Below are positions 1 through 64,000 of a DNA stretch of 64,000 nt, one piece after another. Both the position numbers and the translations under genes were made by a program. The notes beneath the pieces were generated by a model. The model was not told the origin of the DNA and ran no database searches. It saw only the letters and a program-made list of their open reading frames with translations. Source of the stretch: Bosea sp. (in: a-proteobacteria) (GTDB lineage Bacteria; Pseudomonadota; Alphaproteobacteria; Rhizobiales; Beijerinckiaceae); contig NZ_JBMDWH010000173.1 of the NCBI RefSeq assembly GCF_048595345.1, positions 32,221-96,220 of the forward strand. Reading direction: 5' to 3'. Numbering within the stretch: the stretch's first letter is position 1; each line of letters begins with the position of its first letter.

Positions 1-102
1 GGAACGAGAACGGACCGGCGCCTTAGTCAGCGGACCGATCCTGACGAAGAGCGAGGGCCCTGTCCATGAGGCCGGGCCGGTCCATAGCGCCGGCCCCGAG
101 CC

Positions 103-735
103 TCAGCCCGCCGCTCGGCCCGGCTCCACAACCGGGTGATGCGGCACGCTCTCGCGCCCCAGGGCGCCCTTCAGCCGCGGATCGTCGTCGACCTCGACCC
201 CGCGCTTGAACACGCTGAAGCCGGAGCGCTGGTAGAACTCGACCGCGCCCTGATGGTCGATCGTGCAGGTATGGACCCAGAAGCGCCGGATCGGCGCGGC
301 CCAGGCGAGCTCCAGCGCCCGGTTCATCAGCCAGCGCCCGGCGCCCTTGCCCAGCACGGGCTCGTCGATGCCGAAAAAGGCGAGTTCGCATTCTCCGGCG
401 ACGCGGAAATCCAGCTCCAGCAGGCCGGCATCGCAGCCCTCCCACCGGAGCACATAGAGCGCGACGGCCGGATCGGTCAGGATCGATTCGAGCTGAACCC
501 TCGGCATCACGAGGCGGCTGAACCACATCCAGCGCTCGCCCAGCACCCTGTAGATCGCGAGATAGCGCTCGGTCTGGCTGCCGCTCAGCCGCTCGAGGGA
601 CAGCTCCTCCGTGCCGGGCGGATCGGCTTTGACCGGCGGCCGGGCCGTCATCTCCAGCGAAGTCACGATCGCCGCGATCTTGCCGGGCGGCAGATCGGTC
701 GTTCCGGTCAGGGTAATGGTCAGGGTGCCGCTCAT
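103..735 (-). CDS. GNAT-family N-acetyltransferase
   Basis: ORF 103..813(-). The C-terminal half carries a GNAT acetyl-CoA-binding signature (FGIDEPVLGKGAGRWLMNRALELAW ... AVEFYQRSGF). Start trimmed to the internal ATG (MSGTLTITL) because the upstream extension is Arg/His-rich and looks non-coding. Confidence 0.7.
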   Translation of the reverse strand: MSGTLTITLTGTTDLPPGKIAAIVTSLEMTARPPVKADPPGTEELSLERLSGSQTERYLAIYRVLGERWMWFSRLVMPRVQLESILTDPAVALYVLRWEGCDAGLLELDFRVAGECELAFFGIDEPVLGKGAGRWLMNRALELAWAAPIRRFWVHTCTIDHQGAVEFYQRSGFSVFKRGVEVDDDPRLKGALGRESVPHHPVVEPGRAAG

Positions 736-804
736 GCCATCATCGTCCGAATGGAAAATCCGGCCGCGATGATGACATGATCGGCGCCGAAAGGTCAGGG
801 TGCG

Positions 805-1206
805 ATGATGCATGCCGGTCCCTCACATCCGCAGCCGAGCCGCAACCCCCGGCCGGGCCGTGTCCTGCTCGCGCTGCTGGTCATGCTCGCGGCGGTGATG
901 CCGCATCTGACGCTGCTCGCCGCCCCCGGTCTCGCAACGCCCCGCCCCGCCTCGTCGGGAATGTCGCACCATGCGCCCGCGTCCCTCGCGCCCTGCCACG
1001 ATTCCGGTACCGACCGGGCCCTTCCGCCCAAGGCACCGGCGTGCTGCGTCGCAGCCTGCACGCTCTTGCCGGCGCCGGTCTCGATCGCGCTGCCCGCGCG
1101 CCTCATCGTCTGGGAGCCCTGGCGGGAGGCCGAAAGACCGCCGGGCGCCGGCCTCTCGCCGGAGCCGGCCAAGCCCCCACCCCGAACGGAACAGCTCCGC
1201 GCCTGA
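805..1206 (+). CDS. hypothetical exported/membrane protein with His and Cys clusters
   Basis: ORF 805..1206 shows strong G/C third-position bias in this frame. It has a hydrophobic N-terminal segment (LLALLVMLAAVM) and the motifs MSHH, PCHD and ACCVAAC. It lies directly upstream of a DUF305 gene. No family recognised. Confidence 0.4.
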   Translation: MMHAGPSHPQPSRNPRPGRVLLALLVMLAAVMPHLTLLAAPGLATPRPASSGMSHHAPASLAPCHDSGTDRALPPKAPACCVAACTLLPAPVSIALPARLIVWEPWREAERPPGAGLSPEPAKPPPRTEQLRA

Positions 1207-1277
1207 ACCCGTTCCCGACGAAGCCGCCGGCCAGCCGAGGCGCCCGGCCACGTCGCTCATTTTAAAGGATTGCCACG

Positions 1278-1652
1278 ATGAACCGTTATGTTTCGCAGAC
1301 CGCCGCCCTGGTGCTCGGGCTCTGCCTCGCCGCCCCCGCTTTCGCCCAACAGGGCCATCAGCACGGCGCGGCTCCGGCCTCCCGCACCAAGGCCGAGACA
1401 GCCTCCACACAGGCCTACAAGGCCGCGAACATGAAGATGCACAAGGACATGGACATCGCCTATTCCGGCGATGCCGATGTCGATTTCCTGCGCGGGATGA
1501 TCCCGCATCATCAGGGTGCGATCGAGATGGCGAAGATCGTTCTCAGCCATGGCAAGGACCCCGAGGTTCGCAAGCTCGCCGAAGCCATCGTCCGCGACCA
1601 GGAGAAGGAGGTCGCGATGATGCGCGAGATGCTGAAGAAGCTCGGCAAGTAG
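1278..1652 (+). CDS. DUF305-domain periplasmic protein (metal-homeostasis associated)
   Basis: Signal peptide ending AFAQQ. Carries the DUF305 signature DVDFLRGMIPHHQGAIEMAK ... LAEAIVRDQEKEVAMMREML. Confidence 0.8.
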   Translation: MNRYVSQTAALVLGLCLAAPAFAQQGHQHGAAPASRTKAETASTQAYKAANMKMHKDMDIAYSGDADVDFLRGMIPHHQGAIEMAKIVLSHGKDPEVRKLAEAIVRDQEKEVAMMREMLKKLGK

Positions 1653-1664
1653 CCGCCGCACCAG

Positions 1665-1695
1665 AGGCCGGCAGCGGCGACGCCGCCGGCCTTTC
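1665..1695 (+). terminator. candidate stem-loop terminator after the DUF305 gene
   Basis: AGGCCGGC-12 nt-GCCGGCCT followed by TTT. The T-tract is short, so the call is weak. Confidence 0.35.
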
Positions 1696-1908
1696 GCCGC
1701 TTGCGCCCCGCTCCGGCGACTGGCAAGACGGCTCTTTAAGGTTCGCGCCGCTAAAGCATCGGACCGGGAAGCGGGACCCGCTTGCCGGAAACATCCGGCG
1801 CCTCGGCACAGGCTGGATCATCGCAATCGCGTCCTTGCGGACACGCGATGGTCCAGCGTGACGACGTGGGCCGCACGCCCCTCACGCTGCAGCGAAGCCC
1901 CGCGCCCG

Positions 1909-2946
1909 ATGAAACGCTATCTCGACTATCTCTGGCCGATCATCGGGCTCGTCGCGGTGGTCTGGTCGGTCGAACTGCTCTGGGACAAGCTGAAGTCCGA
2001 GGCAGGCTCGGATGCTGCCGTCGAGGCGCTGCTGCAGAACGCCAATCTCTGGCAGAGCATCAAGATCATCGCCCAGCGCATCGGCCACAAGATCGCGGTG
2101 ATCCCGCCCGACGCCTTCTTCCATGCCGCACTGGCCACGCTCGTCGCCTACGCCGCCCTCGCCTGGTACGACCGCATCGCCCTGATGCATCTGGGCAAGG
2201 CCAAGGGCATTTCCTGGTTCTACATCTCGCTGTGCTCCTTCGTGACCTACGCGCTCTCGCACAATATCGGCGCCTCGGTGTTCTCGGGCGGCATGGTGCG
2301 GTTCCGCGCCTACACGGCGAAGGGGTTGAATGCGGCCGAAGTCGCGGTGCTGATCGCGCTGTGCTCCTTCACCTTCGCCTTCGGCACCCTGCTGCTGATG
2401 GGGATCGTGCTCATCTACGAACCCGAGATCCTGCGGCCCCTGACGCGCATGTCGAAATGGTTCGCCATCGGCGACGGCACAGCGCGGATGATCGGCGTCG
2501 GCATGCTCGCCTTCGTGGCGCTCTACACGCTGGGATCCTGGCTGAAGTTCAGGCCTCTGAAGATCGGCAAGTTCGAAGTCATCTATCCGCGCCTGCCGAT
2601 CGTCGCGCGGCAATATCTGGCCGCGCCGCTGGAGCTGGCGGGCGCGGCCGGCATCATCTATTTCGCCCTGCCTGAGCAGGGCAATCCCGGCTTCATGATC
2701 GTGCTCGGCGCCTTCCTGCTCTCCTTCTCGGCCGGGCTTCTGAGCCAGGTCCCGGGCGGGGTCGGCGTGATGGAGGCGGTGTTCCTCGCCGTGATGCCGG
2801 GCATGCCGGCCCCCGCCGTCTTCGCCGCGCTGCTGATCTGGCGGCTGTTCTACCTCATCATTCCGCTGGTGATCTCCCTGCCCATCGTGATCGCCTTCGA
2901 ACGCGCGCAGCTCAAGCGCAGCACCCGCATCGCGCCAGCTCCGTAG
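1909..2946 (+). CDS. UPF0104 (lysyl-phosphatidylglycerol-synthase-TM-like) integral membrane protein
   Basis: ORF 1858..2946 with start moved to MKRYLDYLWPIIG. Multi-pass membrane protein with typical UPF0104 segments (WYDRIALMHLGK, SHNIGASVFSGGMVRFRAY). Confidence 0.7.
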   Translation: MKRYLDYLWPIIGLVAVVWSVELLWDKLKSEAGSDAAVEALLQNANLWQSIKIIAQRIGHKIAVIPPDAFFHAALATLVAYAALAWYDRIALMHLGKAKGISWFYISLCSFVTYALSHNIGASVFSGGMVRFRAYTAKGLNAAEVAVLIALCSFTFAFGTLLLMGIVLIYEPEILRPLTRMSKWFAIGDGTARMIGVGMLAFVALYTLGSWLKFRPLKIGKFEVIYPRLPIVARQYLAAPLELAGAAGIIYFALPEQGNPGFMIVLGAFLLSFSAGLLSQVPGGVGVMEAVFLAVMPGMPAPAVFAALLIWRLFYLIIPLVISLPIVIAFERAQLKRSTRIAPAP

Positions 2947-2965
2947 CAGGAGCCGTCATCGCGGG

Positions 2966-3871
2966 TTACGCGCGCTCCCGCCCAGGCCGCTTCAGCGCGA
3001 TCGCGGCGGCGCCGAACATCAGCAGCGCCCCCACCGCCTCCGACCAGCCGAACGGCTCCGACAGCGCCGCGACACCGACCGCCACCGCGATCGCCGGGCT
3101 GACGAAGGCATAGAGCCCCGCCCGGAAGGCGCCCCAGTCGCGCAGCAGCCGCATATAGATGGTGAAGCCCATCAGCGAGCCGCCGATGATCAGGAAGATC
3201 ACGGCCGGCAATACGGGCCATGTCATCAGTCTGGCGAGATCGGCGCTGGTGACCGGCTCCAGCGCCAGCGACACCGCCGTCAATCCGATGCCGCCGATCA
3301 GCGTCTGCCAGCCGGCGAGCGTGAGCGTCGGCATCGCGCCCGCGATCGGCCGCGCCAGCACCGCCCCCGTGCAATAGAGCAGCGTGCCGGCCGCGACGGC
3401 CGCGAGCGCCAGCGCCTCCAGCGGATCGCCCTGCGCCGAGGAGAGGCCGCCAAGCGCCCGCGTCGCGAACAGGAAGGCGAGCCCGACCGTGCCCAGCCCG
3501 ATCGCCACGAGCTTGCGCCCGTCGATCGGCTCCCCCGCGATGGCGCGGCTCGCCAGCAGTGTGAAGATCGGGATCGTCGCGAAATTGACGATGGCGGCGA
3601 GGCCGCTGGGGGCGTGGGCGGTGCCCCAGAACAGCAGCGTGTAATTGCCGGTGTTGAGCAGCAGCGCCGTCACGATCAGCCGCGGCCAAGCGCCGGCCGG
3701 CACCTTGCCGACATCGCGCCCGGCCCAGAGCAGCATCAGCAGCCCGGCCAGCGAGAACCGCGCTGCGGCCAGGAACACCGGCGGCACATGCGCTGCGCCC
3801 ACCTTGACCGGCAGCCAGGTCAGGCCCCAGACCAGGCACATCACGGCGAACAGGGCGGCGTTGCGGCTCAT
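2966..3871 (-). CDS. EamA/DMT-family transporter
   Basis: 301 aa with ten hydrophobic segments and a duplicated EamA-like layout (FAVMCLVWGLTWLPVK ...). Confidence 0.8.
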   Translation of the reverse strand: MSRNAALFAVMCLVWGLTWLPVKVGAAHVPPVFLAAARFSLAGLLMLLWAGRDVGKVPAGAWPRLIVTALLLNTGNYTLLFWGTAHAPSGLAAIVNFATIPIFTLLASRAIAGEPIDGRKLVAIGLGTVGLAFLFATRALGGLSSAQGDPLEALALAAVAAGTLLYCTGAVLARPIAGAMPTLTLAGWQTLIGGIGLTAVSLALEPVTSADLARLMTWPVLPAVIFLIIGGSLMGFTIYMRLLRDWGAFRAGLYAFVSPAIAVAVGVAALSEPFGWSEAVGALLMFGAAAIALKRPGRERA

Positions 3872-3936
3872 GCCTCGGGCTTAGCCCTGCGCCTGGCCGA
3901 TGACCATTGCGCGGCGGGCATCCGGGGGGCGTGGAA

Positions 3937-6069
3937 TCAGACGCTACCGACGTTGCGCAGCCTCACGCGCGGGTGGATCTCCGCCTGCGACAGCACCGGC
4001 GTCTCCCGGCGGAACCGCTCGATGATCTGGCGGGCGAAGGGCCGCGCAAGGCCGGAGGTGACCAGCGCCGGCATCTCGCCCATGCGCGCCGCGTCCTCAA
4101 AGCGCTCGCGGACATGGCGCACGAAATCCTGCAGGCGGGAGGGCTGCATCGCCAGATGACGGTCCTCGCCCTGGCCAATGACGGATTCGGCGAAGACGCT
4201 TTCCCAGGCCGGCGAGAGGGTGATGATCGGCAGCGTGCCGTTGGCGTCCGAGAACTGGGCGCAGATCTGGCGCGCGAGGCGGGCCCGGACATGCTCGGCG
4301 ATGTCGCGCGGGTTCTTCACGCCGCCGGCGACCTCCGCGATCCCTTCGATGATGGTCGGCAGGTCGCGGATCGAGACGCGCTCGCCCAGCAGCAATTGCA
4401 GCACGCGCTGGATGCCCGTGGTCGAGATCTGCATCGGCACGATCTCCTTGACGAGATCGGCATGGTCCTTCGGCAGTTCGCGCAGCAGCTTCTGCACCTC
4501 GCCATGCGAGAGCAGCTCCGGCATGTTCGACTTCAGCACCTCGGTGAGATGCGTCGAGATCACGGTCGCCGCGTCCACCACCGTGTAGCCACGCAGCTGG
4601 GCCTCGTCCTGCAGCGCCCCGTCGATCCAGGTCGCGGGCAGGCCGAAGGTCGGCTCCAGCACGTTGTGGCCCGGCAGGTTGACCGTGCCGCCCATCGGGT
4701 CCATCGCCATGTACTGGCCGGCATAGACGATGCCGTGCCCGGCATCGATCTCCTTGATCTTGATGTAGTAGTGGTTCGACTCGAGCTGGACATTGTCGAC
4801 GATGCGCACGGCCGGCATCACGAAGCCCAGCTCGGCCGCCAGTTGGCGCCGCAGCGCCCGCACCTGGTCGGTCAGCCGGTCCTGCCCGCTCGTCGAGTTG
4901 ACCAGCGGCAGCAGGGCGTAGCCGATCTCGATCTTGAGCTCATCCATCTTGAGCAGATCGTTCAGCGTCTCCTCGCGGGCCGAGCCGTCTGCCGCGGTGC
5001 CGCCGCCGGCCTGGGCCGCGCCGGGCGCGGTGGCCGCAGCCGCCTCCTTCTCCTTCGCCAACCGGCCGAAGCGACGGGCGAGGTAACCCGCCCCGCCCGC
5101 GAGCGCGAGGAACGGCAGCATCGGAATGCCCGGCAGCAGCGCGATCAGCAGCATCACCGCCGCCGACATGCCGAGCGCCTTGGGATAGCCGGAGAGCTGC
5201 TGGCCGAGCGCCTTGTCGGCCGCGCCGCGCACGCCGGCCTTCGAGACCAGCAGGCCGGCCGCGGTCGAGACGATCAGCGCCGGGATCTGGCTGACGAGGC
5301 CGTCGCCGATCGTCAGCTGGGTGTAGTTGGTGGCCGCCTGTCCAAAGCTCAGCCCCTGCTGCGCGACGCCGATGACGATGCCGCCGAGCACGTTGATGAA
5401 GGTGATCAGCAGGCCGGCGATGGCATCGCCGCGCACGAATTTGGAAGCACCGTCCATCGAGCCGAAGAAGGCCGATTCGTCTTCTAGCGCGCGGCGCCGC
5501 GACTTTGCCGTGTCCTGGTCGATCAGGCCGGCGGAGAGATCGGCGTCGATCGCCATCTGCTTGCCGGGCATCGCGTCGAGGGAGAAGCGCGCCGCGACTT
5601 CGGCGATGCGGCCGGAGCCCTTTGTGATGACGATGAAGTTCACGATCAGCAGGATCGTGAACACGATCACGCCGATCACGAAATTGCCGCCCATGACGAA
5701 GCCGGCAAAGGCTTCGATGACATGGCCGGCGGCCGCCGTGCCCTCATGCCCATGCGCCAGGATAAGGCGCGTCGAGGCGAGGTTCAGGGCCAGCCGGAAC
5801 ATGGTGACGATGAGCAGCACCGTCGGAAAGGACGAGAACTCCAGCGGCTCCTCGATGAACAGCGCCGTCATCAGCACCAGCACCGAGACGATGATGGAGA
5901 GCGCCAGCATCAGATCCAGCAGGATCGCCGGCATCGGGAAGATGAGCACCACCAGGATGCCCATGACGCCCGCCGCCAGGAACAGGTCCGGCCGGCTCAA
6001 CATCTTGGCGAGCCCGCCCCGGCTCGGCATGCCGAACCCGCCCGCCTGCCCTGCCGTCACATCGGTCAT
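3937..6069 (-). CDS. flhA: flagellar type III export protein FlhA
   Basis: 710 aa with canonical FlhA motifs (FPTVLLIVTMFRLALNLASTRLIL, ITKGSGRIAEVAARFSLDAMPGKQMAIDADL, FVRGDAIAGL). Confidence 0.95.
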   Translation of the reverse strand: MTDVTAGQAGGFGMPSRGGLAKMLSRPDLFLAAGVMGILVVLIFPMPAILLDLMLALSIIVSVLVLMTALFIEEPLEFSSFPTVLLIVTMFRLALNLASTRLILAHGHEGTAAAGHVIEAFAGFVMGGNFVIGVIVFTILLIVNFIVITKGSGRIAEVAARFSLDAMPGKQMAIDADLSAGLIDQDTAKSRRRALEDESAFFGSMDGASKFVRGDAIAGLLITFINVLGGIVIGVAQQGLSFGQAATNYTQLTIGDGLVSQIPALIVSTAAGLLVSKAGVRGAADKALGQQLSGYPKALGMSAAVMLLIALLPGIPMLPFLALAGGAGYLARRFGRLAKEKEAAAATAPGAAQAGGGTAADGSAREETLNDLLKMDELKIEIGYALLPLVNSTSGQDRLTDQVRALRRQLAAELGFVMPAVRIVDNVQLESNHYYIKIKEIDAGHGIVYAGQYMAMDPMGGTVNLPGHNVLEPTFGLPATWIDGALQDEAQLRGYTVVDAATVISTHLTEVLKSNMPELLSHGEVQKLLRELPKDHADLVKEIVPMQISTTGIQRVLQLLLGERVSIRDLPTIIEGIAEVAGGVKNPRDIAEHVRARLARQICAQFSDANGTLPIITLSPAWESVFAESVIGQGEDRHLAMQPSRLQDFVRHVRERFEDAARMGEMPALVTSGLARPFARQIIERFRRETPVLSQAEIHPRVRLRNVGSV

Positions 6070-6142
6070 CGACCGCCTCGTCCCTGGCCATGCCGCGGCA
6101 GACCTGGAACGGTCGCCGAGCTCGGCAATTCTTGCCGGGTTT

Positions 6143-6161
6143 ATGGTGAACGAGTGGTTAA
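6143..6161 (-). promoter_or_regulatory. CtrA-type box upstream of flhA (TTAACCACTCGTTCACCAT on the minus strand)
   Basis: TTAA-N7-TTCA followed by CCAT, ending 74 nt upstream of the flhA ATG. It matches 14/19 positions of a box at the same distance from fliF. Confidence 0.5.
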
Positions 6162-6284
6162 GATCGGCGCCATCCCCGCGCCGGCCGGAACCTTTGCCGC
6201 CGGGCTCCGGTTGTCGAGAGCCGACAGAGGCCCGGCGCCGCCGGGTCGCAAACGTGCCGCCGGCACGGACGGATCGGGGGAACC

Positions 6285-7721
6285 GTGCGAAACGCGCAGC
6301 CAGCCGCCATCATCGAAACCGACGTCCCCGCGCGGCTCGACAGGCTGCCCTGGTCGCGCTTCCACACGATGGTCGTGGCCGCTCTGGGAATCACCTGGAT
6401 TCTCGACGGGCTGGAGGTGACGCTGGCGGGAGCCGTATCGGGCGCGCTGAAGGAAAGCCCCGTCCTGAGATTCACCAATACCGAGGTGGGTCTGGCGGGA
6501 GCGGCCTATATCGCCGGCGCCGTTCTCGGCGCGGTCGTCTTCGGCTGGCTGACCGACCGGCTCGGCCGCAAGAAGCTCTTCACCATCACGCTGCTGGTCT
6601 ATCTGGCGGCCGCCGCCGCGACGGCCTTCTCCTGGAACCTGTGGAGCTTCCTGATCTTCCGCTTCCTCACCGGCATGGGGATCGGCGGCGAATACACCGC
6701 CATCAACTCGACGATTCAGGAACTGATCCCGGCCCGCATGCGCGGCTGGACCGATCTGGTGATCAACGGCTCCTTCTGGGTCGGCGCAGCGATCGGCGCC
6801 GTGGGGGCGATCGTGCTGCTCGACCCGGCGCATATCGACCCCGAACATGGCTGGCGCCTCGCCTTCTTCATCGGCGCGGCGCTGGGGCTGGTCATTCTCC
6901 TGCTGCGGCAATTCCTGCCCGAAAGCCCGCGCTGGCTGATCAGCCACGGCCGGCCCGAAGAGGCTGCCGCTATCGTCGCCGAGATCGAAAGGCGGGCTGG
7001 CTTCACGCCTCCGGCCGGTGAGCGGCTGGCCATGACGCGGCTACGTCCGCGCGCCGCCACCCCGCTCGGCGAGGTGGCGCGGGCGCTGTTCGTCGTCCAC
7101 CGCGGCCGGGCGCTGGTCGGGCTGACGCTGATGGTGGCGCAGGCCTTCTTCTACAATGCGATCTTCTTCACCTATGCGCTGATCCTCACCGATTTCTACA
7201 ACGTGCCCTCGGCCTCGATCGGCTGGTTCATCCTGCCCTTCGCCGCCGGCAATTTTCTCGGCCCCCTGCTGCTCGGCCGCCTCTTCGACACGGTCGGCCG
7301 ACGCAGCATGATCGCGGCGACCTATGCGCTCTCGGGCGTCCTGCTGACCGGCACCGGCTATCTGTTCTGGCGCGACCTGCTGACGGCGGGCCAGCTTACC
7401 GCCTGCTGGAGCGTCGTCTTCTTCTTCGCCTCCGCCGCGGCGAGCTCGGCCTATCTCACGGTCTCGGAAACCTTCCCGGTCGAGATGCGCGCGCTCGCCA
7501 TCGCCTTGTTCTACGCGGTGGGCACCGGCGCGGGCGGTGTCGCCGGCCCCTGGATCTTTGGCGCGCTGATCGACACCGGCTCTCGCGCCAGCGTTTTCGG
7601 CGGCTATCTGTTCGGCGCGCTGCTGATGCTGATCGCGGCTTTCGTCGCCGCGCGCTTCGCCGTCAGGGCGGAACGTCAGCCGCTGGAGGCGGTGGCGCGG
7701 CCTCTGACAGCCGTGGATTGA
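6285..7721 (+). CDS. MFS transporter (metabolite/sugar porter-like)
   Basis: 478 aa with 12 predicted TM segments and the MFS loop motif GWLTDRLGRKK. GTG start as given in the ORF track. Confidence 0.85.
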   Translation: MRNAQPAAIIETDVPARLDRLPWSRFHTMVVAALGITWILDGLEVTLAGAVSGALKESPVLRFTNTEVGLAGAAYIAGAVLGAVVFGWLTDRLGRKKLFTITLLVYLAAAAATAFSWNLWSFLIFRFLTGMGIGGEYTAINSTIQELIPARMRGWTDLVINGSFWVGAAIGAVGAIVLLDPAHIDPEHGWRLAFFIGAALGLVILLLRQFLPESPRWLISHGRPEEAAAIVAEIERRAGFTPPAGERLAMTRLRPRAATPLGEVARALFVVHRGRALVGLTLMVAQAFFYNAIFFTYALILTDFYNVPSASIGWFILPFAAGNFLGPLLLGRLFDTVGRRSMIAATYALSGVLLTGTGYLFWRDLLTAGQLTACWSVVFFFASAAASSAYLTVSETFPVEMRALAIALFYAVGTGAGGVAGPWIFGALIDTGSRASVFGGYLFGALLMLIAAFVAARFAVRAERQPLEAVARPLTAVD

Positions 7722-7832
7722 TGCGCCTTCACCACGTTGCCTCGTACCGGGTGGAACAAGAGCCTCGCCGCGTGCATTATGATGAGCCCGCCCTATGATC
7801 GCGGGATTGGTGGAAACAGTCTGGAGGTCGTC

Positions 7833-8165
7833 GTGGACAGACGCTCATTCCTGATGACGCTGGTCGGGGGCCTCGCGGCTGCCGGCATGGGCGGCATCGC
7901 CGCTGCCGAAGCAGCCCAGCCCAAGGTAGCCCCGCCCGCGCCGGCCCCGCAGCCGGAACCCGCTCAGCCCAAAGGCGACGAGGCAGTGACGGCGGAGATG
8001 AAGGAGGCGCTGGACAAGACCGACGCCGAGTTCAGCCAGTACTACTATTATCGCCGGCCGCGTTATTATGCTCGCCCGCGCCCCTATTACCGGCCGCGGC
8101 CCTATTACCGTCCGCGCTATTATTACCGCCCCCGGCCGCGCTATTATCGCCGCCGCTACTGGTAA
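7833..8165 (+). CDS. Tat-signal small protein with a Tyr/Arg/Pro-only C-terminal tail
   Basis: GGAGG lies 5 nt before the GTG at 7833. The N-terminus (M)DRRSFLMTLVGGLAAAGMGGIAAAEA-AQ is a twin-arginine signal with an AxA site. The last 41 residues (8040..8162) are 16 Y, 15 R, 8 P, 1 A and 1 W. Confidence 0.6.
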   Translation: MDRRSFLMTLVGGLAAAGMGGIAAAEAAQPKVAPPAPAPQPEPAQPKGDEAVTAEMKEALDKTDAEFSQYYYYRRPRYYARPRPYYRPRPYYRPRYYYRPRPRYYRRRYW

Positions 8166-8184
8166 AATCGGATGACGGGCCGGG

Positions 8185-9549
<1,365 letters not shown>

Positions 9550-9593
9550 GGCTCAGGTCCTTGTGCGTGAAAGGAGGATCGGCGCAGCGCGCA

Positions 9594-9944
9594 TCAGCGA
9601 TCCGCCTTGATGATTTCAGTCATGGTCACGCCAAGGCGGTCCTCGACGACCACGACCTCGCCGCGCGCCACCAGCCGCTCGTTGACGAAGATGTCGATCG
9701 CCTCGCCGACGCGCCGGTCGAGCTCCAGGATCGTGCCGGGCACGATCTGCAGCAGGTCGCCGACTGCGACCTTGGAGGAGCCGAGCACCGCCGAGACCGT
9801 CACGGGCACGTCGAAGACCTGCTCGAGATCCTCGGCCGTCTTGACCGGCACCGGGCCGGAGCGCGCGACCGATCCCTCCCCCATGTCGAAAGACAGGTCG
9901 GCCTGGTTCAGCGGAGGCAGATTGATGTCGTTGTCCTGGCTCAT
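9594..9944 (-). CDS. fliN: flagellar motor switch protein FliN
   Basis: 116 aa with the SpoA/FliN C-terminal domain (VPVTVSAVLGSSKVAVGDLLQIVPGTILELDRRVGEAIDIFVNERLVARGEVVVV). Confidence 0.9.
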   Translation of the reverse strand: MSQDNDINLPPLNQADLSFDMGEGSVARSGPVPVKTAEDLEQVFDVPVTVSAVLGSSKVAVGDLLQIVPGTILELDRRVGEAIDIFVNERLVARGEVVVVEDRLGVTMTEIIKADR

Positions 9945-9955
9945 GACTCAGACTT

Positions 9956-10558
9956 TCAATGGCCCGCCATGCCGGAGGCGGCATGGGCGGGAAACACCTC
10001 TGCGACGGCGGTCTGGATGAGGCCGGTGAGGCGGTCGCGATCCATCACGAAACCGCCCTCGGCCCATTCGATGCGCCCATCGCCCGGCATGATGTCCGGC
10101 TCGCCGAGCACGATCAGCCGGCCGGCGAAGCCGGTTTCCAGCGTCAGCCGCTTCACCAGCGTCTCGGCCGCCTCGACCATCGCTTCATTGACACGCACCA
10201 CCAGATGCGGGGCCTGGCGGGCATGGCTCAGGCATTCGCGCACCGCGTCGCCCAGCAGGGCGAGCGGCTTTTCGGCGAGCGCCGCGCCGGCGAGCGCCTG
10301 CGCCGTGGCGATGGCGAGCTGCGCCGCCTGCTCCTCGATGGCCGCGACCCGCGCCTCCTCCATCGCGAAGAGGCGCTCGGCCGAGCGCGCGATCTGCACG
10401 GCGAGGCCGGCGACCTGTCCCTCCGCCTCCTGGCGCCCCTGCTCCAGCCCCTGGCGAAAACCCTCGACTCGGGCGGCGGCGAGATCGGCCTCGCCGGCGG
10501 CCTTGCGGCCGCCTTCGCGAAAATCCGTCCCGAACATGAATTTCGTCGCCGCTGCCAT
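9956..10558 (-). CDS. FliH-like flagellar assembly protein (FlbE position of the Caulobacter fliF operon)
   Basis: 200 aa, Ala/Glu-rich coiled N-terminal half, located between fliG and fliN. Confidence 0.65.
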   Translation of the reverse strand: MAAATKFMFGTDFREGGRKAAGEADLAAARVEGFRQGLEQGRQEAEGQVAGLAVQIARSAERLFAMEEARVAAIEEQAAQLAIATAQALAGAALAEKPLALLGDAVRECLSHARQAPHLVVRVNEAMVEAAETLVKRLTLETGFAGRLIVLGEPDIMPGDGRIEWAEGGFVMDRDRLTGLIQTAVAEVFPAHAASGMAGH

Positions 10559-10559
10559 G

Positions 10560-11636
10560 TCAGTACACCAGTTCGTCCTCGGCGCCGCCCTTGGTGAGCG
10601 TGATCTCGCCCTTGTCGGCGAGCTCCTTGGTGAGTTGCACCAGCTGCGTCTGCGCCTCGTCGACGTCCTTCAGCCGCATGGGGCCAAGCGCCTCCATGTC
10701 GTCCTGCATGTTCTTGGCGGCGCGGGCCGACATGGCCCCGAAGAAAAAGTCGCGCATCGGCTGGCTGGCGCCTTTCAGCGCGCGGGCGAGCGCCGCCTTG
10801 TCCGCCTGGGCGACCAGTGTCTGCAAACCGGCCGGGTCGAGCTTGGCGAGATCCTCGAAGGTGAACATCAGAGCGCGGATGCGCTCGGCGGCCTCCTGGT
10901 TCGAGACATCCAGCGCGGAGAGGAAGCGCATCTCGGTCTGGCGGTCGAAGCCGTTGAAGATTTCCGCCATCATCTCGTGCGGATCGCGCCGGCGGGTCTG
11001 GGTCAGTGTCGAGACGAATTCGGTGCGCAGCGTGTTCTCGATATGGTCGAGCGCCTCCTTCTGCACCGATTCCAGCCGCAGCATCCGGCCCACCACCTCG
11101 ATCGAGAGATCTCCTGGCAGGTTGCGCAGCACGTTTGCCGCGTGCTCCGGCCTGATCTTCGAGAGGATCACCGCGATCGTCTGCGGATATTCGTTCTTGA
11201 GGAAGTTGGCGAGCACGACGGCGTCGATATTGCCGAGCTTCTGCCACATGTTGCGGCCGGCCGGGCCGCGGATTTCCTCCATGATCAGCGCGACCTGCTC
11301 GGTCGGCAGGATCTTCTCCAGCAGCGAGATGGTGCGGTCGAAGGAGCCGGTCACCGCGCCGGCGCTGGAGAGCTTGCCGACGAAATCCAGCATCAGCCGC
11401 TCGACCTCGTCGGCATTGACGGTGCCGAGCTCGGCCATCGAGCGGGTGATGATGCGGATCTCGTCGTCGTCGAACTGCTGCCAGATCGTGCGGCCATGGT
11501 CTTCGCCCAGCACCAGCAGAATGACGGCGGCCCGCTGCGGGCCGGTCATCTCCGCGAGGGTGGAGACGCCGATGCCACCGCCCTCGATCTCTCCGAGGTT
11601 CATATTGCCGGCGACGAGGGAACGGGCATCCGCCAT
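10560..11636 (-). CDS. fliG: flagellar motor switch protein FliG
   Basis: 358 aa with FliG motifs (GPQRAAVILLVLGEDHG, EDLAKLD, MSARAAKNMQDDMEALGPMRLKDVDEAQ). Confidence 0.95.
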   Translation of the reverse strand: MADARSLVAGNMNLGEIEGGGIGVSTLAEMTGPQRAAVILLVLGEDHGRTIWQQFDDDEIRIITRSMAELGTVNADEVERLMLDFVGKLSSAGAVTGSFDRTISLLEKILPTEQVALIMEEIRGPAGRNMWQKLGNIDAVVLANFLKNEYPQTIAVILSKIRPEHAANVLRNLPGDLSIEVVGRMLRLESVQKEALDHIENTLRTEFVSTLTQTRRRDPHEMMAEIFNGFDRQTEMRFLSALDVSNQEAAERIRALMFTFEDLAKLDPAGLQTLVAQADKAALARALKGASQPMRDFFFGAMSARAAKNMQDDMEALGPMRLKDVDEAQTQLVQLTKELADKGEITLTKGGAEDELVY

Positions 11637-11650
11637 GGGTCAGGCCTCCG

Positions 11651-13324
11651 TCACGCCGCCGCCCGTTCGTGGATCCAGCTGCGCAGCACCGCGACGGAAT
11701 CCGCCGGGTTCTGCGCCACGAGCGCGCCGATCTTCTCGACCGACTGCGCCTTGAGCTGGCCCTTGATCTGAGCGATCGCGAGCATTTTTTCCGAGGGCAT
11801 CTCGTAATCGGCCGCCGAGACCTCCGAAGCGGCGCTGCGGGGGAGCATGGCCGGATCGCCTGTGCCTTCCGGCACCGCGACGGCGCCGGTGCGCATGAAG
11901 CTCGGAATCGGGCGAACGGCGACACTGTTGTCGGCCGCCAGGATCTGCTTCAGCAGCGGGCGCACCACCGTCATGAGCACGATCAGGGTCAGCAGCGAGA
12001 TCACGGCCAGCTCGGCGAAGCGGACGATATCCTCCCGTGTGAAGGACATCAGCTGCTGCACCAGGCTCTGCTCGACCAGATCCTGCGGTGCGGCCGGCGC
12101 CTCCGCGAAGCGCAGATTGACGACCTCGACCTTGTCGCCCCGGCCCTGGTCGAAGCCGACGGCGGTGCGCACGAGTTCGCCGATCCGGTCGAGATCCTCG
12201 TTGCTGCGCGGCTGATACGTCGCCTCGCCATTGGCGCCGCGGGTGTAGACGCCATCGACCAGCACCGCGACCGACAGCTTCCTGACGCGGCCGCCCTCCT
12301 GCATCTCGGTGCGGATCGTCTTGGAGATCTCGTAATTCGCGACCTCCTCGTTCTTCTGCGAGTTTTCGCGCTGGCTCTGCGCGCCTTGCGTCTGCTGGGC
12401 GCCGGGCAGTTCGTTGCCGACGGTGACGGTGCCGTTGCCGCCATCGCTGGTGGTCGAGGCTTCCGTGCGGTTCTGGCTGGAGCGCAGCACGCGGCTTTCG
12501 GGATCGAAGCTTTCCGAGCGGCTCTCCACCCGGTTGGTGTCGAGCGCCGCCGAGACCTGCACCCGCGCCCGGCCATAGCCGACGACGCTGGCCACGATAT
12601 CCTCGACCTGCGACTTCAGCCGCTTCTCGATCGCCGTCTGCCGTTCCTCGACGCCGAGCCCGGCGAGGCCGCCATCGCTCTGCGCGCCATCGGCGAGCAG
12701 CCGGCCGCGCTCGTCGACGATCGAGACCCGCTCCGGCTTGAGCCCGTCGACCGCCGAGGCCACGAGATGACGCACCGCGCGCACCTGCGCGGCATCGAGC
12801 TCGCCGGCGAGCTTGAGCGCGATCGAGGCCCGCGGCGGCTCGCGGTCGCGCTCGAACAGGCGCCGCTCGGGAATGACGAGATGCACCCGCGCCGCCTGAA
12901 CACGGCCGATCGAGCGGATGGTGCGGGAGAGCTCCCCTTCCAGGGCCCGCAGATGATTGATGTTCTGGACGAAGCTCGTCGAGGAGAAGGCATCGCCCTT
13001 GTCGAAGATCTCGTAGCCCACGCCGCCGCCGGCCGGGATGCCCTTGCCCGCGAGGTCCATGCGCAGGCGGGCGACGTCGGTCTTCGGAACGAGGATGGTC
13101 TGCCCGTCGCCGCGAAGCTCGTATTTGATGCCGCGTGTATCGAGGTCCTTGACGATGGCGCTGACGTCCTGACTCGACAGGTCGGCGAACAGCACGGTCA
13201 AGGCCGGCTGCGACATGCGCATCATCACGAAGGCGAAGAAGCCCACGAGCACGAGCGTGACAGCCAGCATGGCTGCCAGCCGCGCCGCGCCGAACCTCGC
13301 AAACTGCTCGAGAACCGCGTTCAC
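11651..13324 (-). CDS. fliF: flagellar MS-ring protein FliF
   Basis: 557 aa with an N-terminal TM segment, a YscJ/FliF domain (LFADLSSQDVSAIVKDLDTRGIKYEL) and a C-terminal TM segment. Confidence 0.95.
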   Translation of the reverse strand: MNAVLEQFARFGAARLAAMLAVTLVLVGFFAFVMMRMSQPALTVLFADLSSQDVSAIVKDLDTRGIKYELRGDGQTILVPKTDVARLRMDLAGKGIPAGGGVGYEIFDKGDAFSSTSFVQNINHLRALEGELSRTIRSIGRVQAARVHLVIPERRLFERDREPPRASIALKLAGELDAAQVRAVRHLVASAVDGLKPERVSIVDERGRLLADGAQSDGGLAGLGVEERQTAIEKRLKSQVEDIVASVVGYGRARVQVSAALDTNRVESRSESFDPESRVLRSSQNRTEASTTSDGGNGTVTVGNELPGAQQTQGAQSQRENSQKNEEVANYEISKTIRTEMQEGGRVRKLSVAVLVDGVYTRGANGEATYQPRSNEDLDRIGELVRTAVGFDQGRGDKVEVVNLRFAEAPAAPQDLVEQSLVQQLMSFTREDIVRFAELAVISLLTLIVLMTVVRPLLKQILAADNSVAVRPIPSFMRTGAVAVPEGTGDPAMLPRSAASEVSAADYEMPSEKMLAIAQIKGQLKAQSVEKIGALVAQNPADSVAVLRSWIHERAAA

Positions 13325-13397
13325 GCCGCCATCCGTTCCACAAGACCGTGGCCACCGCGCGCCTGGCGCGATCCACTAGGCAAGTTTTTCCCGGTGC

Positions 13398-13416
13398 ATG
13401 GTTAGCGGTCGGTTAA
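13398..13416 (-). promoter_or_regulatory. CtrA-type box upstream of fliF (TTAACCGACCGCTAACCAT on the minus strand)
   Basis: TTAA-N7-CTAA followed by CCAT, ending 74 nt upstream of the fliF ATG. The flhA box has the same spacing and 14/19 identical positions. Confidence 0.5.
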
Positions 13417-13470
13417 TTTTTCCGGCCGCGGCGTTAACTTTCCTGTTCGAGGGTCGGTTCAGACGCGAAA

Positions 13471-13527
13471 GGCGCCGGTCCCGAGGAACCGGCGCCTGCC
13501 AAAAAATCCGCCTGCAGAAGCCGGATT
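13471..13527 (-). terminator. tandem stem-loops downstream of sciP
   Basis: On the minus strand, ATCCG-11 nt-CGGAT followed by TTTTTT overlaps the sciP stop. It is followed by a perfect 9-bp stem, GGCGCCGGT-8 nt-ACCGGCGCC, then TTT. Confidence 0.45.
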
Positions 13528-13801
13528 ACTGCCGGTAATGCTGGATGCGGGTGGTGCGCAGGCCGGCGAGGCCGTGCTGGTCGATGGACATCTGCCAGCT
13601 GAGGAACTCGTCCACGGTCAGGGTGTAACGCTGGCAGGCTTCTTCCAGGCTGAGCAGGCCGCCGCGCACGGCGGCGACGACCTCGGCCTTGCGCCGGATG
13701 ACCCAACGCCTGGTGTTCATCGGGGGCAGGTCCGCGATCGTCAGCGGACTGCCGTCCGGCCCGATCACGTACTTTACCCGCGGTCGCATTGGCTCGGTCA
13801 T
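13526..13801 (-). CDS. sciP: DUF1153 helix-turn-helix protein, SciP-like CtrA inhibitor
   Basis: MTEPMRPRVKYVIGPDGSPLTIADLPPMNTRRWVIRRKAEVVAAVRGGLLSLEEACQRYTLTVDEFLSWQ... matches DUF1153. It sits between the hook genes and fliF, as sciP does in Caulobacter. Start moved to 13801 because a promoter-like box overlaps the longer ORF. Confidence 0.7.
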   Translation of the reverse strand: MTEPMRPRVKYVIGPDGSPLTIADLPPMNTRRWVIRRKAEVVAAVRGGLLSLEEACQRYTLTVDEFLSWQMSIDQHGLAGLRTTRIQHYRQ

Positions 13802-13855
13802 GATACTCTCACACAACTCAACAGAGCTACTGGAGGGGAGCGTATCCATGCGGTT

Positions 13856-13870
13856 TTAAGATTTGCCTAA
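13856..13870 (-). promoter_or_regulatory. weaker CtrA-like box upstream of sciP (TTAG-N7-TTAA on the minus strand)
   Basis: Minus strand reads TTAGGCAAATCTTAA, about 55 nt upstream of the 13801 ATG. Confidence 0.3.
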
Positions 13871-13908
13871 AGCGATGGATCGTGATCGCGCAGAGTGATT
13901 CGCGGGCC

Positions 13909-14604
13909 TCACTGGCTGCGCACCACGCTCTTGACCTTGTCGATCGCCACGCCGATCGAACCGATCTTGAGGGTCGGGACGGAGCTGGTGAAGTCCACGC
14001 CGTCCACCGTGCCGCTGATCTGCGTCTTCACCGTCAGCGCATCGCCGGCCAGGCTCTTGCCGTCTACGGTGATCGTATAGGCCCCGGCCGGCGCCTGCGT
14101 CCCGACCGAGGTCGTGCCGTCCCAGCTCAGCGACTGGTCGCCCGCGGTGAGGCTGCGCGTCATCGTCTGCACGACGTTGCCATTGGCGTCCTTGATCGTC
14201 ACGGTCGCCTGGCCGCCGGCGGAGGAATTGACCTTCCAGGCCGCCTTGCCATCCGTCAGCTGAGCCGTCGCGCCATCGGCCGTGATCGTCGAGCCGATGA
14301 AGCCGACCGCGTTGGTCGCCGTGCCGGCCGCGTTCAGGCTCAGCAGCGAGCTCAACGTGTCGTTGGTCTTCAGCTGCTGTTCCACCCCGGCGAACTGCAC
14401 CAGCTGCTGGGTGAACTGGTTGGTGTCCATCGGATCGAGCGGGGACTGGTTCTTCAGCTGCGTCGTCAGCAGGGTGAGGAACTGATCGAAATTATTGGCG
14501 ATACCGGTCGCGCTGCTGGACGTGCCGGACTTCGCCGTACTGCTGGCACTGCTGCCGGAGGCTGTTCCCGAGGAGGACGTGCCGCCGCTGGTGACGATGG
14601 ACAT
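13909..14604 (-). CDS. flgD: flagellar hook capping/assembly protein FlgD
   Basis: Ser/Thr-rich N-terminus followed by the FlgD signature FLTLLTTQLKNQSPLDPMDTNQFTQQLVQFAGVEQ. Confidence 0.9.
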   Translation of the reverse strand: MSIVTSGGTSSSGTASGSSASSTAKSGTSSSATGIANNFDQFLTLLTTQLKNQSPLDPMDTNQFTQQLVQFAGVEQQLKTNDTLSSLLSLNAAGTATNAVGFIGSTITADGATAQLTDGKAAWKVNSSAGGQATVTIKDANGNVVQTMTRSLTAGDQSLSWDGTTSVGTQAPAGAYTITVDGKSLAGDALTVKTQISGTVDGVDFTSSVPTLKIGSIGVAIDKVKSVVRSQ

Positions 14605-14617
14605 GGGGCGATCCTCC

Positions 14618-16222
14618 TCAGATGCTCAGATCGACGCCGCCGAGGCGCATGATCCGGCGTTGGGGCTGCGCGGCGGTCGCCGCAATGGTTCCGACATCGT
14701 CCACTTCGTCACCGGCGCGGCCGCGGCGCTGGCGCTGCGGGGCCTCGTCCTGCGGGCGCTGCTGGCGGAAGGCCTGGCCGCTATCGTCGCGCAGGCTGAT
14801 ATCGACGCCGCTATCGGAGGGCTTCAGGCCCGCCTGCTCGAAGGCGCGCTCGAGCGTGCGTGCATCGCGCTGGAGCAGATGGAGGGTCTCGACGCGGTCG
14901 ACCACGAGCTTGGCATGGACCTCGCCCTTGTCGGAGATCGAGAGATTGACGTCGATCCGACCGAGCTCCGCCGGATCGAGCCGGATGTCGAAGCGCTTGG
15001 CGCCGGCCAGCGCGCGCATGCCGATCTCGATCGGCACGACATGCAGCGGCGTCGGCGCGCCCGCCCCGGCCTGCGCCTGCTGCAACTGAGCGGCCGCCGC
15101 CGCAGGATCCTGAACGGCGGGAGCGGCCTGCGGATGCCCTTGCGCCTTGCCTGCCGCATGGGCCGTCAGCCCGGAGAGATCGATCGGCGCGAGGATCTGC
15201 TGAAGCGTCTCCGACCGCGCCGCCGCTTCGGCGGCCGGCTGCGGTGTGGCAGAGGTGGCGGCCGGATCGGCTGGCGCCGTAACCTTCCCATCCGCCGGGA
15301 CCTTGCCGTCGGCCGAGGCCTTGCCCTCCGCCGAGACCTTGCCGCCCAGCGCGGCCTCGATAACCGCAGCAGCATTTGCGCCGGTGGTGGCCTGACCGCC
15401 ATCGCCTGGACCGGCCCCGGCATTGCCGCCGATCGGTGCAGCCACGGCATTGGCCGGGCCGGCGGCGCCGGATGCGGGCTGGCCCTTGGCCGCGACCGCC
15501 GCGGTGGCCGATGCGTTCGGCTGCGAGGCCGGCGCCGCAGCGGGCGTCGTGGCGGCTGCGGTCATCAGCGCGAGCAGGCCGGCATCGCCAGGAGCGAGCT
15601 GCGCCTGCTGCGTCACGCCGGCGGACGCTTCGGCTGCGGCTTCCGTCTCCTCGCCCGACTTCTTCTTGCCGGGCGTCAGAAGGGTGCTTTCAGCCTCCTG
15701 AGCCACCGCGGCCATGGCCGGGTTCGTCACGGCCTTGGCCGGATCGGCGGCGGGACTCGCAGGGGCCGGTGTCTGGGCGGCCTGCGTCTCGGCCGCCTGA
15801 TCCTGCGCGGCGACGATCAGGCTCGCCAGAGTGCCGATATCGTTGATCGGGAGAGCGGCCTTGCCATTGGCGGCGTCGGGCTGCCGCACGACCGCAGCGG
15901 CCGGCTTCGCTTCGGTCCCCTCGGCGGGAGCGGGCTTGGCGGTCGCAGAGTCGCCGGCGTTCGCGGCCTGGGACGGCGCCTTGCCATCCTCCGCCTTATG
16001 GTCGTGACGCGGCGGGGCATCAGGTTTCGCGGCCGGATCGGCAGCGCGGCGGGGGCTGTCCTGTGCGGGTGCGGGCTTGTCGTCCCGCCGCTCGGGCAGG
16101 GTGAATTCCGCCGACCCGTCCCTGGCATCCGAGGCGCGGGGGCGCTGCGGAGCCGGCTCCGGCAGAACAGGGGGCGAGAAAACGGGATCGATGGCCATGG
16201 TCGGGTCCGTATGGCGGCGCAT
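14618..16222 (-). CDS. fliK: flagellar hook-length control protein FliK
   Basis: 534 aa, Ala/Pro-rich and largely disordered. The C-terminal FliK domain reads RFDIRLDPAELGRIDVNLSISDKGEVHAKLVVDRVETLHLLQRDARTLERAFEQAGL. An alternative start at 16198 (MAIDPVF) is possible. Confidence 0.8.
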   Translation of the reverse strand: MRRHTDPTMAIDPVFSPPVLPEPAPQRPRASDARDGSAEFTLPERRDDKPAPAQDSPRRAADPAAKPDAPPRHDHKAEDGKAPSQAANAGDSATAKPAPAEGTEAKPAAAVVRQPDAANGKAALPINDIGTLASLIVAAQDQAAETQAAQTPAPASPAADPAKAVTNPAMAAVAQEAESTLLTPGKKKSGEETEAAAEASAGVTQQAQLAPGDAGLLALMTAAATTPAAAPASQPNASATAAVAAKGQPASGAAGPANAVAAPIGGNAGAGPGDGGQATTGANAAAVIEAALGGKVSAEGKASADGKVPADGKVTAPADPAATSATPQPAAEAAARSETLQQILAPIDLSGLTAHAAGKAQGHPQAAPAVQDPAAAAAQLQQAQAGAGAPTPLHVVPIEIGMRALAGAKRFDIRLDPAELGRIDVNLSISDKGEVHAKLVVDRVETLHLLQRDARTLERAFEQAGLKPSDSGVDISLRDDSGQAFRQQRPQDEAPQRQRRGRAGDEVDDVGTIAATAAQPQRRIMRLGGVDLSI

Positions 16223-16242
16223 GAGCCGCCCACCGCCCGCGC

Positions 16243-16258
16243 AGCAAGACGCAAGCCA
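16243..16258 (-). promoter_or_regulatory. sigma-54 (-24/-12) promoter candidate for fliK-flgD
   Basis: Minus strand TGGCTT-GCGTC-TTGCT fits TGGCAC-N5-TTGCW with the invariant GG and GC spaced correctly. The FlbD activator is encoded nearby. Confidence 0.5.
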
Positions 16259-16343
16259 GAGGCGACATCGTTTGATATCAGTAACTTGGACGCAACAGCG
16301 CCCTGCGCTCCGCGGCAGGAAGCGCCCTCATCCGACCCGCCCC

Positions 16344-16358
16344 CGGCAGGATTTGCCG
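16344..16358. promoter_or_regulatory. inverted repeat CGGCA-N5-TGCCG about 100 nt upstream of the sigma-54 element (candidate enhancer site)
   Basis: Perfect 5-bp arms. A related half (CGGCAGGAAGCGCC) lies about 30 nt further upstream. The region is also the mnmA upstream region. Confidence 0.25.
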
Positions 16359-16446
16359 ATCATGCTGGCAGCTTCGCGCCAAAGCCGGTATAGAAGCGGC
16401 CTTCGGCGCCCTTCGAGCCCGCACTGTCCTTAAACCCGCTTTTCGG

Positions 16447-17634
16447 ATGACGACCATTCTCAATTCCCTCGACATCGCCAAGCCGCCGGCGGCCACGCGC
16501 GTCGTCGCGGCGATGTCGGGCGGCGTCGATTCCTCCGTGGTGGCCGCGCTGCTGAAGCGCGAGGGCTACGACGTGATCGGGGTCACCCTGCAGCTTTACG
16601 ATCACGGGGCGGCGGTCCACCGGGCCGGCGCCTGCTGCGCGGGGCAGGACATCCACGACGCCCGCCGGGTCGCGGAGACCATCGGCATCCCGCATTATGT
16701 CCTCGACTACGAAAGCCGCTTCCGCGACGCGGTGATCGAGCGCTTCGCCGAGAGCTATCTGGCCGGCGAGACGCCGATTCCCTGCGTCGAGTGCAATCGC
16801 ACCGTGAAGTTCCGCGACCTGCTGGACCTCGCCCGGGAGCTGGGCGCCGATGCGCTCGCCACAGGCCACTACGTGCTCAGCCGCGATCTCGGCAGCGGGC
16901 ATCGCGGGCTGTTCCGCGCCGCGGACGCCAACCGCGACCAGAGCTACTTCCTCTATGCGACGACGCAGGAGCAGCTCGATCTGCTGCGTTTCCCGCTCGG
17001 GCATATCGACAAGGCGCGGACCCGCGCTCTGGCGGCCGAACTCGGCCTCGCCATCGCCGACAAGCCCGACAGCCAGGATATCTGCTTCGTGCCGAACGGC
17101 CGCTATGCCGACGTCATCGAGCGGCTGAAGCCCGGCGCGTCCCGCCCTGGCGAGATCGTGCATCTCGACGGCCGGGTGCTGGGCCGGCACGAGGGCGTGC
17201 TTCACTACACGGTGGGCCAGCGCAAGGGCCTTGGCATCAGCTCCGGCGAACCGCTCTATGTGCTGCGGCTGGATGCCGATGGCGCGCGGGTGATCGTGGG
17301 CCCGCGCGAAGCGCTCAGCATCCGGGAAATCCGGCTGCGCGACATCAACTGGCTCGGCGAGACCGGGCTGGACCGGCTGCCGCCCGAGGGGCTCGAGGTC
17401 GCCGTACGCGTGCGCTCCACCCGCCCGCCCCGCCCCGCCCGCCTGCTGCGCGACCCCGAAGGCCTGCGCATCGAGCTCGCGGCCGACGAGGAAGGTGTTT
17501 CGCCCGGACAGGCCTGCGTGATCTATGCCGATGCCGGTCCGGGCGCGCGCGTCCTCGGCGGCGGCACCATCCTGCGCCGTCCTGCGGAACCTGCCGGGGC
17601 GCCCGCCTCCCCTGTCGCCCTCGCCCTGTCCTGA
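16447..17634 (+). CDS. mnmA: tRNA 2-thiouridine(34) synthase MnmA
   Basis: PP-loop SGGVDSSV, followed by [26 protein letters not shown] and DSQDICF. Confidence 0.95.
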
Positions 17635-17673
17635 CGGCGACCTGCTGCGCCTTGCCCTGAAGCGGATCTGCCG

Positions 17674-18315
17674 ATGCCGGTGACCTATGACCTCGATGGC
17701 CAGAAGCGCGTCTACGCGACCTGGGCGAAGTTCTACGACCGCATCTATCAGCGCATGCTGGCCCGCCCGCAGCGGGAGGCCGTCGCTGCCGCTTGCGCCT
17801 GCGGACCGGACATCCTCGAAATCGGCGTCGGCACTGGGCTGACACTGCCCTATTTCGACCCCGCCAGCCGCGTCGTCGGCGCCGATCTCTCGCTCGACAT
17901 GCTGCGCGTCGCGCAGCGCAAGGTCACGGCGCAGAACCTCGCCCATGTTCGCGGCCTGACCGTGATGGATGCCTGTCGCCTCGGCTTCTCTTCCGAGCGC
18001 TTCGACGCCGTGACGGCGCAGTTCGTCATCACCCTCGTCCCCCAGCCCGAGCAGGCGCTGGCGGAGATGGACCGAGTGCTGAAGCCGGGTGGCGAGATCG
18101 TCATCTCCAGCCGGCTGGTCGACGATGGCGGGTTGCTCGCGCCGTTCTGGGCAGCCGTGGCGCCGCTGGCCAAGGCCGTGGGCTGGAGCAGCGACTTCAA
18201 GGTCAGCCGCCTGACGAACTGGGCCTCGGCGACCGGCCGCTACGAGACGGTCCATGTCGGTCGGGGCTATTTCAAGGTCGTGCGGCTGCGCAAGCTCGCC
18301 TCGCTCGCATCCTGA
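17674..18315 (+). CDS. class I SAM-dependent methyltransferase (phospholipid N-methyltransferase PmtA-like)
   Basis: SAM motif I ILEIGVGTGL, with GADLS and LKPGGEIV. The ~210-aa size fits PmtA-type enzymes, but the substrate cannot be inferred. Confidence 0.65.
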   Translation: MPVTYDLDGQKRVYATWAKFYDRIYQRMLARPQREAVAAACACGPDILEIGVGTGLTLPYFDPASRVVGADLSLDMLRVAQRKVTAQNLAHVRGLTVMDACRLGFSSERFDAVTAQFVITLVPQPEQALAEMDRVLKPGGEIVISSRLVDDGGLLAPFWAAVAPLAKAVGWSSDFKVSRLTNWASATGRYETVHVGRGYFKVVRLRKLASLAS

Positions 18316-18409
18316 GCCGGGAATATTCGCAAGCCGAGGCTTGACGAGCCCGGCGGGCCCCGCCTATACCGCGCCCCTGTGACGGGCGCCCTCGGCGTGC
18401 GGCGCATGT

Positions 18410-18486
18410 GGCGGGGTAGCTCAGCTGGTTAGAGCAGCGGAATCATAATCCGCGTGTCGGGGGTTCGAGTCCCTCCCTCGCTACCA
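18410..18486 (+). tRNA. tRNA with CAT anticodon (elongator Met; Ile2/lysidine type not excluded)
   Basis: A 77-nt cloverleaf folded by hand: acceptor GGCGGGG/CCTCGCT, D arm GCTC/GAGC, anticodon stem GCGGA/TCCGC with loop ATCATAA, T arm GGGGG-TTCGAGT-CCCTC, and an encoded ACCA end. It lacks the three G-C pairs of initiator tRNA. Confidence 0.9.
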
Positions 18487-18610
18487 CATTCTCTCTCCTT
18501 CGATCGTGTTCGGTTCCCGGCGGCTCTCGGGCTGCAAGGCGTTCGATTGGCGCCAGCCGAGTCGCTCCGCAACCCTCACCTTCACGCGCAGCCCGGATAT
18601 CGCAGCCCGC

Positions 18611-18638
18611 TGAACCGTTGGGCCTCGGGGGCCGTATC
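18611..18638 (+). promoter_or_regulatory. ECF-type promoter candidate TGAACC-N17-GTATC upstream of the DUF2177 gene
   Basis: The same GA(A/T)CC-N17-GTAT pattern occurs upstream of rpoE and of the FAD-oxidoreductase operon. It ends 27 nt before the ATG. Confidence 0.45.
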
Positions 18639-18665
18639 CAGTGGCATCCGCTTCTGGAGGTCGTC

Positions 18666-19079
18666 ATGCGCTTCGCCGCGAGCTACATCGCCTTTCTCAT
18701 CGCCTTCGGCATCTGCGATGCCCTTTGGCTCGGCACGATGACCGCAAGGCTGTATCGGCCGGCGCTGGGCGATCTCATCGTCGAGCCGATCCGCTATGTG
18801 CCGGCGGCCATCTTCTATTTCGGCTTCCCGCTGGGCGTGCTGCATTTCGCGGTGATGCCGGCCCTGCGCAGCGGCGTCGGCAGCGAGGCCCTGATCAACG
18901 GCGCGCTGATCGGCATGCTCGCCTATGCCACCTACGACCTCACCAACTATGCCACGCTGCGCCCCTGGACCTTGACGATCACCATGGCGGATATCGTCTA
19001 CGGCACCGTCGCCGTCGGCCTTTGCAGCTGGATTTCATACGAGGTGGTGCGCCGCGGCTCGGCGATGGGTTGGTTCTGA
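18666..19079 (+). CDS. DUF2177 membrane protein
   Basis: GGAGG lies 5 nt before the ATG. The protein MRFAASYIAFLIAFGICDALWLG ... YATYDLTNYATLRPW has four TM segments. Confidence 0.8.
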   Translation: MRFAASYIAFLIAFGICDALWLGTMTARLYRPALGDLIVEPIRYVPAAIFYFGFPLGVLHFAVMPALRSGVGSEALINGALIGMLAYATYDLTNYATLRPWTLTITMADIVYGTVAVGLCSWISYEVVRRGSAMGWF

Positions 19080-19106
19080 GCGTCCTCCTTCGACCTCGTC
19101 CATGAT

Positions 19107-19143
19107 AAAAACCCCGGATGCCGTCGGCCATCCGGGGTTTTTT
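19107..19143. terminator. bidirectional rho-independent terminator
   Basis: AAAAA-CCCCGGATG-8 nt-CATCCGGGG-TTTTTT, lying between convergent genes. Confidence 0.8.
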
Positions 19144-19230
19144 ACAGGAGAAGGCCAGCGCCTGGGTTCTGCATCGGCATGGCCGAACGCTGTCGCGAGA
19201 AGGAGCGCGGCAGCTAGCGCGCTGCTCCGG

Positions 19231-20253
19231 TCAGACCGGCTTCAGCCGATAGTGGTTCACGCCCCAGGAGGCGCCGCCCGCATGGCCGAACAGGCCGCTC
19301 GTCGCCAGGAAGAACAGGCGCCAGCGGCGCCGCCAGAGAGAAGCGTCGTCGCCGTAGACCGAGCGCAGGATCGGCTCGATCTCAGGCAGGTTCCGGTCGT
19401 AGTTTTCGAGCCAGTGCTCGGCCGTGAGGCGGTAGTGCTCGCCGCTCCAGCGCCAGTCCTGCTCCACCGTGAACAGATCCGGGAACTGATGGGCCAGCGC
19501 GGCGCTCGGCATGATGCCGCCGGTGAAGAAATGCTGCGCGATCCAGTCCCCCGTATCGGCGACGTCGAAACGATAGCAGCCGGTCGCATGGGTGAAGACA
19601 TGCAGGAACAGGCGGCCCTCGGGCTTCAGCCAGCCGCGCACGCGCTCGAGCAACGACCGCCAGTTCGCCATGTGCTCGAACATCTCCACCGAGACGACCC
19701 GGTCGAATTGCTCCTGCGTCGCAAAGTCATTCATGTCGGCGGTGACGACGGTGAGATTGGTCAGGCCGCGCTCGCGCGCCTGTTCCTCGATGAAAGCGCG
19801 CTGCGAAGCCGAGTTGGACACCGAGACGATCCGCCCCTGCGGGTAATGCTGAGCCATCCACAGCGACAGAGAGCCCCAGCCGCAGCCCAGTTCGAGGATC
19901 ATCTGGCCGTCGGCGAGCCCGGCATGCTCGGCGGTCAGCGCCAGTGCGGTTTCCTCGGCCGTGGCGAGGCTGTCGGCGGGCGAGTTGTAGTAGCAGCAGG
20001 AATATTTGCGGCGCGGCCCCAGCACCTTCTCGAAGAACGCGGCCGGCACCTCGTAATGCTGCGCATTGGCGGCGTCGGTATGCATCGCGATCGGGAAGGA
20101 CGCCATGTCTCGCGCGAAGCCGGCGGTGTCGATCGGCGCGCGGGCGAGGTCGCGATCGGTGCGCCCGACCAGCGAGCCGATCACCATGCGGCTCACCGCA
20201 TCCGGCACCGGCAAGGCCTCGCCCCAGTTCGACAGCTTCTGCATGATCGTCAT
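19231..20253 (-). CDS. CFA-synthase-family SAM-dependent methyltransferase (short, ~340 aa)
   Basis: Start at MTIMQKL overlaps the upstream stop in an ATGA. Motifs HYEVPAAFFEKVLGPRRKYSCCYY, ILELGCGWGSL and SVEMFEHM. Confidence 0.85.
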   Translation of the reverse strand: MTIMQKLSNWGEALPVPDAVSRMVIGSLVGRTDRDLARAPIDTAGFARDMASFPIAMHTDAANAQHYEVPAAFFEKVLGPRRKYSCCYYNSPADSLATAEETALALTAEHAGLADGQMILELGCGWGSLSLWMAQHYPQGRIVSVSNSASQRAFIEEQARERGLTNLTVVTADMNDFATQEQFDRVVSVEMFEHMANWRSLLERVRGWLKPEGRLFLHVFTHATGCYRFDVADTGDWIAQHFFTGGIMPSAALAHQFPDLFTVEQDWRWSGEHYRLTAEHWLENYDRNLPEIEPILRSVYGDDASLWRRRWRLFFLATSGLFGHAGGASWGVNHYRLKPV

Positions 20254-21053
20254 GGCGCGTTTCCTTTGGGCGGCAGGGGGATGAGCGGGCTGGTCCGGCG
20301 CTGATAGGCGCGATAGGCCTCGCCATGCTTGGAAACCATGTGTTCCTCGAGCGGTGGGATGCCCGAAATCCGTGCGAGGAGCAGCGTGATGCAGGCCGGC
20401 GCCAGCCAGGCGAGCCAGCCCCAGGCGAAGCCGGGACTCGTCGCGATCACGGCATAGGCGGTCCACAGCACGCATTCGAAGAAGTAATTGGGATGGCGCG
20501 ACCAGGCCCACAGGCCGCGGTCGCAGACGCTCTTCGCGCCCGAGCGCGCGAAGGCGCGCAACTGCGAATCCGCTACGCCGCCGCCGATGATTCCGGCGGC
20601 GAAAACCGCCAGCCCAAGCCAGTCCTGCCAATCGCCGAAGGGCGCCGGACGATGCGCTGCGAGGATCACGCCCAGCGCCAAGGGCACGCTGGCGACCGCC
20701 TGGATCTGGAGCAACCCGGCGATCTTCCGGCCGGCCTGATCGCCCCAGTCGCGCTTCATCTTCGCATAGCGCGGATCGTCGCCGATGCCGCGGGTGCGCC
20801 CGGCGATATGCAGCCCGAGCCGGAGCGCCCAGGCGACGATCAGCGCGCCGACGACGAGCCGCCTGCTCAGCGGCCCGTCACCGAAGGGCAGCAGCACGCC
20901 GCACAACCCGGTGAAACCGAGGCCGAACGTCCAGACCACGTCGATCCAGCCCGAATTGCCGGTTCGCCGCTCGATGAGCGTGGCGCCGGCCATGATCGCC
21001 GCCATCGCCAGCCATAAGCACAGAAGCGCCAGGCCGAGCGAGGCGGCCGTCAA
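20250..21053 (-). CDS. DUF1295 (steroid-reductase/ICMT-like) membrane protein
   Basis: Multi-pass membrane protein with DPRYAKMKRDWG and GLWAWSRHPNYFFE. Start overlaps the chrR stop by 4 nt. Confidence 0.8.
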   Translation of the reverse strand: MTAASLGLALLCLWLAMAAIMAGATLIERRTGNSGWIDVVWTFGLGFTGLCGVLLPFGDGPLSRRLVVGALIVAWALRLGLHIAGRTRGIGDDPRYAKMKRDWGDQAGRKIAGLLQIQAVASVPLALGVILAAHRPAPFGDWQDWLGLAVFAAGIIGGGVADSQLRAFARSGAKSVCDRGLWAWSRHPNYFFECVLWTAYAVIATSPGFAWGWLAWLAPACITLLLARISGIPPLEEHMVSKHGEAYRAYQRRTSPLIPLPPKGNAP

Positions 21054-21673
21054 AATCGCACCAGCGGCTGCAGCATCCGCCCGAACCAGCCCTGCAGCAG
21101 CACATCGCCCGTCAGCGCCACGATGCAGATGCAGCCCTCGACCGGATCGACGCGGGGGGTGTGCTCGTGCTCGGCATCGGCCTCGTCGAAATCGCCGGCG
21201 CCGAAGCGGCCGAACTCGTGCTCATAAGCACCGGACAGGATGGTGGTCCATTCGAAGCCGGTATGTTTGTGGTTCGGCAAGGCGACACCCGGGCCGGCCT
21301 TCAGCATGAAGACGCGCGCCTGCGAGCCGGGCACTTCGACCCGCCGCATGGCGAGGCGCAGGCCGATCTTCCGCCAGGGGCCGAGTTCATAAGGCGCAAG
21401 CACCTGCGGCATGCCCGGCTCATGCGCGACGGGGACACGCCGGGCCGGCATGGCGGGCATCCGTGCGAGCGCCTCGGCCGCGGTCAGCTCCATTTCTTCA
21501 GGCTCCACCGCATCGAGCAGGGAGCCGTGGACGGACTGGAAATCGCGGGCGCGCGCCCGGCTGGAGCGGTCGATTTCGAGGTGGCTCGCGACGACCAGGG
21601 CCAAACCATCATCCAAACGGCCGGCGGCGAAGGCGGCCAGCGTCTCGTCGGAAGGGCGATGGGTGACGCTCAT
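21050..21673 (-). CDS. chrR: ChrR-family anti-sigma-E factor (N-terminal anti-sigma domain plus C-terminal cupin)
   Basis: The N-terminus aligns to ChrR (THRPSDETLAAFAAGRLDDGLALVVASHLEIDRSS). Cupin motif NHKHTGFEWTTILSG...HE. Start overlaps the rpoE stop by 4 nt. Confidence 0.85.
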   Translation of the reverse strand: MSVTHRPSDETLAAFAAGRLDDGLALVVASHLEIDRSSRARARDFQSVHGSLLDAVEPEEMELTAAEALARMPAMPARRVPVAHEPGMPQVLAPYELGPWRKIGLRLAMRRVEVPGSQARVFMLKAGPGVALPNHKHTGFEWTTILSGAYEHEFGRFGAGDFDEADAEHEHTPRVDPVEGCICIVALTGDVLLQGWFGRMLQPLVRF

Positions 21674-22290
21674 CGCAGATCCTCCAGCCGCGAGCGCAGA
21701 TGCGCCAGCGCCAGCCGCAGCCGCGACTTGACCGTGCCGAGCGGAATCGACAAACGACTAGCCACCTCCTGATGGCTGAACCCTTCGAGGAAGGCGAGTT
21801 CGACGACGCGATACTGTTCTTTGGAAAGCCCGGTCATGGCCGCCCTCACCCGCGCCTCGCGCTGGGCGCCGGAAAGGGTCTCGTCGGGTTGCTCTGGGGA
21901 TTCTTCATCGAGGATCTCATAGACTTGCGAAAGCCGCGAGCGTGCCTCGCGACGGGCGATATCGATCCGCTGGTTGCGCGCGATCGTGGCGATCCAGGTC
22001 GAGGCACTGGCCTTGCCCGGGTCGAACAATGCGGCTTTGCGCCAGACCGAGAACAACGTCTCCTGCGCGATTTCCTCGGCGAGCTCCGCCGAGGCGCCGC
22101 CGCGCATGAGCAACCCCTTCACGCGCGGAGCGAAATGGTCGAACAGCTGCGCAAAAGCGTCCCGGTCGGCCGAGCGCGCAATGGCGGCGATCAGAGCGTT
22201 GGGGTCGAACAAGGCGACGAACCGGTAGCGCTGCGTGGCGGCCCGCGCCGCACGCATCTCCGAGAAGGGTATGACGAGCGCCGAGGCCAT
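21670..22290 (-). CDS. rpoE: ECF sigma factor RpoE (sigma-24 family)
   Basis: Region 2 FAQLFDHFAPRVKGLLMR ... ETLFSVWRKAALFD ... STWIATIARNQRID and region 4 EGFSHQEVASRLSIPLGTVKSRLRLAL. The start is uncertain (22290 or 22257). Confidence 0.85.
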   Translation of the reverse strand: MASALVIPFSEMRAARAATQRYRFVALFDPNALIAAIARSADRDAFAQLFDHFAPRVKGLLMRGGASAELAEEIAQETLFSVWRKAALFDPGKASASTWIATIARNQRIDIARREARSRLSQVYEILDEESPEQPDETLSGAQREARVRAAMTGLSKEQYRVVELAFLEGFSHQEVASRLSIPLGTVKSRLRLALAHLRSRLEDLR

Positions 22291-22295
22291 ATCAA

Positions 22296-22323
22296 CATAC
22301 GGCCCCGTTGCGAAGGCGGTTCA
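22296..22323 (-). promoter_or_regulatory. ECF-type promoter candidate TGAACC-N17-GTATG immediately upstream of rpoE (autoregulation)
   Basis: Minus strand reads TGAACC gccttcgcaacggggcc GTATG ttgat ATG. Confidence 0.5.
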
Positions 22324-22353
22324 CTGCCGGGTGAGGATCGGGCGCGGTCGTCA

Positions 22354-22722
22354 TCAGTCGACCGCCTTCCAGCCGACGTCCCGGCACAGCAGCTTGGCGA
22401 GAATGCAGCCGCGCGTGGTCAATTCGCCCTTTCCCACCTTGACCGTCATCGAATAGGTGGAGTCGCGTTTGGCGTCATAGGCAGTGCCGGAAAAGCTGCC
22501 GTCCGGCTGCTGCGACAGGTCCATCACCAGCTTGTCGCCGGGAGCCTCGCCCTTGCTGGTGTCGCCGATCCACAGATTGGTTGCGCAGATCTTGTCGCCG
22601 CAGGGGGCTATGCGGACCCGGGCGTTTCCGTCATCGCGCATCCAGGTGCCGTCCAGAGCCTGCGGGGAGGCGAAGGCGGCGCTCGGTAGAATGAGCATTG
22701 CGGCAAGCAGGAAGCGTTTCAT
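22354..22722 (-). CDS. DUF2147 periplasmic protein
   Basis: Signal peptide MKRFLLAAMLILPSAAFA, followed by DGTWMRDDGNARVRIAPCGDKICATNLW. Confidence 0.8.
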   Translation of the reverse strand: MKRFLLAAMLILPSAAFASPQALDGTWMRDDGNARVRIAPCGDKICATNLWIGDTSKGEAPGDKLVMDLSQQPDGSFSGTAYDAKRDSTYSMTVKVGKGELTTRGCILAKLLCRDVGWKAVD

Positions 22723-22776
22723 GTCCTGTCCTTTCCGTAGCGTTGCCGACATCTACGCGGCGCCCCCGCATCCGGT

Positions 22777-23361
22777 TCACGCATCGCGCGGCGATTTCGC
22801 GCGCTCTCGGGCGAAGACCCAGCCGATCAGCGCTGTAAGCGAGGCGGCGCTCAGGAGATTGAGCCGCTGGAAGGCGGCATATTCGTCAGCCGTGTAGTGA
22901 TGCAGCGGCTCGATAAACTGTTCGATTGGCGCGAGCAGGATCGCGAAGCACAGCGCCGCGAAGCCGAGCGCCAGGCCCCGCCGTTCCGGCATGAACAGCA
23001 GCATCGACAGGATCAGGCACGGGAACAGAAACACAGCGACGCCGGAGGCCGCGCCGAAGGCGGCGATGCAGAGCAGCGTATTGCCGATGCCTGCCGCCAG
23101 CATCACGCCGCGCCCCAGAAGCGCGCTGCGGCGGGCGAGCAGCGGCGCGGCCAGAAAGAGGGGCGTCGAGAGAAAGGTGAGGAAGGATGGCCAGATGACG
23201 GGCGAAACCGCCCAGCGCAGATAGAGCGGATAGAAGGGCTGGTTAGAGAGAATGACCAGCGCCACCGTATTGGCGAGAGCGGTTCGCCCATCCGGGTGCG
23301 AGCTCAAGCGGCCGATCGCCCCGGCCATCTTCGTCCATGCACTTGCCAGCATCACTGCCAT
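22777..23361 (-). CDS. hypothetical multi-pass membrane protein
   Basis: 194 aa with 5-6 hydrophobic segments. No family recognised, and the start is uncertain (23361, 23352 or 23328). Confidence 0.5.
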   Translation of the reverse strand: MAVMLASAWTKMAGAIGRLSSHPDGRTALANTVALVILSNQPFYPLYLRWAVSPVIWPSFLTFLSTPLFLAAPLLARRSALLGRGVMLAAGIGNTLLCIAAFGAASGVAVFLFPCLILSMLLFMPERRGLALGFAALCFAILLAPIEQFIEPLHHYTADEYAAFQRLNLLSAASLTALIGWVFARERAKSPRDA

Positions 23362-23445
23362 CTCCTCACCCGGCTCATACGGATGCGGCGGCCGCGCAGG
23401 TCACCTGGAGGGGACGATGAGGCGGGGGAAAGCGGGCGATCGGGC

Positions 23446-23473
23446 AGATCCAATCCAGACCTGCCCGCGTATA
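23446..23473 (+). promoter_or_regulatory. ECF-type promoter candidate AGATCC-N17-GTATA upstream of the FAD-oxidoreductase operon
   Basis: Same pattern as 18611..18638 and 22296..22323. It ends 30 nt before the ATG. Confidence 0.45.
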
Positions 23474-23503
23474 GGTTCCTGAAAGACCAGTTTAGGTCCG
23501 GGA

Positions 23504-24850
23504 GTGACGATGCAGCGGAATGGACAACAGCGCAGGCGCGTCGCGGTGATCGGTGCCGGTGTCGCTGGGCTCTCCTCGGCCTGGCTGCTGGCGAAGGCCC
23601 ATGACGTCGTCCTGTTCGAATCCGAGCCGAGGCTCGGCGGCCACGCCCACACGGTGCGCGTGCCGGACGGAAAGGGCGGGGAAACGCCCGTCGATACCGG
23701 CTTCATCGTCTACAACGAGAAGACCTATCCGAACTTCGTCGCGTTGCTCGCCCATCTCGGCGTCGCCACCTGCGCGACCGAGATGTCCTTCGCCGTCTCG
23801 CTGGACGGCGGCGCGCTCGAATACAGCGGCACCAGCCTGTCCGGGCTGTTTGCGCAGCGGCGCAATCTGGCGAGCCCGCGCTTCTGGTCGATGCTCCAGG
23901 ATATCGTGCGCTTCTATCGCAGTGCGACACAGGACGCGCAAACGGGATTGAGCGCGGGCACGACGCTCGGCGACTACCTCGCCGCCGGCGGTTACGGCGC
24001 TGCCTTCCGCGACGACCATCTGCTGCCGATGGCGGCGGCGATCTGGTCTGCGCCCTGCGCCGAGATGCTGGCCTATCCGGCCGAGGCCTTCCTGCGTTTT
24101 CACCACAATCACGGCCTGCTGCAGCTGACAGATAGACCGGTATGGCGCACCGTGTCGGGCGGCAGCATCGGCTATGTCGACAAGCTGGCGCTCGACTTTG
24201 CCGGGGAGATCCGCCTGTCGGCGCCCGTCCGTGAAGTGCGGCGGCTGGCGACGGGCGTCACGGTCGCCGGCGAGGGCTGGAGCGAGAGCTTCGACGATGT
24301 CGTCTTCGCCACCCATGCCGACCGGACGCTGGCGATGCTGGCCGATGCCGACCCGCTGGAGCAGCGGGCGCTCGGCGCCTTCCGCTACAGCGTGAACCGT
24401 GCGGTGCTGCATAGCGATGCCGCCCTGATGCCTCGGCGCCGCCGGGCCTGGGCGAGCTGGAACCATCTCGGCGACCGCAGCCGGCCGCATGACGCTTGCG
24501 CCGTCACCTACTGGATGAACCTGTTGCAGGGCCTGCCGGCCGATAACCCGCTCTTAGTCACGCTCAACCCGCCGGAGAGCCTTCGGCAGGAGACGATCCT
24601 GCGTGAAGACGTCTACGAGCACCCGGTCTTCGATCGCGCCGCGCTCAGTGCCCAGCAGAGCTTGTGGGATCTTCAGGGCACGCGCCGCAGCTGGTTCTGC
24701 GGCGCCTATTTCGGCTCCGGTTTCCATGAGGACGGCCTGCAATCAGGCCTGGCCGTCGCCGAGGAGCTCGGCGGCGTGCGCCGGCCCTGGCAGGTGGCAG
24801 AGGAATCGGGCCGCATCCCGCGCAAGACCCTGCGCGAGCTGGCGGCATGA
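23504..24850 (+). CDS. FAD/NAD(P)-binding amine-oxidase-family oxidoreductase (UfaD-like position)
   Basis: Dinucleotide fold RRVAVIGAGVAGLSSAWLLAKAHDVVLFESEPRLGGH. It is followed, with 4-nt overlaps, by DUF1365 and a CFA synthase. Confidence 0.85.
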   Translation: MTMQRNGQQRRRVAVIGAGVAGLSSAWLLAKAHDVVLFESEPRLGGHAHTVRVPDGKGGETPVDTGFIVYNEKTYPNFVALLAHLGVATCATEMSFAVSLDGGALEYSGTSLSGLFAQRRNLASPRFWSMLQDIVRFYRSATQDAQTGLSAGTTLGDYLAAGGYGAAFRDDHLLPMAAAIWSAPCAEMLAYPAEAFLRFHHNHGLLQLTDRPVWRTVSGGSIGYVDKLALDFAGEIRLSAPVREVRRLATGVTVAGEGWSESFDDVVFATHADRTLAMLADADPLEQRALGAFRYSVNRAVLHSDAALMPRRRRAWASWNHLGDRSRPHDACAVTYWMNLLQGLPADNPLLVTLNPPESLRQETILREDVYEHPVFDRAALSAQQSLWDLQGTRRSWFCGAYFGSGFHEDGLQSGLAVAEELGGVRRPWQVAEESGRIPRKTLRELAA

Positions 24851-25650
24851 GCCTTCGTTCGGCCCTCTATGTCGGCCGCGTGCGGCATCACCGCTTCCGG
24901 CCCAAACCCCACGCGCTGGCCTACCGCGTCTTCTGGATGCTGCTCGATCTCGACGAGATCGACACGCTGGCCGCCCGCAACCGCTTCTTTTCACGCAACC
25001 GCTTCAATCTCTACTGCTTCCGCGATGCCGATTACGGCGACCGCAGCGGCAGGCCGCTGCGCGGGCAGGTGGAAGAAGCACTGGCCAAGGCCGGTATCGA
25101 TTGGGATGGTGGCCCGCTGCGGTTGCTGACGATGCCGCGGATCCTCGGCTATGCCTTCAACCCGCTCAGCACCTGGTTCTGCTATGGGCGGGACGGCGCT
25201 CTGCGCGCGACGATCTACGAGGTCCACAACACCTTCGGCGAGATCCACAGCTATGTCGCGCCGGCCGGGGGCGAGCCGAATCTGGTCCGGCAGGAAGCCG
25301 AGAAGCGCTTCCACGTCTCGCCCTTCATGGGGCTGTCGATGCGCTACGCCTTCCGGGTCGAGCCTCCGGCGGAGAGGATGGCGATCTCGATCGACGGCCA
25401 TGACGGCGAAGGCCGGCTCATCTCCGCCACGATGAGCGGCACCCGCCGGCCGATCGACGACCGCACCTTGCTTCGCCTGCTGGCGAGCCACCCGCTGCTG
25501 ACGCTGAAGGTGACGGCGGCTATCCACTGGCATGCGCTGCGGCTGCTCGCCAAGCGCATCCCCTGGTGGAACCACCCGGCGCCCCCCGAGACGCCCTTCA
25601 GCCCCGCCCATCTCGTGACGTCCCCGGCGAAAGGATCGCTGCAGCCATGA
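24847..25650 (+). CDS. DUF1365 protein (UfaO-like position)
   Basis: LYVGRVRHHRFRPKPHALAYRVFWMLLDLDEID ... GYAFNPLSTWFCY. ATGA overlaps on both sides. Confidence 0.85.
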   Translation: MSLRSALYVGRVRHHRFRPKPHALAYRVFWMLLDLDEIDTLAARNRFFSRNRFNLYCFRDADYGDRSGRPLRGQVEEALAKAGIDWDGGPLRLLTMPRILGYAFNPLSTWFCYGRDGALRATIYEVHNTFGEIHSYVAPAGGEPNLVRQEAEKRFHVSPFMGLSMRYAFRVEPPAERMAISIDGHDGEGRLISATMSGTRRPIDDRTLLRLLASHPLLTLKVTAAIHWHALRLLAKRIPWWNHPAPPETPFSPAHLVTSPAKGSLQP

Positions 25651-26876
25651 CCTGGCGTGAAAACGACCATGCGAGCGCCCATGACGCCGCCCTCTCTCTG
25701 CCCGAAGGCCTTGGCCTCTCCGCCTGGTTCCTGCGCCGTCTCCTCGCCCGCATCGCCGTCGGCCGGCTCAGCATCGTGACGCCGCAGGGCGAGAGGCTTT
25801 CCAGCGGGCCGGCCGCGCCCGGGCCGCATGCGGTGATCGTGCTGCATCGCTGGCGCGCCATGCGTCGCCTGATCCTCGATGGCGATATCGGCCTCGCCGA
25901 GGCCTATCGCGACGGGGATTTCAGCACGCCGGACCTGACCGCCCTCATCGAACTCGGCGCCCGCAACGATGCGACCGTGCGCGACCTCGTCTCCGGAACC
26001 TGGCTCGCCAGAGTTTTCAACCGGCTGCGCCATCGGCGGAACGCCAACAGCCGCGCCGGCAGCCGCCGCAACATTACGGCGCATTACGACCTCGGCAATG
26101 CGTTCTACGGCCACTGGCTCGACCCGAGCATGACCTATTCCGCCGCGCTCTATGAGTCTCCGGCCGAGAGCCTGGAACGCGCACAGGAACGTAAGCTCGA
26201 CCGCATCGTCGCCATGCTCGATCTGAAGGGCGGCGAGCATGTGCTGGAGATCGGCTGTGGCTGGGGCGCGCTGGCCGAGCGCCTGGCCCGCGCCGGCTGC
26301 CGCGTGACGGCCATCACCCTCTCGCCATCGCAGCTCGCTTTCGCGCAGGAGCGGATCGACCGTGCAGGCCTGGCCGACCGCGTAGAGCTGCGCCTTCAGG
26401 ACTATCGCGACGTCACCGGCCGGTTCGACCGGGTCGTTTCGATCGAGATGATCGAAGCGGTGGGCCGGGCCTATTGGCCGTCCTATTTCGCCACGATCGC
26501 GCGCTCCCTGCAGCCGGGCGGCTCGGCCGTGCTTCAGGCCATCACCATCGATCCGGCCCTGTTCGAATCCTATCAGAGCGGCACCGACTTCATTCAGCGC
26601 TTCATCTTCCCGGGCGGCTGCCTGCCATCTTTAGAGGCGATCGCGGCATCGGCACGGTCCCAGGGGATGGCGACGGGCGAGCGGCTGGATTTCGGGGAAG
26701 GCTATGCGCTGACGCTCAAGGAATGGCGCCACCGCTTCCTTCAGCAATGGCCGCAAATCGCCAAGCTCGGCTTCGACGAACCGTTCCGGCGCATCTGGGA
26801 ATTCTATCTCTGCTATTGCGAGGCCGGCTTCCGGGCCAAGACCATCGATGTGAGTCTGGTCACGCTGAAGACCTGA
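25647..26876 (+). CDS. cyclopropane-fatty-acyl-phospholipid-synthase-family methyltransferase (~409 aa)
   Basis: HYDLGNAFYGHWLDPSMTYSAALY, VLEIGCGWGALA, SIEMIEAVG and FPGGCLPS. Confidence 0.9.
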   Translation: MTWRENDHASAHDAALSLPEGLGLSAWFLRRLLARIAVGRLSIVTPQGERLSSGPAAPGPHAVIVLHRWRAMRRLILDGDIGLAEAYRDGDFSTPDLTALIELGARNDATVRDLVSGTWLARVFNRLRHRRNANSRAGSRRNITAHYDLGNAFYGHWLDPSMTYSAALYESPAESLERAQERKLDRIVAMLDLKGGEHVLEIGCGWGALAERLARAGCRVTAITLSPSQLAFAQERIDRAGLADRVELRLQDYRDVTGRFDRVVSIEMIEAVGRAYWPSYFATIARSLQPGGSAVLQAITIDPALFESYQSGTDFIQRFIFPGGCLPSLEAIAASARSQGMATGERLDFGEGYALTLKEWRHRFLQQWPQIAKLGFDEPFRRIWEFYLCYCEAGFRAKTIDVSLVTLKT

Positions 26877-27107
26877 TCTTTCTGTCCTCGCTCGTCCAAG
26901 GCGCCGATGGCGCCTGACGGTGCTGAGGGTCGCTGCGGCCGATGCGCGTCATGAGCTTGGGAGCCAGAACCGCGCCGGAATCCTCATGGCTCGAGGGAGC
27001 TGAATAAGACGAGTGATCAAAAGTCGCAGTTGCAACCAGGAGCGAACCTGTCACATATTCGTAGCAAGGCCTGGGCGGAACAGGTCTGCGACAAGATGGG
27101 GGAAACG

Positions 27108-27218
27108 ATGATCGTGTGGATTGGGATCGCTTGGCTGGTCTGCACCGCGATCTTTCTCGAACTCGCCAATCGCGCCCCGGTTTTCGAAACCATTCCCCTG
27201 CGTAAACGCAAATCTTGA
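27108..27218 (+). CDS. candidate 36-aa hydrophobic micro-protein (copy 1)
   Basis: GGGGG lies 5 nt before the ATG. MIVWIGIAWLVCTAIFLELANRAPVFETIPLRKRKS is paralogous to 29066..29152, with synonymous codon differences in the shared core. Confidence 0.4.
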   Translation: MIVWIGIAWLVCTAIFLELANRAPVFETIPLRKRKS

Positions 27219-27296
27219 GCGGCTGACGGAGGCTCACCCGTTCGACGTCGGGATCGCGCCATGGCGCGATCCCCCAAGCAGTCCGGCTTTCGAGCC

Positions 27297-28946
27297 TCAG
27301 GCCGCGGCGAAGGCCTTGCCGACGATCTGCTTCGCCTCGTCCTGAATCCGAGCGAGATGCGCCTCGTCACGGAAGCTCTCCGCATAGATCTTGTAGACCT
27401 CCTCGGTGCCCGAAGGGCGGGCCGCGAACCAGCCCTCTTCCGTGACCACCTTCAGCCCGCCGATGGCGGCGTCATTGCCGGGTGCGTTGCTCAGGATCGC
27501 GGTGATCGGCTGGCCGGCCAGTTCCCGCGTCTCGATCTGGGCTGGCGTGAGATTCTTCAGCACCGCCTTCTGCGCCGCCGTCGCAGGCGCATCGACGCGG
27601 GCGTAGCAGGGCTTGCCCAGTTCGGCCGTCAGCCCGTCATAGAGCACGCCGGGGTCAGAACCGGTCTTCGCCGTGATTTCCGCCGCGAGCAGGCCGAGGA
27701 TCAGCCCGTCCTTGTCCGTGGTCCAGACGCTGCCATCCTTGCGCAGGAAGGACGCACCGGCGCTTTCTTCGCCCGCAAAGCCGAAATCGCCGGAAATCAG
27801 CCCGTCCACGAACCATTTGAACCCGACCGGCACCTCGACCAGCCTGCGGCCGAGCTTGGTTGCCACCCGGTCGATGATCGCGCTCGACACCACCGTCTTG
27901 CCGATCGCGGCATCCGCGCGCCAGCCGGGCCGGTTGGCGAAGAGAAAGGCGCTGGCGGCAGCGAGATAATGGTTCGGGTTCATCAGCCCGCTCGAACGGG
28001 TGACGATGCCATGGCGGTCGGCATCGGTGTCGTTGGCGAAGGCGACATCGAACCGGTTCCGCATGCCGATCAGGCTCGCCATCGCATAGGGCGAGGAGCA
28101 GTCCATGCGGATCTTGCCGTCCCAGTCCGCCGTCATGAAGCCGAAGGTCGGGTCGACCTGCTTGTCCACGATGGTCGCGTTCAGCCGATAGCGGTCGATG
28201 ATCGGCTGGTAATATTCGAGGCCCGCCCCGCCGAGCGGATCGATGCCGATCTTCACGCCCGCCCCGGAGATCGCCTCCATGTCGAGGATGGTGGCGAGAT
28301 CGGCGACATAGCCGGTGATGTAGTCGTGCCGCCGCACATGCTCGCTCGCGAGCGCCTTCTCGTAAGGGATGCGGCTGATCCCGGCGAGCTTGTCGAGCAG
28401 GAAGGCATTGGCCTTCTTCTCGATCCAGCCGGTGGCGTCGGTATCCGCAGGCCCGCCATGGGGAGGGTTGTATTTCAGCCCGCCATCGGCCGGCGGATTA
28501 TGCGAGGGCGAGATGACGACGCCGTCGGCGCGGCCGGAGGAGCGGCCACGATTATGCGTCAGGATCGCATGGGAGATCACCGGCGTCGGGGTGAAGCCGA
28601 GATTCTCGTCGATGATCGTGGTGACGCCATTGGCGGCGAAGACCTCGAGCACCGTCTCGAAGGCGTTGCGCGAGAGGGCGTGTGTATCGATGCCGAGGAA
28701 GAGCGGGCCGTCGGTGCCCTGCTCGCGGCGATAGAGGCAGACCGCCTGGGCGATCGCGAGGATATGCGCCTCGTTGAAGGATCTGGCGAAGGAGGAGCCG
28801 CGATGCCCGGAGGTGCCGAAGGCCACCTGCTGGGAGCGCTGGGACGGATCCGGTTGGTCGAAATAGGCGTTCTGCAGCGCCGCGACATCGACGAGCTGAG
28901 AGGGGGCCAGCCGCTGTCCGGCATGGGGGCTCACGGTGTCGGTCAT
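27297..28946 (-). CDS. pgm: phosphoglucomutase (alpha-D-glucose phosphate-specific)
   Basis: 549 aa with FGTSGHRG, the active-site region TPSHNPPADGG, and DTDADRHGIV. Confidence 0.95.
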   Translation of the reverse strand: MTDTVSPHAGQRLAPSQLVDVAALQNAYFDQPDPSQRSQQVAFGTSGHRGSSFARSFNEAHILAIAQAVCLYRREQGTDGPLFLGIDTHALSRNAFETVLEVFAANGVTTIIDENLGFTPTPVISHAILTHNRGRSSGRADGVVISPSHNPPADGGLKYNPPHGGPADTDATGWIEKKANAFLLDKLAGISRIPYEKALASEHVRRHDYITGYVADLATILDMEAISGAGVKIGIDPLGGAGLEYYQPIIDRYRLNATIVDKQVDPTFGFMTADWDGKIRMDCSSPYAMASLIGMRNRFDVAFANDTDADRHGIVTRSSGLMNPNHYLAAASAFLFANRPGWRADAAIGKTVVSSAIIDRVATKLGRRLVEVPVGFKWFVDGLISGDFGFAGEESAGASFLRKDGSVWTTDKDGLILGLLAAEITAKTGSDPGVLYDGLTAELGKPCYARVDAPATAAQKAVLKNLTPAQIETRELAGQPITAILSNAPGNDAAIGGLKVVTEEGWFAARPSGTEEVYKIYAESFRDEAHLARIQDEAKQIVGKAFAAA

Positions 28947-29065
28947 GAAGCGTCTCGCGTTGCAGGCCAGCCTGTGTCGCCGCTGTTATAGACGGCAGGC
29001 AGGCAAAGTCGCGAGCAAAATAGGCCCTATCGCGGCAAGGGCGCGCTCCGGCAGCGCCAGCCCCT

Positions 29066-29152
29066 TCAGTCTTCGATCAAGGGCGCGCGCTCAGCCAGTT
29101 CCAGGAAGATGGCCGCGCAGCCCAACCAGATAATACCGAGCGAGATGAACAC
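29066..29152 (-). CDS. candidate 28-aa hydrophobic micro-protein (copy 2)
   Basis: GTG start with GGGGG 9 nt upstream. (V)FISLGIIWLGCAAIFLELAERAPLIED sits on the same strand as pgm and 120 nt upstream of it. Confidence 0.35.
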   Translation of the reverse strand: MFISLGIIWLGCAAIFLELAERAPLIED

Positions 29153-29633
29153 GAGAGAGGCCCCCGAAAGACTGGGCTCTCGATAGCGCGCGCACCTTTT
29201 CAGCTTGGTCGAAGCGATCGCTAGGATTTTACCGATATGCGCTTTTTCGCCGGCGCCGATGATCTTCCTCAGCCCATATCGGGCGACGAAGGTTGGCAAA
29301 GGGGGGCCGAACGCGCTAGTCCATTGTGCAGTGCAAACGTGACGATCGGCGCTGGGCGTCCACGAGCGTCGTGACATCATCGCATCGGCGCGCGAGGCTG
29401 CAGATGCATCGGAGGCGCCATGACGTTCATGACGGCTGGATCGGGTTTTAGCGGGATGGGCGCTCAGTCTTGGTCTTTTGATTTTCCCCCTCCCCGCAAC
29501 CTTGGTCGCGCGCCGATGCGCCGGCGGGGCGCCCTTGTTCTTTCTGCCTCTCAGCCGCATTCGGAACGCGGCGGCACGAAAACTGCCCCGACCGAAGAGG
29601 GCTTCGACAACCGCACCGGAGAATCGTGATCTC

Positions 29634-31052
29634 ATGACGTCCCGTCTCATCACCCCCCTGATCATGGCCGGTGGCGCCGGCACGAGGCTGTGGCCGCTGT
29701 CGCGCGATTCCATGCCAAAGCAGTTCATCCCGTTGCTGGACGATGGCCTGTCGACCTTCCAGGCGACGCTGACCCGCGTGCAGGGAGAGGGCTTCGACAA
29801 GCCCATCATCGTCACCAACAATGAGTTTCGCTTCGTCGTCGCCGAGCAGATGCGCGCGGTCGGCGTCTCCGGAGACATCGTGCTGGAGCCGGAGCGGCGC
29901 GATTCCGCGCCCGCCATCGCCATCGGGGCGTTGCTGGTCGCGCGCCGCGACGAGAAGGGCCTTTGTCTGGCGCTCGCCGCCGACCACGTCATCCCCGATG
30001 TCGAGGCTTTCCGCCGCGATTGCCGCAGCGCCGCAGCGCTCGCCGCATCAGGGCCGATCATGACCTTCGGCATCGTCCCAACGGAGCCGGCGACCGGATA
30101 CGGCTATATCGAGCCCGGCGCGCCGCTGAAGGCCGAAGGCGCCAACGCGGTAGCGCGCTTCGTCGAGAAGCCGAGCGCCGACATCGCTAAAACCTATGTC
30201 GAGCAGGGCTTTCTCTGGAACAGCGGCAATTTCATTTTCGCGGCTGACCGCATGTTGGCGGAGCTCGAGACCTTCGTGCCCGAGATGCTGGCGGCAGCCG
30301 GTCGCGCGCTGGCCGGCGCGGTGGAGGATCTCGACTTCCTGCGCCTCGACGCCAAGGCTTTCGCCGAGGCGACGAAGGTCTCCATCGACTATGCGGTGAT
30401 GGAAAAAACCAAATATGCCGGCGTTCTGCGCGCCAGCTTCGGCTGGTCGGATGTCGGAAGCTGGGATTCGCTCCAGGCGATCCGTCCGCAGGATGGGAAC
30501 GGGAACGTGCTGGAAGGGCCGGTCGTCGCGATCGGCACCAAAGGATCGCTGATCCGCAGCGACGAGGTCCTAACCACTGTGATCGGCCTCGAGGATGCCG
30601 TCGTCGTCGCCACACGCGACGCCGTGCTCGTCACCACGAAGGCGCGTGCCGCTGAAGTGAAAGGTCTGGTCGAGCAGCTGAAGAAGGAAGGGCGGCGCGA
30701 GGCCACCGAGCATCTGCGGATGTACCGCCCCTGGGGCTGGTACCAGCGCATCGATCTGGGCGGGCGCTTCCAGGTGAAGCGGATCAACGTCAAGCCCGGT
30801 GGTCTGCTCAGCCTTCAGAAGCATTTCCACCGTGCCGAGCACTGGGTGGTCGTCTCCGGCACCGCCGAGGTCACGCTCGACGGGACGGTGTCCTATATCC
30901 ACGAAAACGAGTCGATCTATCTGCCGATCGGCTGCACCCATCGCCTCGCCAATCCGGGCAAGATTCCGCTGGAACTGATCGAGGTGCAGGTCGGCTCTTA
31001 TACGGGCGAGGATGATATCGTCCGGATCGAGGACATCTATGCCCGCAGCTGA
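29634..31052 (+). CDS. manC: mannose-1-phosphate guanylyltransferase / mannose-6-phosphate isomerase (type II PMI-GMP)
   Basis: Start at MTSRLITPLIMAGGAGTRLWPLSR. The C-terminal cupin has HFHRAEHWVVVSGTAEV and ENESIYLPIGCTHRLANPG. Confidence 0.9.
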   Translation: MTSRLITPLIMAGGAGTRLWPLSRDSMPKQFIPLLDDGLSTFQATLTRVQGEGFDKPIIVTNNEFRFVVAEQMRAVGVSGDIVLEPERRDSAPAIAIGALLVARRDEKGLCLALAADHVIPDVEAFRRDCRSAAALAASGPIMTFGIVPTEPATGYGYIEPGAPLKAEGANAVARFVEKPSADIAKTYVEQGFLWNSGNFIFAADRMLAELETFVPEMLAAAGRALAGAVEDLDFLRLDAKAFAEATKVSIDYAVMEKTKYAGVLRASFGWSDVGSWDSLQAIRPQDGNGNVLEGPVVAIGTKGSLIRSDEVLTTVIGLEDAVVVATRDAVLVTTKARAAEVKGLVEQLKKEGRREATEHLRMYRPWGWYQRIDLGGRFQVKRINVKPGGLLSLQKHFHRAEHWVVVSGTAEVTLDGTVSYIHENESIYLPIGCTHRLANPGKIPLELIEVQVGSYTGEDDIVRIEDIYARS

Positions 31053-31151
31053 CGGCGTGACGCCGATGCCTGGGATCGACCTCGCCGCCTGGTGAGAACG
31101 CTGCGGCTGGGCCGGCCGGCGGTTGCCGCCGCCCCGGTGCAGCTGCTTCGA

Positions 31152-31793
31152 TCAGCGCGCCGTCGCAAAGCCTGCCGCAACCGCTTGCAGGCGCTGCTGC
31201 CGCTGGCGGCCACGCTCGCCCGCAGCGAGCCAGAAACGCGGATCCTCTTCCGACTGCATCGAGATCCAGTCGAAGGACGTCTTGTCCCAGCGCCGGATCG
31301 CGTCGGTCAGATTGTCGAGCACCAGATCCTCCTCGGCCGTGCGCACGACGACGACGAGATGGCCCTGCCCTTCCGGCGTCGCCACCGCAGCCAGCAGGAC
31401 ATGGCTCGAAGGCCAGCCCGCCGCGATCAGCCGGTGGCGCTTGGTGACCGCATAATCGTTGCAGTCGCCCGCCTCCGGCGCGATCGTCCAGCTCGTCAGA
31501 AGAGGCTGCGTCGGCTTGCGCATCGGAGTGATGGAGCGGTTGACCTCGCGGTTGATCTCCACCATCCGCGCGAGCATCTCGTCCGTCGGTTCCTGCGATC
31601 CGGTGGCGGGCTGGCATTCCGGCGCCTGCTGCATGCAGAACTTGACGAAGGGTAGTGGCGCCAGGGTGTAGCCGTAGGATGCCACCCGGGACGGTTCGTT
31701 GCCGACCGGCAAGGGCTCGACCACGGAGGCCGCCCGCGAGGCGCCGGCCGTCAAGAGCAGGGCAAAGGCAGCACCGAGAACTGCGCGTTTCAT
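31152..31793 (-). CDS. bacterial transglutaminase-like cysteine peptidase (BTLCP, COG3672, LapG-like)
   Basis: Signal peptide ending SRAAS. Catalytic Cys motif GDCNDYAVTKRHRL, followed by GHLVVVV and VLDN (Cys-His-Asp). Confidence 0.8.
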   Translation of the reverse strand: MKRAVLGAAFALLLTAGASRAASVVEPLPVGNEPSRVASYGYTLAPLPFVKFCMQQAPECQPATGSQEPTDEMLARMVEINREVNRSITPMRKPTQPLLTSWTIAPEAGDCNDYAVTKRHRLIAAGWPSSHVLLAAVATPEGQGHLVVVVRTAEEDLVLDNLTDAIRRWDKTSFDWISMQSEEDPRFWLAAGERGRQRQQRLQAVAAGFATAR

Positions 31794-31956
31794 GGTCGTC
31801 CCGATCCGTTGTCGAACCGGTTATGCCAAGGCAGCGCTGAGAGCCGCGTTCAGAAAGCCGCTAAAATTGCAGCGAACCGGGGCGCATCTGCCGCCGAGAC
31901 AGCGCTGCCTCCGATATTGGTTATCAACTCACATCCGCGCTGGGGTGGGGGCTCGC

Positions 31957-32556
31957 TCAATTGCTGGGGCTGACGGAAAGCAGCGACACGCTCGATTGGC
32001 GGCTGACGCCGCCGACGACACCGAAAAACGAGTTCGGTGTGGCGTTCGATGGAATACCGGTCGCGTCAGCCGTCACCCCGCGGGCCCGCGCGCCGCCAGC
32101 GGTGGTTTCTCCGGTCGCCGGAAGTTCGGGGATCGCCTCGGTCGCGACATCGCCGACGATGCTCGTATAGGCATTGACGACCTCGGGCTTGTTGGTGGCC
32201 AGCACCGTTTCCTGAATGCGCAGCGCCGTATTCGGCTGCGAGAGCGCGCACATCGCCGCCGCGGTGCCGAGCCCTGCCCCGATCGCGCGCAACTGGTCCG
32301 CAGATGCATCATTTGCGAGCGCCGGCACACCACTCAATGTCTCAGGCCGCGTGATGGCGAAGTCCCGGATCGCAGCGGCCAGGCTGCCGCCGATATTCGA
32401 TGCCTGCCCCAGAAGGGCCGCTGGCTGGTTGAGGAACGCGGCAGCCCGTTCCGCCGTCATGTCCGGCAGAGTGCCGCAGGCGCCGTTACCGACCTGCGCC
32501 CTCGCGGTGGACGCGAAAACGACGAGAAAGGCCGCGCTGCAGAGAAGTTGTTTCAT
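31957..32556 (-). CDS. secreted hypothetical protein, two-Cys family (paralogue of 59558..60118)
   Basis: Signal peptide MKQLLCSAAFLVVFASTARA. The conserved core runs from C...F.Q.P to RAIGAGLGTAAAMC. The C-terminus is Ser/Thr/Gly/Ala-rich. Confidence 0.55.
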   Translation of the reverse strand: MKQLLCSAAFLVVFASTARAQVGNGACGTLPDMTAERAAAFLNQPAALLGQASNIGGSLAAAIRDFAITRPETLSGVPALANDASADQLRAIGAGLGTAAAMCALSQPNTALRIQETVLATNKPEVVNAYTSIVGDVATEAIPELPATGETTAGGARARGVTADATGIPSNATPNSFFGVVGGVSRQSSVSLLSVSPSN

Positions 32557-33952
32557 CTCGAGCGCCACCCTCACCGAAAATCTGTCGGGTCGGCACCGAT
32601 TGCGCGAGCCCACATCCGACGATGGAGGCAAACACAATGGCATAACCGGGAATCTGCAACGAAAAATCGACGCAGGAATGCCCGAACCCCAACAGGACGC
32701 AACCAAATGTCGCTACCGGGAAGAACCGATCACGACGCCGCTCAAAACAACCTTTTAATAATACGTATACTATGAATAGACAAGTCGCGACGATCAACAT
32801 GGTTACCGGCAGGCCGGCCTCGGCTGCGATTTCGAGCGGTGTACTATGCGCCCGGTCCCAAAGGCCGCTGCTCCCGAGCTCGGCCGAGCGGAAGCGCGGA
32901 AAGACTGCTCCGAAGGCTCCGATCCCCACACCGGTCCAGGGATGCCTTGCGATCATCGCCAGAATATCGGCGTAGGCCGCGGCTCGATGCTCGTCATAAA
33001 GCCCGTACACATGGACGCGCGCCACCGCGGCGGCCCCCAGCGTGAGCAGCAGCGCACCGATGCCCGGCAACAGCAGCGCGAGCCGGCCCATCGTGAGGCT
33101 CTTCAAATGCCCCATTCCGCTCAGGCTGATAGCGACCACCGGCATGAGCGCCAGCAGCGTCAGGATCACGCCGGCGCGTGAGCCGGTCATTGCCAGAGCC
33201 AGAAGGCATGGAACGAGGCCGATCCAGGGCAGAATGCGAAAAAGACCGCTGCCCTCCCCGTTGACCGAAGAGCGGCCGGCGCGTTTCGCCGCATGATCCA
33301 GGCCCATCGCGAGGCAGATGACGGCACAGCTGCCCCAATAGGTCGCGGCCGTGTTCCGGTTGACGAACGTCCCGGTCACGGCGTCCAGATAGGCTGTCTT
33401 CGCCCGCCAGAGCAGCAGCTCCGGCGTCAGCACATGAGCGGCGATGCCATAGACCGCATAGATTGCTCCCGACACGGCGATGGCCGCGAACAACTGAAGG
33501 GCACCCCTGCGCTCGCTGCTCAGCGCGAGCGCCCTGGCGAAAGCGAGGAGCCCGGCGAGCGGCGCGCCCACGATCGCGAACGACACCGAAGCCGACCATG
33601 CCGCCTGACCCGTCAGCGGGATGCCGAGCAACGCTTCGGCCTCCGCCCAAATGGGCGCGGCCGGAACAAGCCCTGCCGCCGCGGGCAGATGCTGCAACGC
33701 AGCCATTCCGACATAGGCGGCGAAGGCGGCCAGAACCACCCAGAAGCCTTTCAGATGCGTTGCGGTCACGTGGCGCAGATCCGCAGTCAGCAGGCTGAGC
33801 GCCAACCCGGCCAGGGCCAGGGCAAGCGGAACCGGAGCTGTCGCTCCGAAGGGCAGCGGCGCCAAGGCGATGACCGCGAGAAACAGAATGCGGGAGCCGC
33901 GATGCAGCCAACGCCGCACGGCGCGGTGAAAAGCCCTGTCCTTCCGCATCAT
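32486..33952 (-). CDS. O-antigen ligase/polymerase family (Wzy_C) membrane protein
   Basis: 488 aa with more than 10 TM segments and a Wzy_C-like loop (LALAMTGSRAGVILTLLAL ... WDRAHSTPLEIAAEAG). Confidence 0.75.
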   Translation of the reverse strand: MMRKDRAFHRAVRRWLHRGSRILFLAVIALAPLPFGATAPVPLALALAGLALSLLTADLRHVTATHLKGFWVVLAAFAAYVGMAALQHLPAAAGLVPAAPIWAEAEALLGIPLTGQAAWSASVSFAIVGAPLAGLLAFARALALSSERRGALQLFAAIAVSGAIYAVYGIAAHVLTPELLLWRAKTAYLDAVTGTFVNRNTAATYWGSCAVICLAMGLDHAAKRAGRSSVNGEGSGLFRILPWIGLVPCLLALAMTGSRAGVILTLLALMPVVAISLSGMGHLKSLTMGRLALLLPGIGALLLTLGAAAVARVHVYGLYDEHRAAAYADILAMIARHPWTGVGIGAFGAVFPRFRSAELGSSGLWDRAHSTPLEIAAEAGLPVTMLIVATCLFIVYVLLKGCFERRRDRFFPVATFGCVLLGFGHSCVDFSLQIPGYAIVFASIVGCGLAQSVPTRQIFGEGGARDETTSLQRGLSRRFRVHREGAGR

Positions 33953-34167
33953 GCCCTGCCTCGAGCGAGCGACCGGAGAGAGGGGTCTACGGCCGGCCCG
34001 GCGTCATGATGCAAGGGCCGAGCCGTGGATTAGTCGACGCCAAAGCCCGAGGCAAGGCAAGGCCGGGGGGCGGCTCCCGGCTATTTCGCAGATGCGGTAG
34101 AATTGCCGCGCCGAGTTGGTGTATCCTCGGCCCGGCAGGCTCCTTGAGGTCGGCCGCAATCTGAAAG

Positions 34168-35538
34168 ATGGACGAGAACGTGGCGCAGTCGGCAGCCAGC
34201 GCATTCAAGCGGCAGATTGGCGGGATGCCTGCACGGCCGCAAGCGGAGCGCCCGCTGTCCAGGGCCCTGTGGAGCATCGAAGCCGTCGCGCTTGCGCTCT
34301 ACTTCATCCGCGACGCTTTCGCCGGCGCCATGCGCTATTATCTGAACGTCATGCGGCTGGATCCGCTGTGGTTCATTCCGGACCTGCTGGCGATCGTGAC
34401 GATGGGCGTTTTCGTCTATCGCTACTGCCTTCGCGGAAGGAGCATTCTGGCAACGATGCTGGTCTTCTACACCGGCATCGCGCTGATCCTCGGCTATGTC
34501 TTCCTTGGAACCTTTGCGGGAATGTCTTCGGCTTTCAAGATGTTCGCGCCGATCTTCGTGGGCTTCTGCTTCTGCCAGCGTAACATCGATGACACACCCT
34601 GGCTGATGCCCCTGATCCGTGTCCTTTTTTTCAGTTCGATCTTCGGCGTCGTGGCATCGAAATTCATCAAATTTCCCTGGGTTGGCTTCTCCTACGAGTC
34701 GTTCGGCGCGACCCGCGAGGCGGGCCGGCTCTGGTGGTCGCAATCGGAGGTTCGCCTGTCAGGTTTCGCGGCCGACAGCACGATGGCGAGCTTCTTCATT
34801 CTGATCACGTTCGTTTTCTGCTCCGCGAGAGCCAAACTCTGGTGGATCTTCGTCTGGGGAGCGGTCGCCATCGCCACGGTGCGGCTCACCACGAACAAGA
34901 CCGCCCTCGGCGTTCTGTGCATTTACATGCTGGCGCTGCTCTTCGTCAGGTTCCTCCCCGAAATCCAGCGCTTTCGCGCTCTGCGCATGCTGGCGCTGGG
35001 CTCCTTCGGCTGCATTCTGATCCCAATTGCACTGATCGTGGTGTTTTCCGGAACCGACGTCACGATGGCGTCGTCCTGGTTCAGCCTGATGGACCGCGTC
35101 AACAACAGCTGGCAAAAGCCGTTCATCTATATGGAAAAAATCATGCCTATCGGCTTCATCACAGGATGTGGCCTCGGGTGCTTCAATTATCCTCAGCAGC
35201 TATTCTCTCCTGAGACCAGGCAGTATTTTATGCCTGTTGATAATTTCTATATCGGAACCTATTTGATGTTCGGTCCGATTTTCGTCGTATTCATGATATT
35301 CGTCATTAAATCACTGCGCGAAACGATCAATATCGATAAGCTCACGATCTGCTTCGTGATGAATATCTATACGGTGACCGTTCTCGCATACGGGCCGGCC
35401 AGCGGGTTGCTGATGCTGGGCTTCGCGTTCAGCGAGGTTTTCGCTCCGCCCAAGGGGCGTTATTTCACGGCCGGAACGACAATGCGCCTGCCCACCCGCT
35501 CGACCGCTGGGCCGATGTCCCTGAGGCCGGCCGAGTGA
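34168..35538 (+). CDS. polysaccharide polymerase-like multi-pass membrane protein (second Wzy-like)
   Basis: 456 aa with about 11 TM segments and AT-rich codon patches typical of wzy genes. No strong motif, so this is a family-level guess only. Confidence 0.55.
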   Translation: MDENVAQSAASAFKRQIGGMPARPQAERPLSRALWSIEAVALALYFIRDAFAGAMRYYLNVMRLDPLWFIPDLLAIVTMGVFVYRYCLRGRSILATMLVFYTGIALILGYVFLGTFAGMSSAFKMFAPIFVGFCFCQRNIDDTPWLMPLIRVLFFSSIFGVVASKFIKFPWVGFSYESFGATREAGRLWWSQSEVRLSGFAADSTMASFFILITFVFCSARAKLWWIFVWGAVAIATVRLTTNKTALGVLCIYMLALLFVRFLPEIQRFRALRMLALGSFGCILIPIALIVVFSGTDVTMASSWFSLMDRVNNSWQKPFIYMEKIMPIGFITGCGLGCFNYPQQLFSPETRQYFMPVDNFYIGTYLMFGPIFVVFMIFVIKSLRETINIDKLTICFVMNIYTVTVLAYGPASGLLMLGFAFSEVFAPPKGRYFTAGTTMRLPTRSTAGPMSLRPAE

Positions 35539-36644
35539 GCGCTCAGGGCAGCGACGCCGAACCGGAGGCGCTAGCCCGGGCACAGCCTCCGTCGCAAGTG
35601 TCCGATCACGGTTTCATTCCGGCGATCCAGGGTTTGCGCGGGCTGGCCGCGCTGGCCGTCGTCGCGAGCCACATCTATGCGATGCCTTATCTCGCCGGCC
35701 TCATTCCGCCGGGCTTCCCGCAATGGGCGGATCTCGCTCTGGCCGCGGGCGGGCGGGGCGTGGAGCTGTTCTTCATCATCAGCGGCTATCTCATTCCGGC
35801 CAGCCTGGTCCGGCACGGCGCCTTGTCGAAATTCTTCCTCGACCGGGCGCTGCGCATCATGCCCGTCTTCGTCACGTTGCATGTGGTGCTGTTCGTCATC
35901 GGCCCGGTCATCGGCTACAAATTCTTCGCCGGGATCGATCCCCTCTCCTATCTTCGCATCTTCCTGACCAACCTGTTTTTCATTCAGGATTTCGTCGGCG
36001 ATCCGATTGCTCAGCAGAACGCCTGGACCCTGACCTATGAGTGGGTCTTCTACATTTGGTTCGCGATGCTGTTCACCGCTTTCGCGCGTGGCAGGCTCGC
36101 TCTGGCGGTGTGCCTGGCGGCAGTGGCATTGCCGCTGGTCTGGTTCTTTCCGCGAACCATCTATTTCGGATTGGGCATGCTGATGGCCTGGCGGCCGATA
36201 CGGCTGGTATTGCCCGGAGCGGCTGGCTTGTCGGCCGGCCTCGCCCTGCTCGTGGTGATGTTCGGGCTCTGCGAATATGTATCGCCCTATGCAGGCCTAC
36301 CGCCGGCCGTGCTCCTCTTCGCCATGGTCCTGTCGGGGCGAAACGGGTTCGCCCGGCTGCTGGAGACGGCGGCGCTCCAATTCGTCGGCAAGATCAGCTA
36401 CAGCCTGTATCTCGTCCACCCCTTCATTCTTTTCGCCTGTCTTGCGATGGCAAGGCGCCTCGTCGCGCTGGGTCTCGGGCCATGGACGGTCTTCGCATGC
36501 TTCGCGGTGCTCGGCGTGGCCGCGAGCCTGATCGCAGCGGCCGCGAGCTACGAGATGATCGAGGTTCGGATGCGGCAGCTGATCCGCCGGAATGTGTCAG
36601 CCGTTCGAGCTCTGCCCCGCCTGGGTCGCCTGCCCCGCTCCTGA
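35535..36644 (+). CDS. acyltransferase family 3 (O-acetyltransferase, OafA/ExoZ-like)
   Basis: IPAIQGLRGLAALAVVASHI and GVELFFIISGYLI with 10 TM segments. GTGA start-stop overlap with the upstream gene. Confidence 0.85.
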   Translation: MSAQGSDAEPEALARAQPPSQVSDHGFIPAIQGLRGLAALAVVASHIYAMPYLAGLIPPGFPQWADLALAAGGRGVELFFIISGYLIPASLVRHGALSKFFLDRALRIMPVFVTLHVVLFVIGPVIGYKFFAGIDPLSYLRIFLTNLFFIQDFVGDPIAQQNAWTLTYEWVFYIWFAMLFTAFARGRLALAVCLAAVALPLVWFFPRTIYFGLGMLMAWRPIRLVLPGAAGLSAGLALLVVMFGLCEYVSPYAGLPPAVLLFAMVLSGRNGFARLLETAALQFVGKISYSLYLVHPFILFACLAMARRLVALGLGPWTVFACFAVLGVAASLIAAAASYEMIEVRMRQLIRRNVSAVRALPRLGRLPRS

Positions 36645-37193
36645 CGCCACACCATCCTGAGGCCTGCGGCTGGACATGGCCCGGGCGGGTGCGCCGACAG
36701 CGACGGCACCGGGCGGCACATCCGACAAGACGACGGCATTCGCGCCGATCGCAGACCCGGCTCCAAGACGAACCTGCCCCAGCACGACAGAGCCGGCACC
36801 GAGCACGACATCGTCGCCGATCTCCGGAGTCGCGAGCTCGAAGACGCTCTTGGTCCCGATGGTGACGTTCTGCATGATCGAGACACGTCGCCCGATCTGC
36901 GCCCGGCCGACCACGATGCCATAGGGGTGCGGAATGTAGAGTCCCCCCTGGATCGTCGCCGCCATCGCGATTTCGGCGCTGAAGAGGAGACAGGTCAGCC
37001 ACCACACCACACGCCGCACGATCCGGCCGAGCACCGGAATGGCAAGCAAGGCCTCCTGGAAGCGGTGCGACAGCACGAACTGGAAGCCCGGCGTCACGAG
37101 CACCATCCGCAGCCAGAAGGCCGCGTTCGGCTCGCAGCGTTCGGCACGAGCGTAAGCCTCGATATCCATGCGGATTTTGGCGAGGACGCTCAC
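36597..37193 (-). CDS. serine-acetyltransferase-like hexapeptide O-acetyltransferase (WcaB/CysE family)
   Basis: PGFQFVLSHRFQ, IPHPYGIVVGRAQIGRRVSIMQNVTIG and left-handed beta-helix repeats. Confidence 0.8.
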   Translation of the reverse strand: MSVLAKIRMDIEAYARAERCEPNAAFWLRMVLVTPGFQFVLSHRFQEALLAIPVLGRIVRRVVWWLTCLLFSAEIAMAATIQGGLYIPHPYGIVVGRAQIGRRVSIMQNVTIGTKSVFELATPEIGDDVVLGAGSVVLGQVRLGAGSAIGANAVVLSDVPPGAVAVGAPARAMSSRRPQDGVASGAGQATQAGQSSNG

Positions 37194-37241
37194 GCCGAAG
37201 CTGTTCCCGATCCGTTGCGACAGCTCAGTTCCAACCGATCC

Positions 37242-38471
37242 TCAGCGCCCGATGCCGTCGATATTCGCGGCACTGGAGGTGATCGGGCTGACGACGTTCA
37301 ACAGCTTGATCACTTCGATCGAGGGCGCTTCCGACACGAAGATCACATCCTTGTCGCGCAGCTGGAAGGAGTTCGCGAGGAACAATCCGTCCGGCTTGCT
37401 GAAATCGAGGCTGTAAACCGTCGGGATCGTCTCGCCGATCAGGCTCGACATATCGACGCCGCCACGTTCGAGCATCCGGCGGGATTCGGCGCGCAGCACA
37501 TAGACCGCCTTCGAGTTCGCGCGCGAGCCGTCGAGCCCACCAGCCTTGGCGAGGGCCTCGGCGAGCATCATCCGGTCATTCTCGAAGCTGAAGCGACGGT
37601 TGTTGGATCCCCCGATCGAACCGGGCGAGGGAGTCGAGCCGAAGACGAGGAAGAAGCGCGGCTCCTTCGACAGATAGATCACGTCGCCTGGAGCCATGAA
37701 GATATCGTCGGCCGGTCGCTTGATGATATCGCTCAGCATCTGGCGGACCAGCCGACTGCCGCGCTTCACCGTCACCACGGTCTCGTAGGACGGGGAGCGG
37801 GCACCACCGGCGCGGGCGACCGCGCCCAGCAGACGGATGCCGCCGGGATCGATGGCGAAGCGCAGCGGCGCGCTCACATCGCCGAGGACGCTGATCTGGT
37901 TGCCGCGCTGCTCGACCACTGAAACGACCGCCTGGGGATCGATCGCACGATCCTTGATGCGCTCGCGGATCACCGCGGCGACTTCTCTCGCGGTCAGGCC
38001 CGAGACCCGGATCGTGCCGGCATAGGGCACGACGATGCTGCCGGACTGGTCGACCTGCTGACGCGGGATATCGACGAAATTACCGGCCCGGGAGCCGGCT
38101 TCGCGCGGGATGAAAAGCCCGCCCGCGGCGGCTTCGAAAACCGTCACTGTCACGATATCGCCGATACCGATGGTGACGTCGCCGCTTCGCTTGCCGCCAC
38201 CGAGGCTCGACATGGAGCCGAGCGACGAAGCGGTGGCGCCATTGGTCGAGCGCAGAAGCTCCGGCGTGAGCGAAACCAGCGCGTAATTGACCCGTTCATC
38301 CGACAGCACCGAGAGCTGCGCATTGGCCTGAACGGACTGGATGTTGGGCGTATCTTGCGGTGTGACGCCCGCACAGGCGGACAGCAAAAGCGCGAGCGAG
38401 CTAACGGCGTAAGTGCGGGTCCGCCTGCCAAGCGCTTGGACCGAAGACCCGATGGTAATCAACTCACTCAC
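37242..38471 (-). CDS. outer-membrane polysaccharide export lipoprotein (Wza/OPX family)
   Basis: Lipobox LLLSAC. Poly_export-like GDIVTVTVFEAAAGGLF, plus SLBB-like repeats. Confidence 0.85.
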   Translation of the reverse strand: MSELITIGSSVQALGRRTRTYAVSSLALLLSACAGVTPQDTPNIQSVQANAQLSVLSDERVNYALVSLTPELLRSTNGATASSLGSMSSLGGGKRSGDVTIGIGDIVTVTVFEAAAGGLFIPREAGSRAGNFVDIPRQQVDQSGSIVVPYAGTIRVSGLTAREVAAVIRERIKDRAIDPQAVVSVVEQRGNQISVLGDVSAPLRFAIDPGGIRLLGAVARAGGARSPSYETVVTVKRGSRLVRQMLSDIIKRPADDIFMAPGDVIYLSKEPRFFLVFGSTPSPGSIGGSNNRRFSFENDRMMLAEALAKAGGLDGSRANSKAVYVLRAESRRMLERGGVDMSSLIGETIPTVYSLDFSKPDGLFLANSFQLRDKDVIFVSEAPSIEVIKLLNVVSPITSSAANIDGIGR

Positions 38472-38630
38472 GCCCGTTCCTTTATGAATAGATCCGGCAC
38501 TCGGCCTTAACAGCTAAATCGACCTCGAACCACCTTTATCGTTCGCACCTGCAGTATAGGCCGGAATCTGTGGCACGAGGGCCACGGCATTGTTTCTGCA
38601 ATGCCAGCGTCGGCGACGGCCGGGACTCGA

Positions 38631-39800
38631 TCACCGTGCCGCGTTTCTAGCCGGATTCCTTGCATCTGCCGATACGTTAGCGGCTGAATGACTGGCTGGC
38701 TCATGAGCTGGAGAGGTTTCCCGATACAGTTCCTGAAGTTTGATCTGCATGGTGTCGACCAGGAAAAGGCGCCTGAAGCGCTGGAAGCCGGCCTCGCCCA
38801 TCGGCCGGAGCGGCATGTCCAGAGCCCGTTTCAATCCGGCGACCAACGCTTCTGCGCCGGGCGGCGAGCAGAGAATTCCGGTCACGCCGTCCTCGACGAT
38901 TTCCGGCAAGGCTCCGACGGCAAATGCGACGATGGGCCTCCGTGCCCGCATCGCCTCCAGCGCGACCAGGCCGAACCCCTCCCAACGGGAGGGGATGACC
39001 ACGAGATCGGCAGCATCGAGTTGGGCCTCGATGATCTGGGGTGACTGCCAGCCGAGCATCTCGACATTGGCGGGATGCTCCAGCGCCTGCTCGCGCCCGA
39101 CCACCGTCGAGCCGATCATCCGCAGGTGGACCTCTGTCTGGAGATCGGCCGCGGCTTCCAACAGGATATCGTATCCTTTCTGCCGATCGAGACGGCCGAT
39201 AAACAGCACCTTCAGGCGCTCATCGGACCATTCGGCGGCGGGATAGTCGGGTCGCTCATTGCTCATGCCGTTGTAGATCAACGCCAGACGCCTGTCCGCG
39301 ATCCCTGCCTCGAGGGCCGCGCGCCGTTCGCAGTCGGAAATGCAGACGATCCGGTCCGCCAGCGGGGCGAGCAGACGCTCCATCGTCCGCGTGACGACCC
39401 GGCTGGCCGTACTGGATTCGCGCAGAAACGCCCAGCCATGCGGGCAGTAGACGACTGCCAGCCTCGGAAACAGCAGTTTGAGCATAGGCCGCAGGATGCC
39501 CGAGAAGGTCGAGTGCAGATGCACCACGTCCGGTCGGAAGCGGCGAATGGCCCTGCAGGTGCTGACCGCCATGCCGGACATGCTGCTGACATCCCGGCCT
39601 TTGCGAACAAAGGTCGTGATGCTTGCATCCGGCACCGCATCGAGGTCGCGCTTGTGATCCTGGGGAATGACATAGGCGAGATTCTCCTCGCCGAGCGCGA
39701 CCGCGTGGTGGCGGTGCAATTCGTTCAGATAGGTCGCGATGCCGCCACGCACCGTCTCGGCGACATGCAGGATTCTCGGCGGCCTCGAGCGGTCGGTCAT
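38631..39800 (-). CDS. glycosyltransferase family 4 (GT-B)
   Basis: ILHVAETVRGGIATY at the N-terminus and the EX7E region SRWEGFGLVALEAMRARRPIVA. Confidence 0.85.
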   Translation of the reverse strand: MTDRSRPPRILHVAETVRGGIATYLNELHRHHAVALGEENLAYVIPQDHKRDLDAVPDASITTFVRKGRDVSSMSGMAVSTCRAIRRFRPDVVHLHSTFSGILRPMLKLLFPRLAVVYCPHGWAFLRESSTASRVVTRTMERLLAPLADRIVCISDCERRAALEAGIADRRLALIYNGMSNERPDYPAAEWSDERLKVLFIGRLDRQKGYDILLEAAADLQTEVHLRMIGSTVVGREQALEHPANVEMLGWQSPQIIEAQLDAADLVVIPSRWEGFGLVALEAMRARRPIVAFAVGALPEIVEDGVTGILCSPPGAEALVAGLKRALDMPLRPMGEAGFQRFRRLFLVDTMQIKLQELYRETSPAHEPASHSAANVSADARNPARNAAR

Positions 39801-39950
39801 GAGAAATCTCCGCAGGCAAGGTCGGACGTCGAAGCCGCCATAGCCGCGAGGCGCAGGCTGGCGATGGCGACGTGGTGCATCGGCACGGCTGGAGCCGCGA
39901 GGATGGGCTGGCGCGCTGACGATGAGCCGATACGGGCAGGATCGGTCATT

Positions 39951-41057
39951 CTAGCGCCCCGCGAGGGCCGAAACGGCCCTGGTCAATGCTTCGGCGGAGG
40001 CTCGCCAGGAATAATGCGCGAGCCGCTGCGACTGCTTCGCTTCGAGCAGATCGAGCGGAGGAACGCCATCGATCCGCTCCTGCATCAACCGCGCGAGAGC
40101 CGCCGCATCGCGGGGATCGAAATAACACGCCGCCTCTGCACACACTTCCATCAGAGCCTCGGCGGTCGAGGCGAGCACGGGGCAGCCGAACGTCATCGCC
40201 TCCAGCGGCGGCAGGCCGAAGCCCTCGTAAAGGCTCGGAAACACGAAGGCTGTCGCATTCTGGTAGAGCGCGGCGATCTCGGCATCCGACAGCCGCCCCG
40301 CCCAGATCGCACCGTCTCCCGAGCCCTGCCCGCCGCCGAAGACCTGCTGGTTTCCGCCTCCGACGACGACCAACGGGTAATCCGGGCGCGCCAACAGCTT
40401 GGCCGCCTCGATCGCGACGGCGATGTTCTTGTTGCGGTTCATCGAGCCGACGGCCAGGAAGAAACGCTTTGGCGCCAGGCCGAGCTTGCCGATGATCGAG
40501 CCGTCCGGAACGATGCTGCGCAGATGCTCGGCGCTGTTCGGGATGACGCTGAGCCGATCCTCGGGAACCGACAGGGCCGCAGCCAGCTCCCGGCGCGAAA
40601 AATAGGAGACCGTCCCGAGCTGCGCCATGCGCGCATAGAGCCGGCCCAGCGTGCGGTGCAGCAGCAGGTAGCTGCGGCTGAAAAACTCCGGATGGCGATA
40701 GACCTGGGCGTCGTGGAGCACGATCAGATGCCGCCGGTGCAGAGCAGGCCCGGAATTCGCCAGGCTGACGAGGATTCCGCCCCGCGCGGCGCGCGCCAGG
40801 TCGATCTGGTCCCAGGCATGGCCCTTCATGCGCCCCACCCGCCTTTGCCGGATCGCCGCCAGCGGCAGCTCGGTCGCGGCATTCGGCGGCAGCAGCAGGG
40901 TGAAGCGGGCGCCGTTCAGCGGGGCTGGCAGGCTACCCGCGACGATCAGCTCGTCCAGCGCCTTCACGAGCTCGGTGGCATAACGCTGCACACCCGTCAG
41001 CGCCTGCGACAGGAAGCGCCCGTTGATGAAGATCTCCGGCGGCTGCGCAGGGTTCAA
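39951..41057 (-). CDS. glycosyltransferase family 4 (GT-B)
   Basis: TTG start at 41057, preceded by AGGAG and overlapping the upstream stop (TTGA). FINGRFLSQALTGVQRY and SLYEGFGLPPLEAMTFGCPVLAS. Confidence 0.8.
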   Translation of the reverse strand: MNPAQPPEIFINGRFLSQALTGVQRYATELVKALDELIVAGSLPAPLNGARFTLLLPPNAATELPLAAIRQRRVGRMKGHAWDQIDLARAARGGILVSLANSGPALHRRHLIVLHDAQVYRHPEFFSRSYLLLHRTLGRLYARMAQLGTVSYFSRRELAAALSVPEDRLSVIPNSAEHLRSIVPDGSIIGKLGLAPKRFFLAVGSMNRNKNIAVAIEAAKLLARPDYPLVVVGGGNQQVFGGGQGSGDGAIWAGRLSDAEIAALYQNATAFVFPSLYEGFGLPPLEAMTFGCPVLASTAEALMEVCAEAACYFDPRDAAALARLMQERIDGVPPLDLLEAKQSQRLAHYSWRASAEALTRAVSALAGR

Positions 41058-41626
41058 GACGTCGGCTCCTGATGGAGCGGAACGGCTGTCGGGGCTACGC
41101 CGTCGGCCTCGAGCGACTTCTTGATCACCGCCGGAACGCCGGCGACCAGAACATTGTCGGGCACGGATTCGCGCACGAGCGCGCCGCTGGCCACGATCGC
41201 ACCCCGGCCGATCGTCACACCAGGCAGGATCGTGACCCGGGTTCCGATCCACGCCCCGGCGCCGACCGAGACCGGCCTGGCCGCGACCTTGCCCGCTCGC
41301 CGGCTAGCGGGTCCGATCTCGTGATCGGCGGTTACGAAGGCGCAATGGGTGCCGATAAAGACCCCGTCGCCGATGGCGATATCGGCCGAAAGGTCGAAAT
41401 AACACTGCCGATTGACGAAACAGTCGCGCCCGACCGAGAGCCGCGCGACCGGGCCGAGATTGATGTAGCTGTCACCGGCGAAGGCCGTGCCCGGCCCGAT
41501 GCTGACACCCATGAGGCGATAGATGCCGTTGCGCAGATGTTTGCTGACGCTGTCGGCCGGCAGCAGATTGGCGACCAGATTGCCGATCTGACAGCCCCAC
41601 TTGCGACGGAAGGTGTTGAATGACAT
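41054..41626 (-). CDS. hexapeptide-repeat O-acetyltransferase (maltose/galactoside acetyltransferase-like)
   Basis: Left-handed beta-helix repeats IGDGVFIGTHCAFVTADHEI ... VGAGAWIGTRVTILPGVTIGRGAIVASGALV. Confidence 0.85.
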   Translation of the reverse strand: MSFNTFRRKWGCQIGNLVANLLPADSVSKHLRNGIYRLMGVSIGPGTAFAGDSYINLGPVARLSVGRDCFVNRQCYFDLSADIAIGDGVFIGTHCAFVTADHEIGPASRRAGKVAARPVSVGAGAWIGTRVTILPGVTIGRGAIVASGALVRESVPDNVLVAGVPAVIKKSLEADGVAPTAVPLHQEPTS

Positions 41627-41644
41627 GGCCTGCTCGTTTTCCTG

Positions 41645-43105
41645 TCAGATGCGGGCCGGCCTGCCGGCCATCGCAAGGACCATGCCGACGACCTCTTTCA
41701 CCAGGGCAGGCTTGAAGACGAACAGCGCACCCGCATAGATCGCCACACCGGCCGACGCGAAGAGCAGAATGGTCGGAACGGGCCCGAAGGCCGGCAGCAG
41801 GCTCTTCAGCCCCAGAAGCGCCGCGATCATCACGCCGGTGGCGAGCAGCGGTGCGGCGACCGCGCGCAAGGTCGCGACGCCTTGCACCCCCGTCGACCGC
41901 GACATCGTCCAGAAGATCGCGGGTGTCACGACAGCTAGGCGAATGATGTTGCCGGCAGCAGCAGCCTCGACACCATGGCGGGCGCACAGATAGGCCACCA
42001 GCGCGCTGGCAACGAACTCGAAAACGTTGATCGCCAGAACCATGCGCGTCGCACCGACCGCCATCAGCGCATTCGACTTGTAGAAGATCAGCGGGATGAA
42101 GATTGATGTCAGCGTCAGGATCTGCATCAGCGGCACGCTCGGAGCCCATTTCGCGCCGAACATCAGGGCAATCAGCTCCGGCGCGATGATGGCCGCGCCG
42201 AGAAACATCGGATAGGCGAACACCGCCGTCATCTGCACGAGGCGCAGATAGGCGCGGCCGAATGCGGCCCTGTCGTCCTGCAGACGCGAGAGAGAGGTGA
42301 GCGTCACGGCCGTAATCGGCCGGATCGAAAGCTCCTGCAGGAGATCGAGCGCCCGCCACGCGATGCGCAGATAGCCGAGGGCGACGGGACCCAGGACATA
42401 GCCCACGATCAGATCGATGATCCGCTGGTTGCCGCTGCCCAGCACCGAGGCGACCGCCAATGTCGACCCGCCGGCGAGCTGGCGCGACGCGACCCCGGCC
42501 TTCCAGATCAGGCGCGGCCACCAGCCGGTCGCATAGATCATCGCGACCAGCAGCCAGACCATGTAGATCAACCTCTGCGCCACGAGGCTGTAGACGCCAA
42601 AGCCGGTCAGCGCCATGGCCAGCGCAACCACCCCGCTCACGAATGTCGCGGTGACATTGCGGCCCGCCAACGCCTTGAACCCGAATTCCCGCCGCAGCAT
42701 GGCCTCGTAGACCGCACCAGCCGCGAACAGCAGGCAGGTCAGGGAGAGCCATTGCATCACGGGCTGCAGGCCCGGCGCCGAAAATGCCGCTTCCATCGGG
42801 CCGCTGGCAGCGAAGAGCGCGGCGGTGAGAAACCCGCCAATGCCGATGCTGGACCAGAAAGCCGTGCTCGCTTCGTCGTCATGCAGCACCTTCTGCTGGA
42901 TGACGACCTCGGTGAGCCCGGCCCTGCCGAGCGCACCGCTGAGCTCGATGAAGACCGCCGCGATCCCGACCAGGCCGAACGCCTCCGGCCCGAGCTGTCG
43001 CGCCAGCACGATGAACAGCACGAACTGGAAGACGGTCTGCCCGCCCGTCCCGAGCATCATCCAGACGACGCCGGACGCCGTCCGCCCTGCGCCCCGAGCC
43101 GCCAT
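41645..43105 (-). CDS. MOP-superfamily polysaccharide flippase (Wzx-like), copy 1
   Basis: 486 aa with about 14 TM segments and an N-terminus typical of Polysacc_synt proteins (VVWMMLGTGGQTVFQFVLFIVLARQLGPEAFG). Confidence 0.85.
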   Translation of the reverse strand: MAARGAGRTASGVVWMMLGTGGQTVFQFVLFIVLARQLGPEAFGLVGIAAVFIELSGALGRAGLTEVVIQQKVLHDDEASTAFWSSIGIGGFLTAALFAASGPMEAAFSAPGLQPVMQWLSLTCLLFAAGAVYEAMLRREFGFKALAGRNVTATFVSGVVALAMALTGFGVYSLVAQRLIYMVWLLVAMIYATGWWPRLIWKAGVASRQLAGGSTLAVASVLGSGNQRIIDLIVGYVLGPVALGYLRIAWRALDLLQELSIRPITAVTLTSLSRLQDDRAAFGRAYLRLVQMTAVFAYPMFLGAAIIAPELIALMFGAKWAPSVPLMQILTLTSIFIPLIFYKSNALMAVGATRMVLAINVFEFVASALVAYLCARHGVEAAAAGNIIRLAVVTPAIFWTMSRSTGVQGVATLRAVAAPLLATGVMIAALLGLKSLLPAFGPVPTILLFASAGVAIYAGALFVFKPALVKEVVGMVLAMAGRPARI

Positions 43106-44142
43106 CAGGATTTAACCGCTGTCTGAGCACCGAAAGGCAAAAGCGAGCGCAGCTTTCGGAGGACCAGTGAGGGCAGGAACTGGATTGAAGACGGATGCGC
43201 GGCCAGCCGTTTCAGGGTGCCGATAATACCCAGATTCCGTCGCGCCTCGAGAGTAATCAGGAATTCGTTGAAGGCGAGCATCCGCGCCCGCCTCTGTTCG
43301 ACCAGGCGCCGGGCCGCCATCGAAATGCGGGCGCCATAGGCCTGAAGGAAGTCGTCGCACGACTTGGCCTTCTTGATGTAATCGGTCTTGGTGCGGGAGA
43401 ACTCGGATATCTTGCGCGATACGGGCCCAAAGGTCGGCGTATAGATGTAAAATGCCTCTTTCGCGATCTCCATCCTGGCCTTGCAGGCGAGCAGCGCGGA
43501 GTAGAGATACGAATCTTCACCATGCCTATAGGCAGTAGGATAGGCGAGATCATTGGCCTTCAGAAAATCCGACCGGAATATCGGCTTCATCAGGCCGAAC
43601 TGATAGCCGCTCTCGACAAAATCGTAGCGGAGGAATTCTTCAAGCGTCAGCGTGAAATAGGCCCCACCGAAGTCCTTCAGCCGGTTGATGACCGCGGGGA
43701 TGGTGGCATCCGCATGATAATCGTGAATGTCGATATTGTCCGCGATCGCGTCGAGTTTCTCTGCCTGCGCACGGGCGATCAACGTCTCCAGCCGCGTGGG
43801 TTTGAAGGCATCGTCAGCGTCCAGGATCGCGATCCACTCGCCTCTCGCATGGCGAAAGCCGAGATTGCGCGCTGCCGAGGGCCCCCCATTCGTCTCCGCC
43901 TTCACCAGCCGGATGCGACCGTCGATCCTCACCATCTCCTCGACGACCTCAACCGTTGCGTCGCTGGAGACGTCGTCCACGATGACGAGCTCGAAATTCT
44001 GCAAGCTCTGATCCTGGACGGATTTCACCGCGCGCCCGATGCAGCCGGCGGCGTTGTAGGCCGGGATGACAACGGTCACGAGAGGCGTTTCGGCCTCGAC
44101 GGGGGAGGACATGCTCATGCCTTTCGGGGGGTGCGGGGTCAC
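43105..44142 (-). CDS. glycosyltransferase family 2
   Basis: VTVVIPAYNAAGCIGRAVKSVQDQSLQNFELVIVDDVSSD and ILDADD. The stop shares one nucleotide with the flippase ATG. Confidence 0.85.
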   Translation of the reverse strand: MTPHPPKGMSMSSPVEAETPLVTVVIPAYNAAGCIGRAVKSVQDQSLQNFELVIVDDVSSDATVEVVEEMVRIDGRIRLVKAETNGGPSAARNLGFRHARGEWIAILDADDAFKPTRLETLIARAQAEKLDAIADNIDIHDYHADATIPAVINRLKDFGGAYFTLTLEEFLRYDFVESGYQFGLMKPIFRSDFLKANDLAYPTAYRHGEDSYLYSALLACKARMEIAKEAFYIYTPTFGPVSRKISEFSRTKTDYIKKAKSCDDFLQAYGARISMAARRLVEQRRARMLAFNEFLITLEARRNLGIIGTLKRLAAHPSSIQFLPSLVLRKLRSLLPFGAQTAVKS

Positions 44143-44145
44143 AAC

Positions 44146-45291
44146 TCAGCCAAACGTCTGCTCGGCGCAGCGGCGCCATGTCAGGCTTTCGGCCCAGGCG
44201 CGGGCCGCTTCGCCGAGCCGGTCGCGCTCGGGCTGATCGGCCAGCAGGCGGCTGATCGCCATCCCGGCAGCCCGCGGGTCGCGATAATCGACCAGCAGCC
44301 CGGTCTTGCCGTCGAGAACGACCTCCGGCACGCCCCCGACCGGGGACGCAATGCTGGGGACGCTTTGGGCCGCCGCCTCGAGATAGACCAGGCCGAACCC
44401 TTCGATCTTGTCGCTGCGGTCCTCGCCCAGCAGCAGGAACAGGTAAGCCTGCGCGTAGAGGCCGCGGACATCCTCTTCGGCCAGCGGCCCGGTGAAGATG
44501 ACAGGCAGCCCGATCGTCGAAGCCTGCGCTTTCAGCGCGTCGGCATGGGCCGGATCGCCGGCCTTGCCGACGACGACGTAAGCGAGCTGGTCTTTTTCCT
44601 CCGGCGCCAGATGCTCCAGCGCGGCGAGAACATGGCGATGACCCTTGCGTTCGTCGAGCCGGGAGACGCTGAGGAGCAGCTTCCGGTCGGCCGCAATGCC
44701 AAGGCGCAGGCGCAGCTCGGCCGCGTCGCCGGCCGGCGCGAACCAGTTGCGTCCGACGCCCAGGAGGGCCACCTGCGCCCGCGCATCGGTGATCGCCGGA
44801 TGCTCGCGGCGCGCAATCGTCAGGGTATAGCGGCTGTTGGCGACGACCTTTTCGGCAAGACCGAGCGTGCGACCGGCTCCGACCAGGCGCGGCAGCCGCG
44901 CCTGGTTGAGCAGCAGCGCGTCGGTGCCATGCAGGATCACGCGGAACCGCAGCGGCCGCAGCAGGGCGACGAACCGCGCGGCGATGATCAGCGGCCAATC
45001 CGCCAGATGCACGATGTCGTAGCGGCCGACATCCGCCGCGAGCAGCCGTCGGACATAGGTCAGCAGCGAGCGCAAGGAATGGCGCGTGTAATGAGCGATC
45101 GGAAGGCGTTCGACGGCGAAGGGCAATGCGGCATCGAACGCCGCATTGTCGGTGTCATGGGCCGGCGCGACCACCGTCACCTGATGGCCGAGCTCGGTCG
45201 CAGCCCTTGCGATCTCGACGCAATAGGTCCCGACCCCACCCAGAAGCGGAGGAAACTCGTAGGTCAGGATCAGGATGCGTTTTTGGCTCAT
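44146..45291 (-). CDS. glycosyltransferase family 4 (GT-B)
   Basis: ILILTYEFPPLLGGVGTY and the EGFGLVYLEAAAQSVPSIAS region. Confidence 0.85.
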   Translation of the reverse strand: MSQKRILILTYEFPPLLGGVGTYCVEIARAATELGHQVTVVAPAHDTDNAAFDAALPFAVERLPIAHYTRHSLRSLLTYVRRLLAADVGRYDIVHLADWPLIIAARFVALLRPLRFRVILHGTDALLLNQARLPRLVGAGRTLGLAEKVVANSRYTLTIARREHPAITDARAQVALLGVGRNWFAPAGDAAELRLRLGIAADRKLLLSVSRLDERKGHRHVLAALEHLAPEEKDQLAYVVVGKAGDPAHADALKAQASTIGLPVIFTGPLAEEDVRGLYAQAYLFLLLGEDRSDKIEGFGLVYLEAAAQSVPSIASPVGGVPEVVLDGKTGLLVDYRDPRAAGMAISRLLADQPERDRLGEAARAWAESLTWRRCAEQTFG

Positions 45292-45352
45292 GAGACGATG
45301 ATCTCGACCGGCGCGCGCGGTTGGACCCGCCGGAAGGCGATTGCAGGACAGG

Positions 45353-46684
45353 TCAAGGGGCCGTGAGCTGGACCACCAGCTGATCTGCGGACTTGGAACC
45401 GGGTTCGATCACCAGCGGCACCATGGAAAGACGATCGCTCCCGCCCTGCCCCGGGTCGCAAAGACGCCGGCCGGCTGCAGGGGACCCGTCGCGATAGCTG
45501 ATCTTTCCGGCGGAATCGCGCGCCGTGGTCCAGATGACCCAGACGGGCCGGCCGCTCTTGTCCTTGCCATCAAGCCAACGCAGGCCGGGCTGGGTCCGGC
45601 GAAACTGCGCCCCCTCCAGCGAGCGCGAGAGCTTGATCGCCTCCCGATACAGGCAGGCTCCGGGCTTGGCTTTGTTGTCGTAGTCGAACAGGCCGAAATT
45701 ATCTTCGCGTTCGATCGGGTTCGTGCCGCTGTTGCGCAGCTCGTATACCCAGATGCCCTTGATCCAGCTCTGCGTCGGCGCCCACAGCGTGAACTGGGCG
45801 AGATTGGCGGCAGCCAGATCGGGCGGGATGTCGCAAGGGCCCTTATCCGTCGGCCAGCCGAACTCCGTGATGTAGAGCGGCAGCATGCGGCCCGGCGCCG
45901 CCGAACGGATCGCCTGATGAAAGGATTCGACTTTCCCGATCAGATTCTCGGCGGTGCGATCGGGCGGGCGGTTGCAATGATTGTAGAAATGGACCGAAAT
46001 GCCATCGCCCGTCTCGGCGAGCCCGGCCGCCATGGCCCGCTTGGACCAGACCCAGCCGTCATCGTCGCCGATGGAGCCGGTCAGGACCAGCGCGTCGGGG
46101 TTCTTCGCCTTGATCGCCTGATAGGCGGCCTTGGCGGTTTCGACATAGTTCTCGGGCGAGTAATCGCTGTTCTCCGAGACCGGCCCCATGGGGCCGATCA
46201 CAGGCTTGCGCGGCCGCCAACCCATGTTCCACTCGTTCCAGATCTCGTAGATCGCGTTGTATCCGCGCGTCCCGGCAACGACGCGCGATGCGAAATTGGC
46301 GAAGAGTTCGCGTTCGCGCGGGGAGGTCGGCGCGTCGCGCACGATCGGCGTGGCTGCGAGCTGGCGCCCCTTCAGGATGAGAACGGGCTGCAGCGTGCGG
46401 CTGAGAAGAACCTCGTTCAGGCGCCCCAGCTGCCTTCCGAGCGGATGGTCCGGCTCGGCAACGGTGAAAGCGCCTTCATGAACGTCGTCGCGAAAGCTGC
46501 TGACGCCGAGATCGGCGAGCAGTGGTTTCTGCGTTTCGGGCAGATAACCGCGCTGGGGAGTGAACGCGAAATGCGCTCCCACACCGAAAATGAAGTCGCT
46601 CGCCATGGCCGATGTCGAAACGGACACAGCCATGAGCAGCGCAGTCGCCGCGATCGTCTTCAGGGCGCGCATGGCCAGCCGCAT
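45353..46684 (-). CDS. Sec-exported glycoside hydrolase, (beta/alpha)8 clan GH-A-like
   Basis: Signal peptide MRLAMRALKTIAATALLMAVSVSTSAMA. Acid/base-like motif YEIWNEWN and nucleophile-like motif LYITEFGW. Paralogous to the N-terminal domain of 51800..56344. Confidence 0.7.
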   Translation of the reverse strand: MRLAMRALKTIAATALLMAVSVSTSAMASDFIFGVGAHFAFTPQRGYLPETQKPLLADLGVSSFRDDVHEGAFTVAEPDHPLGRQLGRLNEVLLSRTLQPVLILKGRQLAATPIVRDAPTSPRERELFANFASRVVAGTRGYNAIYEIWNEWNMGWRPRKPVIGPMGPVSENSDYSPENYVETAKAAYQAIKAKNPDALVLTGSIGDDDGWVWSKRAMAAGLAETGDGISVHFYNHCNRPPDRTAENLIGKVESFHQAIRSAAPGRMLPLYITEFGWPTDKGPCDIPPDLAAANLAQFTLWAPTQSWIKGIWVYELRNSGTNPIEREDNFGLFDYDNKAKPGACLYREAIKLSRSLEGAQFRRTQPGLRWLDGKDKSGRPVWVIWTTARDSAGKISYRDGSPAAGRRLCDPGQGGSDRLSMVPLVIEPGSKSADQLVVQLTAP

Positions 46685-46755
46685 CTCCTCCGACCGGTCA
46701 TCCGCCGATCCCTGCTGCACTGCACAATGAAAGCATGGCAGCATCGTGATCGCAA

Positions 46756-48153
46756 CTAGCTTGGCGCCACCCCACTGTGCAGAAAGCGCCCGCGCCAGAG
46801 AACGAACAACGTCGCGGCCCCGGCCAAGACGAGCTTGGCGACCAGCAGCGGGACCGGCGCCGAGGGAGCCAGCCCCAAAGCGAGAACGGCGATCGAGGCT
46901 GCGGCGCCCAACGCCATCGGCCCTGCCGCCGGGCGGGCTCCGAACCGGATCGTGGGCTTTGCCATGGCCAAGCCCCAGAGCAATGTCGCCGTGCCCACCA
47001 GCCAGAGTGCGGAGGCAGCCGAACCGCGCTGCGCGAGTACGAACCAGCAGAGCGGCACCGTGAACAGCAACTGTCCGAAGGCGACCAGAATCAGCCGCTG
47101 GGTCTGCTTCAGGAGATGCACCACCACCGCGCCGGTCACCTGGAGATGGGTGTTGACGAAGGCGAGAAAGGTGACCGCCGGCGCAACGGCGAGAAAGGCC
47201 GGCAGCGCCGCTGCCGGCACGAACAGCCAGGCGAAATCGGGCGTAAAGGCGATCATGCCCGCCATCAGGAGGGATGTGCAGCAGAACAGGAAGGCGAACA
47301 GCTTGGCGGTCGCCGGCTGCGCCTCGGCCCGGCCGCCGCGGTCGTATTTCGCCGCCACCTCGGGGAAGGACACCATATGGACAGCAGCGACGAGCACCGA
47401 GAACGGCCGCTGCAACAGGTCGAAGGCGAGCGAAAACCCAGCCGCCTCCGTGCTCGACGGCCCGAGTCTGCCGACGACGAGGAAGCGCAGCGATACTGCG
47501 GCGCCCAGATGCATGACCGAGGCGGCGGCAGCCTTCATGCCGTAGCCTGCGAAGGCGGCCAGATTACTCTTCGTGACCTCATCGCGCCGCCAGCGCATCA
47601 GCGTCCGGTCATAGGCGAGGGTCGCCGAAACGCCGCAGATCTGCGCCAGCAGCATCCCCGCCAATGCTGCTTCGGCACCACCGCCAAGCCAGGCACCGAT
47701 CGCGGCAAAGGTGACGAGGCAGGTGGAGCGGATGATCGCCAGCCCCGCCGAAGCCGCGAGGCGATTATCGACCCGCAGAACGGTCAGCAGGAGGTCCGCC
47801 AGGCTCTGGGCGATGGCCACGCCGAGCGCCAGCCCCGCCGTCAGCCGATGCGCCGCGGTGAAGTGAAAGGTGATCGGGCCCACCACCAGCAAGGCGGCGG
47901 CACTCAGTGCGAAGGCGCTCAGAACCGCACTGCGCAGTCGCTGCTTCCGGCCCTCGGGCGCGCCGGCGAGAAAGCGGGTCGCCGCGATCTGAAGCCATTC
48001 GAAGGCAAGGACCGCGATGAACTGGCTGAGTGCGACCACGAGCGAGAACTGGGTGTAGGCGCTGCTCTCGACGAGATGACTGACAGCGAAGACGAGCCCG
48101 ATCGCGGCCACGCTCTGGTAAAGATAGCCGCCCAGTACGAAGAGTTTCGTCAT
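46756..48153 (-). CDS. MOP-superfamily polysaccharide flippase (Wzx-like), copy 2
   Basis: Start moved to MTKLFVLGGYLYQ because the upstream gene ends at 48203. About 12-14 TM segments. Confidence 0.75.
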   Translation of the reverse strand: MTKLFVLGGYLYQSVAAIGLVFAVSHLVESSAYTQFSLVVALSQFIAVLAFEWLQIAATRFLAGAPEGRKQRLRSAVLSAFALSAAALLVVGPITFHFTAAHRLTAGLALGVAIAQSLADLLLTVLRVDNRLAASAGLAIIRSTCLVTFAAIGAWLGGGAEAALAGMLLAQICGVSATLAYDRTLMRWRRDEVTKSNLAAFAGYGMKAAAASVMHLGAAVSLRFLVVGRLGPSSTEAAGFSLAFDLLQRPFSVLVAAVHMVSFPEVAAKYDRGGRAEAQPATAKLFAFLFCCTSLLMAGMIAFTPDFAWLFVPAAALPAFLAVAPAVTFLAFVNTHLQVTGAVVVHLLKQTQRLILVAFGQLLFTVPLCWFVLAQRGSAASALWLVGTATLLWGLAMAKPTIRFGARPAAGPMALGAAASIAVLALGLAPSAPVPLLVAKLVLAGAATLFVLWRGRFLHSGVAPS

Positions 48154-48202
48154 CGGCAGACACCGACGCGCAGCGATAACCTCGTCCAGGGACCGGACGG
48201 CC

Positions 48203-49423
48203 TCACCTGCGCGAGCCGGCCCGCGCGGCGGCGATGGCACGGTCGTAAATTTCGCGATAGGCCGCATCGACATCGGCCATCGTGCGCCGGGCGCCACGGG
48301 CCATCAGCCGGTGATGCATCGCGCGGATCTTCTCAAGCTCGCGCGCCAGCGTCGCCAAGAGGCTGGCCATCGCATCGGGCTCGGGCGCGACGATCCAGCC
48401 ATTGATGCCTGGCTCGATCGCTTCCGGAGATCCGCCATAGGGCGAAACGATGACGGGACGGCCGGCGGACAGCGCCTCCTCGATCACCAGCGCGCCCGGC
48501 TCTTCCCAGAGCGAGGGCGCGATGACGATGTCGACCTGGCTGAGCAGGACATCCGGCTGGACGTAGCCGAGAAAAAGGATATCGGCCCCCGCCGCCAGCT
48601 TGCACAGGGCCTCCTTTTCGTCGTCGCTGAGCCGGCAGGCGATGACGAGTCTCACCATCCCCGCAGGCAACCTCGCGACAGCCTGCACGAGCTGGCTGAT
48701 GCCCTTCTCGTAATGTGGCCGGCCCATGAAGCCGATCGAGAAGGCTCCGCCTCCGGGGCCAGCCAGATCCCGCGGCACCGGCCCGGACCATGGCGAGGCA
48801 TTGCGCACCACCGCTCGGATGGGCGTATCGTGAAAGAGCTGCTCGCGCTGATGGATGTCGATGATGCGCTGGCTGACGCCGACCACCGCCGAAACGCTGC
48901 GTGTTCTGCGGCGTCTCGTCCGCGTCAGCACCGAGCAGGAGACGCAAGTCGTCGCGCAGACCTTGCCGCCGCTGAACCGCGACGCGCGCGCGCAGGTAAG
49001 ATAATAATCGTGCAGAGTGTGGACAACCGGCACGTTCCGGTCCTGCGCCACCCGCCAGATATCGGCGCCGAGCCCAACCAGCGTGTTCGAATGAAGCACG
49101 TCGGGGCGAAACGTCTCGATCCGCTGCGCCATCAACTCATCGGCACCGGCGCGATCATCGATCATGTGCCACGCGAACCTGACCGGAGCCGGTTTGCGCG
49201 GACCATAGGCCCAGTAGATATTGCTCTGGCGCGCGGAATGGACAGGAACACCATTCACCGTCTCCGGCGCTCCATCGCCCTGGGGATGCGCGCGGATGAC
49301 CTCGACCTCATGCCCCTCTGCCACGAAACGCTCCGCAAGCCGCTGAACGAAGAGCTCAGCGCCACCGAAAATGTAAGGAGCCCTCGGTGTCGGATAGAGC
49401 GAAGTGCTCATCAAGATACGCAT
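48203..49423 (-). CDS. glycosyltransferase family 4 (GT-B)
   Basis: MRILMSTSLYPTPRAPYIFGGAELFV and PSLWEEPGALVIEEALSAGRPVIVS. Confidence 0.85.
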   Translation of the reverse strand: MRILMSTSLYPTPRAPYIFGGAELFVQRLAERFVAEGHEVEVIRAHPQGDGAPETVNGVPVHSARQSNIYWAYGPRKPAPVRFAWHMIDDRAGADELMAQRIETFRPDVLHSNTLVGLGADIWRVAQDRNVPVVHTLHDYYLTCARASRFSGGKVCATTCVSCSVLTRTRRRRTRSVSAVVGVSQRIIDIHQREQLFHDTPIRAVVRNASPWSGPVPRDLAGPGGGAFSIGFMGRPHYEKGISQLVQAVARLPAGMVRLVIACRLSDDEKEALCKLAAGADILFLGYVQPDVLLSQVDIVIAPSLWEEPGALVIEEALSAGRPVIVSPYGGSPEAIEPGINGWIVAPEPDAMASLLATLARELEKIRAMHHRLMARGARRTMADVDAAYREIYDRAIAAARAGSRR

Positions 49424-49488
49424 ACGTCGCCCAAGCCAGGCCGCATCCGGCCGAGGTCGATCGTCACTGTGGCAGGCCTTCTCAAAGG

Positions 49489-50682
49489 TTAGGTCGACAA
49501 ACTGGACCGGACTGAAGCATATATATCTAAATGAGCCGTCGCGATGGTTTCGGCCGAGAACATCTTCAACACTTCGTCAGAAGCAGGATGGCTGCCGCGC
49601 CAGCGATCAGGCTGTTCCATCGCACTGATCATGAGGTCCGCCAGGCGCTTGCCGTCGCGCGGTTCATACATGCCGATGAGAGCGGAATGCTCCGCGATTT
49701 CAGGGATGCCGCCGGCGGTCGAGCAGATCGTCGCCCGCCCTGCGCCGATGCTTTCGATCAATGTGCGCGGCAGCGGCTCGGGCCAGATCGAACTGATGAG
49801 GCAGACATCCACCCCGGCATAGAAATCCGCCGGCCGGGTGAAGCCGAGCCATTCGATCCGGGGATCGGGGTAGCGGCGCTTCAGCGCCTCGATATAGGTG
49901 TCGATGCCGCGCCCCGCGACACGCAGCTTCCATCCGGTGGGGGGCAGAAGCCTCGTCGCCTCCAGAACGACCTCGATCCCCTTCTCGTCTTCCACGCGCC
50001 CGATATAGCCGAAAACAATGTCGGTCTCTCCGGGGCCCGCTCCGGCCGCGCTCGTGTTCACGATATTGCGGATCACGGCTTGGCGGGCCTGCGAAAAATA
50101 GCCGCGTTTGGTGTGCGCCTCCAGCATGTACTGGCTGTTCGAGATCACCGCATCGACGGCCGAGGCGCGCAGCTTGAAACCGGCCGTCATCGCGACACAG
50201 GGCGCGCAGCGTCGTTCGCAGGTCCGGCCTCGCGCAAACAGCGTCGAGCGCTTGCAGATCGCCGTATAGTCCCGAAGGGTGTGGACGAGCGGCACGGCAT
50301 GCTTCTTGGTCTGGGCCCAGATCGCCGCGGAAAATCCGATCAGATTGTGGGTATGTACGAGATCGGGACGCTCCCGGTCGAGAATGTGACCGAATCGCGC
50401 GGCTGCTCGGCTATTCCAGACGTCGTGGGCGTGCCACCGCAGGCGTTGTCCGGCCGTGGGGCGCTGTGTGAGGCCGAAGGGCCAGTAAATGTTATCCAGC
50501 GGGACGCGATGGATCTTCACGCCCTCGACCGTCTCCTCGGTCTCCTCGTCAGCGTCATGAAAGGTGACGACACCGATCTGCGCCCCTCGCTTCGCGAGAG
50601 CCTGGGCGAGCAGCGACACCGATACCTCGGCCCCCCCGATGATAGTCGGCGGGTAGAGCGTATTGACGAAGATCAGTTTCAA
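49489..50682 (-). CDS. glycosyltransferase family 4 (GT-B)
   Basis: MKLIFVNTLYPPTIIGGAEVSV and SSIWPEPLPRTLIESIGAGRATICS. Paralogue of 48203..49423. Confidence 0.85.
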   Translation of the reverse strand: MKLIFVNTLYPPTIIGGAEVSVSLLAQALAKRGAQIGVVTFHDADEETEETVEGVKIHRVPLDNIYWPFGLTQRPTAGQRLRWHAHDVWNSRAAARFGHILDRERPDLVHTHNLIGFSAAIWAQTKKHAVPLVHTLRDYTAICKRSTLFARGRTCERRCAPCVAMTAGFKLRASAVDAVISNSQYMLEAHTKRGYFSQARQAVIRNIVNTSAAGAGPGETDIVFGYIGRVEDEKGIEVVLEATRLLPPTGWKLRVAGRGIDTYIEALKRRYPDPRIEWLGFTRPADFYAGVDVCLISSIWPEPLPRTLIESIGAGRATICSTAGGIPEIAEHSALIGMYEPRDGKRLADLMISAMEQPDRWRGSHPASDEVLKMFSAETIATAHLDIYASVRSSLST

Positions 50683-51016
50683 GACGGACTGTGCCTCGGC
50701 GCTCGAGAGGTCGCGACCTGAGGCTGCGACGGTTTGGTCGATCCGGCGCAGTGCCGATGGTGCGACAAGAGATCGAGCCAGTTCGATACAGCCTGCGTCG
50801 GCTCTATAGCGCCGACATTAGACATGGCCGGAGCATAGTTTTCGCCTCATCGCAGATCAACCGTTTTTTGCGGCACTGCAACATGATTGAGCGGCTTCTC
50901 AAACCGTGGCGTGTGCCCAATCCTGCATCTCGGAATGGCGCGATTCGCGGTCTTGGCGGGGATAAGGCGAAGGCTTGGCCTGTCCTTCGGATCGTTGCAG
51001 CCTCAAGGAGTGGCGC

Positions 51017-51763
51017 GTGGCTTCAAACCTAGGCGAAGCGGCCTTCGCCGTGCCGGACGGCGGCTGGCTTCCTGCTGACACCCGGATTTACGCGATCGGG
51101 GACGTCCATGGGCGCGCTGATCTGCTGAAGAGCGTGGTGAGCCGTCTGGTCCAGGACCTCGCCGACCACCCCGTCCGCATGCCGATGATCGTCTTCGTCG
51201 GTGATTATCTCGACCGCGGTCCGGATTCCGCCGGGGTGATCGACATCATTCTGGCGCTGCGGCGTCGCGTGGCGACGGTTTGCCTATGCGGGAACCACGA
51301 ACTTTATGCCTTGCGCTTCCTGCAGACGCCGGCAACCGGACAGGCCTGGTTCGAGCTCGGCGGCCGTCAGACCCTGACATCCTACGGGGTTTCGCCACCC
51401 TGGCAGCTTGACCCTGCCGGCCTCGAAGCGGCGTCGCAAGCCTTCGCCGAGGCGTTGCCGGACGAGCACTTCTATTTTCTGACGACGCTCGGCCTGACTT
51501 TCAGCCTGGGCGGATATCTCTTCGCGCATGGCGGGATCGCTCCCGACCGGCCGGTGGCGGAGCAGGATCAGTCGATCGTCACCATGATCCGGGACTCCGG
51601 ACCGGACCCGCTATCCGAGAAGGGCGTGGTTCTCGTGCATGGCCACACGCCGACCAAGGCCGTCGTCCTGGACCGGAATCGCCTCAACATCGACACCGGC
51701 GCCTACGCCACAGGGCGCCTGTCCTGCCTCGTGATCGAGGAGGACAGGCTGCGGCTGCTCTGA
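51017..51763 (+). CDS. PPP-family metallophosphoesterase (Ser/Thr/Tyr protein phosphatase-like)
   Basis: AAGGAG lies 6 nt before the GTG at 51017. Motifs GDVHG, GDYLDRGP, GNHE and HGH. Confidence 0.8.
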   Translation: MASNLGEAAFAVPDGGWLPADTRIYAIGDVHGRADLLKSVVSRLVQDLADHPVRMPMIVFVGDYLDRGPDSAGVIDIILALRRRVATVCLCGNHELYALRFLQTPATGQAWFELGGRQTLTSYGVSPPWQLDPAGLEAASQAFAEALPDEHFYFLTTLGLTFSLGGYLFAHGGIAPDRPVAEQDQSIVTMIRDSGPDPLSEKGVVLVHGHTPTKAVVLDRNRLNIDTGAYATGRLSCLVIEEDRLRLL

Positions 51764-51799
51764 AGCGCAGGCATCGTCGGCCCCTGCACAAAGGTCCGA

Positions 51800-54700
51800 T
51801 CACACGAAGAGGAAGTCAGCCGAACTCAGCTGCGCGGCCGCGATCCCTTTGAGGAGGATCGAGTCGTGGTCGTTGAAGGCCACCAGCGTGTCGGCCCCGA
51901 CGGACGAGACATGGAGAGCCTCGAAGCCGCTCGCCATGCTGGTCGAAACCTTGATCACATCGTGATTGGCCAGTGTTTCGTCGGCATGGAAATTCGTGAT
52001 GGCATCGTGGCCCCCGGTGAAGACGAAAGTGCCCTGCCCGAACATCTGCACGACATCGTTGCCGGCACCGCCGGCGAGGGTCACGCCTCCCGTCTGCGCA
52101 TAGAGCGTGTGGCTTCCATCTGCGTTCGTGACATCGATCGAGGTCAACTTTCCGCCGATGTCGTATATTTCGTGGCGGCTGGCACCCGGCTGGTCGGCCA
52201 GTGCGAATTTGAAGACATCCTTCGACGCATCGGGATTGACGATCGTTTCCATCGTCCGGTTGCCGGCCGCATCGAAATTGGTGGTGGTGCGGGTTCCGTC
52301 GCCCCCGAGCGTCCAGTGATAATCGAAGGTGCCGTCGGCATGGGAGCGGATGACCTCGTAGACCTTGCCGGAAGGGTCGGTCTTCTGGGTCTCGGTGACG
52401 TAGCTCTGCCCCTGAATGCCATAGCTCGTCGTGTATCCGCTCTTGTCGGCATTGGTGACGAAGAGGCGGTTCTGCACGCCGCCGACATAGAGCTTGGTCT
52501 CGAAATATCCGTTGGGCTCCTGATGCGTCGCCTTGGTCATCAGCCCCGAAGCGTCGTACCAGCTCATATCGGTCGTTTTGTCGGCATGGTTGACGAGCGT
52601 GGTGGTGTGGGTGCCGCCGACATAGTCCCGCGTCGTCGTCTCGCCGCCAGCCGTCTGGAGGATCTGCCGCGTCAAAAGGCCTGAGGCCGGATCGAAAATC
52701 TCGGTCTGACGATCACCGTCGCTTTCCACGAGGACGGAGTTCAGTTTGTGCCCGGCCGCGTCGAAGACCGTGGTGATCTTGCTGCCGTCGGGCGCCAGCG
52801 CGAAGTGATAGTCTGGGCTGCCATCCGCATGGGCGCGGATGACTTCGTAGACCTTCCCGGCGGCATCGATCTTCTGCGTCTCGGTGACGTAGCTCTGCCC
52901 TTTGATCCCGTAGCTCGTCGTATATCCGCTCTTGTCGGGATTGGTGACGAAGAGCCGGGTCTGGACGCCTGCCTCGTAGATCTTGGTTTCGATGAAGCCG
53001 TTCGCCTCCTGATGCGTCGCCTTGGTCACCAGGCCCTTGGCGTCGTAGGCGGTGACATCGCTCGACATGTCGGCATGCGCGACCGTCACCGTCGTCAGGA
53101 TGCCGCCCGCATAGGTTTTGGTCGTGAAGTCGCCGGCCTGGTTTTGCAGCACCTGCTGGGTGAGCAGACCATTGGCCGGATTGAAGACATCCGTCGAGCG
53201 ATCGCCGTTTGCGGCGACGGTCACCGTGTTCAGCTTATGCCCCGTCGCATCGTAGACCGTCGTGATCTTCGCACCGTCCGCCTTGGTGACGGCATGGTAG
53301 TCCGGCGTGCCGTCGGCATGGGACCGGATCACCTCATAAACCTTGCCGGACGCATCGGTCTTTTGCATCTCGGTGACGTAGCTCTGGCCCTTGATGCCAT
53401 AGCTGGTGTTCGAGCCGCTCTTGTCGGCATAGGTGATCGAGAGCCTGGTCAGGACCCCGCCGGCATAGAGCTTCGTTTCGACGAGGCCGTTCGCTTCCTG
53501 ATGCACGGTCTTGGTGGCGATGCCCTTGGCGTCGTACCAGGCGATGTCGTTGGACTTGTCGGCGTGAGCGACTGTGACGGTTGTCAAAACGCCCGCGGCA
53601 TACTCCTTCGTCGTGAAATCGCCGGCCTTGTTCTGCAACACCTGCCGGGTGAGCGCGCCATTGGCCGGATTGAAGAAATCGGTCGAGCGGTCGCCATTGG
53701 CGGCGACGGTCACCGTGTTCAGCTTGTGCCCGGTCGCATCGTAGACCGTCGTGATCTTGGTGCCGTCGGCCTGGGTCAGCGCCCGATAATCCAGTGTCCC
53801 ATCGACATGAGACCGGATCACCTCATAGACCTTGCCGGATGCATCGGTCTTCTGCGTCTCGGCGACATAGCTCTGGCCCTTGATGCCGTAGCTGGTGCTG
53901 GAGCCGCTCTTGTCCGGATTCGTGACGAACAGACGGGTCAGCGCGCCTGCTTCGTACAGCTTGGTCTCGGCATAGCCATTGGCTTCCAGATGGAAGCTCT
54001 TGGTGACGAGACCCTTGGCGTCATACCAGAGAGTGTCCTTTGACTTATCGGCATGCGCCGTCGTGGCGGTGGTCAGCACGCCTACCGCATACTCCTTCGT
54101 CGTGAAGTCGCCGGCCTTGTTCTGCAACACCTGCCGGGTCAGCGCGCCATTGGCCGGATTGAAGAAATCGGTCGAGCGGTCGCCATTGGTGGCGACGGTC
54201 ACCGTGTTCAGCTTGTGGCCGGTCGCATCGTAGACCGTCGTGATCTTGGTGCCGTCGGCTTTGGTCAGCGCCCGATAATCCGGCGAGCCATCCGCATGGG
54301 AGCGGATGACCTCGTAGACCTTGCCGGACGCATCGGTCTTCTGCGTCTCCGTGACGTAGCTCTGGCCCTTGATGCCGTAGCTGGTATTGTAGCCGCTCTT
54401 GTCGGCGTTGGTGAAGAACAGCCGGGTCTGGACACCCTGCACATAGATTTTCGAGCTGAAGGATCCATCCGGCGCCCAGTCATTGACCGTTTTCGGCAGG
54501 CCGGCAGCGTCGTACCAGGTCGCGACCTTATGGCCGCCGCTCTGGACCTCGCTGAACGACTTCGTTCCGTCCGCGCGCAGCCTTTCGAAAGCCGTCAGCT
54601 TTCCAGCGGCATCGAAGCTCGAATGCTCCGTCGCATAATCGAGACCCTTGACCCCGTAGACATAGCTCTCCTTCGAGCCATCGAGGTGCTTGATCTGCTC

Positions 54701-56344
54701 GTTGACCTTCACGCCATTGGCGTAATTGGCGTTGTCGATCGTGCCATCGGCGAATTTCGTCTGTTCCGTGGTGACGATGCCGTTCTTCAGTCCGCGATCC
54801 GTCGTCGACAGCCACGCCCCCGCCGCATCGTAGACCTCGACCTTCTGCCAGTTGGAACTGGTCTGGGTGATCGAGAACTGGTGTGCGCCGGCGATCTTGG
54901 CCAAGGCACCCTGATAATGATCGAGGATGTAGGAGAGCGTCGCTTTGGACGAAACCGGAATGGTCGGCCCGTCGGTGAGCGTGATCTTCTGCAATGTGGT
55001 CGATGCATCGAGCGTGGCCAGCTGCGCGACGATCTGCGCTCCGCTGCCGGTCACGATCGGCGCGGTCGTCACCGGCGTCTCAACGCGCGGACCCGGCCCG
55101 CCGATCTCCACGATCAGCGGATGATCGCTGATCGGCAGCACCACCTGCGCGACATTGTCGTAGACCGCGACGGGGCTCGAGCCCTGCAGCGGGTCATAGA
55201 CATAGACCTTCGACTGCACGGAGCCGAACTGCACGGTGACCTGGCTCGTGGGATTGGCGATGTCCTGGTCGCTGGCGTCGTTCCAGACCTTGGGCGCCGC
55301 CCAGACCACCAGATCGAACGCGCCATTGCTCTTGGCGAGCATCATCGCATCGCCGGCGGGCGGCAGCCCATTGATCTGATAGCTCGGGCCGCTCCCGCCC
55401 TGAACGCCGCCCTTGCCGTCGTCGGCAAGCACATAGGTCAGGTTGTGGATCGCCTTGGCCGCCAGCTTCGGCGTGCCGTCGAGCTCGAACAGACCGAAAT
55501 GCGCCTCCTTGTCGACCATGGCCGGATCGACGTTGCGGTCCAGCAATTCGTAGAGATAGGTCTTTTCCACCCCGCCCTTGAATGCCGTCACGACGGTGTT
55601 CAGAATTGTTTTGGCCTGGGCCGTCTCGCTCGCGCCAATCTCGGGTGTCGCGGCGCGGGTCGTATAACCCGTCTCGGTGATCACGGTCGGCGCCTGCCCC
55701 GCGCTCGGCCGCGCGACGCCCAGAGACGTCTCGAGCGCCGCCGAAACCGTCGAATTCGTACTCACATAGGAATGGGCGTTGGCATAATCCGACCACTGCG
55801 ACATGTCGCCCAGCGCGGCATAGTCGGCGGCGCTGTTATGCCCGAGCGTGAGATTATAGACCGGAATATCCTTCAGAACGGTGTCGGCCTTGACCGCCTG
55901 ATAGAAGTCGCGCTGGAACGCCCCGGCTGCCGCCATGCTCGATGAGCCATTATAACTGAAAGCCTGGATGTTGGCCTCGTTCAGGCCCTCGAGCGCGATG
56001 ACGCTGCCTGGGTTCGCCTTGGCGAAATCCTGGAGTGAGGCCACATAGGATTTCAGGGCCGTGCTGCCACCGCCCGGGACGCCGGAACCCACCACCAGAT
56101 CGAACTTGTAGCCTGCCTGGGCCAAGGCCGAGGCCACCGGTGCAGCTTGTGCCAACCCTGCCAGCCCATCGCGCATCGTGGTGATGCCGAGATAGTCCAT
56201 GCTTTTGCTGACCAGGGCGGAATTATCGTATCCCCGCCAGCCGAAGCCGACATGTGTATTGACGGCAATCGAGCCGACGAACTGACCGGCAGATAACACC
56301 GGAGTATTCGAAGAAGAGAGTGCCATGTCGTTCCGATATCCCAT
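51800..56344 (-). CDS. giant secreted glycanase-like protein: GH-A-like catalytic domain, ~163-aa tandem modules and an RTX/T1SS-type C-terminus
   Basis: 1514 aa with no signal peptide. The N-terminal ~330 aa carry LEGLNEAN and VITETGY. Modules of about 163 aa begin YGIKGQSYVTETQKTDASGKVYEV. The C-terminus has GGAGNDVVQ and a terminal ADFLFV. The start may be 56326. Confidence 0.85.
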   Translation of the reverse strand: MGYRNDMALSSSNTPVLSAGQFVGSIAVNTHVGFGWRGYDNSALVSKSMDYLGITTMRDGLAGLAQAAPVASALAQAGYKFDLVVGSGVPGGGSTALKSYVASLQDFAKANPGSVIALEGLNEANIQAFSYNGSSSMAAAGAFQRDFYQAVKADTVLKDIPVYNLTLGHNSAADYAALGDMSQWSDYANAHSYVSTNSTVSAALETSLGVARPSAGQAPTVITETGYTTRAATPEIGASETAQAKTILNTVVTAFKGGVEKTYLYELLDRNVDPAMVDKEAHFGLFELDGTPKLAAKAIHNLTYVLADDGKGGVQGGSGPSYQINGLPPAGDAMMLAKSNGAFDLVVWAAPKVWNDASDQDIANPTSQVTVQFGSVQSKVYVYDPLQGSSPVAVYDNVAQVVLPISDHPLIVEIGGPGPRVETPVTTAPIVTGSGAQIVAQLATLDASTTLQKITLTDGPTIPVSSKATLSYILDHYQGALAKIAGAHQFSITQTSSNWQKVEVYDAAGAWLSTTDRGLKNGIVTTEQTKFADGTIDNANYANGVKVNEQIKHLDGSKESYVYGVKGLDYATEHSSFDAAGKLTAFERLRADGTKSFSEVQSGGHKVATWYDAAGLPKTVNDWAPDGSFSSKIYVQGVQTRLFFTNADKSGYNTSYGIKGQSYVTETQKTDASGKVYEVIRSHADGSPDYRALTKADGTKITTVYDATGHKLNTVTVATNGDRSTDFFNPANGALTRQVLQNKAGDFTTKEYAVGVLTTATTAHADKSKDTLWYDAKGLVTKSFHLEANGYAETKLYEAGALTRLFVTNPDKSGSSTSYGIKGQSYVAETQKTDASGKVYEVIRSHVDGTLDYRALTQADGTKITTVYDATGHKLNTVTVAANGDRSTDFFNPANGALTRQVLQNKAGDFTTKEYAAGVLTTVTVAHADKSNDIAWYDAKGIATKTVHQEANGLVETKLYAGGVLTRLSITYADKSGSNTSYGIKGQSYVTEMQKTDASGKVYEVIRSHADGTPDYHAVTKADGAKITTVYDATGHKLNTVTVAANGDRSTDVFNPANGLLTQQVLQNQAGDFTTKTYAGGILTTVTVAHADMSSDVTAYDAKGLVTKATHQEANGFIETKIYEAGVQTRLFVTNPDKSGYTTSYGIKGQSYVTETQKIDAAGKVYEVIRAHADGSPDYHFALAPDGSKITTVFDAAGHKLNSVLVESDGDRQTEIFDPASGLLTRQILQTAGGETTTRDYVGGTHTTTLVNHADKTTDMSWYDASGLMTKATHQEPNGYFETKLYVGGVQNRLFVTNADKSGYTTSYGIQGQSYVTETQKTDPSGKVYEVIRSHADGTFDYHWTLGGDGTRTTTNFDAAGNRTMETIVNPDASKDVFKFALADQPGASRHEIYDIGGKLTSIDVTNADGSHTLYAQTGGVTLAGGAGNDVVQMFGQGTFVFTGGHDAITNFHADETLANHDVIKVSTSMASGFEALHVSSVGADTLVAFNDHDSILLKGIAAAQLSSADFLFV
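52092..54665. repeat. in-frame 489-bp tandem repeat array (4 full units at 52424..54379 plus degenerate flanking partial units)
   Basis: The unit-start codon (Y of YGIKGQ) recurs at 54379, 53890, 53401, 52912 and 52423, an exact 489-nt period. Long stretches are near-identical at the DNA level. Confidence 0.9.
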
Positions 56345-56439
56345 GGGATGCGGAAGACGATATACACAGCAACCCGACAGAGGAGCCTTAAGTCGTCAGG
56401 TCGCATTTGAACGATCAGCGTTTTGTCGAAAATTAACCT

Positions 56440-57255
56440 TCAGCGCAGGAAGACGGGTAGCGCTGGATCGACCAGGCAACGATGCTCCACATGGGCGCGC
56501 AGATTTGTGATCTGCCAGGCGATCGCCAGCTTCCGCGCCCGGTTGAGGGGGCAGATCGTCTCCAGCAGCGCTTCGCGCCTCGCGGCTGGAGCTCTGACGA
56601 TCACGCCGGCCACCGCACCGTCCAGCCCCGCTTGGAGAAGATCGGCGAAATCGGTCCGGGCGGCATCTCGCAAGTCCTGAGGCAGACCGTTCCAGGCTGT
56701 GAGCACCGCTGGGAGGCGCAGCATCTGCAGCCACGCCTCGTGCGGCCCGTTGCGATAGGCCGCTCTCAGCGCGGCGAGGGCGCTCGGGCCGAGTCCCTCC
56801 TGGCGAATGGCGACGACATAAAGCGCGAGCCATGCCAGCGCGTCGGTCGGGCTGCACCGCAAGCGCATCCGTGCCGCATCGCGAAGGCCGGAAAGAGCCT
56901 CGTCGGAGACACGCCCACCGGCGAGATGGAGCCGATCGAACAGCGCGAATTCGATCAGCAGCTTGCTGTTTCCCTCCTCGCCGAGGCAGATGTGCTGGTC
57001 TTCCTCCGCAGCCATGGCATGCAGCGTCTCGGTATCGAACGTCTGCCCGAGCCGAACCGCCTGCGCCATGCCCAGCAGCCCCGGCGCTGGGATGTGCCTC
57101 AGAGTGAGCACAGCCCAGCCGAGCGCTGCGAACGCCAGAACCCAGCACGTCATGCGAAAGGCAATGAAGGGTTTCTGCACCGAGCGCGCCTCGCCTCGTG
57201 GGGCAGAATTCGACTGCCCCGCAGGCGAGCGGCGGGCAGCCGATAGGCCGATCAC
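56440..57255 (-). CDS. hypothetical membrane-anchored helical protein
   Basis: 271 aa with one TM segment (MTCWVLAFAALGWAVLTL) followed by an Ala/Leu/Arg-rich helical domain. Located between the Wzc-like gene and the giant gene. No family recognised. Confidence 0.5.
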   Translation of the reverse strand: MIGLSAARRSPAGQSNSAPRGEARSVQKPFIAFRMTCWVLAFAALGWAVLTLRHIPAPGLLGMAQAVRLGQTFDTETLHAMAAEEDQHICLGEEGNSKLLIEFALFDRLHLAGGRVSDEALSGLRDAARMRLRCSPTDALAWLALYVVAIRQEGLGPSALAALRAAYRNGPHEAWLQMLRLPAVLTAWNGLPQDLRDAARTDFADLLQAGLDGAVAGVIVRAPAARREALLETICPLNRARKLAIAWQITNLRAHVEHRCLVDPALPVFLR

Positions 57256-57270
57256 TCGGCCCGGCGGACC

Positions 57271-59493
57271 TTATTTCTCGACGTAATACCGGTTGTAGTA
57301 GACGCCCTTGTAGCCCTCGATCCGGCGCAGCGCACCGCTCTCGGCCCGATTGAGCACCGCGCCCAGGATCTTGTCATACACCGCGCCTGCACCTCCGATC
57401 GACTCGACCACGGCGCTGCGGCGCGTGCGCCCCCACTCGATCACATAGACCATGCCGTCCAGCAGGTGATTGCTCGCCTTGGCATCGGTCACCGGCATGA
57501 GAGGCGCCAGATCGACGAAGACGTAGTCGTAGCTCTCGCGCAGCTTGCCCAGCAGCTCCGCCATCGCGGTCGAAGCCATGACATCGGCGGCATTGATCAT
57601 CCGCTGCGGCACCACGGCCGGCAGCACATGCAGCCCCGATGTGCCCGTTGTCTGGATGAAGCTGGCAACATCCGCGGGAGCCGCGAGCGCCTCCAGCAGC
57701 CCTGCCTTGGCATCGCTCGCGAGCGTGCGGGTCAAAGAGCAGGTGTGCAGGTCCCCATCGATGACGATCGTGCGGTGCCCCGTCATCGCGACGAGATGCC
57801 CCAGATTGGCGGTAACCGTCGTCTTTCCTTCCTTGGGCAGCGAAGACGCGATGCCGACGACCTTCATGGGCCGGCCCATCTGGGCGGCGTCGATCGACAC
57901 CTTGATGCTGCGAAGTGTCTCCGCATAGCGCGAGAATGGATTGCCGACGACGAAATCCGACATGTAGCGCCGGCTGTCCGCACCGTCATTGCCGCGCCGC
58001 TCGAGGGATGCGGCGGCAGGCACGGCAGGGAGAATTCCCAGGCACTTTATGCCGAGATTGTCCTCGACATCGCCCGGCGTACGGAAGACGTCGTTCATCA
58101 ACTCTCGGGCGAAGGCGGCTCCTGTGCCCAGAAGCAGGCCGGCGACGCTGCCGACCGCCAGCAGCAGGAGTGTCTTGGGGGAGCTCTTCCTGTCCGGCGG
58201 AACCGCGGTGGCGATGATGCGCGCATCGGTGATCGGGAAGGTCTCCTGCTGCGTCGCCTGCTGGTACTTCTCGAGGAAGTTGTTGTAGAGCGTCCGCGAG
58301 GTGTCGGCCGCGCTTTCCAGATTGCGCAGTTCGACCTGGGTCTGGCTGGAGCTGCTGGCCTGCTTCACCAGCGTGTCGAGTTGGGTCTGGACGCTCTGCT
58401 CCCGGGCCCGCGCGATTTCGTAATCGCTCTGGCTTCCGTCTCGAATGCGCCTGACTTCGTCCTGGATCGACTTGCGCAGCTCCGTCATGCGGTTCGCGAG
58501 GTTGATCGAGGCCTGATGGTTGGCTCCGAAGCGGCTCGACCAATCGGCATATTGCGCGGACAGATCGAGATACTGCGCCCGCAGACGGGTGATCACCGAA
58601 TTGTTCAGCGCCTCGCTGACCGTCGCCTGCACGACATCCTTGTCGATGACGGAATTGACACGGTCGAGTCGGGCTTTCGCCTCGGCTGTCGCGGCCTTGG
58701 CCTGCGTCAGCTGACTGTTGACGTCCGTCAGTTCCTGATCGCTCATCAGGCCGCGGCTCGTCCCGACGATGTTGTTCTGCGCCCTGAAGGTCTGGACCGC
58801 CCGGTCGGCCTGTGTCGCGGCGTCCCGCAATTCGACGCTGCGCGCCTGCAGCCACTGCCCCGCGCGCTTCGTCGATTCGTATTTGGCTTCGAGGCCGCCG
58901 AGAATATAGGCCTCGGCGATCGCATTGGCGATGCTGGCGGCCTTGGCCGGATCGAGGGCGGTATAATTGACGGAGAGCACATAGGTCGTGCCCACGCGAT
59001 CGACCTTCAGATTGCTCTGGATCGCTTCCACGACTTTCTGGACGCGCCGTTCTTCGGAGGCAGGAGCGCTGCCGCCCGAGGACAGATGGGACAGCAGCGT
59101 CGACACCAGGCCGGGCTTGGGATTGAACTCGGGGTCGGAGACAAGATTGTTGGTGCGGACGACCGACGAGATCAGGTTCTCGGACATCAGCAGTTCGACC
59201 TGGCTGTCGACCACGCCGGTATCGATGAACGCCGCGCCGACGATCTTCTGGGTTTCCAGAAGCTGATTCTGCCGCGTGTCCATCAGGATGCGGGCATTGG
59301 CCGTGAACCGAGGCGCGGCCGTCAGGACATAGGCTGCGACGATGACGACGACCGCAGCCGCCAACCCCACGATCAAGGGCCACTGGCGCCTGAAGACATC
59401 GAGGATCTGACTGGGCGTCAGAATGGCGGGAAGCCCCATCGATGAAGCCTGGCCCGTCGGCTGAAGCGGCTCGCGCGGCATGTACATCGTCAA
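57271..59493 (-). CDS. polysaccharide co-polymerase / tyrosine autokinase (PCP-2a, Wzc/ExoP/GumC-like)
   Basis: 740 aa with an N-terminal TM segment, a Wzz/coiled-coil periplasmic domain and a second TM segment. Walker A reads SSLPKEGKTTVTANLG. The tail is Tyr-rich (EGYKGVYYNRYYVEK). Confidence 0.9.
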   Translation of the reverse strand: MTMYMPREPLQPTGQASSMGLPAILTPSQILDVFRRQWPLIVGLAAAVVVIVAAYVLTAAPRFTANARILMDTRQNQLLETQKIVGAAFIDTGVVDSQVELLMSENLISSVVRTNNLVSDPEFNPKPGLVSTLLSHLSSGGSAPASEERRVQKVVEAIQSNLKVDRVGTTYVLSVNYTALDPAKAASIANAIAEAYILGGLEAKYESTKRAGQWLQARSVELRDAATQADRAVQTFRAQNNIVGTSRGLMSDQELTDVNSQLTQAKAATAEAKARLDRVNSVIDKDVVQATVSEALNNSVITRLRAQYLDLSAQYADWSSRFGANHQASINLANRMTELRKSIQDEVRRIRDGSQSDYEIARAREQSVQTQLDTLVKQASSSSQTQVELRNLESAADTSRTLYNNFLEKYQQATQQETFPITDARIIATAVPPDRKSSPKTLLLLAVGSVAGLLLGTGAAFARELMNDVFRTPGDVEDNLGIKCLGILPAVPAAASLERRGNDGADSRRYMSDFVVGNPFSRYAETLRSIKVSIDAAQMGRPMKVVGIASSLPKEGKTTVTANLGHLVAMTGHRTIVIDGDLHTCSLTRTLASDAKAGLLEALAAPADVASFIQTTGTSGLHVLPAVVPQRMINAADVMASTAMAELLGKLRESYDYVFVDLAPLMPVTDAKASNHLLDGMVYVIEWGRTRRSAVVESIGGAGAVYDKILGAVLNRAESGALRRIEGYKGVYYNRYYVEK

Positions 59494-59557
59494 GCCTCTG
59501 TCTTTCCGTGCCTCGCCAGGCCGTTTTTCGTCAGGTGTCGGATCAGGGAATCTTGGA

Positions 59558-60118
59558 TCATGGAATTTCGGGATCCGCGAACGGGTCTTTCAGCTTCTCG
59601 CCGAACTCGCCTTCGATCAAGGCTCCGCCCTGTGACGGCCTGGGGCGCGAACTGGGGGGAAGCGCAGCCCGGCCGACATCGCCTTGTGACAGGAAGCCCA
59701 CCGTCACGTTCGACTCACCCTTGCGCGCGAAGTCCGATATCGTCGATGCGGCGACCGGACGGGTGGCTGTACAGCGTGCGGCAGCGCTGGCAAGGCCCAT
59801 GCCGATGGCGCGCCGCTGCGCTGTTCCGGACGAGGCGACCAGCTGCCTTACAGCGTCCAGAAGTCCGGGATCGCTCGCGACGAAACTCGAAATCAGTCCG
59901 CTGATCTTCTCGGGGTCATTGCGAATATCGGCCAGAAATCCGCCGGGCGCCTGCTTGAAGCGATCGAGTTCGGAGCGGGCGGTGCGGTCGCCGACCGGGA
60001 GGCAACTGGCCTCGGCCGCCACGTCCTGCGGCATCAGCGCAGCAAGGGGGAAGGCAGCCAGGCAGAGCGCGATCCGGAACGTCGTGTTCGGCACAGGGTC
60101 TTTCTCATTGCATCGCAT
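59558..60118 (-). CDS. secreted hypothetical protein, two-Cys family (paralogue of 31957..32556)
   Basis: Hydrophobic signal-like segment FRIALCLAAFPLAAL. The conserved core runs from SC...FKQAP to RAIGMGLASAAARC. It is the first gene of the wzc operon. Confidence 0.5.
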   Translation of the reverse strand: MRCNEKDPVPNTTFRIALCLAAFPLAALMPQDVAAEASCLPVGDRTARSELDRFKQAPGGFLADIRNDPEKISGLISSFVASDPGLLDAVRQLVASSGTAQRRAIGMGLASAAARCTATRPVAASTISDFARKGESNVTVGFLSQGDVGRAALPPSSRPRPSQGGALIEGEFGEKLKDPFADPEIP

Positions 60119-60413
60119 TCATGGAGACGCTCGCGCATCTCCAGAGCGAAACTGTATGGCATAGTTATGTCGCACTGCAAAATAAACCATATGCTGCGGG
60201 CTCTGGAAGGCCCCCTGCCCCCTCGGCCGCCCCCATGCGACGCGACAATCGGCGGATGACCGGGCGGCCCCGTTCCTGCTCGGCGCCGAATTAGGCAGCG
60301 ATCAATTTTGCGCGATCAAGGCCAAGAAAAGCCATGAATACCGGCAAAGGCATACACTTCGACGGCCTTGGCATAGATGGTGAGCCGCGAGCCGGCACCG
60401 CTCCCGGTCCGCG

Positions 60414-60461
60414 CCGGCCCTCATGCGAGAGGATCAGCCGGCCCTCATGCGAGAGGATCAG
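60414..60461. repeat. perfect 24-bp tandem duplication (CCGGCCCTCATGCGAGAGGATCAG x2)
   Basis: Read directly from the sequence. It lies in the divergent intergenic region, 114 nt upstream of the priming transferase ATG. Confidence 0.95.
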
Positions 60462-60574
60462 CAGACGAAACTCGCCCGGCGGCCATTTTTGATGCGGCGC
60501 ACAATTTTGCCTGTTTCCATGATTAATCCTGTGCTAACGTGAACTCGAAGATTGAGCGGTCCGAAGAGGCGACT

Positions 60575-62026
60575 ATGCAACCTGTCGGAAACACGCTGTA
60601 TTTTGACGGCACCCAAGCGCGGCGTGCCCCTGTGTCCCTGGGGTGGGGAGCGCTCGCTCCGATCGCTTGCGCGGCCGACGCCTTCGTCTTGATGGCCTCG
60701 GCCTTTTTGGCACCCTGGATTTATGGCGCGCTGGTGCCGGGAACGGCCGATATCGGCGGCTTCATCGGATTCGGCCTCGTCTCGACCCTGACATTCGTGT
60801 CGCTGTCCTATCTCACCGGCGCCTACGAGCCGCGAAAGCCGGGACGATACGGCGTCTGGCGCAGCGCACTTCTAGCGCTTCGCCTCTGGATGGTCGCTCT
60901 CGGCTTCATGGCGCTGTGCGCCTTCATGCTGAAGATCGGCGCCGATTTCTCACGCGGAACCGTCGCGATTTACGCCGCAAGCGGCGGTATCGCCCTGATC
61001 GGTCTCCGACGCTGGTGGCCGGACGTCGTCCGACATGCGATCGCCCGCGATCTGGTCTTCGTGACGAAGGTCATCGTCTTCCGCGTCGGGGGCAGCAAGG
61101 AGCACGATTCTCTTCGCCGGCTGCAGGATCTGAACACCCGCGGCCTGCGCCCAGCCTTCGTCGAGGAACTGCCCGCGGAACCGACCGCGGAAGACATTGC
61201 CGCCGCCGTCGCCAGGGCCGAAATGCTGATGCGGCAGGGCCATATTCAGGAGATCATCGTCGCGCCGACGGATGAGACCGCCGCTAAGGTGGATCCGCTG
61301 TTCGAAGCGTTTCGGGTCATACCCGTGCCGATCCGGCTGATGCTGACCCCGCGGATCAAGGCCATTTACGACCGCAGCATGATCCGGGCCGGCGGGCTCC
61401 TCATCGCCGAGTATCAGCGCGCTCCCCTTACGGCGCTGGAGCGCGTGCAGAAGCGGGTCCTCGATCTGGTCGTCGCCAGCCTGGGCCTCCTCCTGCTGAG
61501 CCCGCTCTTCGTCGTGACCGCGATCCTCGTTCGTCTCGACACGCCGGGCCCTGTCCTCTTCCAGCAGAGGCGCCGGGGCTTCGGCGGCAAGACCTTCAAC
61601 ATTCTGAAGTTCCGGTCCATGACCGTCGCCGACAATGGCGCCTCGATCGAACAGGCCAAGAAGAACGATGCGCGCGTCACCCGCGTAGGCAAGCTGATCC
61701 GGCGCACCAGCATCGACGAACTGCCCCAGTTGCTCAACGTGCTGGCGGGGCAGATGTCGATCGTGGGCCCCCGGCCACACGCCGTCGCGCATGATGATTA
61801 TTACGCCCGCTTCATCGAATCCTATGCGTTTCGCCACCATGCCAAGCCCGGCCTGACGGGCTGGGCGCAGGTCAAGGGCTTGCGCGGGGAGACGCCGAAG
61901 ATCGAGAATATGGAGGCACGGATCGAGAAGGATCTGTGGTACATCAACAACTGGTCGATCTGGCTCGACATCTCGATCATCCTGCGCACGATGGTCGTCG
62001 TCCTCAGGCAGAAAACCGCCTACTGA
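60575..62026 (+). CDS. polyprenyl-phosphate hexose-1-phosphate transferase (WbaP/ExoY-type priming glycosyltransferase)
   Basis: GAAGAGG lies 5 nt before the ATG at 60575. The protein has N-terminal TM segments and a C-terminal Bac_transf domain (PGPVLFQQRRRGFGGKTFNILKFRSM ... DELPQLLNVLAGQMSIVGPRP). Confidence 0.9.
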   Translation: MQPVGNTLYFDGTQARRAPVSLGWGALAPIACAADAFVLMASAFLAPWIYGALVPGTADIGGFIGFGLVSTLTFVSLSYLTGAYEPRKPGRYGVWRSALLALRLWMVALGFMALCAFMLKIGADFSRGTVAIYAASGGIALIGLRRWWPDVVRHAIARDLVFVTKVIVFRVGGSKEHDSLRRLQDLNTRGLRPAFVEELPAEPTAEDIAAAVARAEMLMRQGHIQEIIVAPTDETAAKVDPLFEAFRVIPVPIRLMLTPRIKAIYDRSMIRAGGLLIAEYQRAPLTALERVQKRVLDLVVASLGLLLLSPLFVVTAILVRLDTPGPVLFQQRRRGFGGKTFNILKFRSMTVADNGASIEQAKKNDARVTRVGKLIRRTSIDELPQLLNVLAGQMSIVGPRPHAVAHDDYYARFIESYAFRHHAKPGLTGWAQVKGLRGETPKIENMEARIEKDLWYINNWSIWLDISIILRTMVVVLRQKTAY

Positions 62027-62357
62027 GCGGTTCTGGAGCGAGACATCTCAAGTTCGCGCGGCACGCTGGTTACAGAGGCGCGGGAGTGAACGACGAGGCT
62101 TGCGCTTTGCTGCCTTCAACCGTCCCCTTTGCAGAGACGAGGCTGACGACCGTGCAGTTCATTTCGTCACAAGAACACCAAGCTCCCGCGTTAAAGCCCG
62201 TCCGGTGAGACGCGATCGACCCCGGTTGCCGATGAGAGCTCTTTCTTGCTCGTCGCCTTCCGGGCCATCATAGGTTGTTTCGTTGGCGGCCCAGGCTCGC
62301 CTTCGCTGGCCAAGGGGATCTATTCTTCTCGCTCTTTGGAAGAGGATTAAGCGTTCG

Positions 62358-63701
62358 ATGAAGATCGTGATGGTGGGATCAGGCTATGTCGGCTTGGTGT
62401 CCGGGGCGTGCTTTGCCGATTTCGGGCATGACGTCATCTGTGTCGACAAGCACGAGGGCAAGATCGAGGCGCTGAAGCGCGGCGAGATCCCGATCTTCGA
62501 GCCCGGCCTTGCCGATCTGGTCGCCGCCAATGCCGAAGCCGGACGGCTGTCCTTCACCACAGACCTGTCCGGCCCCGTCGGCGCGGCAGACGCGGTGTTC
62601 ATCGCGGTGGGGACGCCTTCCCGGCGCGGCGACGGCTTTGCAGACCTGTCCTATGTCTACGCGGCGTCGCGGGAAATCGCTCAGGCGCTGAAAGGCTACA
62701 CGGTCATCGTCACGAAATCGACCGTTCCGGTCGGCACCGGTGACGAGGTCGAGCGCATTATCCGGGAGTTGCGGCCGGACGCCGAATTCTCGGTGGTGTC
62801 GAACCCCGAATTCCTGCGTGAGGGCGCGGCGATCGCGGACTTCAAGCGGCCGGACCGGATCGTCATCGGTGCCGATGACGACCGCGCCACCGGCGTGATG
62901 GCGGAGGTCTACCGGCCGCTCTATCTCAACAGCGCGCCGATCCTGAACGTCAGCCGCCGCACGGCCGAACTGACCAAATATGCGGCGAACGCCTTCCTCG
63001 CGACCAAGATCACCTTCATCAACGAGATGGCCGATCTGTGTGAGCAGGTGGGCGCCAATGTTCAGGACGTCGCCCGCGGCATGGGCCTCGACAACCGCAT
63101 CGGCGGCAAGTTCCTGCATGCGGGGCCGGGCTATGGCGGCTCCTGCTTTCCCAAGGACACGCTGGCCCTGATCAAGACGGCTCAGGATTACGGCACGCCG
63201 TCGAGGATCGTCGAGGCGGTCGCTTCCGTGAACGACCAGCGCAAGCGCGCGATGGGCCGCAAGGTCGTAGCCGCCTGCGGCGGTTCCGTTCGCGGCAAGA
63301 CGATCGCGGTGCTGGGCCTCACCTTCAAGCCAGACACCGACGATATGCGCGACGCTCCCTCGCTGTCGGTGATCGCGACGCTGCTCGATGGCGGCGCCAT
63401 CATCAAGGCCTTCGACCCGGAGGGCATGGATCAGGCCAAGCCGATGCTGCCGCCGCAGGTGACCTATTGCACCAGCACCTATGACTGCCTGGAAGGCGCG
63501 GATGCCGCCGTGCTCGTCACGGAATGGAACATCTTCCGCGCACTCGACCTCGACAAGGCCAGGACCTTGATGAAGAAGCCGGTCCTCGTCGATCTGCGCA
63601 ATGTCTATCGGGCCGATCAGGTGCGGGCGAAAGGCTTCGTTTACGCCGATATCGGGCGTGGCACGGCCGCTCCCGCCGTCGCCGACAGCGACGCGGCCTG
63701 A
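62358..63701 (+). CDS. ugd: UDP-glucose 6-dehydrogenase
   Basis: MKIVMVGSGYVGLVSGACFADFGHDV, NPEFLREG and GGSCFPKD (catalytic Cys). Confidence 0.95.
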   Translation: MKIVMVGSGYVGLVSGACFADFGHDVICVDKHEGKIEALKRGEIPIFEPGLADLVAANAEAGRLSFTTDLSGPVGAADAVFIAVGTPSRRGDGFADLSYVYAASREIAQALKGYTVIVTKSTVPVGTGDEVERIIRELRPDAEFSVVSNPEFLREGAAIADFKRPDRIVIGADDDRATGVMAEVYRPLYLNSAPILNVSRRTAELTKYAANAFLATKITFINEMADLCEQVGANVQDVARGMGLDNRIGGKFLHAGPGYGGSCFPKDTLALIKTAQDYGTPSRIVEAVASVNDQRKRAMGRKVVAACGGSVRGKTIAVLGLTFKPDTDDMRDAPSLSVIATLLDGGAIIKAFDPEGMDQAKPMLPPQVTYCTSTYDCLEGADAAVLVTEWNIFRALDLDKARTLMKKPVLVDLRNVYRADQVRAKGFVYADIGRGTAAPAVADSDAA

Positions 63702-64000
63702 TCCGGGCCAGCCGGCATGGACAGCCCGCCGTCTCTCCATAGGGCTGGCGGGCGCTATCTCTGCTGATCGATGCTGGGGCCGCTGCGCGCCATCGAGCCG
63801 GCTGATCCAGGTTCGCCTGCCCGCTGCGGCGTCGGGGGTCTGCCGGAAAGTGCATACACTTTCGCAGCGGCCGGGTTCATGCCCGGCTCGGCCCGGAAAC
63901 GACTGATCGCAGGCGCGGAAGAGCCTGCGGCTCGACCATCTGCGACGAAGGAATGGGCCGGGTGCGCCCGATCGCAGACGCTCCCCCCTCCGCACTGTAG

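What the first reader, a model, noticed from the sequence alone, without database searches (positions are those of the whole stretch)
7833..8165. Tat-signal small protein ending in a 41-residue tail made almost only of Tyr, Arg and Pro
Seen in sequence: a strong RBS (GGAGG-5 nt-GTG) precedes a textbook twin-arginine leader, (M)DRRSFLMTLVGGLAAAGMGGIAAAEA/AQ. The leader is followed by a Pro/Ala linker and an acidic helix (GDEAVTAEMKEALDKTDAEFSQ). The protein then ends YYYYRRPRYYARPRPYYRPRPYYRPRYYYRPRPRYYRRRYW at 8040..8162, where 39 of 41 residues are Y, R or P. The DNA there is a degenerate ~18-nt repeat that uses TAT/TAC heavily in an otherwise GC-rich genome. Established knowledge: RPRP/YxPRP-type motifs characterise eukaryotic proline-rich antimicrobial peptides that enter cells via SbmA/BacA-type transporters. 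Inference (speculative): this is an exported polycationic aromatic peptide whose acidic pro-region masks the basic tail. It may bind polyanions such as EPS, LPS or nucleic acid, or act as a bacteriocin-like effector. It interrupts the otherwise Caulobacter-like flbD-flhA adjacency together with an MFS transporter.
Basis: partly seen in the sequence, partly recalled or inferred. Interest (0 to 1): 0.65.

Follow-up and report, generated by a model that had tools for sequence, protein, structure and literature searches.

The report
Tat-signal protein with Arg/Tyr tail
This is a real, conserved gene for a small exported protein whose tail is almost pure arginine and tyrosine; it belongs to a large family that nobody has described, and its function is still inferred rather than shown.

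Summary
ORF 7833..8165 (+) has a GGAGG ribosome-binding site and a GTG start. It encodes an RRSFL leader, an acidic helix and a 41-residue tail with 39 Y/R/P residues.

It is a genuine gene. The reading frame is intact at the same place (flhA, MFS, gene, flbD) in 56 of 56 Bosea loci. dN/dS is 0.20 overall and 0.10 in the tail. Tail length varies from 33 to 46 residues but always stays in frame.

It belongs to an unannotated family: 301 clusters at 50% identity and 711 proteins at 90%. Named members come from Bosea, Methylosinus and Beijerinckiaceae.

Family-wide features point to export. RR-x-F is invariant. Cysteines occur only in pairs; these form a confidently predicted C-terminal beta-hairpin in a subfamily.

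A conserved ECF/EcfG-type promoter motif (GGAAC-N16/17-C[G/A]TT) lies about 80-100 nt upstream in Bosea, including in front of paralogues at other loci.

The likeness to proline-rich antimicrobial peptides is not conserved. Proline is 12.5% in orthologue tails, and RPRP occurs in 9 of 56.

No partner gene is conserved, and the MFS transporter is dispensable.

Best reading: a stress-promoter-driven, Tat-exported polycation that binds anionic envelope polymers. An antimicrobial role remains possible. Expression data were uninformative.

The parts
7753..7778 (+). ECF/EcfG-type promoter-like motif. GGAAC (7753-7757), a 17-nt spacer, then CATT (7775-7778). It lies 80 nt upstream of the start codon.
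   Evidence: This is the only such site in the window. The strict motif GGAAC-N16/17-C[GA]TT lies at -80 to -100 in 31 of 56 orthologues, and a relaxed form in 45 of 56. Background is 0.003 (strict) and 0.008 (relaxed) per 96 nt. The -35 and -10 elements are kept while the spacer differs. The motif also precedes V-type and non-syntenic paralogues. The published EcfG motif is GGAAC-N17-20-GTT and includes CATT variants (PMC6599016).
7823..7827 (+). Ribosome-binding site GGAGG, 5 nt before the GTG start codon.
   Evidence: GGAGG lies within 16 nt of the start codon in 56 of 56 orthologues.
7833..8165 (+). Coding sequence for a 110-aa pre-protein (GTG start, TAA stop).
   Evidence: The ORF is intact and syntenic in 56 of 56 Bosea loci. 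dN/dS is 0.20. Alternative frames are open in at most 18 of 56 loci, and antisense frames in at most 1 of 56.
7833..7913 (+). Twin-arginine-type signal peptide, residues 1-27: (M)DRRSFL, a Gly/Ala-rich hydrophobic region, then AEA before the predicted cleavage site.
   Evidence: M1, R3, R4 and F6 are invariant, and S5 is nearly so, in 28 diverse members. R4 is invariant, and R3, F6 and L7 are at least 90% conserved, in 18 distant members. The hydrophobic region is 55% Gly+Ala. TIGR01409 matches 6 of 28 relatives, but not this protein. AlphaFold2 predicts a helix at residues 3-27.
7914..7973 (+). Pro/Ala-rich linker, residues 28-47. It is variable and predicted to be disordered.
   Evidence: It has the highest dN/dS of the protein, 0.44. 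pLDDT is below 50 for residues 20-47.
7974..8039 (+). Conserved acidic helix ending in LDKTDAEFSQ, residues 48-69. Residues 28-69 together have net charge -4.
   Evidence: L60, D61, D64, F67, S68 and Q69 are invariant in 14 members. AlphaFold2 predicts a helix at residues 49-72 with pLDDT about 70-73. Charge count.
8040..8162 (+). Arg/Tyr/Pro tail, residues 70-110. It is built of degenerate RPRYYx hexapeptide repeats, carries net charge +15, and ends in RRRYW.
   Evidence: Composition. DNA repeats of period 18 and 24 nt span 8046-8154. Orthologue tails are 33-46 aa, pooled Y 44%, R 37%, P 12.5%, and end in RRY[WY] or similar. dN/dS is 0.10. AlphaFold2 predicts coil with pLDDT about 52.
8173..8222 (.). 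G+C-rich hairpin between the convergent small gene and flbD. It overlaps the 3' end of flbD. It has no U-tract on the + strand.
   Evidence: Minimum free energy is -39.1 kcal/mol, z-score -3.8 against shuffles. A fold of -33 kcal/mol or stronger lies just downstream of the stop codon in 54 of 56 orthologues.
6285..7721 (+). Upstream MFS (Sugar_tr-type) transporter gene. It is a frequent neighbour but not an obligatory one.
   Evidence: Pfam PF00083 match, E = 6e-44. It is absent in L001, L025, L038, L040 and L044, all of which keep the small gene.

Best explanation
The ORF is a real gene of an undescribed family of small proteins (about 90-115 aa). The family occurs in Bosea, Methylosinus and related Hyphomicrobiales.

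Shown:
- The architecture is a twin-arginine leader (RR-x-F-L, a Gly/Ala-rich hydrophobic region, AxA), a variable Pro/Ala linker, a conserved acidic helix ending in ...EFSQ, and a 33-46-residue tail of RPRYY[Y/A] repeats with net charge about +15.
- The gene is under purifying selection.
- The tail changes length by in-frame gain and loss of repeats.

Inferred:
1. In Bosea, transcription starts from the gene's own ECF sigma promoter of the EcfG (general stress response) type.
2. The pre-protein is exported by Tat as a small, hydrophilic, unstructured substrate. A +15 poly-Arg segment would be a poor Sec substrate.
3. The leader is cut after AEA, leaving an 83-aa periplasmic or envelope protein.
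4. The Arg/Tyr tail is a multivalent binder. Arg bonds to phosphate and carboxylate groups; Tyr stacks on sugars and on Arg. Likely targets are anionic envelope polymers: LPS, phospholipid head groups, peptidoglycan or exopolysaccharide.
5. The target is most likely the cell's own envelope under stress, because this is a core, vertically inherited, stand-alone gene.

My confidence by part:
- real protein-coding gene: about 0.97
- located outside the cytoplasm, via Tat: about 0.8
- ECF-type promoter: about 0.55
- binder of the cell's own envelope: about 0.4
For: Real gene:
- The ORF is intact and syntenic in 56 of 56 Bosea loci, with GGAGG in every one.
- dN/dS is 0.20 overall and 0.10 in the tail. 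Other frames are rarely open.

Family:
- 179 hits, 301 clusters at 50% identity and 711 proteins at 90%, all with the same architecture.

Export:
- RR-x-F is invariant while the rest of the protein diverges to 35-40% identity.
- TIGR01409 (Tat signal model) matches 6 of 28 relatives.
- Among 302 members the mature part has 0 Cys (283 members), 2 Cys (18) or 3 Cys (1), never 1.
- In the Cys-bearing subfamily the pair brackets an invariant RRC...G...RRC hairpin. AlphaFold2 predicts it with pLDDT about 92. This implies a disulfide, and so an oxidising compartment.
- Tat tolerates unstructured hydrophilic cargo of up to 100-120 aa (PMC6708511).

Promoter:
- The GGAAC-N16/17-C[GA]TT motif sits at a fixed distance upstream, far above background.
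- It also precedes paralogues in unrelated genomic contexts.
- It matches the published EcfG motif, which includes CATT variants.

Stand-alone core gene:
- No neighbour is conserved across the family.

Arg specifically selected:
- Tails hold 4610 R against 25 K, although K is used in the linker.
Against: - There is no direct evidence of expression. The public runs that hold the locus show flat depth or only isolated fragments, and they may contain DNA.
- The window protein itself matches neither TIGR01409 nor PF10518 at E <= 10.
- The -10 element here is CATT, not the canonical CGTT.
- The promoter motif is absent upstream of members outside Bosea.
- Nothing identifies the binding partner.
- An exported +15 Arg/aromatic peptide could equally be antimicrobial.
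- The conserved position between flhA and flbD is not explained by a stress function.
Confidence: 0.4

Rival explanations
1. The protein is the precursor of a cationic antimicrobial peptide. The acidic region would be a pro-piece. The conserved ...EFSQ/YYYY junction would be a processing site. The released Arg/aromatic tail would attack competitors' membranes or intracellular targets.
For: - The tail composition (R, Y, W, V; almost no K) resembles Arg/Trp-type antimicrobial peptides.
- A subfamily ends in an invariant disulfide-bracketed cationic beta-hairpin, RRC-x7-8-G-x3-4-RRC, predicted with pLDDT about 92. Its style resembles arenicin-1, RWCVYAYVRVRGVLVRYRRCW (PMC6780910).
- An anionic pro-region plus a conserved junction is typical of antimicrobial peptide precursors.
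- Tails have diversified into Y, V, W, H and GY types, with 1-3 paralogues per genome.
Against: - No immunity, maturation or export gene is conserved next to family members.
- The MFS transporter is dispensable.
- Tat delivers only to the producer's own periplasm, and no route across the outer membrane is evident.
- The gene is core and syntenic in 56 of 56 genomes, not strain-variable or mobile as bacteriocin loci usually are.
- The tail is under purifying selection, dN/dS 0.10.
- The motifs of proline-rich antimicrobial peptides are not conserved.
Confidence: 0.22
2. The protein is a periplasmic accessory factor of the flagellum, for example one that binds peptidoglycan or the outer membrane around the basal body. 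On this view its fixed place between flhA and the fliF-fliG-fliH-fliN-flbD operon reflects function.
For: - The gene lies between flhA and flbD in all 56 Bosea loci.
- A family member also lies there in a more distant genus (flhA 75% and flbD 76% identical), although the other genes in the gap differ.
- In about 30 loci a second (V-type) paralogue sits in the same gap.
Against: - No sigma-54 promoter-like site lies upstream. An ECF-type motif is there instead.
- Paralogues and distant members lie in unrelated, non-flagellar contexts, for example next to lepA and an Exo_endo_phos gene, or in Methylosinus.
- The gene is convergent with flbD and is not part of either flagellar operon.
Confidence: 0.1
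3. The leader is not cleaved and acts as a signal anchor, as in Rieske proteins. The protein would then be tethered to the inner membrane with its tail in the periplasm, where it would bridge the membrane to anionic periplasmic polymers.
For: - AlphaFold2 models residues 3-27 as a single helix.
- Two of 28 relatives weakly match the PetC (Rieske) transmembrane-anchor model.
- A simple AxA pattern search found such a site in only 34 of 56 orthologues; the others have SEA-type sites.
Against: - Small residues at positions -3 and -1 (AEA, SEA, AQA) followed by A/Q-P are conserved at the same position across the family. This is what a signal peptidase I site looks like.
- The Gly/Ala-rich hydrophobic region is only weakly hydrophobic for a stable anchor.
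Confidence: 0.12
4. There is no gene. On this view a non-coding tandem DNA repeat happens to be open in one reading frame in a G+C-rich genome.
For: - The tail is encoded by a degenerate 18-nt repeat.
- Long spurious ORFs are common in this window, for example the 151-aa antisense ORF at 7845-8300.
Against: - The frame is open in 56 of 56 loci despite many changes in length.
- The leader, the EFSQ motif and the RRRY[WY]-stop ending are all conserved.
- GGAGG is present in 56 of 56 loci, and dN/dS is 0.2.
- Antisense frames are open in at most 1 of 56 loci.
- There is no Rfam match.
- The repeat is found nowhere else in the window.
Confidence: 0.02

Closest known systems
Proline-rich antimicrobial peptides (Bac7, PR-39, oncocin, apidaecin), recalled from knowledge
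   Same: They are short, strongly cationic, Arg-rich and unstructured. In this strain the tail has RPRP and Y-x-PRP-like strings.
   Different: - Proline is 19.5% of the tail here, 12.5% in orthologue tails and 6.8% across the family.
- Tyr and Arg dominate instead (44% and 37%).
- RPRP occurs in only 9 of 56 orthologues.
- The protein is bacterial and has a Tat leader.
- There is no link to SbmA/BacA.
- There is no sequence homology.
Disulfide-closed cationic beta-hairpin antimicrobial peptides (arenicin-1, RWCVYAYVRVRGVLVRYRRCW, PMC6780910; tachyplesin and bactenecin recalled from knowledge)
   Same: Eighteen of 302 relatives end in RRC-x7-8-G-x3-4-RRC-[WYF], a confidently predicted hairpin rich in R, W, Y and V. 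As in precursors of animal antimicrobial peptides, an anionic segment precedes the cationic part.
   Different: - The window protein has no cysteine, and its tail is predicted to be coil.
- There is no homology.
- The producers are alphaproteobacteria, and the peptides are made behind a Tat leader.
Small secreted proteins of unknown function in the alphaproteobacterial EcfG (general stress response) regulon
   Same: A GGAAC-N16/17-C[G/A]TT motif lies within 100 nt of the start codon. EcfG-controlled genes in Sphingomonas melonis have the same arrangement, including a 'predicted small secreted protein' whose -10 element is CATT (PMC6599016).
   Different: Regulation was not tested in Bosea. The motif is not found upstream of family members outside Bosea. 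There is no sequence relationship to any described regulon member.
Artificial unstructured Tat cargo (FG-repeat fusions; Richter et al. 2007, as reviewed in PMC6708511)
   Same: It is a small (under 120 aa), hydrophilic, unstructured polypeptide behind a twin-arginine signal peptide. That is the class Tat was shown to tolerate.
   Different: Those were engineered proteins. This would be a natural family, it is extremely cationic, and its Tat dependence has not been tested.
Tyr/Arg 'sticker' sequences that act through cation-pi contacts (mussel foot proteins, FUS-type condensates), recalled from knowledge
   Same: The composition is dominated by Tyr and a cationic residue. Arg is overwhelmingly preferred over Lys (4610 against 25). 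The proteins are secreted and disordered.
   Different: There is no evidence of DOPA formation, adhesion or condensation. The proteins are bacterial and periplasmic. The resemblance is in composition only.

Membership tests
Twin-arginine (Tat) signal peptide | Consensus S/T-R-R-x-F-L-K at the boundary of the n- and h-regions | tested here: met
   The sequence here is D-R-R-S-F-L-M. R3, R4 and F6 are invariant and S5 nearly so in 28 members. R4 is invariant, and R3, F6 and L7 are at least 90% conserved, in 18 distant members.
Twin-arginine (Tat) signal peptide | Weakly hydrophobic h-region followed by an A-x-A signal peptidase site | tested here: met
   The h-region FLMTLVGGLAAAGMGGIAAA is 55% Gly+Ala. 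AEA is followed by AQP at residues 25-30. A/S-x-A is kept at this position in relatives.
Twin-arginine (Tat) signal peptide | Match to the curated profile models (TIGR01409, PF10518) | tested here: inconclusive
   The window protein has no match at E <= 10. TIGR01409 matches 6 of 28 relatives (best E = 1.2e-5). PF10518 matches 4 of 28 (best E = 0.032).
Twin-arginine (Tat) signal peptide | Export depends on TatABC and on the RR pair | not testable with these tools
   This needs RR-to-KK and tatC mutants with cell fractionation.
Proline-rich antimicrobial peptides | High proline content (about 25% or more) with repeated PRP/RPRP-type motifs conserved in the family | tested here: not met
   Proline is 19.5% in this tail, 12.5% pooled over 56 orthologue tails and 6.8% over 302 family tails. 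RPRP occurs in 9 of 56 orthologues. The conserved unit is RPRYY[Y/A/R].
Proline-rich antimicrobial peptides | Uptake through SbmA/BacA and action on the ribosome or DnaK | not testable with these tools
No SbmA/BacA gene is consistently linked. A Pfam BacA-family gene (PF02673) lies 4 kb from one paralogue only.
Bacteriocin or microcin locus | Conserved linkage to immunity, maturation or export genes | tested here: not met
   Neighbours differ between family members. The MFS gene is missing in 5 syntenic loci.
Bacteriocin or microcin locus | Patchy, strain-variable or mobile distribution | tested here: not met
   The gene is present at the same chromosomal position in 56 of 56 Bosea loci from different species.
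EcfG (general stress response) regulon | Promoter GGAAC-N16/17-CGTT at a suitable distance upstream | tested here: met
   GGAAC-N17-CATT lies at 7753-7778. The strict motif occurs in 31 of 56 orthologues at -80 to -100, against a background of 0.003 per 96 nt. Exact CGTT forms precede V-type and non-syntenic paralogues. CATT variants are listed among EcfG targets. The match is to a motif only.
EcfG (general stress response) regulon | EcfG/PhyR-dependent, stress-induced transcription | not testable with these tools
   The public runs that hold the locus gave flat or fragmentary coverage and may contain DNA.
Flagellar regulon (class III/IV, FlbD/sigma-54 dependent) | Sigma-54 promoter (TGGCAC-N5-TTGC) upstream | tested here: not met
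   No site with 2 or fewer mismatches lies between 3797 and 11412.
Disulfide beta-hairpin cationic peptides | A cysteine pair closing a cationic hairpin | tested here: not met
   The window protein has no Cys. The feature exists in 18 of 302 relatives.

The most novel reading that the evidence does not exclude
These proteins are a previously unrecognised class of unmodified, ribosomally made cationic peptides of Gram-negative bacteria. They are exported by Tat rather than by the ABC exporters used for microcins. Their Arg/Tyr(/Trp) tails, some of them arenicin-like disulfide hairpins, would be released from an anionic pro-piece at the conserved EFSQ/YYYY junction. The released peptide would act on membranes or nucleic acids of competitors or of invaders of the periplasm. 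Alternatively the tails would form cation-pi condensates in the envelope.
Probability: 0.2. Interest if true: 0.85.

Novelty: new variant of a known kind. Interest (0 to 1): 0.55.

Why it matters
A family with hundreds of members has escaped all annotation: it has no Pfam or NCBIfam model and is always labelled 'hypothetical'. Yet it has a sharply defined architecture: a Tat leader, an acidic helix and an Arg/aromatic tail.

- If Tat dependence is confirmed, it would be a natural example of Tat exporting a small, intrinsically disordered and extremely cationic cargo. So far that is known mainly from engineered substrates.
- If the promoter prediction holds, it adds an envelope-directed polycation to the alphaproteobacterial general stress response, much of whose regulon is of unknown function.
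- If instead the tails are antimicrobial, they would be a new bacterial source of Arg/Tyr/Trp peptides and beta-hairpin peptides, with an unusual export route.

Each of these is testable with simple experiments.

Tried and rejected
- Pfam, NCBIfam, PADLOC and PDB sequence searches with the protein found nothing meaningful.
- An Rfam scan of 6000-9700 found nothing.
- A scan for sigma-70 promoters found none. The only intrinsic-terminator-like site lies inside flbD.
- A sigma-54 consensus search found no site near the gene.
- The first locus search, with a 28-sequence alignment, failed because no stretch was conserved enough. It was repeated with 14 closer sequences.
- Expression could not be assessed.
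  - Runs guessed to be RNA, and runs labelled metatranscriptomic, have 7-250 kb contigs and flat depth across convergent genes, so they may contain DNA.
  - In four low-coverage RNA-seq runs, isolated 151-225-nt contigs fall on the gene. Those runs were chosen because they hold words from this gene, so this is not evidence of preferential expression.
- Literature searches for Arg/Tyr-rich Tat proteins found nothing relevant.
- A cluster look-up gave no taxon names for distant members.
- I rejected the antisense 151-aa ORF at 7845-8300. That frame is open in at most 1 of 56 orthologues.
- I rejected a remnant of the V-type paralogue in the window. tblastn finds only the Y-type gene.
- I rejected RiPP-type modification, because no modifying enzyme is conserved nearby.
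Full report
**1. Observation**

- GGAGG lies at 7823-7827, followed by 5 nt and GTG at 7833. The ORF runs to TAA at 8163-8165.
- The product has 110 residues: (M)DRRSFLMTLVGGLAAAGMGGIAAAEA-AQ, a Pro/Ala linker, GDEAVTAEMKEALDKTDAEFSQ, and a 41-residue tail.
- The tail holds 16 Y, 15 R, 8 P, 1 A and 1 W, with net charge +15.
- Five neighbouring genes contain 12.7% Y+R+P (Y alone 1.3%). So 39 of 41 has a binomial probability of about 7e-33.
- Tandem Repeats Finder reports degenerate repeats of period 18 and 24 nt over 8046-8154.
- The repeat, and any comparable R/Y-rich stretch in any frame, occurs nowhere else in the window.
- The acidic segment has net charge only -4, so it cannot neutralise the tail.

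**2. It is a real gene**

The whole-database search returned 179 small 'hypothetical' proteins with the same layout. A scan of one genome per species found 66 loci, nearly all from Bosea. The closest locus is from Bosea sp. TND4EK4, with FlhA 96% identical.
- In 56 loci with usable flanks, the ORF sits at the same place. The order is flhA (-), usually an MFS transporter gene (+), the small gene (+), then the convergent flbD-fliN-fliH-fliG-fliF operon (-).
- All 56 have GGAGG within 16 nt of a GTG, ATG or TTG start.
- All keep the leader, the ...LDK[TA]DA[ED]FSQ motif and an RRRY[W/Y]-type C-terminus.
- Tails vary from 33 to 46 residues, always in frame.
- Pairwise Nei-Gojobori dN/dS is 0.20 overall: signal 0.19, linker 0.44, acidic helix 0.30, tail 0.10.
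- The other five frames are open over the whole gene in at most 18 of 56 loci, and the antisense frames in at most 1 of 56. So the 151-aa antisense ORF at 7845-8300 in this window is spurious.
- There is no Rfam match.

**3. The family**

A profile search of 1.84 billion cluster representatives found 301 clusters with E <= 1e-3. Almost all are 85-135 aa and match over their full length. A second search, with distant members as the query, found 711 proteins. Named sources are Bosea, Methylosinus sp. PW1 and Beijerinckiaceae metagenome-assembled genomes. No member has a Pfam domain or a functional name. The window protein matches no Pfam, NCBIfam, PADLOC or PDB entry.

The architecture is constant:
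- M-[DE]-R-R-x-F-L;
- about 20 Gly/Ala-rich hydrophobic residues;
- a small-x-small site;
- a variable Pro/Ala linker;
- an acidic stretch ending in Q;
- an Arg/aromatic tail.

Tail flavours differ between members: RPRYYY, RRRYW, V/T-rich, H-rich and GY-rich types.

Over 302 members:
- the last 35 residues are 44% R, 25% Y, 7% P and 6% W;
- R outnumbers K by 4610 to 25;
- median tail charge is +17, against -5 for the preceding part;
- the C-terminal residue is W or Y in 251 of 302.

**4. Evidence for export**

- R3, R4 and F6 are invariant in 28 diverse members. They remain invariant or at least 90% conserved in 18 members that share only 33-53% identity. That degree of conservation fits a Tat motif, not a Sec n-region.
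- The Tat profile TIGR01409 matches 6 of 28 relatives (best E = 1.2e-5), though not the window protein.
- Independently, cysteines in the mature part occur as 0 (283 members), 2 (18) or 3 (1), never 1.
- In the Cys-bearing subfamily the two Cys and a central Gly are invariant or nearly so: RRC-x7-8-G-x3-4-RRC.
- AlphaFold2 predicts a beta-hairpin there with pLDDT about 92, while the rest of the model is of low confidence.
- Paired cysteines closing a hairpin imply a disulfide, and so an oxidising compartment outside the cytoplasm.
- For the window protein, AlphaFold2 gives a helix for the leader (residues 3-27), a disordered linker, a helix at 49-72 (pLDDT about 70), and a coil tail with pLDDT about 52.
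- Tat is known to accept small, hydrophilic, unstructured cargo of up to 100-120 residues (review PMC6708511).
- It is my inference that a +15 poly-Arg segment would pass poorly through Sec.

**5. Regulation**

The region upstream of the orthologues is poorly conserved, apart from the ribosome-binding site and two short blocks.
- The two blocks are GGAAC and, 16-17 nt later, C[G/A]TT. A typical example is GGAACAAAGCATCATTTAAATGCATTA. Some loci have the canonical form, GGAACACAGACCACGAAAATGCGTT.
- The strict motif lies at -80 to -100 in 31 of 56 orthologues, and a relaxed form in 45 of 56. Background is 0.003 (strict) and 0.008 (relaxed) per 96 nt.
- In the window it is GGAAC (7753-7757), 17 nt, then CATT (7775-7778). 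This is the only such site in 64 kb. Here the spacer has diverged while both elements are retained.
- Exact GGAAC-N16-CGTT motifs also precede the V-type paralogue in 13 of 30 loci. They also precede paralogues at an unrelated locus, between lepA and an Exo_endo_phos gene.
- This matches the EcfG promoter of the alphaproteobacterial general stress response, GGAAC-N17-20-GTT. The published target list includes CATT variants, among them a 'predicted small secreted protein' (PMC6599016).
- There is no sigma-54-like site and no sigma-70-like site upstream.
- The motif was not found upstream of members outside Bosea.
- A -39 kcal/mol hairpin (z = -3.8) follows the stop codon and overlaps the end of flbD. 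Comparable folds follow 54 of 56 orthologues.

**6. Expression**

I could not obtain usable expression evidence.
- Runs that hold the locus, including ones labelled metatranscriptomic, have contigs of up to 250 kb and flat depth across convergent genes.
- In four low-coverage RNA-seq runs, single 151-225-nt contigs fall on the gene. Those runs were chosen because they hold words from this gene.

**7. Genomic context**

- The MFS gene is missing in 5 loci that keep the small gene.
- About 30 loci carry a second paralogue between flhA and the MFS gene. It has the same leader and acidic motif but a V/R/T/P tail (...RRPVVVRRTTVVRRP...). The window lacks it.
- Distant members have unrelated neighbours and no recurring partner.
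- One member from a more distant genus (FlhA 75% and FlbD 76% identical) again lies between flhA and flbD. It shares that gap with different passenger genes.
- So the small gene is the oldest resident of the gap. Whether that reflects function or inertia is open.

**8. Interpretation**

Shown: a real, selected, genus-wide gene of a large undescribed family, with a Tat-type leader and an Arg/Tyr repeat tail.

Inferred:
- export by Tat and cleavage of the leader after AEA;
- transcription from an EcfG-type promoter;
- action as a multivalent binder of anionic envelope polymers.

I favour the cell's own envelope as the target (about 0.4). The gene is core, vertically inherited and stand-alone, and it is preceded by a stress-type promoter.

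An antimicrobial role (about 0.2) is kept alive by the composition, the anionic pro-piece, the conserved EFSQ/YYYY junction and the arenicin-like hairpin subfamily (PMC6780910). It is weakened by the lack of immunity or export genes, by the fact that Tat reaches only the periplasm, and by the non-mobile distribution of the gene.

A flagellar role (about 0.1) rests only on position.

The specific analogy with proline-rich antimicrobial peptides fails. Proline is 12.5% in orthologue tails, RPRP occurs in 9 of 56, and the conserved unit is RPRYY[Y/A/R].

**9. Novelty**

I found no family model and no paper describing these proteins. Mechanistically this is a variant of a known kind: an exported polycationic peptide with an anionic pro-region. 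Its export signal and composition are unusual. If the antimicrobial or condensate reading proved true, it would be a new class.

Noticed in passing
L004-L059, about 5900-6330 in locus coordinates (for example L018 6011-6331); absent from window 6070-6284: About 30 Bosea loci carry a second paralogue between flhA and the MFS gene. It has the same leader and LDKADA[ED]FSQ motif, but its tail is made of V, R, T and P (RRPVVVRRTTVVRRPxPY, a repeat of about 18 residues) instead of Y, R and P. In 13 of 30 loci it is preceded by a GGAAC-N16-CGTT motif.
   Followed up: partly
Protein P0004 (ENA metagenome contig, 1281 nt), compared with window 8040-8162: This protein is 95% identical to the window protein, but its tail is only 16 residues long (YYYYRRPRYYRRRYW-type) instead of 41. 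The cause is either a natural contraction of the 18-nt repeat or a collapse during assembly.
   Followed up: no
window 1188-1213 (+) and ORF 1278-1652 (+): The only exact GGAAC-N17-CGTT site in the window lies 65 nt upstream of a 124-aa ORF. That ORF has a Sec-type signal peptide and resembles DUF305; I judged this by eye and by analogy with the DUF305 gene next to flhA in L075. It may be a second member of the same ECF regulon.
   Followed up: no
window 6147-6161, 13402-13416, 13856-13870: Near-matches to the CtrA box (TTAA-N7-TTAA, 1 mismatch) lie in the divergent flhA/MFS intergenic region and upstream of fliF. There are 4 in the window against 0.74 expected. This fits Caulobacter-type class II flagellar promoters.
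   Followed up: no
window 8173-8222: A very stable hairpin (-39 kcal/mol, z = -3.8) lies between the convergent small gene and flbD and overlaps the last codons of flbD. It has no U-tract. A comparably stable fold is present in 54 of 56 orthologous loci.
   Followed up: partly
L075 3974-8176 (JGI metagenome contig, 608 kb): In a more distant genus (FlhA 75% identical), the flhA-flbD gap again holds a family member. It shares the gap with a Methyltransf_21 gene, an SBF transporter gene and an AMP-binding enzyme gene, instead of the MFS gene.
   Followed up: partly
Orthologue promoters, for example L019, L020 and L029, about 94 nt upstream of the start codon: In many orthologues the promoter spacer contains the AT-rich palindrome CATTTAAATG (within GCATCATTTAAATGCATTA). 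This could be a regulator binding site that overlaps the promoter. It is not present in the window's spacer.
   Followed up: no
Sequencing runs X10-X14, X17, X27-X29 and X43, laid on window 3900-13400: Runs guessed or labelled as RNA or metatranscriptomic hold contigs of 7-250 kb from Bosea-like organisms, with flat depth over convergent genes. They therefore probably contain genomic DNA and cannot be used to infer expression.
   Followed up: yes
window 7845-8300 (-): A 151-aa antisense ORF overlaps the gene. It is an artefact of high G+C content: the antisense frames are open over the whole gene in at most 1 of 56 orthologues.
   Followed up: yes

Follow-up and report, generated by a model that had tools for sequence, protein, structure and literature searches.

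The size of exopolysaccharides governs biofilm behaviour and, in rhizobia, symbiotic signalling, and the well-studied secreted enzymes that trim them (ExsH, ExoK and PlyA/B) come from Sinorhizobium and Rhizobium only. ExsH and ExoK are GH16 β-jelly-roll enzymes. They form a glycanase pair, of which ExoK is Sec-dependent and ExsH/EglC, which carries several RTX repeats, is exported by a type I secretion system (T1SS). Jointly they yield the low-molecular-weight succinoglycan of Sinorhizobium meliloti (PMC4916376). PlyA and PlyB are T1SS-secreted exopolysaccharide glycanases with a non-TIM catalytic architecture (PMC2275737). In R. leguminosarum/johnstonii 3841, a further protein, RL2412, was found in the culture supernatant in a PrsDE-dependent manner; it is leaderless and combines an N-terminal weak-GH domain with C-terminal RTX repeats (PMC2275737).

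Three other groups of proteins bear on the present case. PslG of Pseudomonas aeruginosa (GH39) joins a TIM barrel to a β-sandwich and is encoded within the cluster of the exopolysaccharide that it cleaves. It is a membrane-anchored periplasmic protein of ~440 residues, without repeat ribbon or T1SS tail. The Rhs/YD proteins (T6SS Rhs effectors, TcB/TcC, teneurins) are built from antiparallel hairpins of ~23 residues with a YD-type turn, and up to now such hairpins are known from the closed cocoons of Rhs proteins and teneurins, of which they form the wall. Family I.3 lipases and serralysins carry RTX β-rolls of 5 to >12 repeats.

Here we describe a gene of Bosea sp. found in a 64-kb stretch of DNA (64,000 nucleotides, hereafter the window), the product of which is most likely a variant of the ExsH/PlyA kind of type I-secreted exopolysaccharide glycanase and not an Rhs toxin. 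As with ExsH and ExoK, a Sec-type partner accompanies it. Unlike them, it has a GH-A TIM barrel with a β-sandwich as catalytic domain and, in contrast to ExsH, it contains a long hairpin ribbon and a single RTX repeat.

Organization of the Gene and Its Product

The initial annotation had reported an open reading frame of 1514 residues lacking an N-terminal signal peptide, and both observations hold. The N-termini of the homologues align from M7, so that 56326 is the likelier start and, judged from these alignments, probably the true one. Counted from M7, the product has 1508 residues (159.5 kDa, pI 5.47) and no cysteine. The N-terminus of the ORF, MALSSSNTPVLSAGQFVGSIAVNTH, leads directly into the first strand of the barrel. 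Searches with the whole 1514-residue protein against Pfam, NCBIfam and PDB sequences gave no significant match; the protein was therefore divided into domains, which were searched with profiles. The parts are collected in Table 1.

Table 1. Parts of the protein and the partner glycanase, with positions in the window; residues are numbered from M1.
Feature	Position	Strand	Basis
Whole ORF, 1514 aa	51800..56344	(-)	
(β/α)8 barrel, clan GH-A type, aa ~16-306	55427..56299	(-)	AF2; Foldseek (PslG/GH39, GH30, GH79, GH17); PDB profile to GH17
N122-E123 (LNEAN), predicted acid/base pair, just past strand 4	55976..55981	(-)	Invariance and model position
E224 (ITETG), predicted catalytic nucleophile, end of strand 7	55673..55675	(-)	Invariance and alignment with GH17 nucleophile region
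β-sandwich packed behind the barrel, aa ~322-414	55103..55381	(-)	AF2, Foldseek; two-domain layout as in PslG, GH39, GH30
Conserved linker or small domain, aa 421-500	54845..55084	(-)	Without Pfam match; low pLDDT at model edge
Degenerate leading ribbon hairpins, aa 501-639	54428..54844	(-)	33-40% identity to modules
Modules U1-U4, full copies of 163 aa each, aa 640-1291; per module 14 β-strands = 7 YD-type hairpins	52472..54427	(-)	
Incomplete fifth module with terminal hairpins, aa 1292-1424	52073..52471	(-)	
C-terminal type I secretion-type domain, last 100 aa, end DFLFV	51803..52102	(-)	Profile and NCBIfam matches
Lone canonical RTX nonapeptide GGAGNDVVQ	52046..52072	(-)	
Sec-signal paralogous GH-A hydrolase, partner glycanase	45353..46744	(-)	Pfam Cellulase E=7e-6; BLASTP; signal peptide

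The Catalytic Domain

The AF2 model of the N-domain (pLDDT 84.5, pTM 0.87) contains eight strand-helix units. With this model Foldseek returned 273 matches at E<=1e-3, the best 50 of which are all GH-A-type barrels. The top of the ranking is occupied by PslG (4zn2, 9g17 and 5bx9; E=7e-18 to 2e-16, TM 0.63-0.68), followed by GH39, GH30, GH79 and GH17. The β-sandwich belongs to the catalytic part and thus gives it a PslG-like shape. The initial annotation had read residues ~1-330 as a clan GH-A hydrolase and proposed fold prediction with a fold search as the check. A GH fold is indeed predicted with high confidence; the TIM barrel and the catalytic residues of that reading stand, but it was incomplete in missing the sandwich.

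At the level of sequence, the best match was GH17, obtained by a PDB profile (E=4e-5) that spans the nucleophile and hFGLF motifs and is limited to the C-terminal third of the barrel. The GH17 model of Pfam (PF00332) does not match the query protein, and a short RTX-type relative, P0158, reaches 17.8 bits with it against a cutoff of 28.2. GH39 is likewise without a Pfam match on the query, and sequence identity to PslG is just 15-16%. No Pfam or NCBIfam model matches the catalytic domain.

The expected catalytic residues are strictly conserved. All of 20 orthologues carry LNEAN and ITETG unchanged, and N122-E123 and E224 are invariant also in 13 distant relatives of the RTX type. N122-E123 is placed after the strand VIALEGL and E224 within TVITETG. 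Modelling shows the N-terminal ~410 residues (aa 7-414) as a predicted enzyme of the retaining type of clan GH-A, with E123 as putative acid/base and E224 as putative nucleophile.

The C-Terminal Domain and Type I Secretion

A tail typical of type I secretion, with one RTX nonapeptide and the terminus ADFLFV, had been noticed before, and profile searches bear it out. The nonapeptide lies at exactly the positions given in Table 1. The lack of a signal peptide and of cysteines and the acidic pI are likewise those of a T1SS substrate. The tail profile matched the family I.3 lipase 2z8x of Pseudomonas sp. MIS38 (E=7e-6, residues 528-612 of 617) and protease C of Erwinia, 1k7i (E=3e-4, residues 369-465 of 479), and in these alignments the last ~90 residues of the query pair with the final RTX repeat and the C-terminal capping/secretion region of the two proteins. 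The C-terminus of the polyurethane esterase PueAB also aligns with the tail, as its NCBIfam model matched at E=3e-9 (positions 520-615 of 616), along with EglC and TIGR03661. The EglC model matches the C-terminal region in 17 of 21 family members. In contrast to the lipases and serralysins, the query has a single canonical nonapeptide, with the ribbon in the place of the β-roll, and the Pfam HemolysinCabind model stays below threshold on it (E=0.005; 17.2 bits, cutoff 23). Relatives that share the catalytic domain bear strong RTX arrays and serralysin C-terminal domains, and this C-terminal domain was found in 43 of 146 representatives. By these profiles, the last 100 residues are homologues of the RTX cap/secretion-signal region in proven T1SS substrates.

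Genes for the ABC and MFP components of a T1SS were absent from the window, as had been noted before, by Pfam scans of ~44 further ORFs and by tblastn with ABC and MFP queries. Elsewhere, an ABC+MFP pair adjoins the gene in six related loci (L004, L005, L006, L007, L043 and L081), of which L004-L007 are the orthologue loci of Bosea sp. ASV33, a related MAG and two Sphingomonas. Most Bradyrhizobium loci are without ABC/MFP genes nearby.

RL2412 as a Likely Secreted Relative

A genome scan, complemented by a plasmid check of the published C-terminal identity to pRL90140, led to an ORF of R. leguminosarum Tri-43, which encodes 620 residues (64.7 kDa) with four RTX repeats. A search with P0158 was dominated by RTX-only matches. 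The Tri-43 ORF shares the catalytic domain of the query (36% identity to the N-domain, E=9e-70), and over its last 152 residues it shows 74% identity with a gene that strain 3841 carries on plasmid pRL9. The published C-terminal identity between RL2412 and pRL90140 is 76%. The ORF is the probable orthologue of RL2412, matched by descriptions and not by locus tag, and RL2412 is therefore a likely member of the query's family. It differs from the query in its length of 620 residues, its four RTX repeats, the want of a hairpin ribbon and its location outside an exopolysaccharide cluster.

Genomic Context and Family

The gene is located inside a Wzx/Wzy exopolysaccharide cluster. Among the genes of the window are those for Wza, Wzc, Wzx, a priming transferase, GT2/GT4 glycosyltransferases, acyltransferases, UGDH and ManC. 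Orthologues in Bradyrhizobium, Bosea and Sphingomonas likewise lie in exopolysaccharide clusters; such genes were found within 6 kb in 64 of 80 genome loci, and a Sec-type paralogue is present in 46 of the 80. The cluster context and the pairing of a Sec with a T1SS glycanase, both suggested by the initial annotation, are thus real and recurrent. The motif likeness which it had seen to the Sec-signal hydrolase beginning at 45353 is also real but weak: BLASTP aligns that product with the N-domain from the nucleophile strand through the β-sandwich at E=1e-5 and 23% identity.

The catalytic domain defines over 5,600 sequence clusters. Neither Pfam nor NCBIfam recognises any of them, and this marks a gap in the databases. 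Orthologues of the query number hundreds. Some are named 'Endo-1,3-beta-glucanase btgC' in UniRef, and the NCBI label is 'RHS repeat protein', a name that, given to the long forms, leads readers to think of toxins instead of polysaccharide processing. The three-part architecture had been called unfamiliar. This is correct insofar as a literature search found no described family joining GH, YD repeats and type I secretion, but the architecture is not rare. In the paper on a USDA110 cluster, only a 'putative glycosyl hydrolase', blr2359, is mentioned (PMC8707904); the Bradyrhizobium loci examined here look like a different cluster, and so no link to blr2359 is claimed.

Proposed Function and Alternatives

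Taken together, the protein is probably an extracellular glycanase for the exopolysaccharide of the surrounding Wzx/Wzy cluster, exported in one step by type I secretion. An ABC/MFP/TolC system encoded outside the window would recognise the C-terminus, and the cysteine-free, unfolded chain would be threaded out C-terminus first, so that the ribbon and then the enzyme would fold outside the cell. After export the enzyme would cut the cell's own polymer and either set its chain length or free low-molecular-weight fragments. The periplasmic Sec-type paralogue would work alongside it, and the two would mirror ExoK and ExsH of Sinorhizobium. In this scheme the ribbon may act as an extended spacer, a polysaccharide-binding track, or both, which is the least certain step. 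The family would then be the equivalent trimming enzyme for Bradyrhizobium, Bosea and Sphingomonas.

Since GH17 β-1,3-glucanases and transglycosylases are the nearest among solved structures by sequence, a foreign β-glucan substrate or transglycosylation is conceivable. The former would make the protein a secreted enzyme that attacks β-1,3-glucans of plants or fungi, the matrix of other microbes or similar foreign glycans and serves nutrition, invasion or competition. We regard this as unlikely. It would account for the outcome of the sequence searches, in which GH17 β-1,3-glucanases are the sole match among solved structures, for the btgC name in UniRef and for the location of short RTX-type Rhizobium relatives outside exopolysaccharide clusters; moreover, plant cell-wall degradation was considered for RL2412 by its authors (PMC2275737). 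However, the long ribbon form sits in exopolysaccharide clusters of three genera together with a Sec-type paralogue, and the best structural match, PslG, is itself a cluster-encoded exopolysaccharide hydrolase.

Transglycosylation would place the protein on the biosynthetic side, either as a transglycosylase or as a non-hydrolytic scaffold for polymer assembly or export. GH17 includes glucanosyltransferases (4wtr and 4wtp are among the Foldseek matches), PslG also affects Psl biosynthesis, and ExpE1 of S. meliloti, which is T1SS-secreted, is needed for galactoglucan production. However, a GH-A enzyme of the retaining type that keeps its NE/E pair intact is usually a hydrolase, and the full Wzx/Wzy/Wza/Wzc machinery is already in the cluster, which makes a biosynthetic role quite improbable.

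A surface-retained matrix protein or adhesin of the LapA type carries equally little weight. In such a case the folded N-domain would keep the protein lodged in the secretion channel, the ribbon would be displayed outside the cell, and the BTLCP of the cluster (Peptidase_C93, LapG family, 31152-31820) would release the protein. The presence of this gene speaks for the idea, as do the giant size and repetitive build of the protein together with its T1SS tail, a TAA[E/D/Q] motif directly behind the β-sandwich in many orthologues, and the arrangement at L006, where a BTLCP gene lies ~4 kb upstream of the orthologue and the T1SS pair downstream. Against it, the TAA[E/D/Q] site reads SGAQ in the query and TAGE in the L006 orthologue; both are without the di-alanine, and the LapG/BTLCP idea is given low weight for this reason. 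No LapD-like GGDEF/EAL gene was found in the Pfam scans of the window ORFs, a TIM barrel of 300 residues with conserved catalytic residues is no known retention module, and RL2412 was recovered free in the supernatant (PMC2275737).

The Hairpin Ribbon

Between the catalytic part and the tail, the glycanase proposed above is filled by repeats. The 163-residue module, noted before as four full copies with degenerate partial ones, could be reproduced: its anchors fall at aa 655, 818, 981, 1144 and 1307, U1-U4 are 64-84% identical to each other, the partial fifth copy retains ~50% identity, and at the DNA level the repeat has a period of 489 bp (4.3 copies, 78% matches). The lengths of orthologues differ in steps of ~162 residues; read from these sequences, the number of modules is variable among them. 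The elementary unit is an antiparallel hairpin of ~23 residues, made of two strand-turn units of ~11.6 residues, with a YD-type turn. In the AF2 model of this region (549 residues modelled; pLDDT 93.8, pTM 0.64), a row of ~39 successive hairpin strands gives way to shorter ones in the C-terminal domain. Modelling shows aa ~500-1424 (~925 residues) as one continuous predicted antiparallel ribbon of YD-type hairpins.

Foldseek matched the ribbon to Rhs shells and to engineered single-layer sheets of OspA locally only (E~1e-12 to 1e-13), with query-normalised TM of 0.10-0.26. For the Rhs shells TM is 0.10-0.15 and the rmsd >40 Å. The description of the hairpins as YD-like is weak on the query itself, as Pfam RHS_repeat on one of its modules gives E=0.22. 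It finds indirect support in these local matches and, by transitive homology, in the relative P0165, in which RHS_repeat (E=1.8e-12) lies inside the region matching the module profile of the query.

The likeness to Rhs/YD proteins has its limits, since the query has no closed cocoon, RHS core, toxin or T6SS link and its hairpins are grouped into a higher-order module of variable copy number. An Rhs/YD polymorphic toxin, in which a YD cocoon delivers a toxic C-terminal domain, is suggested by the NCBI/UniRef names, by the local Foldseek matches to T6SS Rhs effectors (E~1e-13) and by the Pfam-significant RHS_repeat of P0165, but it is hardly credible and was rejected: the RHS core/autoproteolysis motif and any NCBIfam or Pfam RHS match are missing from the query, the superposition on Rhs shells is poor, the C-terminus is a T1SS-type domain, Pfam scans of the window ORFs revealed no VgrG, PAAR or immunity genes nearby, the module number varies among orthologues, and the N-terminus holds a conserved catalytic GH.

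For the secreted glycanase, we tentatively propose that an open, length-adjustable ribbon of ~80-90 YD-type strands replaces the RTX β-roll of a T1SS substrate. It might serve as a ruler or as a polysaccharide-binding track that sets the reach or processivity of the enzyme on nascent exopolysaccharide and so helps determine chain length, a possibility that we hold as doubtful. An open YD-hairpin ribbon in a T1SS substrate would, if true, put a well-known repeat to a new use. If flat, a ribbon of roughly 80-90 such strands would measure several tens of nanometres.

Gene model and database names

The giant gene is present in the window as the 1514-aa ORF described in the initial annotation, the numbering of which is kept here. 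Since all homologues start at query residue 7 (M7, the second ATG), the true start was placed, on this alignment evidence, probably at the ATG at 56326 and not at the first ATG at 56344. The product from M7 has 1508 aa, 159.5 kDa, a pI of 5.47 and zero cysteine. It shares 99% identity with WP_420103486.1 (Bosea sp.) and 74% with a Bosea sp. ASV33 protein. Orthologues are named 'RHS repeat protein' or 'beta strand repeat-containing protein' by NCBI, 'trimeric autotransporter adhesin' and 'antitoxin YwqK', among others, by JGI, and 'Endo-1,3-beta-glucanase btgC' by UniRef; none of these reflects the full architecture of catalytic N-domain, hairpin ribbon and C-terminal domain.

Features of the giant gene and its surroundings
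Feature	Position	Strand	Remarks
Flagellar block	3937-16327		Upstream of polysaccharide region; FlhA, FliG, FliF, FliK-like protein, sigma-54 activator
Lipid block	19231-26876		Two cyclopropane-fatty-acyl-phospholipid synthase-like genes, DUF1295, DUF1365, amine oxidase, ChrR-type cupin; resembles a stress-regulated operon for lipid modification
BTLCP/LapG-family cysteine protease (Peptidase_C93)	31152-31820	minus	Beside Wzy_C protein
Wzy_C protein	32486-34003	minus	Next to Peptidase_C93 gene
ORF, up to 457 aa	34165-35538	plus	No Pfam match
Wza	37242-38513
Wzx flippase	41645-43111
Sec-type hydrolase	45353-46744	minus	Clear signal peptide
ORF, 513 aa	46756-48297	minus	No Pfam match; may be a Wzy-type polymerase
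Calcineurin-like phosphoesterase	50975-51763	plus	Directly adjoins giant gene
Giant gene	51800-56344	minus	1514 aa counted from the first ATG
RTX nonapeptide	52046-52072		Within giant gene
ORF, up to 271 aa	56440-57255	minus	No Pfam match; one predicted membrane helix; between Wzc and giant gene
Wzc	57271-59493
Priming transferase	60527-62026
Glycosyltransferases			One GT2, several GT4
Acyltransferases
Sugar-nucleotide genes			UDP-glucose dehydrogenase, GDP-mannose pyrophosphorylase, phosphoglucomutase

Catalytic N-domain

Pfam and NCBIfam gave no match at all, either on the whole query or on the isolated N-domain. A profile of 20 orthologous N-domains retrieved plant and bacterial GH17 beta-1,3-glucanases from the PDB, the best (E=4e-5) aligning across the nucleophile strand (ITETGW) and the hFGLF motif. 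The AlphaFold2 model built on this alignment is confident (pLDDT 84.5, pTM 0.87) and comprises an eight-fold beta/alpha barrel (aa ~16-306) followed by a beta-sandwich (aa ~322-414). Its best Foldseek matches were three structures of Pseudomonas aeruginosa PslG (E=7e-18 to 2e-16, TM 0.63-0.68), followed by GH39 xylosidases, GH30, GH79 heparanase and GH17. Asn122-Glu123 after strand 4 and Glu224 at the end of strand 7 are invariant in close orthologues and also in 13 distant relatives (30-38% identity). Given the predicted barrel and these invariant residues, assignment to the retaining hydrolases of clan GH-A, the clan named in the initial annotation, is well supported for both fold and catalytic apparatus. 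By sequence criteria, the domain does not qualify as a member of GH17 or GH39.

The Sec-type hydrolase of the same cluster is a distant paralogue: the likeness noted earlier from motifs was recovered by BLASTP (E=1e-5, 23% identity), in an alignment that begins at the nucleophile strand and runs through the sandwich.

Just past the sandwich (aa ~425-433), most orthologues carry SGTAA[E/D/Q]IVA, which resembles the di-alanine context of LapG cleavage. The query reads TGSGAQIVA there (window ~55046-55072). As Ala-Ala is absent from both the query and the orthologue of a related MAG, the site may be merely a helix cap.

Hairpin ribbon

The module of ~163 aa proposed earlier, with four full copies and degenerate partial ones, is borne out: anchor motifs recur at exactly 163 aa, the four full modules (aa 640-1291) share 64-84% identity, and a degenerate leading copy and a partial fifth copy flank them. 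The DNA repeats with a period of 489 bp (4.3 copies, 78% matches). AlphaFold2, run on the last 549 aa only with 18 aligned sequences, gave a pLDDT of 93.8 and ~39 consecutive strands of 5-8 residues joined by tight D/N-x-G turns, with 14 strands per module and shorter strands in the C-terminal domain. The model thus depicts the repeat region as one uninterrupted antiparallel hairpin ribbon.

Foldseek matched the ribbon at E~1e-12 to T6SS Rhs effectors, teneurins, TcB/TcC and engineered single-layer OspA sheets, but with query-normalised TM of only 0.10-0.26 and rmsd of 15-47 Å; therefore, the elementary hairpin is common to them while the overall shape is not. The earlier description of the hairpins as YD-repeat-like stands only indirectly. 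Pfam RHS_repeat is not significant on the query itself (E=0.22), whereas in P0165, a relative with the same N-domain, it reaches E=1.8e-12 within the stretch matched by the query module profile (full-sequence E=6e-80). By such transitive homology, the query hairpins are assigned to the YD type. An Rhs toxin, as the name 'RHS repeat protein' would have it, was rejected: the Rhs core motif was not found in the query, PDB profile and NCBIfam searches gave no toxin domain at the C-terminus, and Pfam scans gave no T6SS genes around the gene.

Orthologue lengths step by ~162 aa (1130, ~1291-1302, ~1453, 1508, 1608, ~1717), a pattern more in keeping with a linear element that can lengthen than with a closed shell. 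Relatives P0174, P0135 and P0137 have supermodules of ~117-118 aa against 163 aa in the query; the higher-order period is therefore lineage-specific. What the ribbon does is a matter of inference.

C-terminal domain, secretion and family

The last 100 aa are conserved in every orthologue and end in D/N-F-L-F-V. Their profile matched residues 528-612 of 617 of the Pseudomonas sp. MIS38 family I.3 lipase (E=7e-6) and residues 369-465 of 479 of Erwinia protease C (E=3e-4), both the extreme C-termini of classical type I secretion substrates. Among NCBIfam models, the C-terminus of polyurethane esterase PueAB was matched at E=3e-9, S. meliloti glycanase EglC for 17 of 21 members, and TIGR03661 weakly. 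The type I tail recognized in the initial annotation is thereby supported, and its single canonical RTX nonapeptide was located exactly.

In both Sphingomonas loci, the giant gene is directly followed by a transporter pair, made up of an ABC protein bearing a C39-like domain and a membrane-fusion protein of the HlyD/AprE type; the pair lies 1.6 kb downstream in Bosea sp. ASV33 and 2-5 kb downstream in the related MAG, and two more genome loci share the arrangement. In the window itself, neither Pfam scans of ~44 further ORFs nor tblastn with ABC and membrane-fusion proteins from related loci found such genes, as stated before.

An exhaustive search with the N-domain profile returned 5,611 clusters at E<=1e-3. 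The domain almost always opens the protein, with variable extensions behind it; members that were sampled had strong RTX arrays, serralysin C-terminal domains, Big domains or CBM60. The hairpin ribbon is present in 35 of 146 representatives and the C-terminal domain in 43. The member from Rhizobium leguminosarum Tri-43 (620 aa, 64.7 kDa, four consecutive RTX repeats) aligns with the query N-domain at 36% identity (E=9e-70); over its last 152 aa, it shares 74% identity with a gene for a beta-helix protein on pRL9, a plasmid of strain 3841. As published, RL2412 (64.6 kDa) combines an N-terminus of weak GH similarity with four RTX repeats, and its last 150 aa share 76% identity with pRL90140; it was found in culture supernatant, and its secretion was credited to PrsDE, a type I system (PMC2275737). 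These agreements therefore argue strongly that the two correspond, by description and not by locus tag. Type I secretion of the query, as first proposed, is well supported by homology, gene linkage and this experiment on a probable family member.

Exopolysaccharide context and substrate

Pfam scans place the giant gene inside a complete Wzx/Wzy-type exopolysaccharide cluster. The architecture recurs in long-form orthologues of Bradyrhizobium, Bosea and Sphingomonas, all amid glycosyltransferases, flippase, acyl-/pyruvyl-transferases, Wza or Wzc. Exopolysaccharide genes lie within 6 kb at 64 of 80 genome loci (one per species), and 46 also have the Sec-type paralogue, in line with the Sec/T1SS glycanase pair suggested at the outset. 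The pairing parallels ExoK and ExsH, which jointly yield low-molecular-weight succinoglycan (PMC4916376). Genomic context points to the exopolysaccharide of the cell itself as the best-supported candidate substrate. Short RTX-type Rhizobium members lie outside such clusters, so one substrate need not serve the whole family. The initial observation is confirmed and its interpretation supported. Systems in which an exopolysaccharide glycanase leaves by a T1SS and has a Sec-type partner are already known; this protein departs from them in its GH-A/PslG-like catalytic module, in having a YD-hairpin ribbon where an RTX beta-roll would be and in how large its unrecognised family is, and it merits experimental follow-up.

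In the related MAG and Bosea sp. ASV33, a calcineurin-like phosphoesterase gene lies between the giant gene and the transporter pair; in this Bosea the pair is missing after it, which suggests rearrangement. The ORF between Wzc and the giant gene is conserved in position in ASV33 (234 aa) and the MAG (248 aa). BTLCPs normally process type I-secreted adhesins; the orthologous cluster of the MAG has the same BTLCP and Wzy_C pair (2952-5809) ~4 kb upstream of its giant gene. In the ORF of up to 457 aa, first codon positions are unusually poor in GC; this ORF falls within the part of the window where GC is lowest (0.595).
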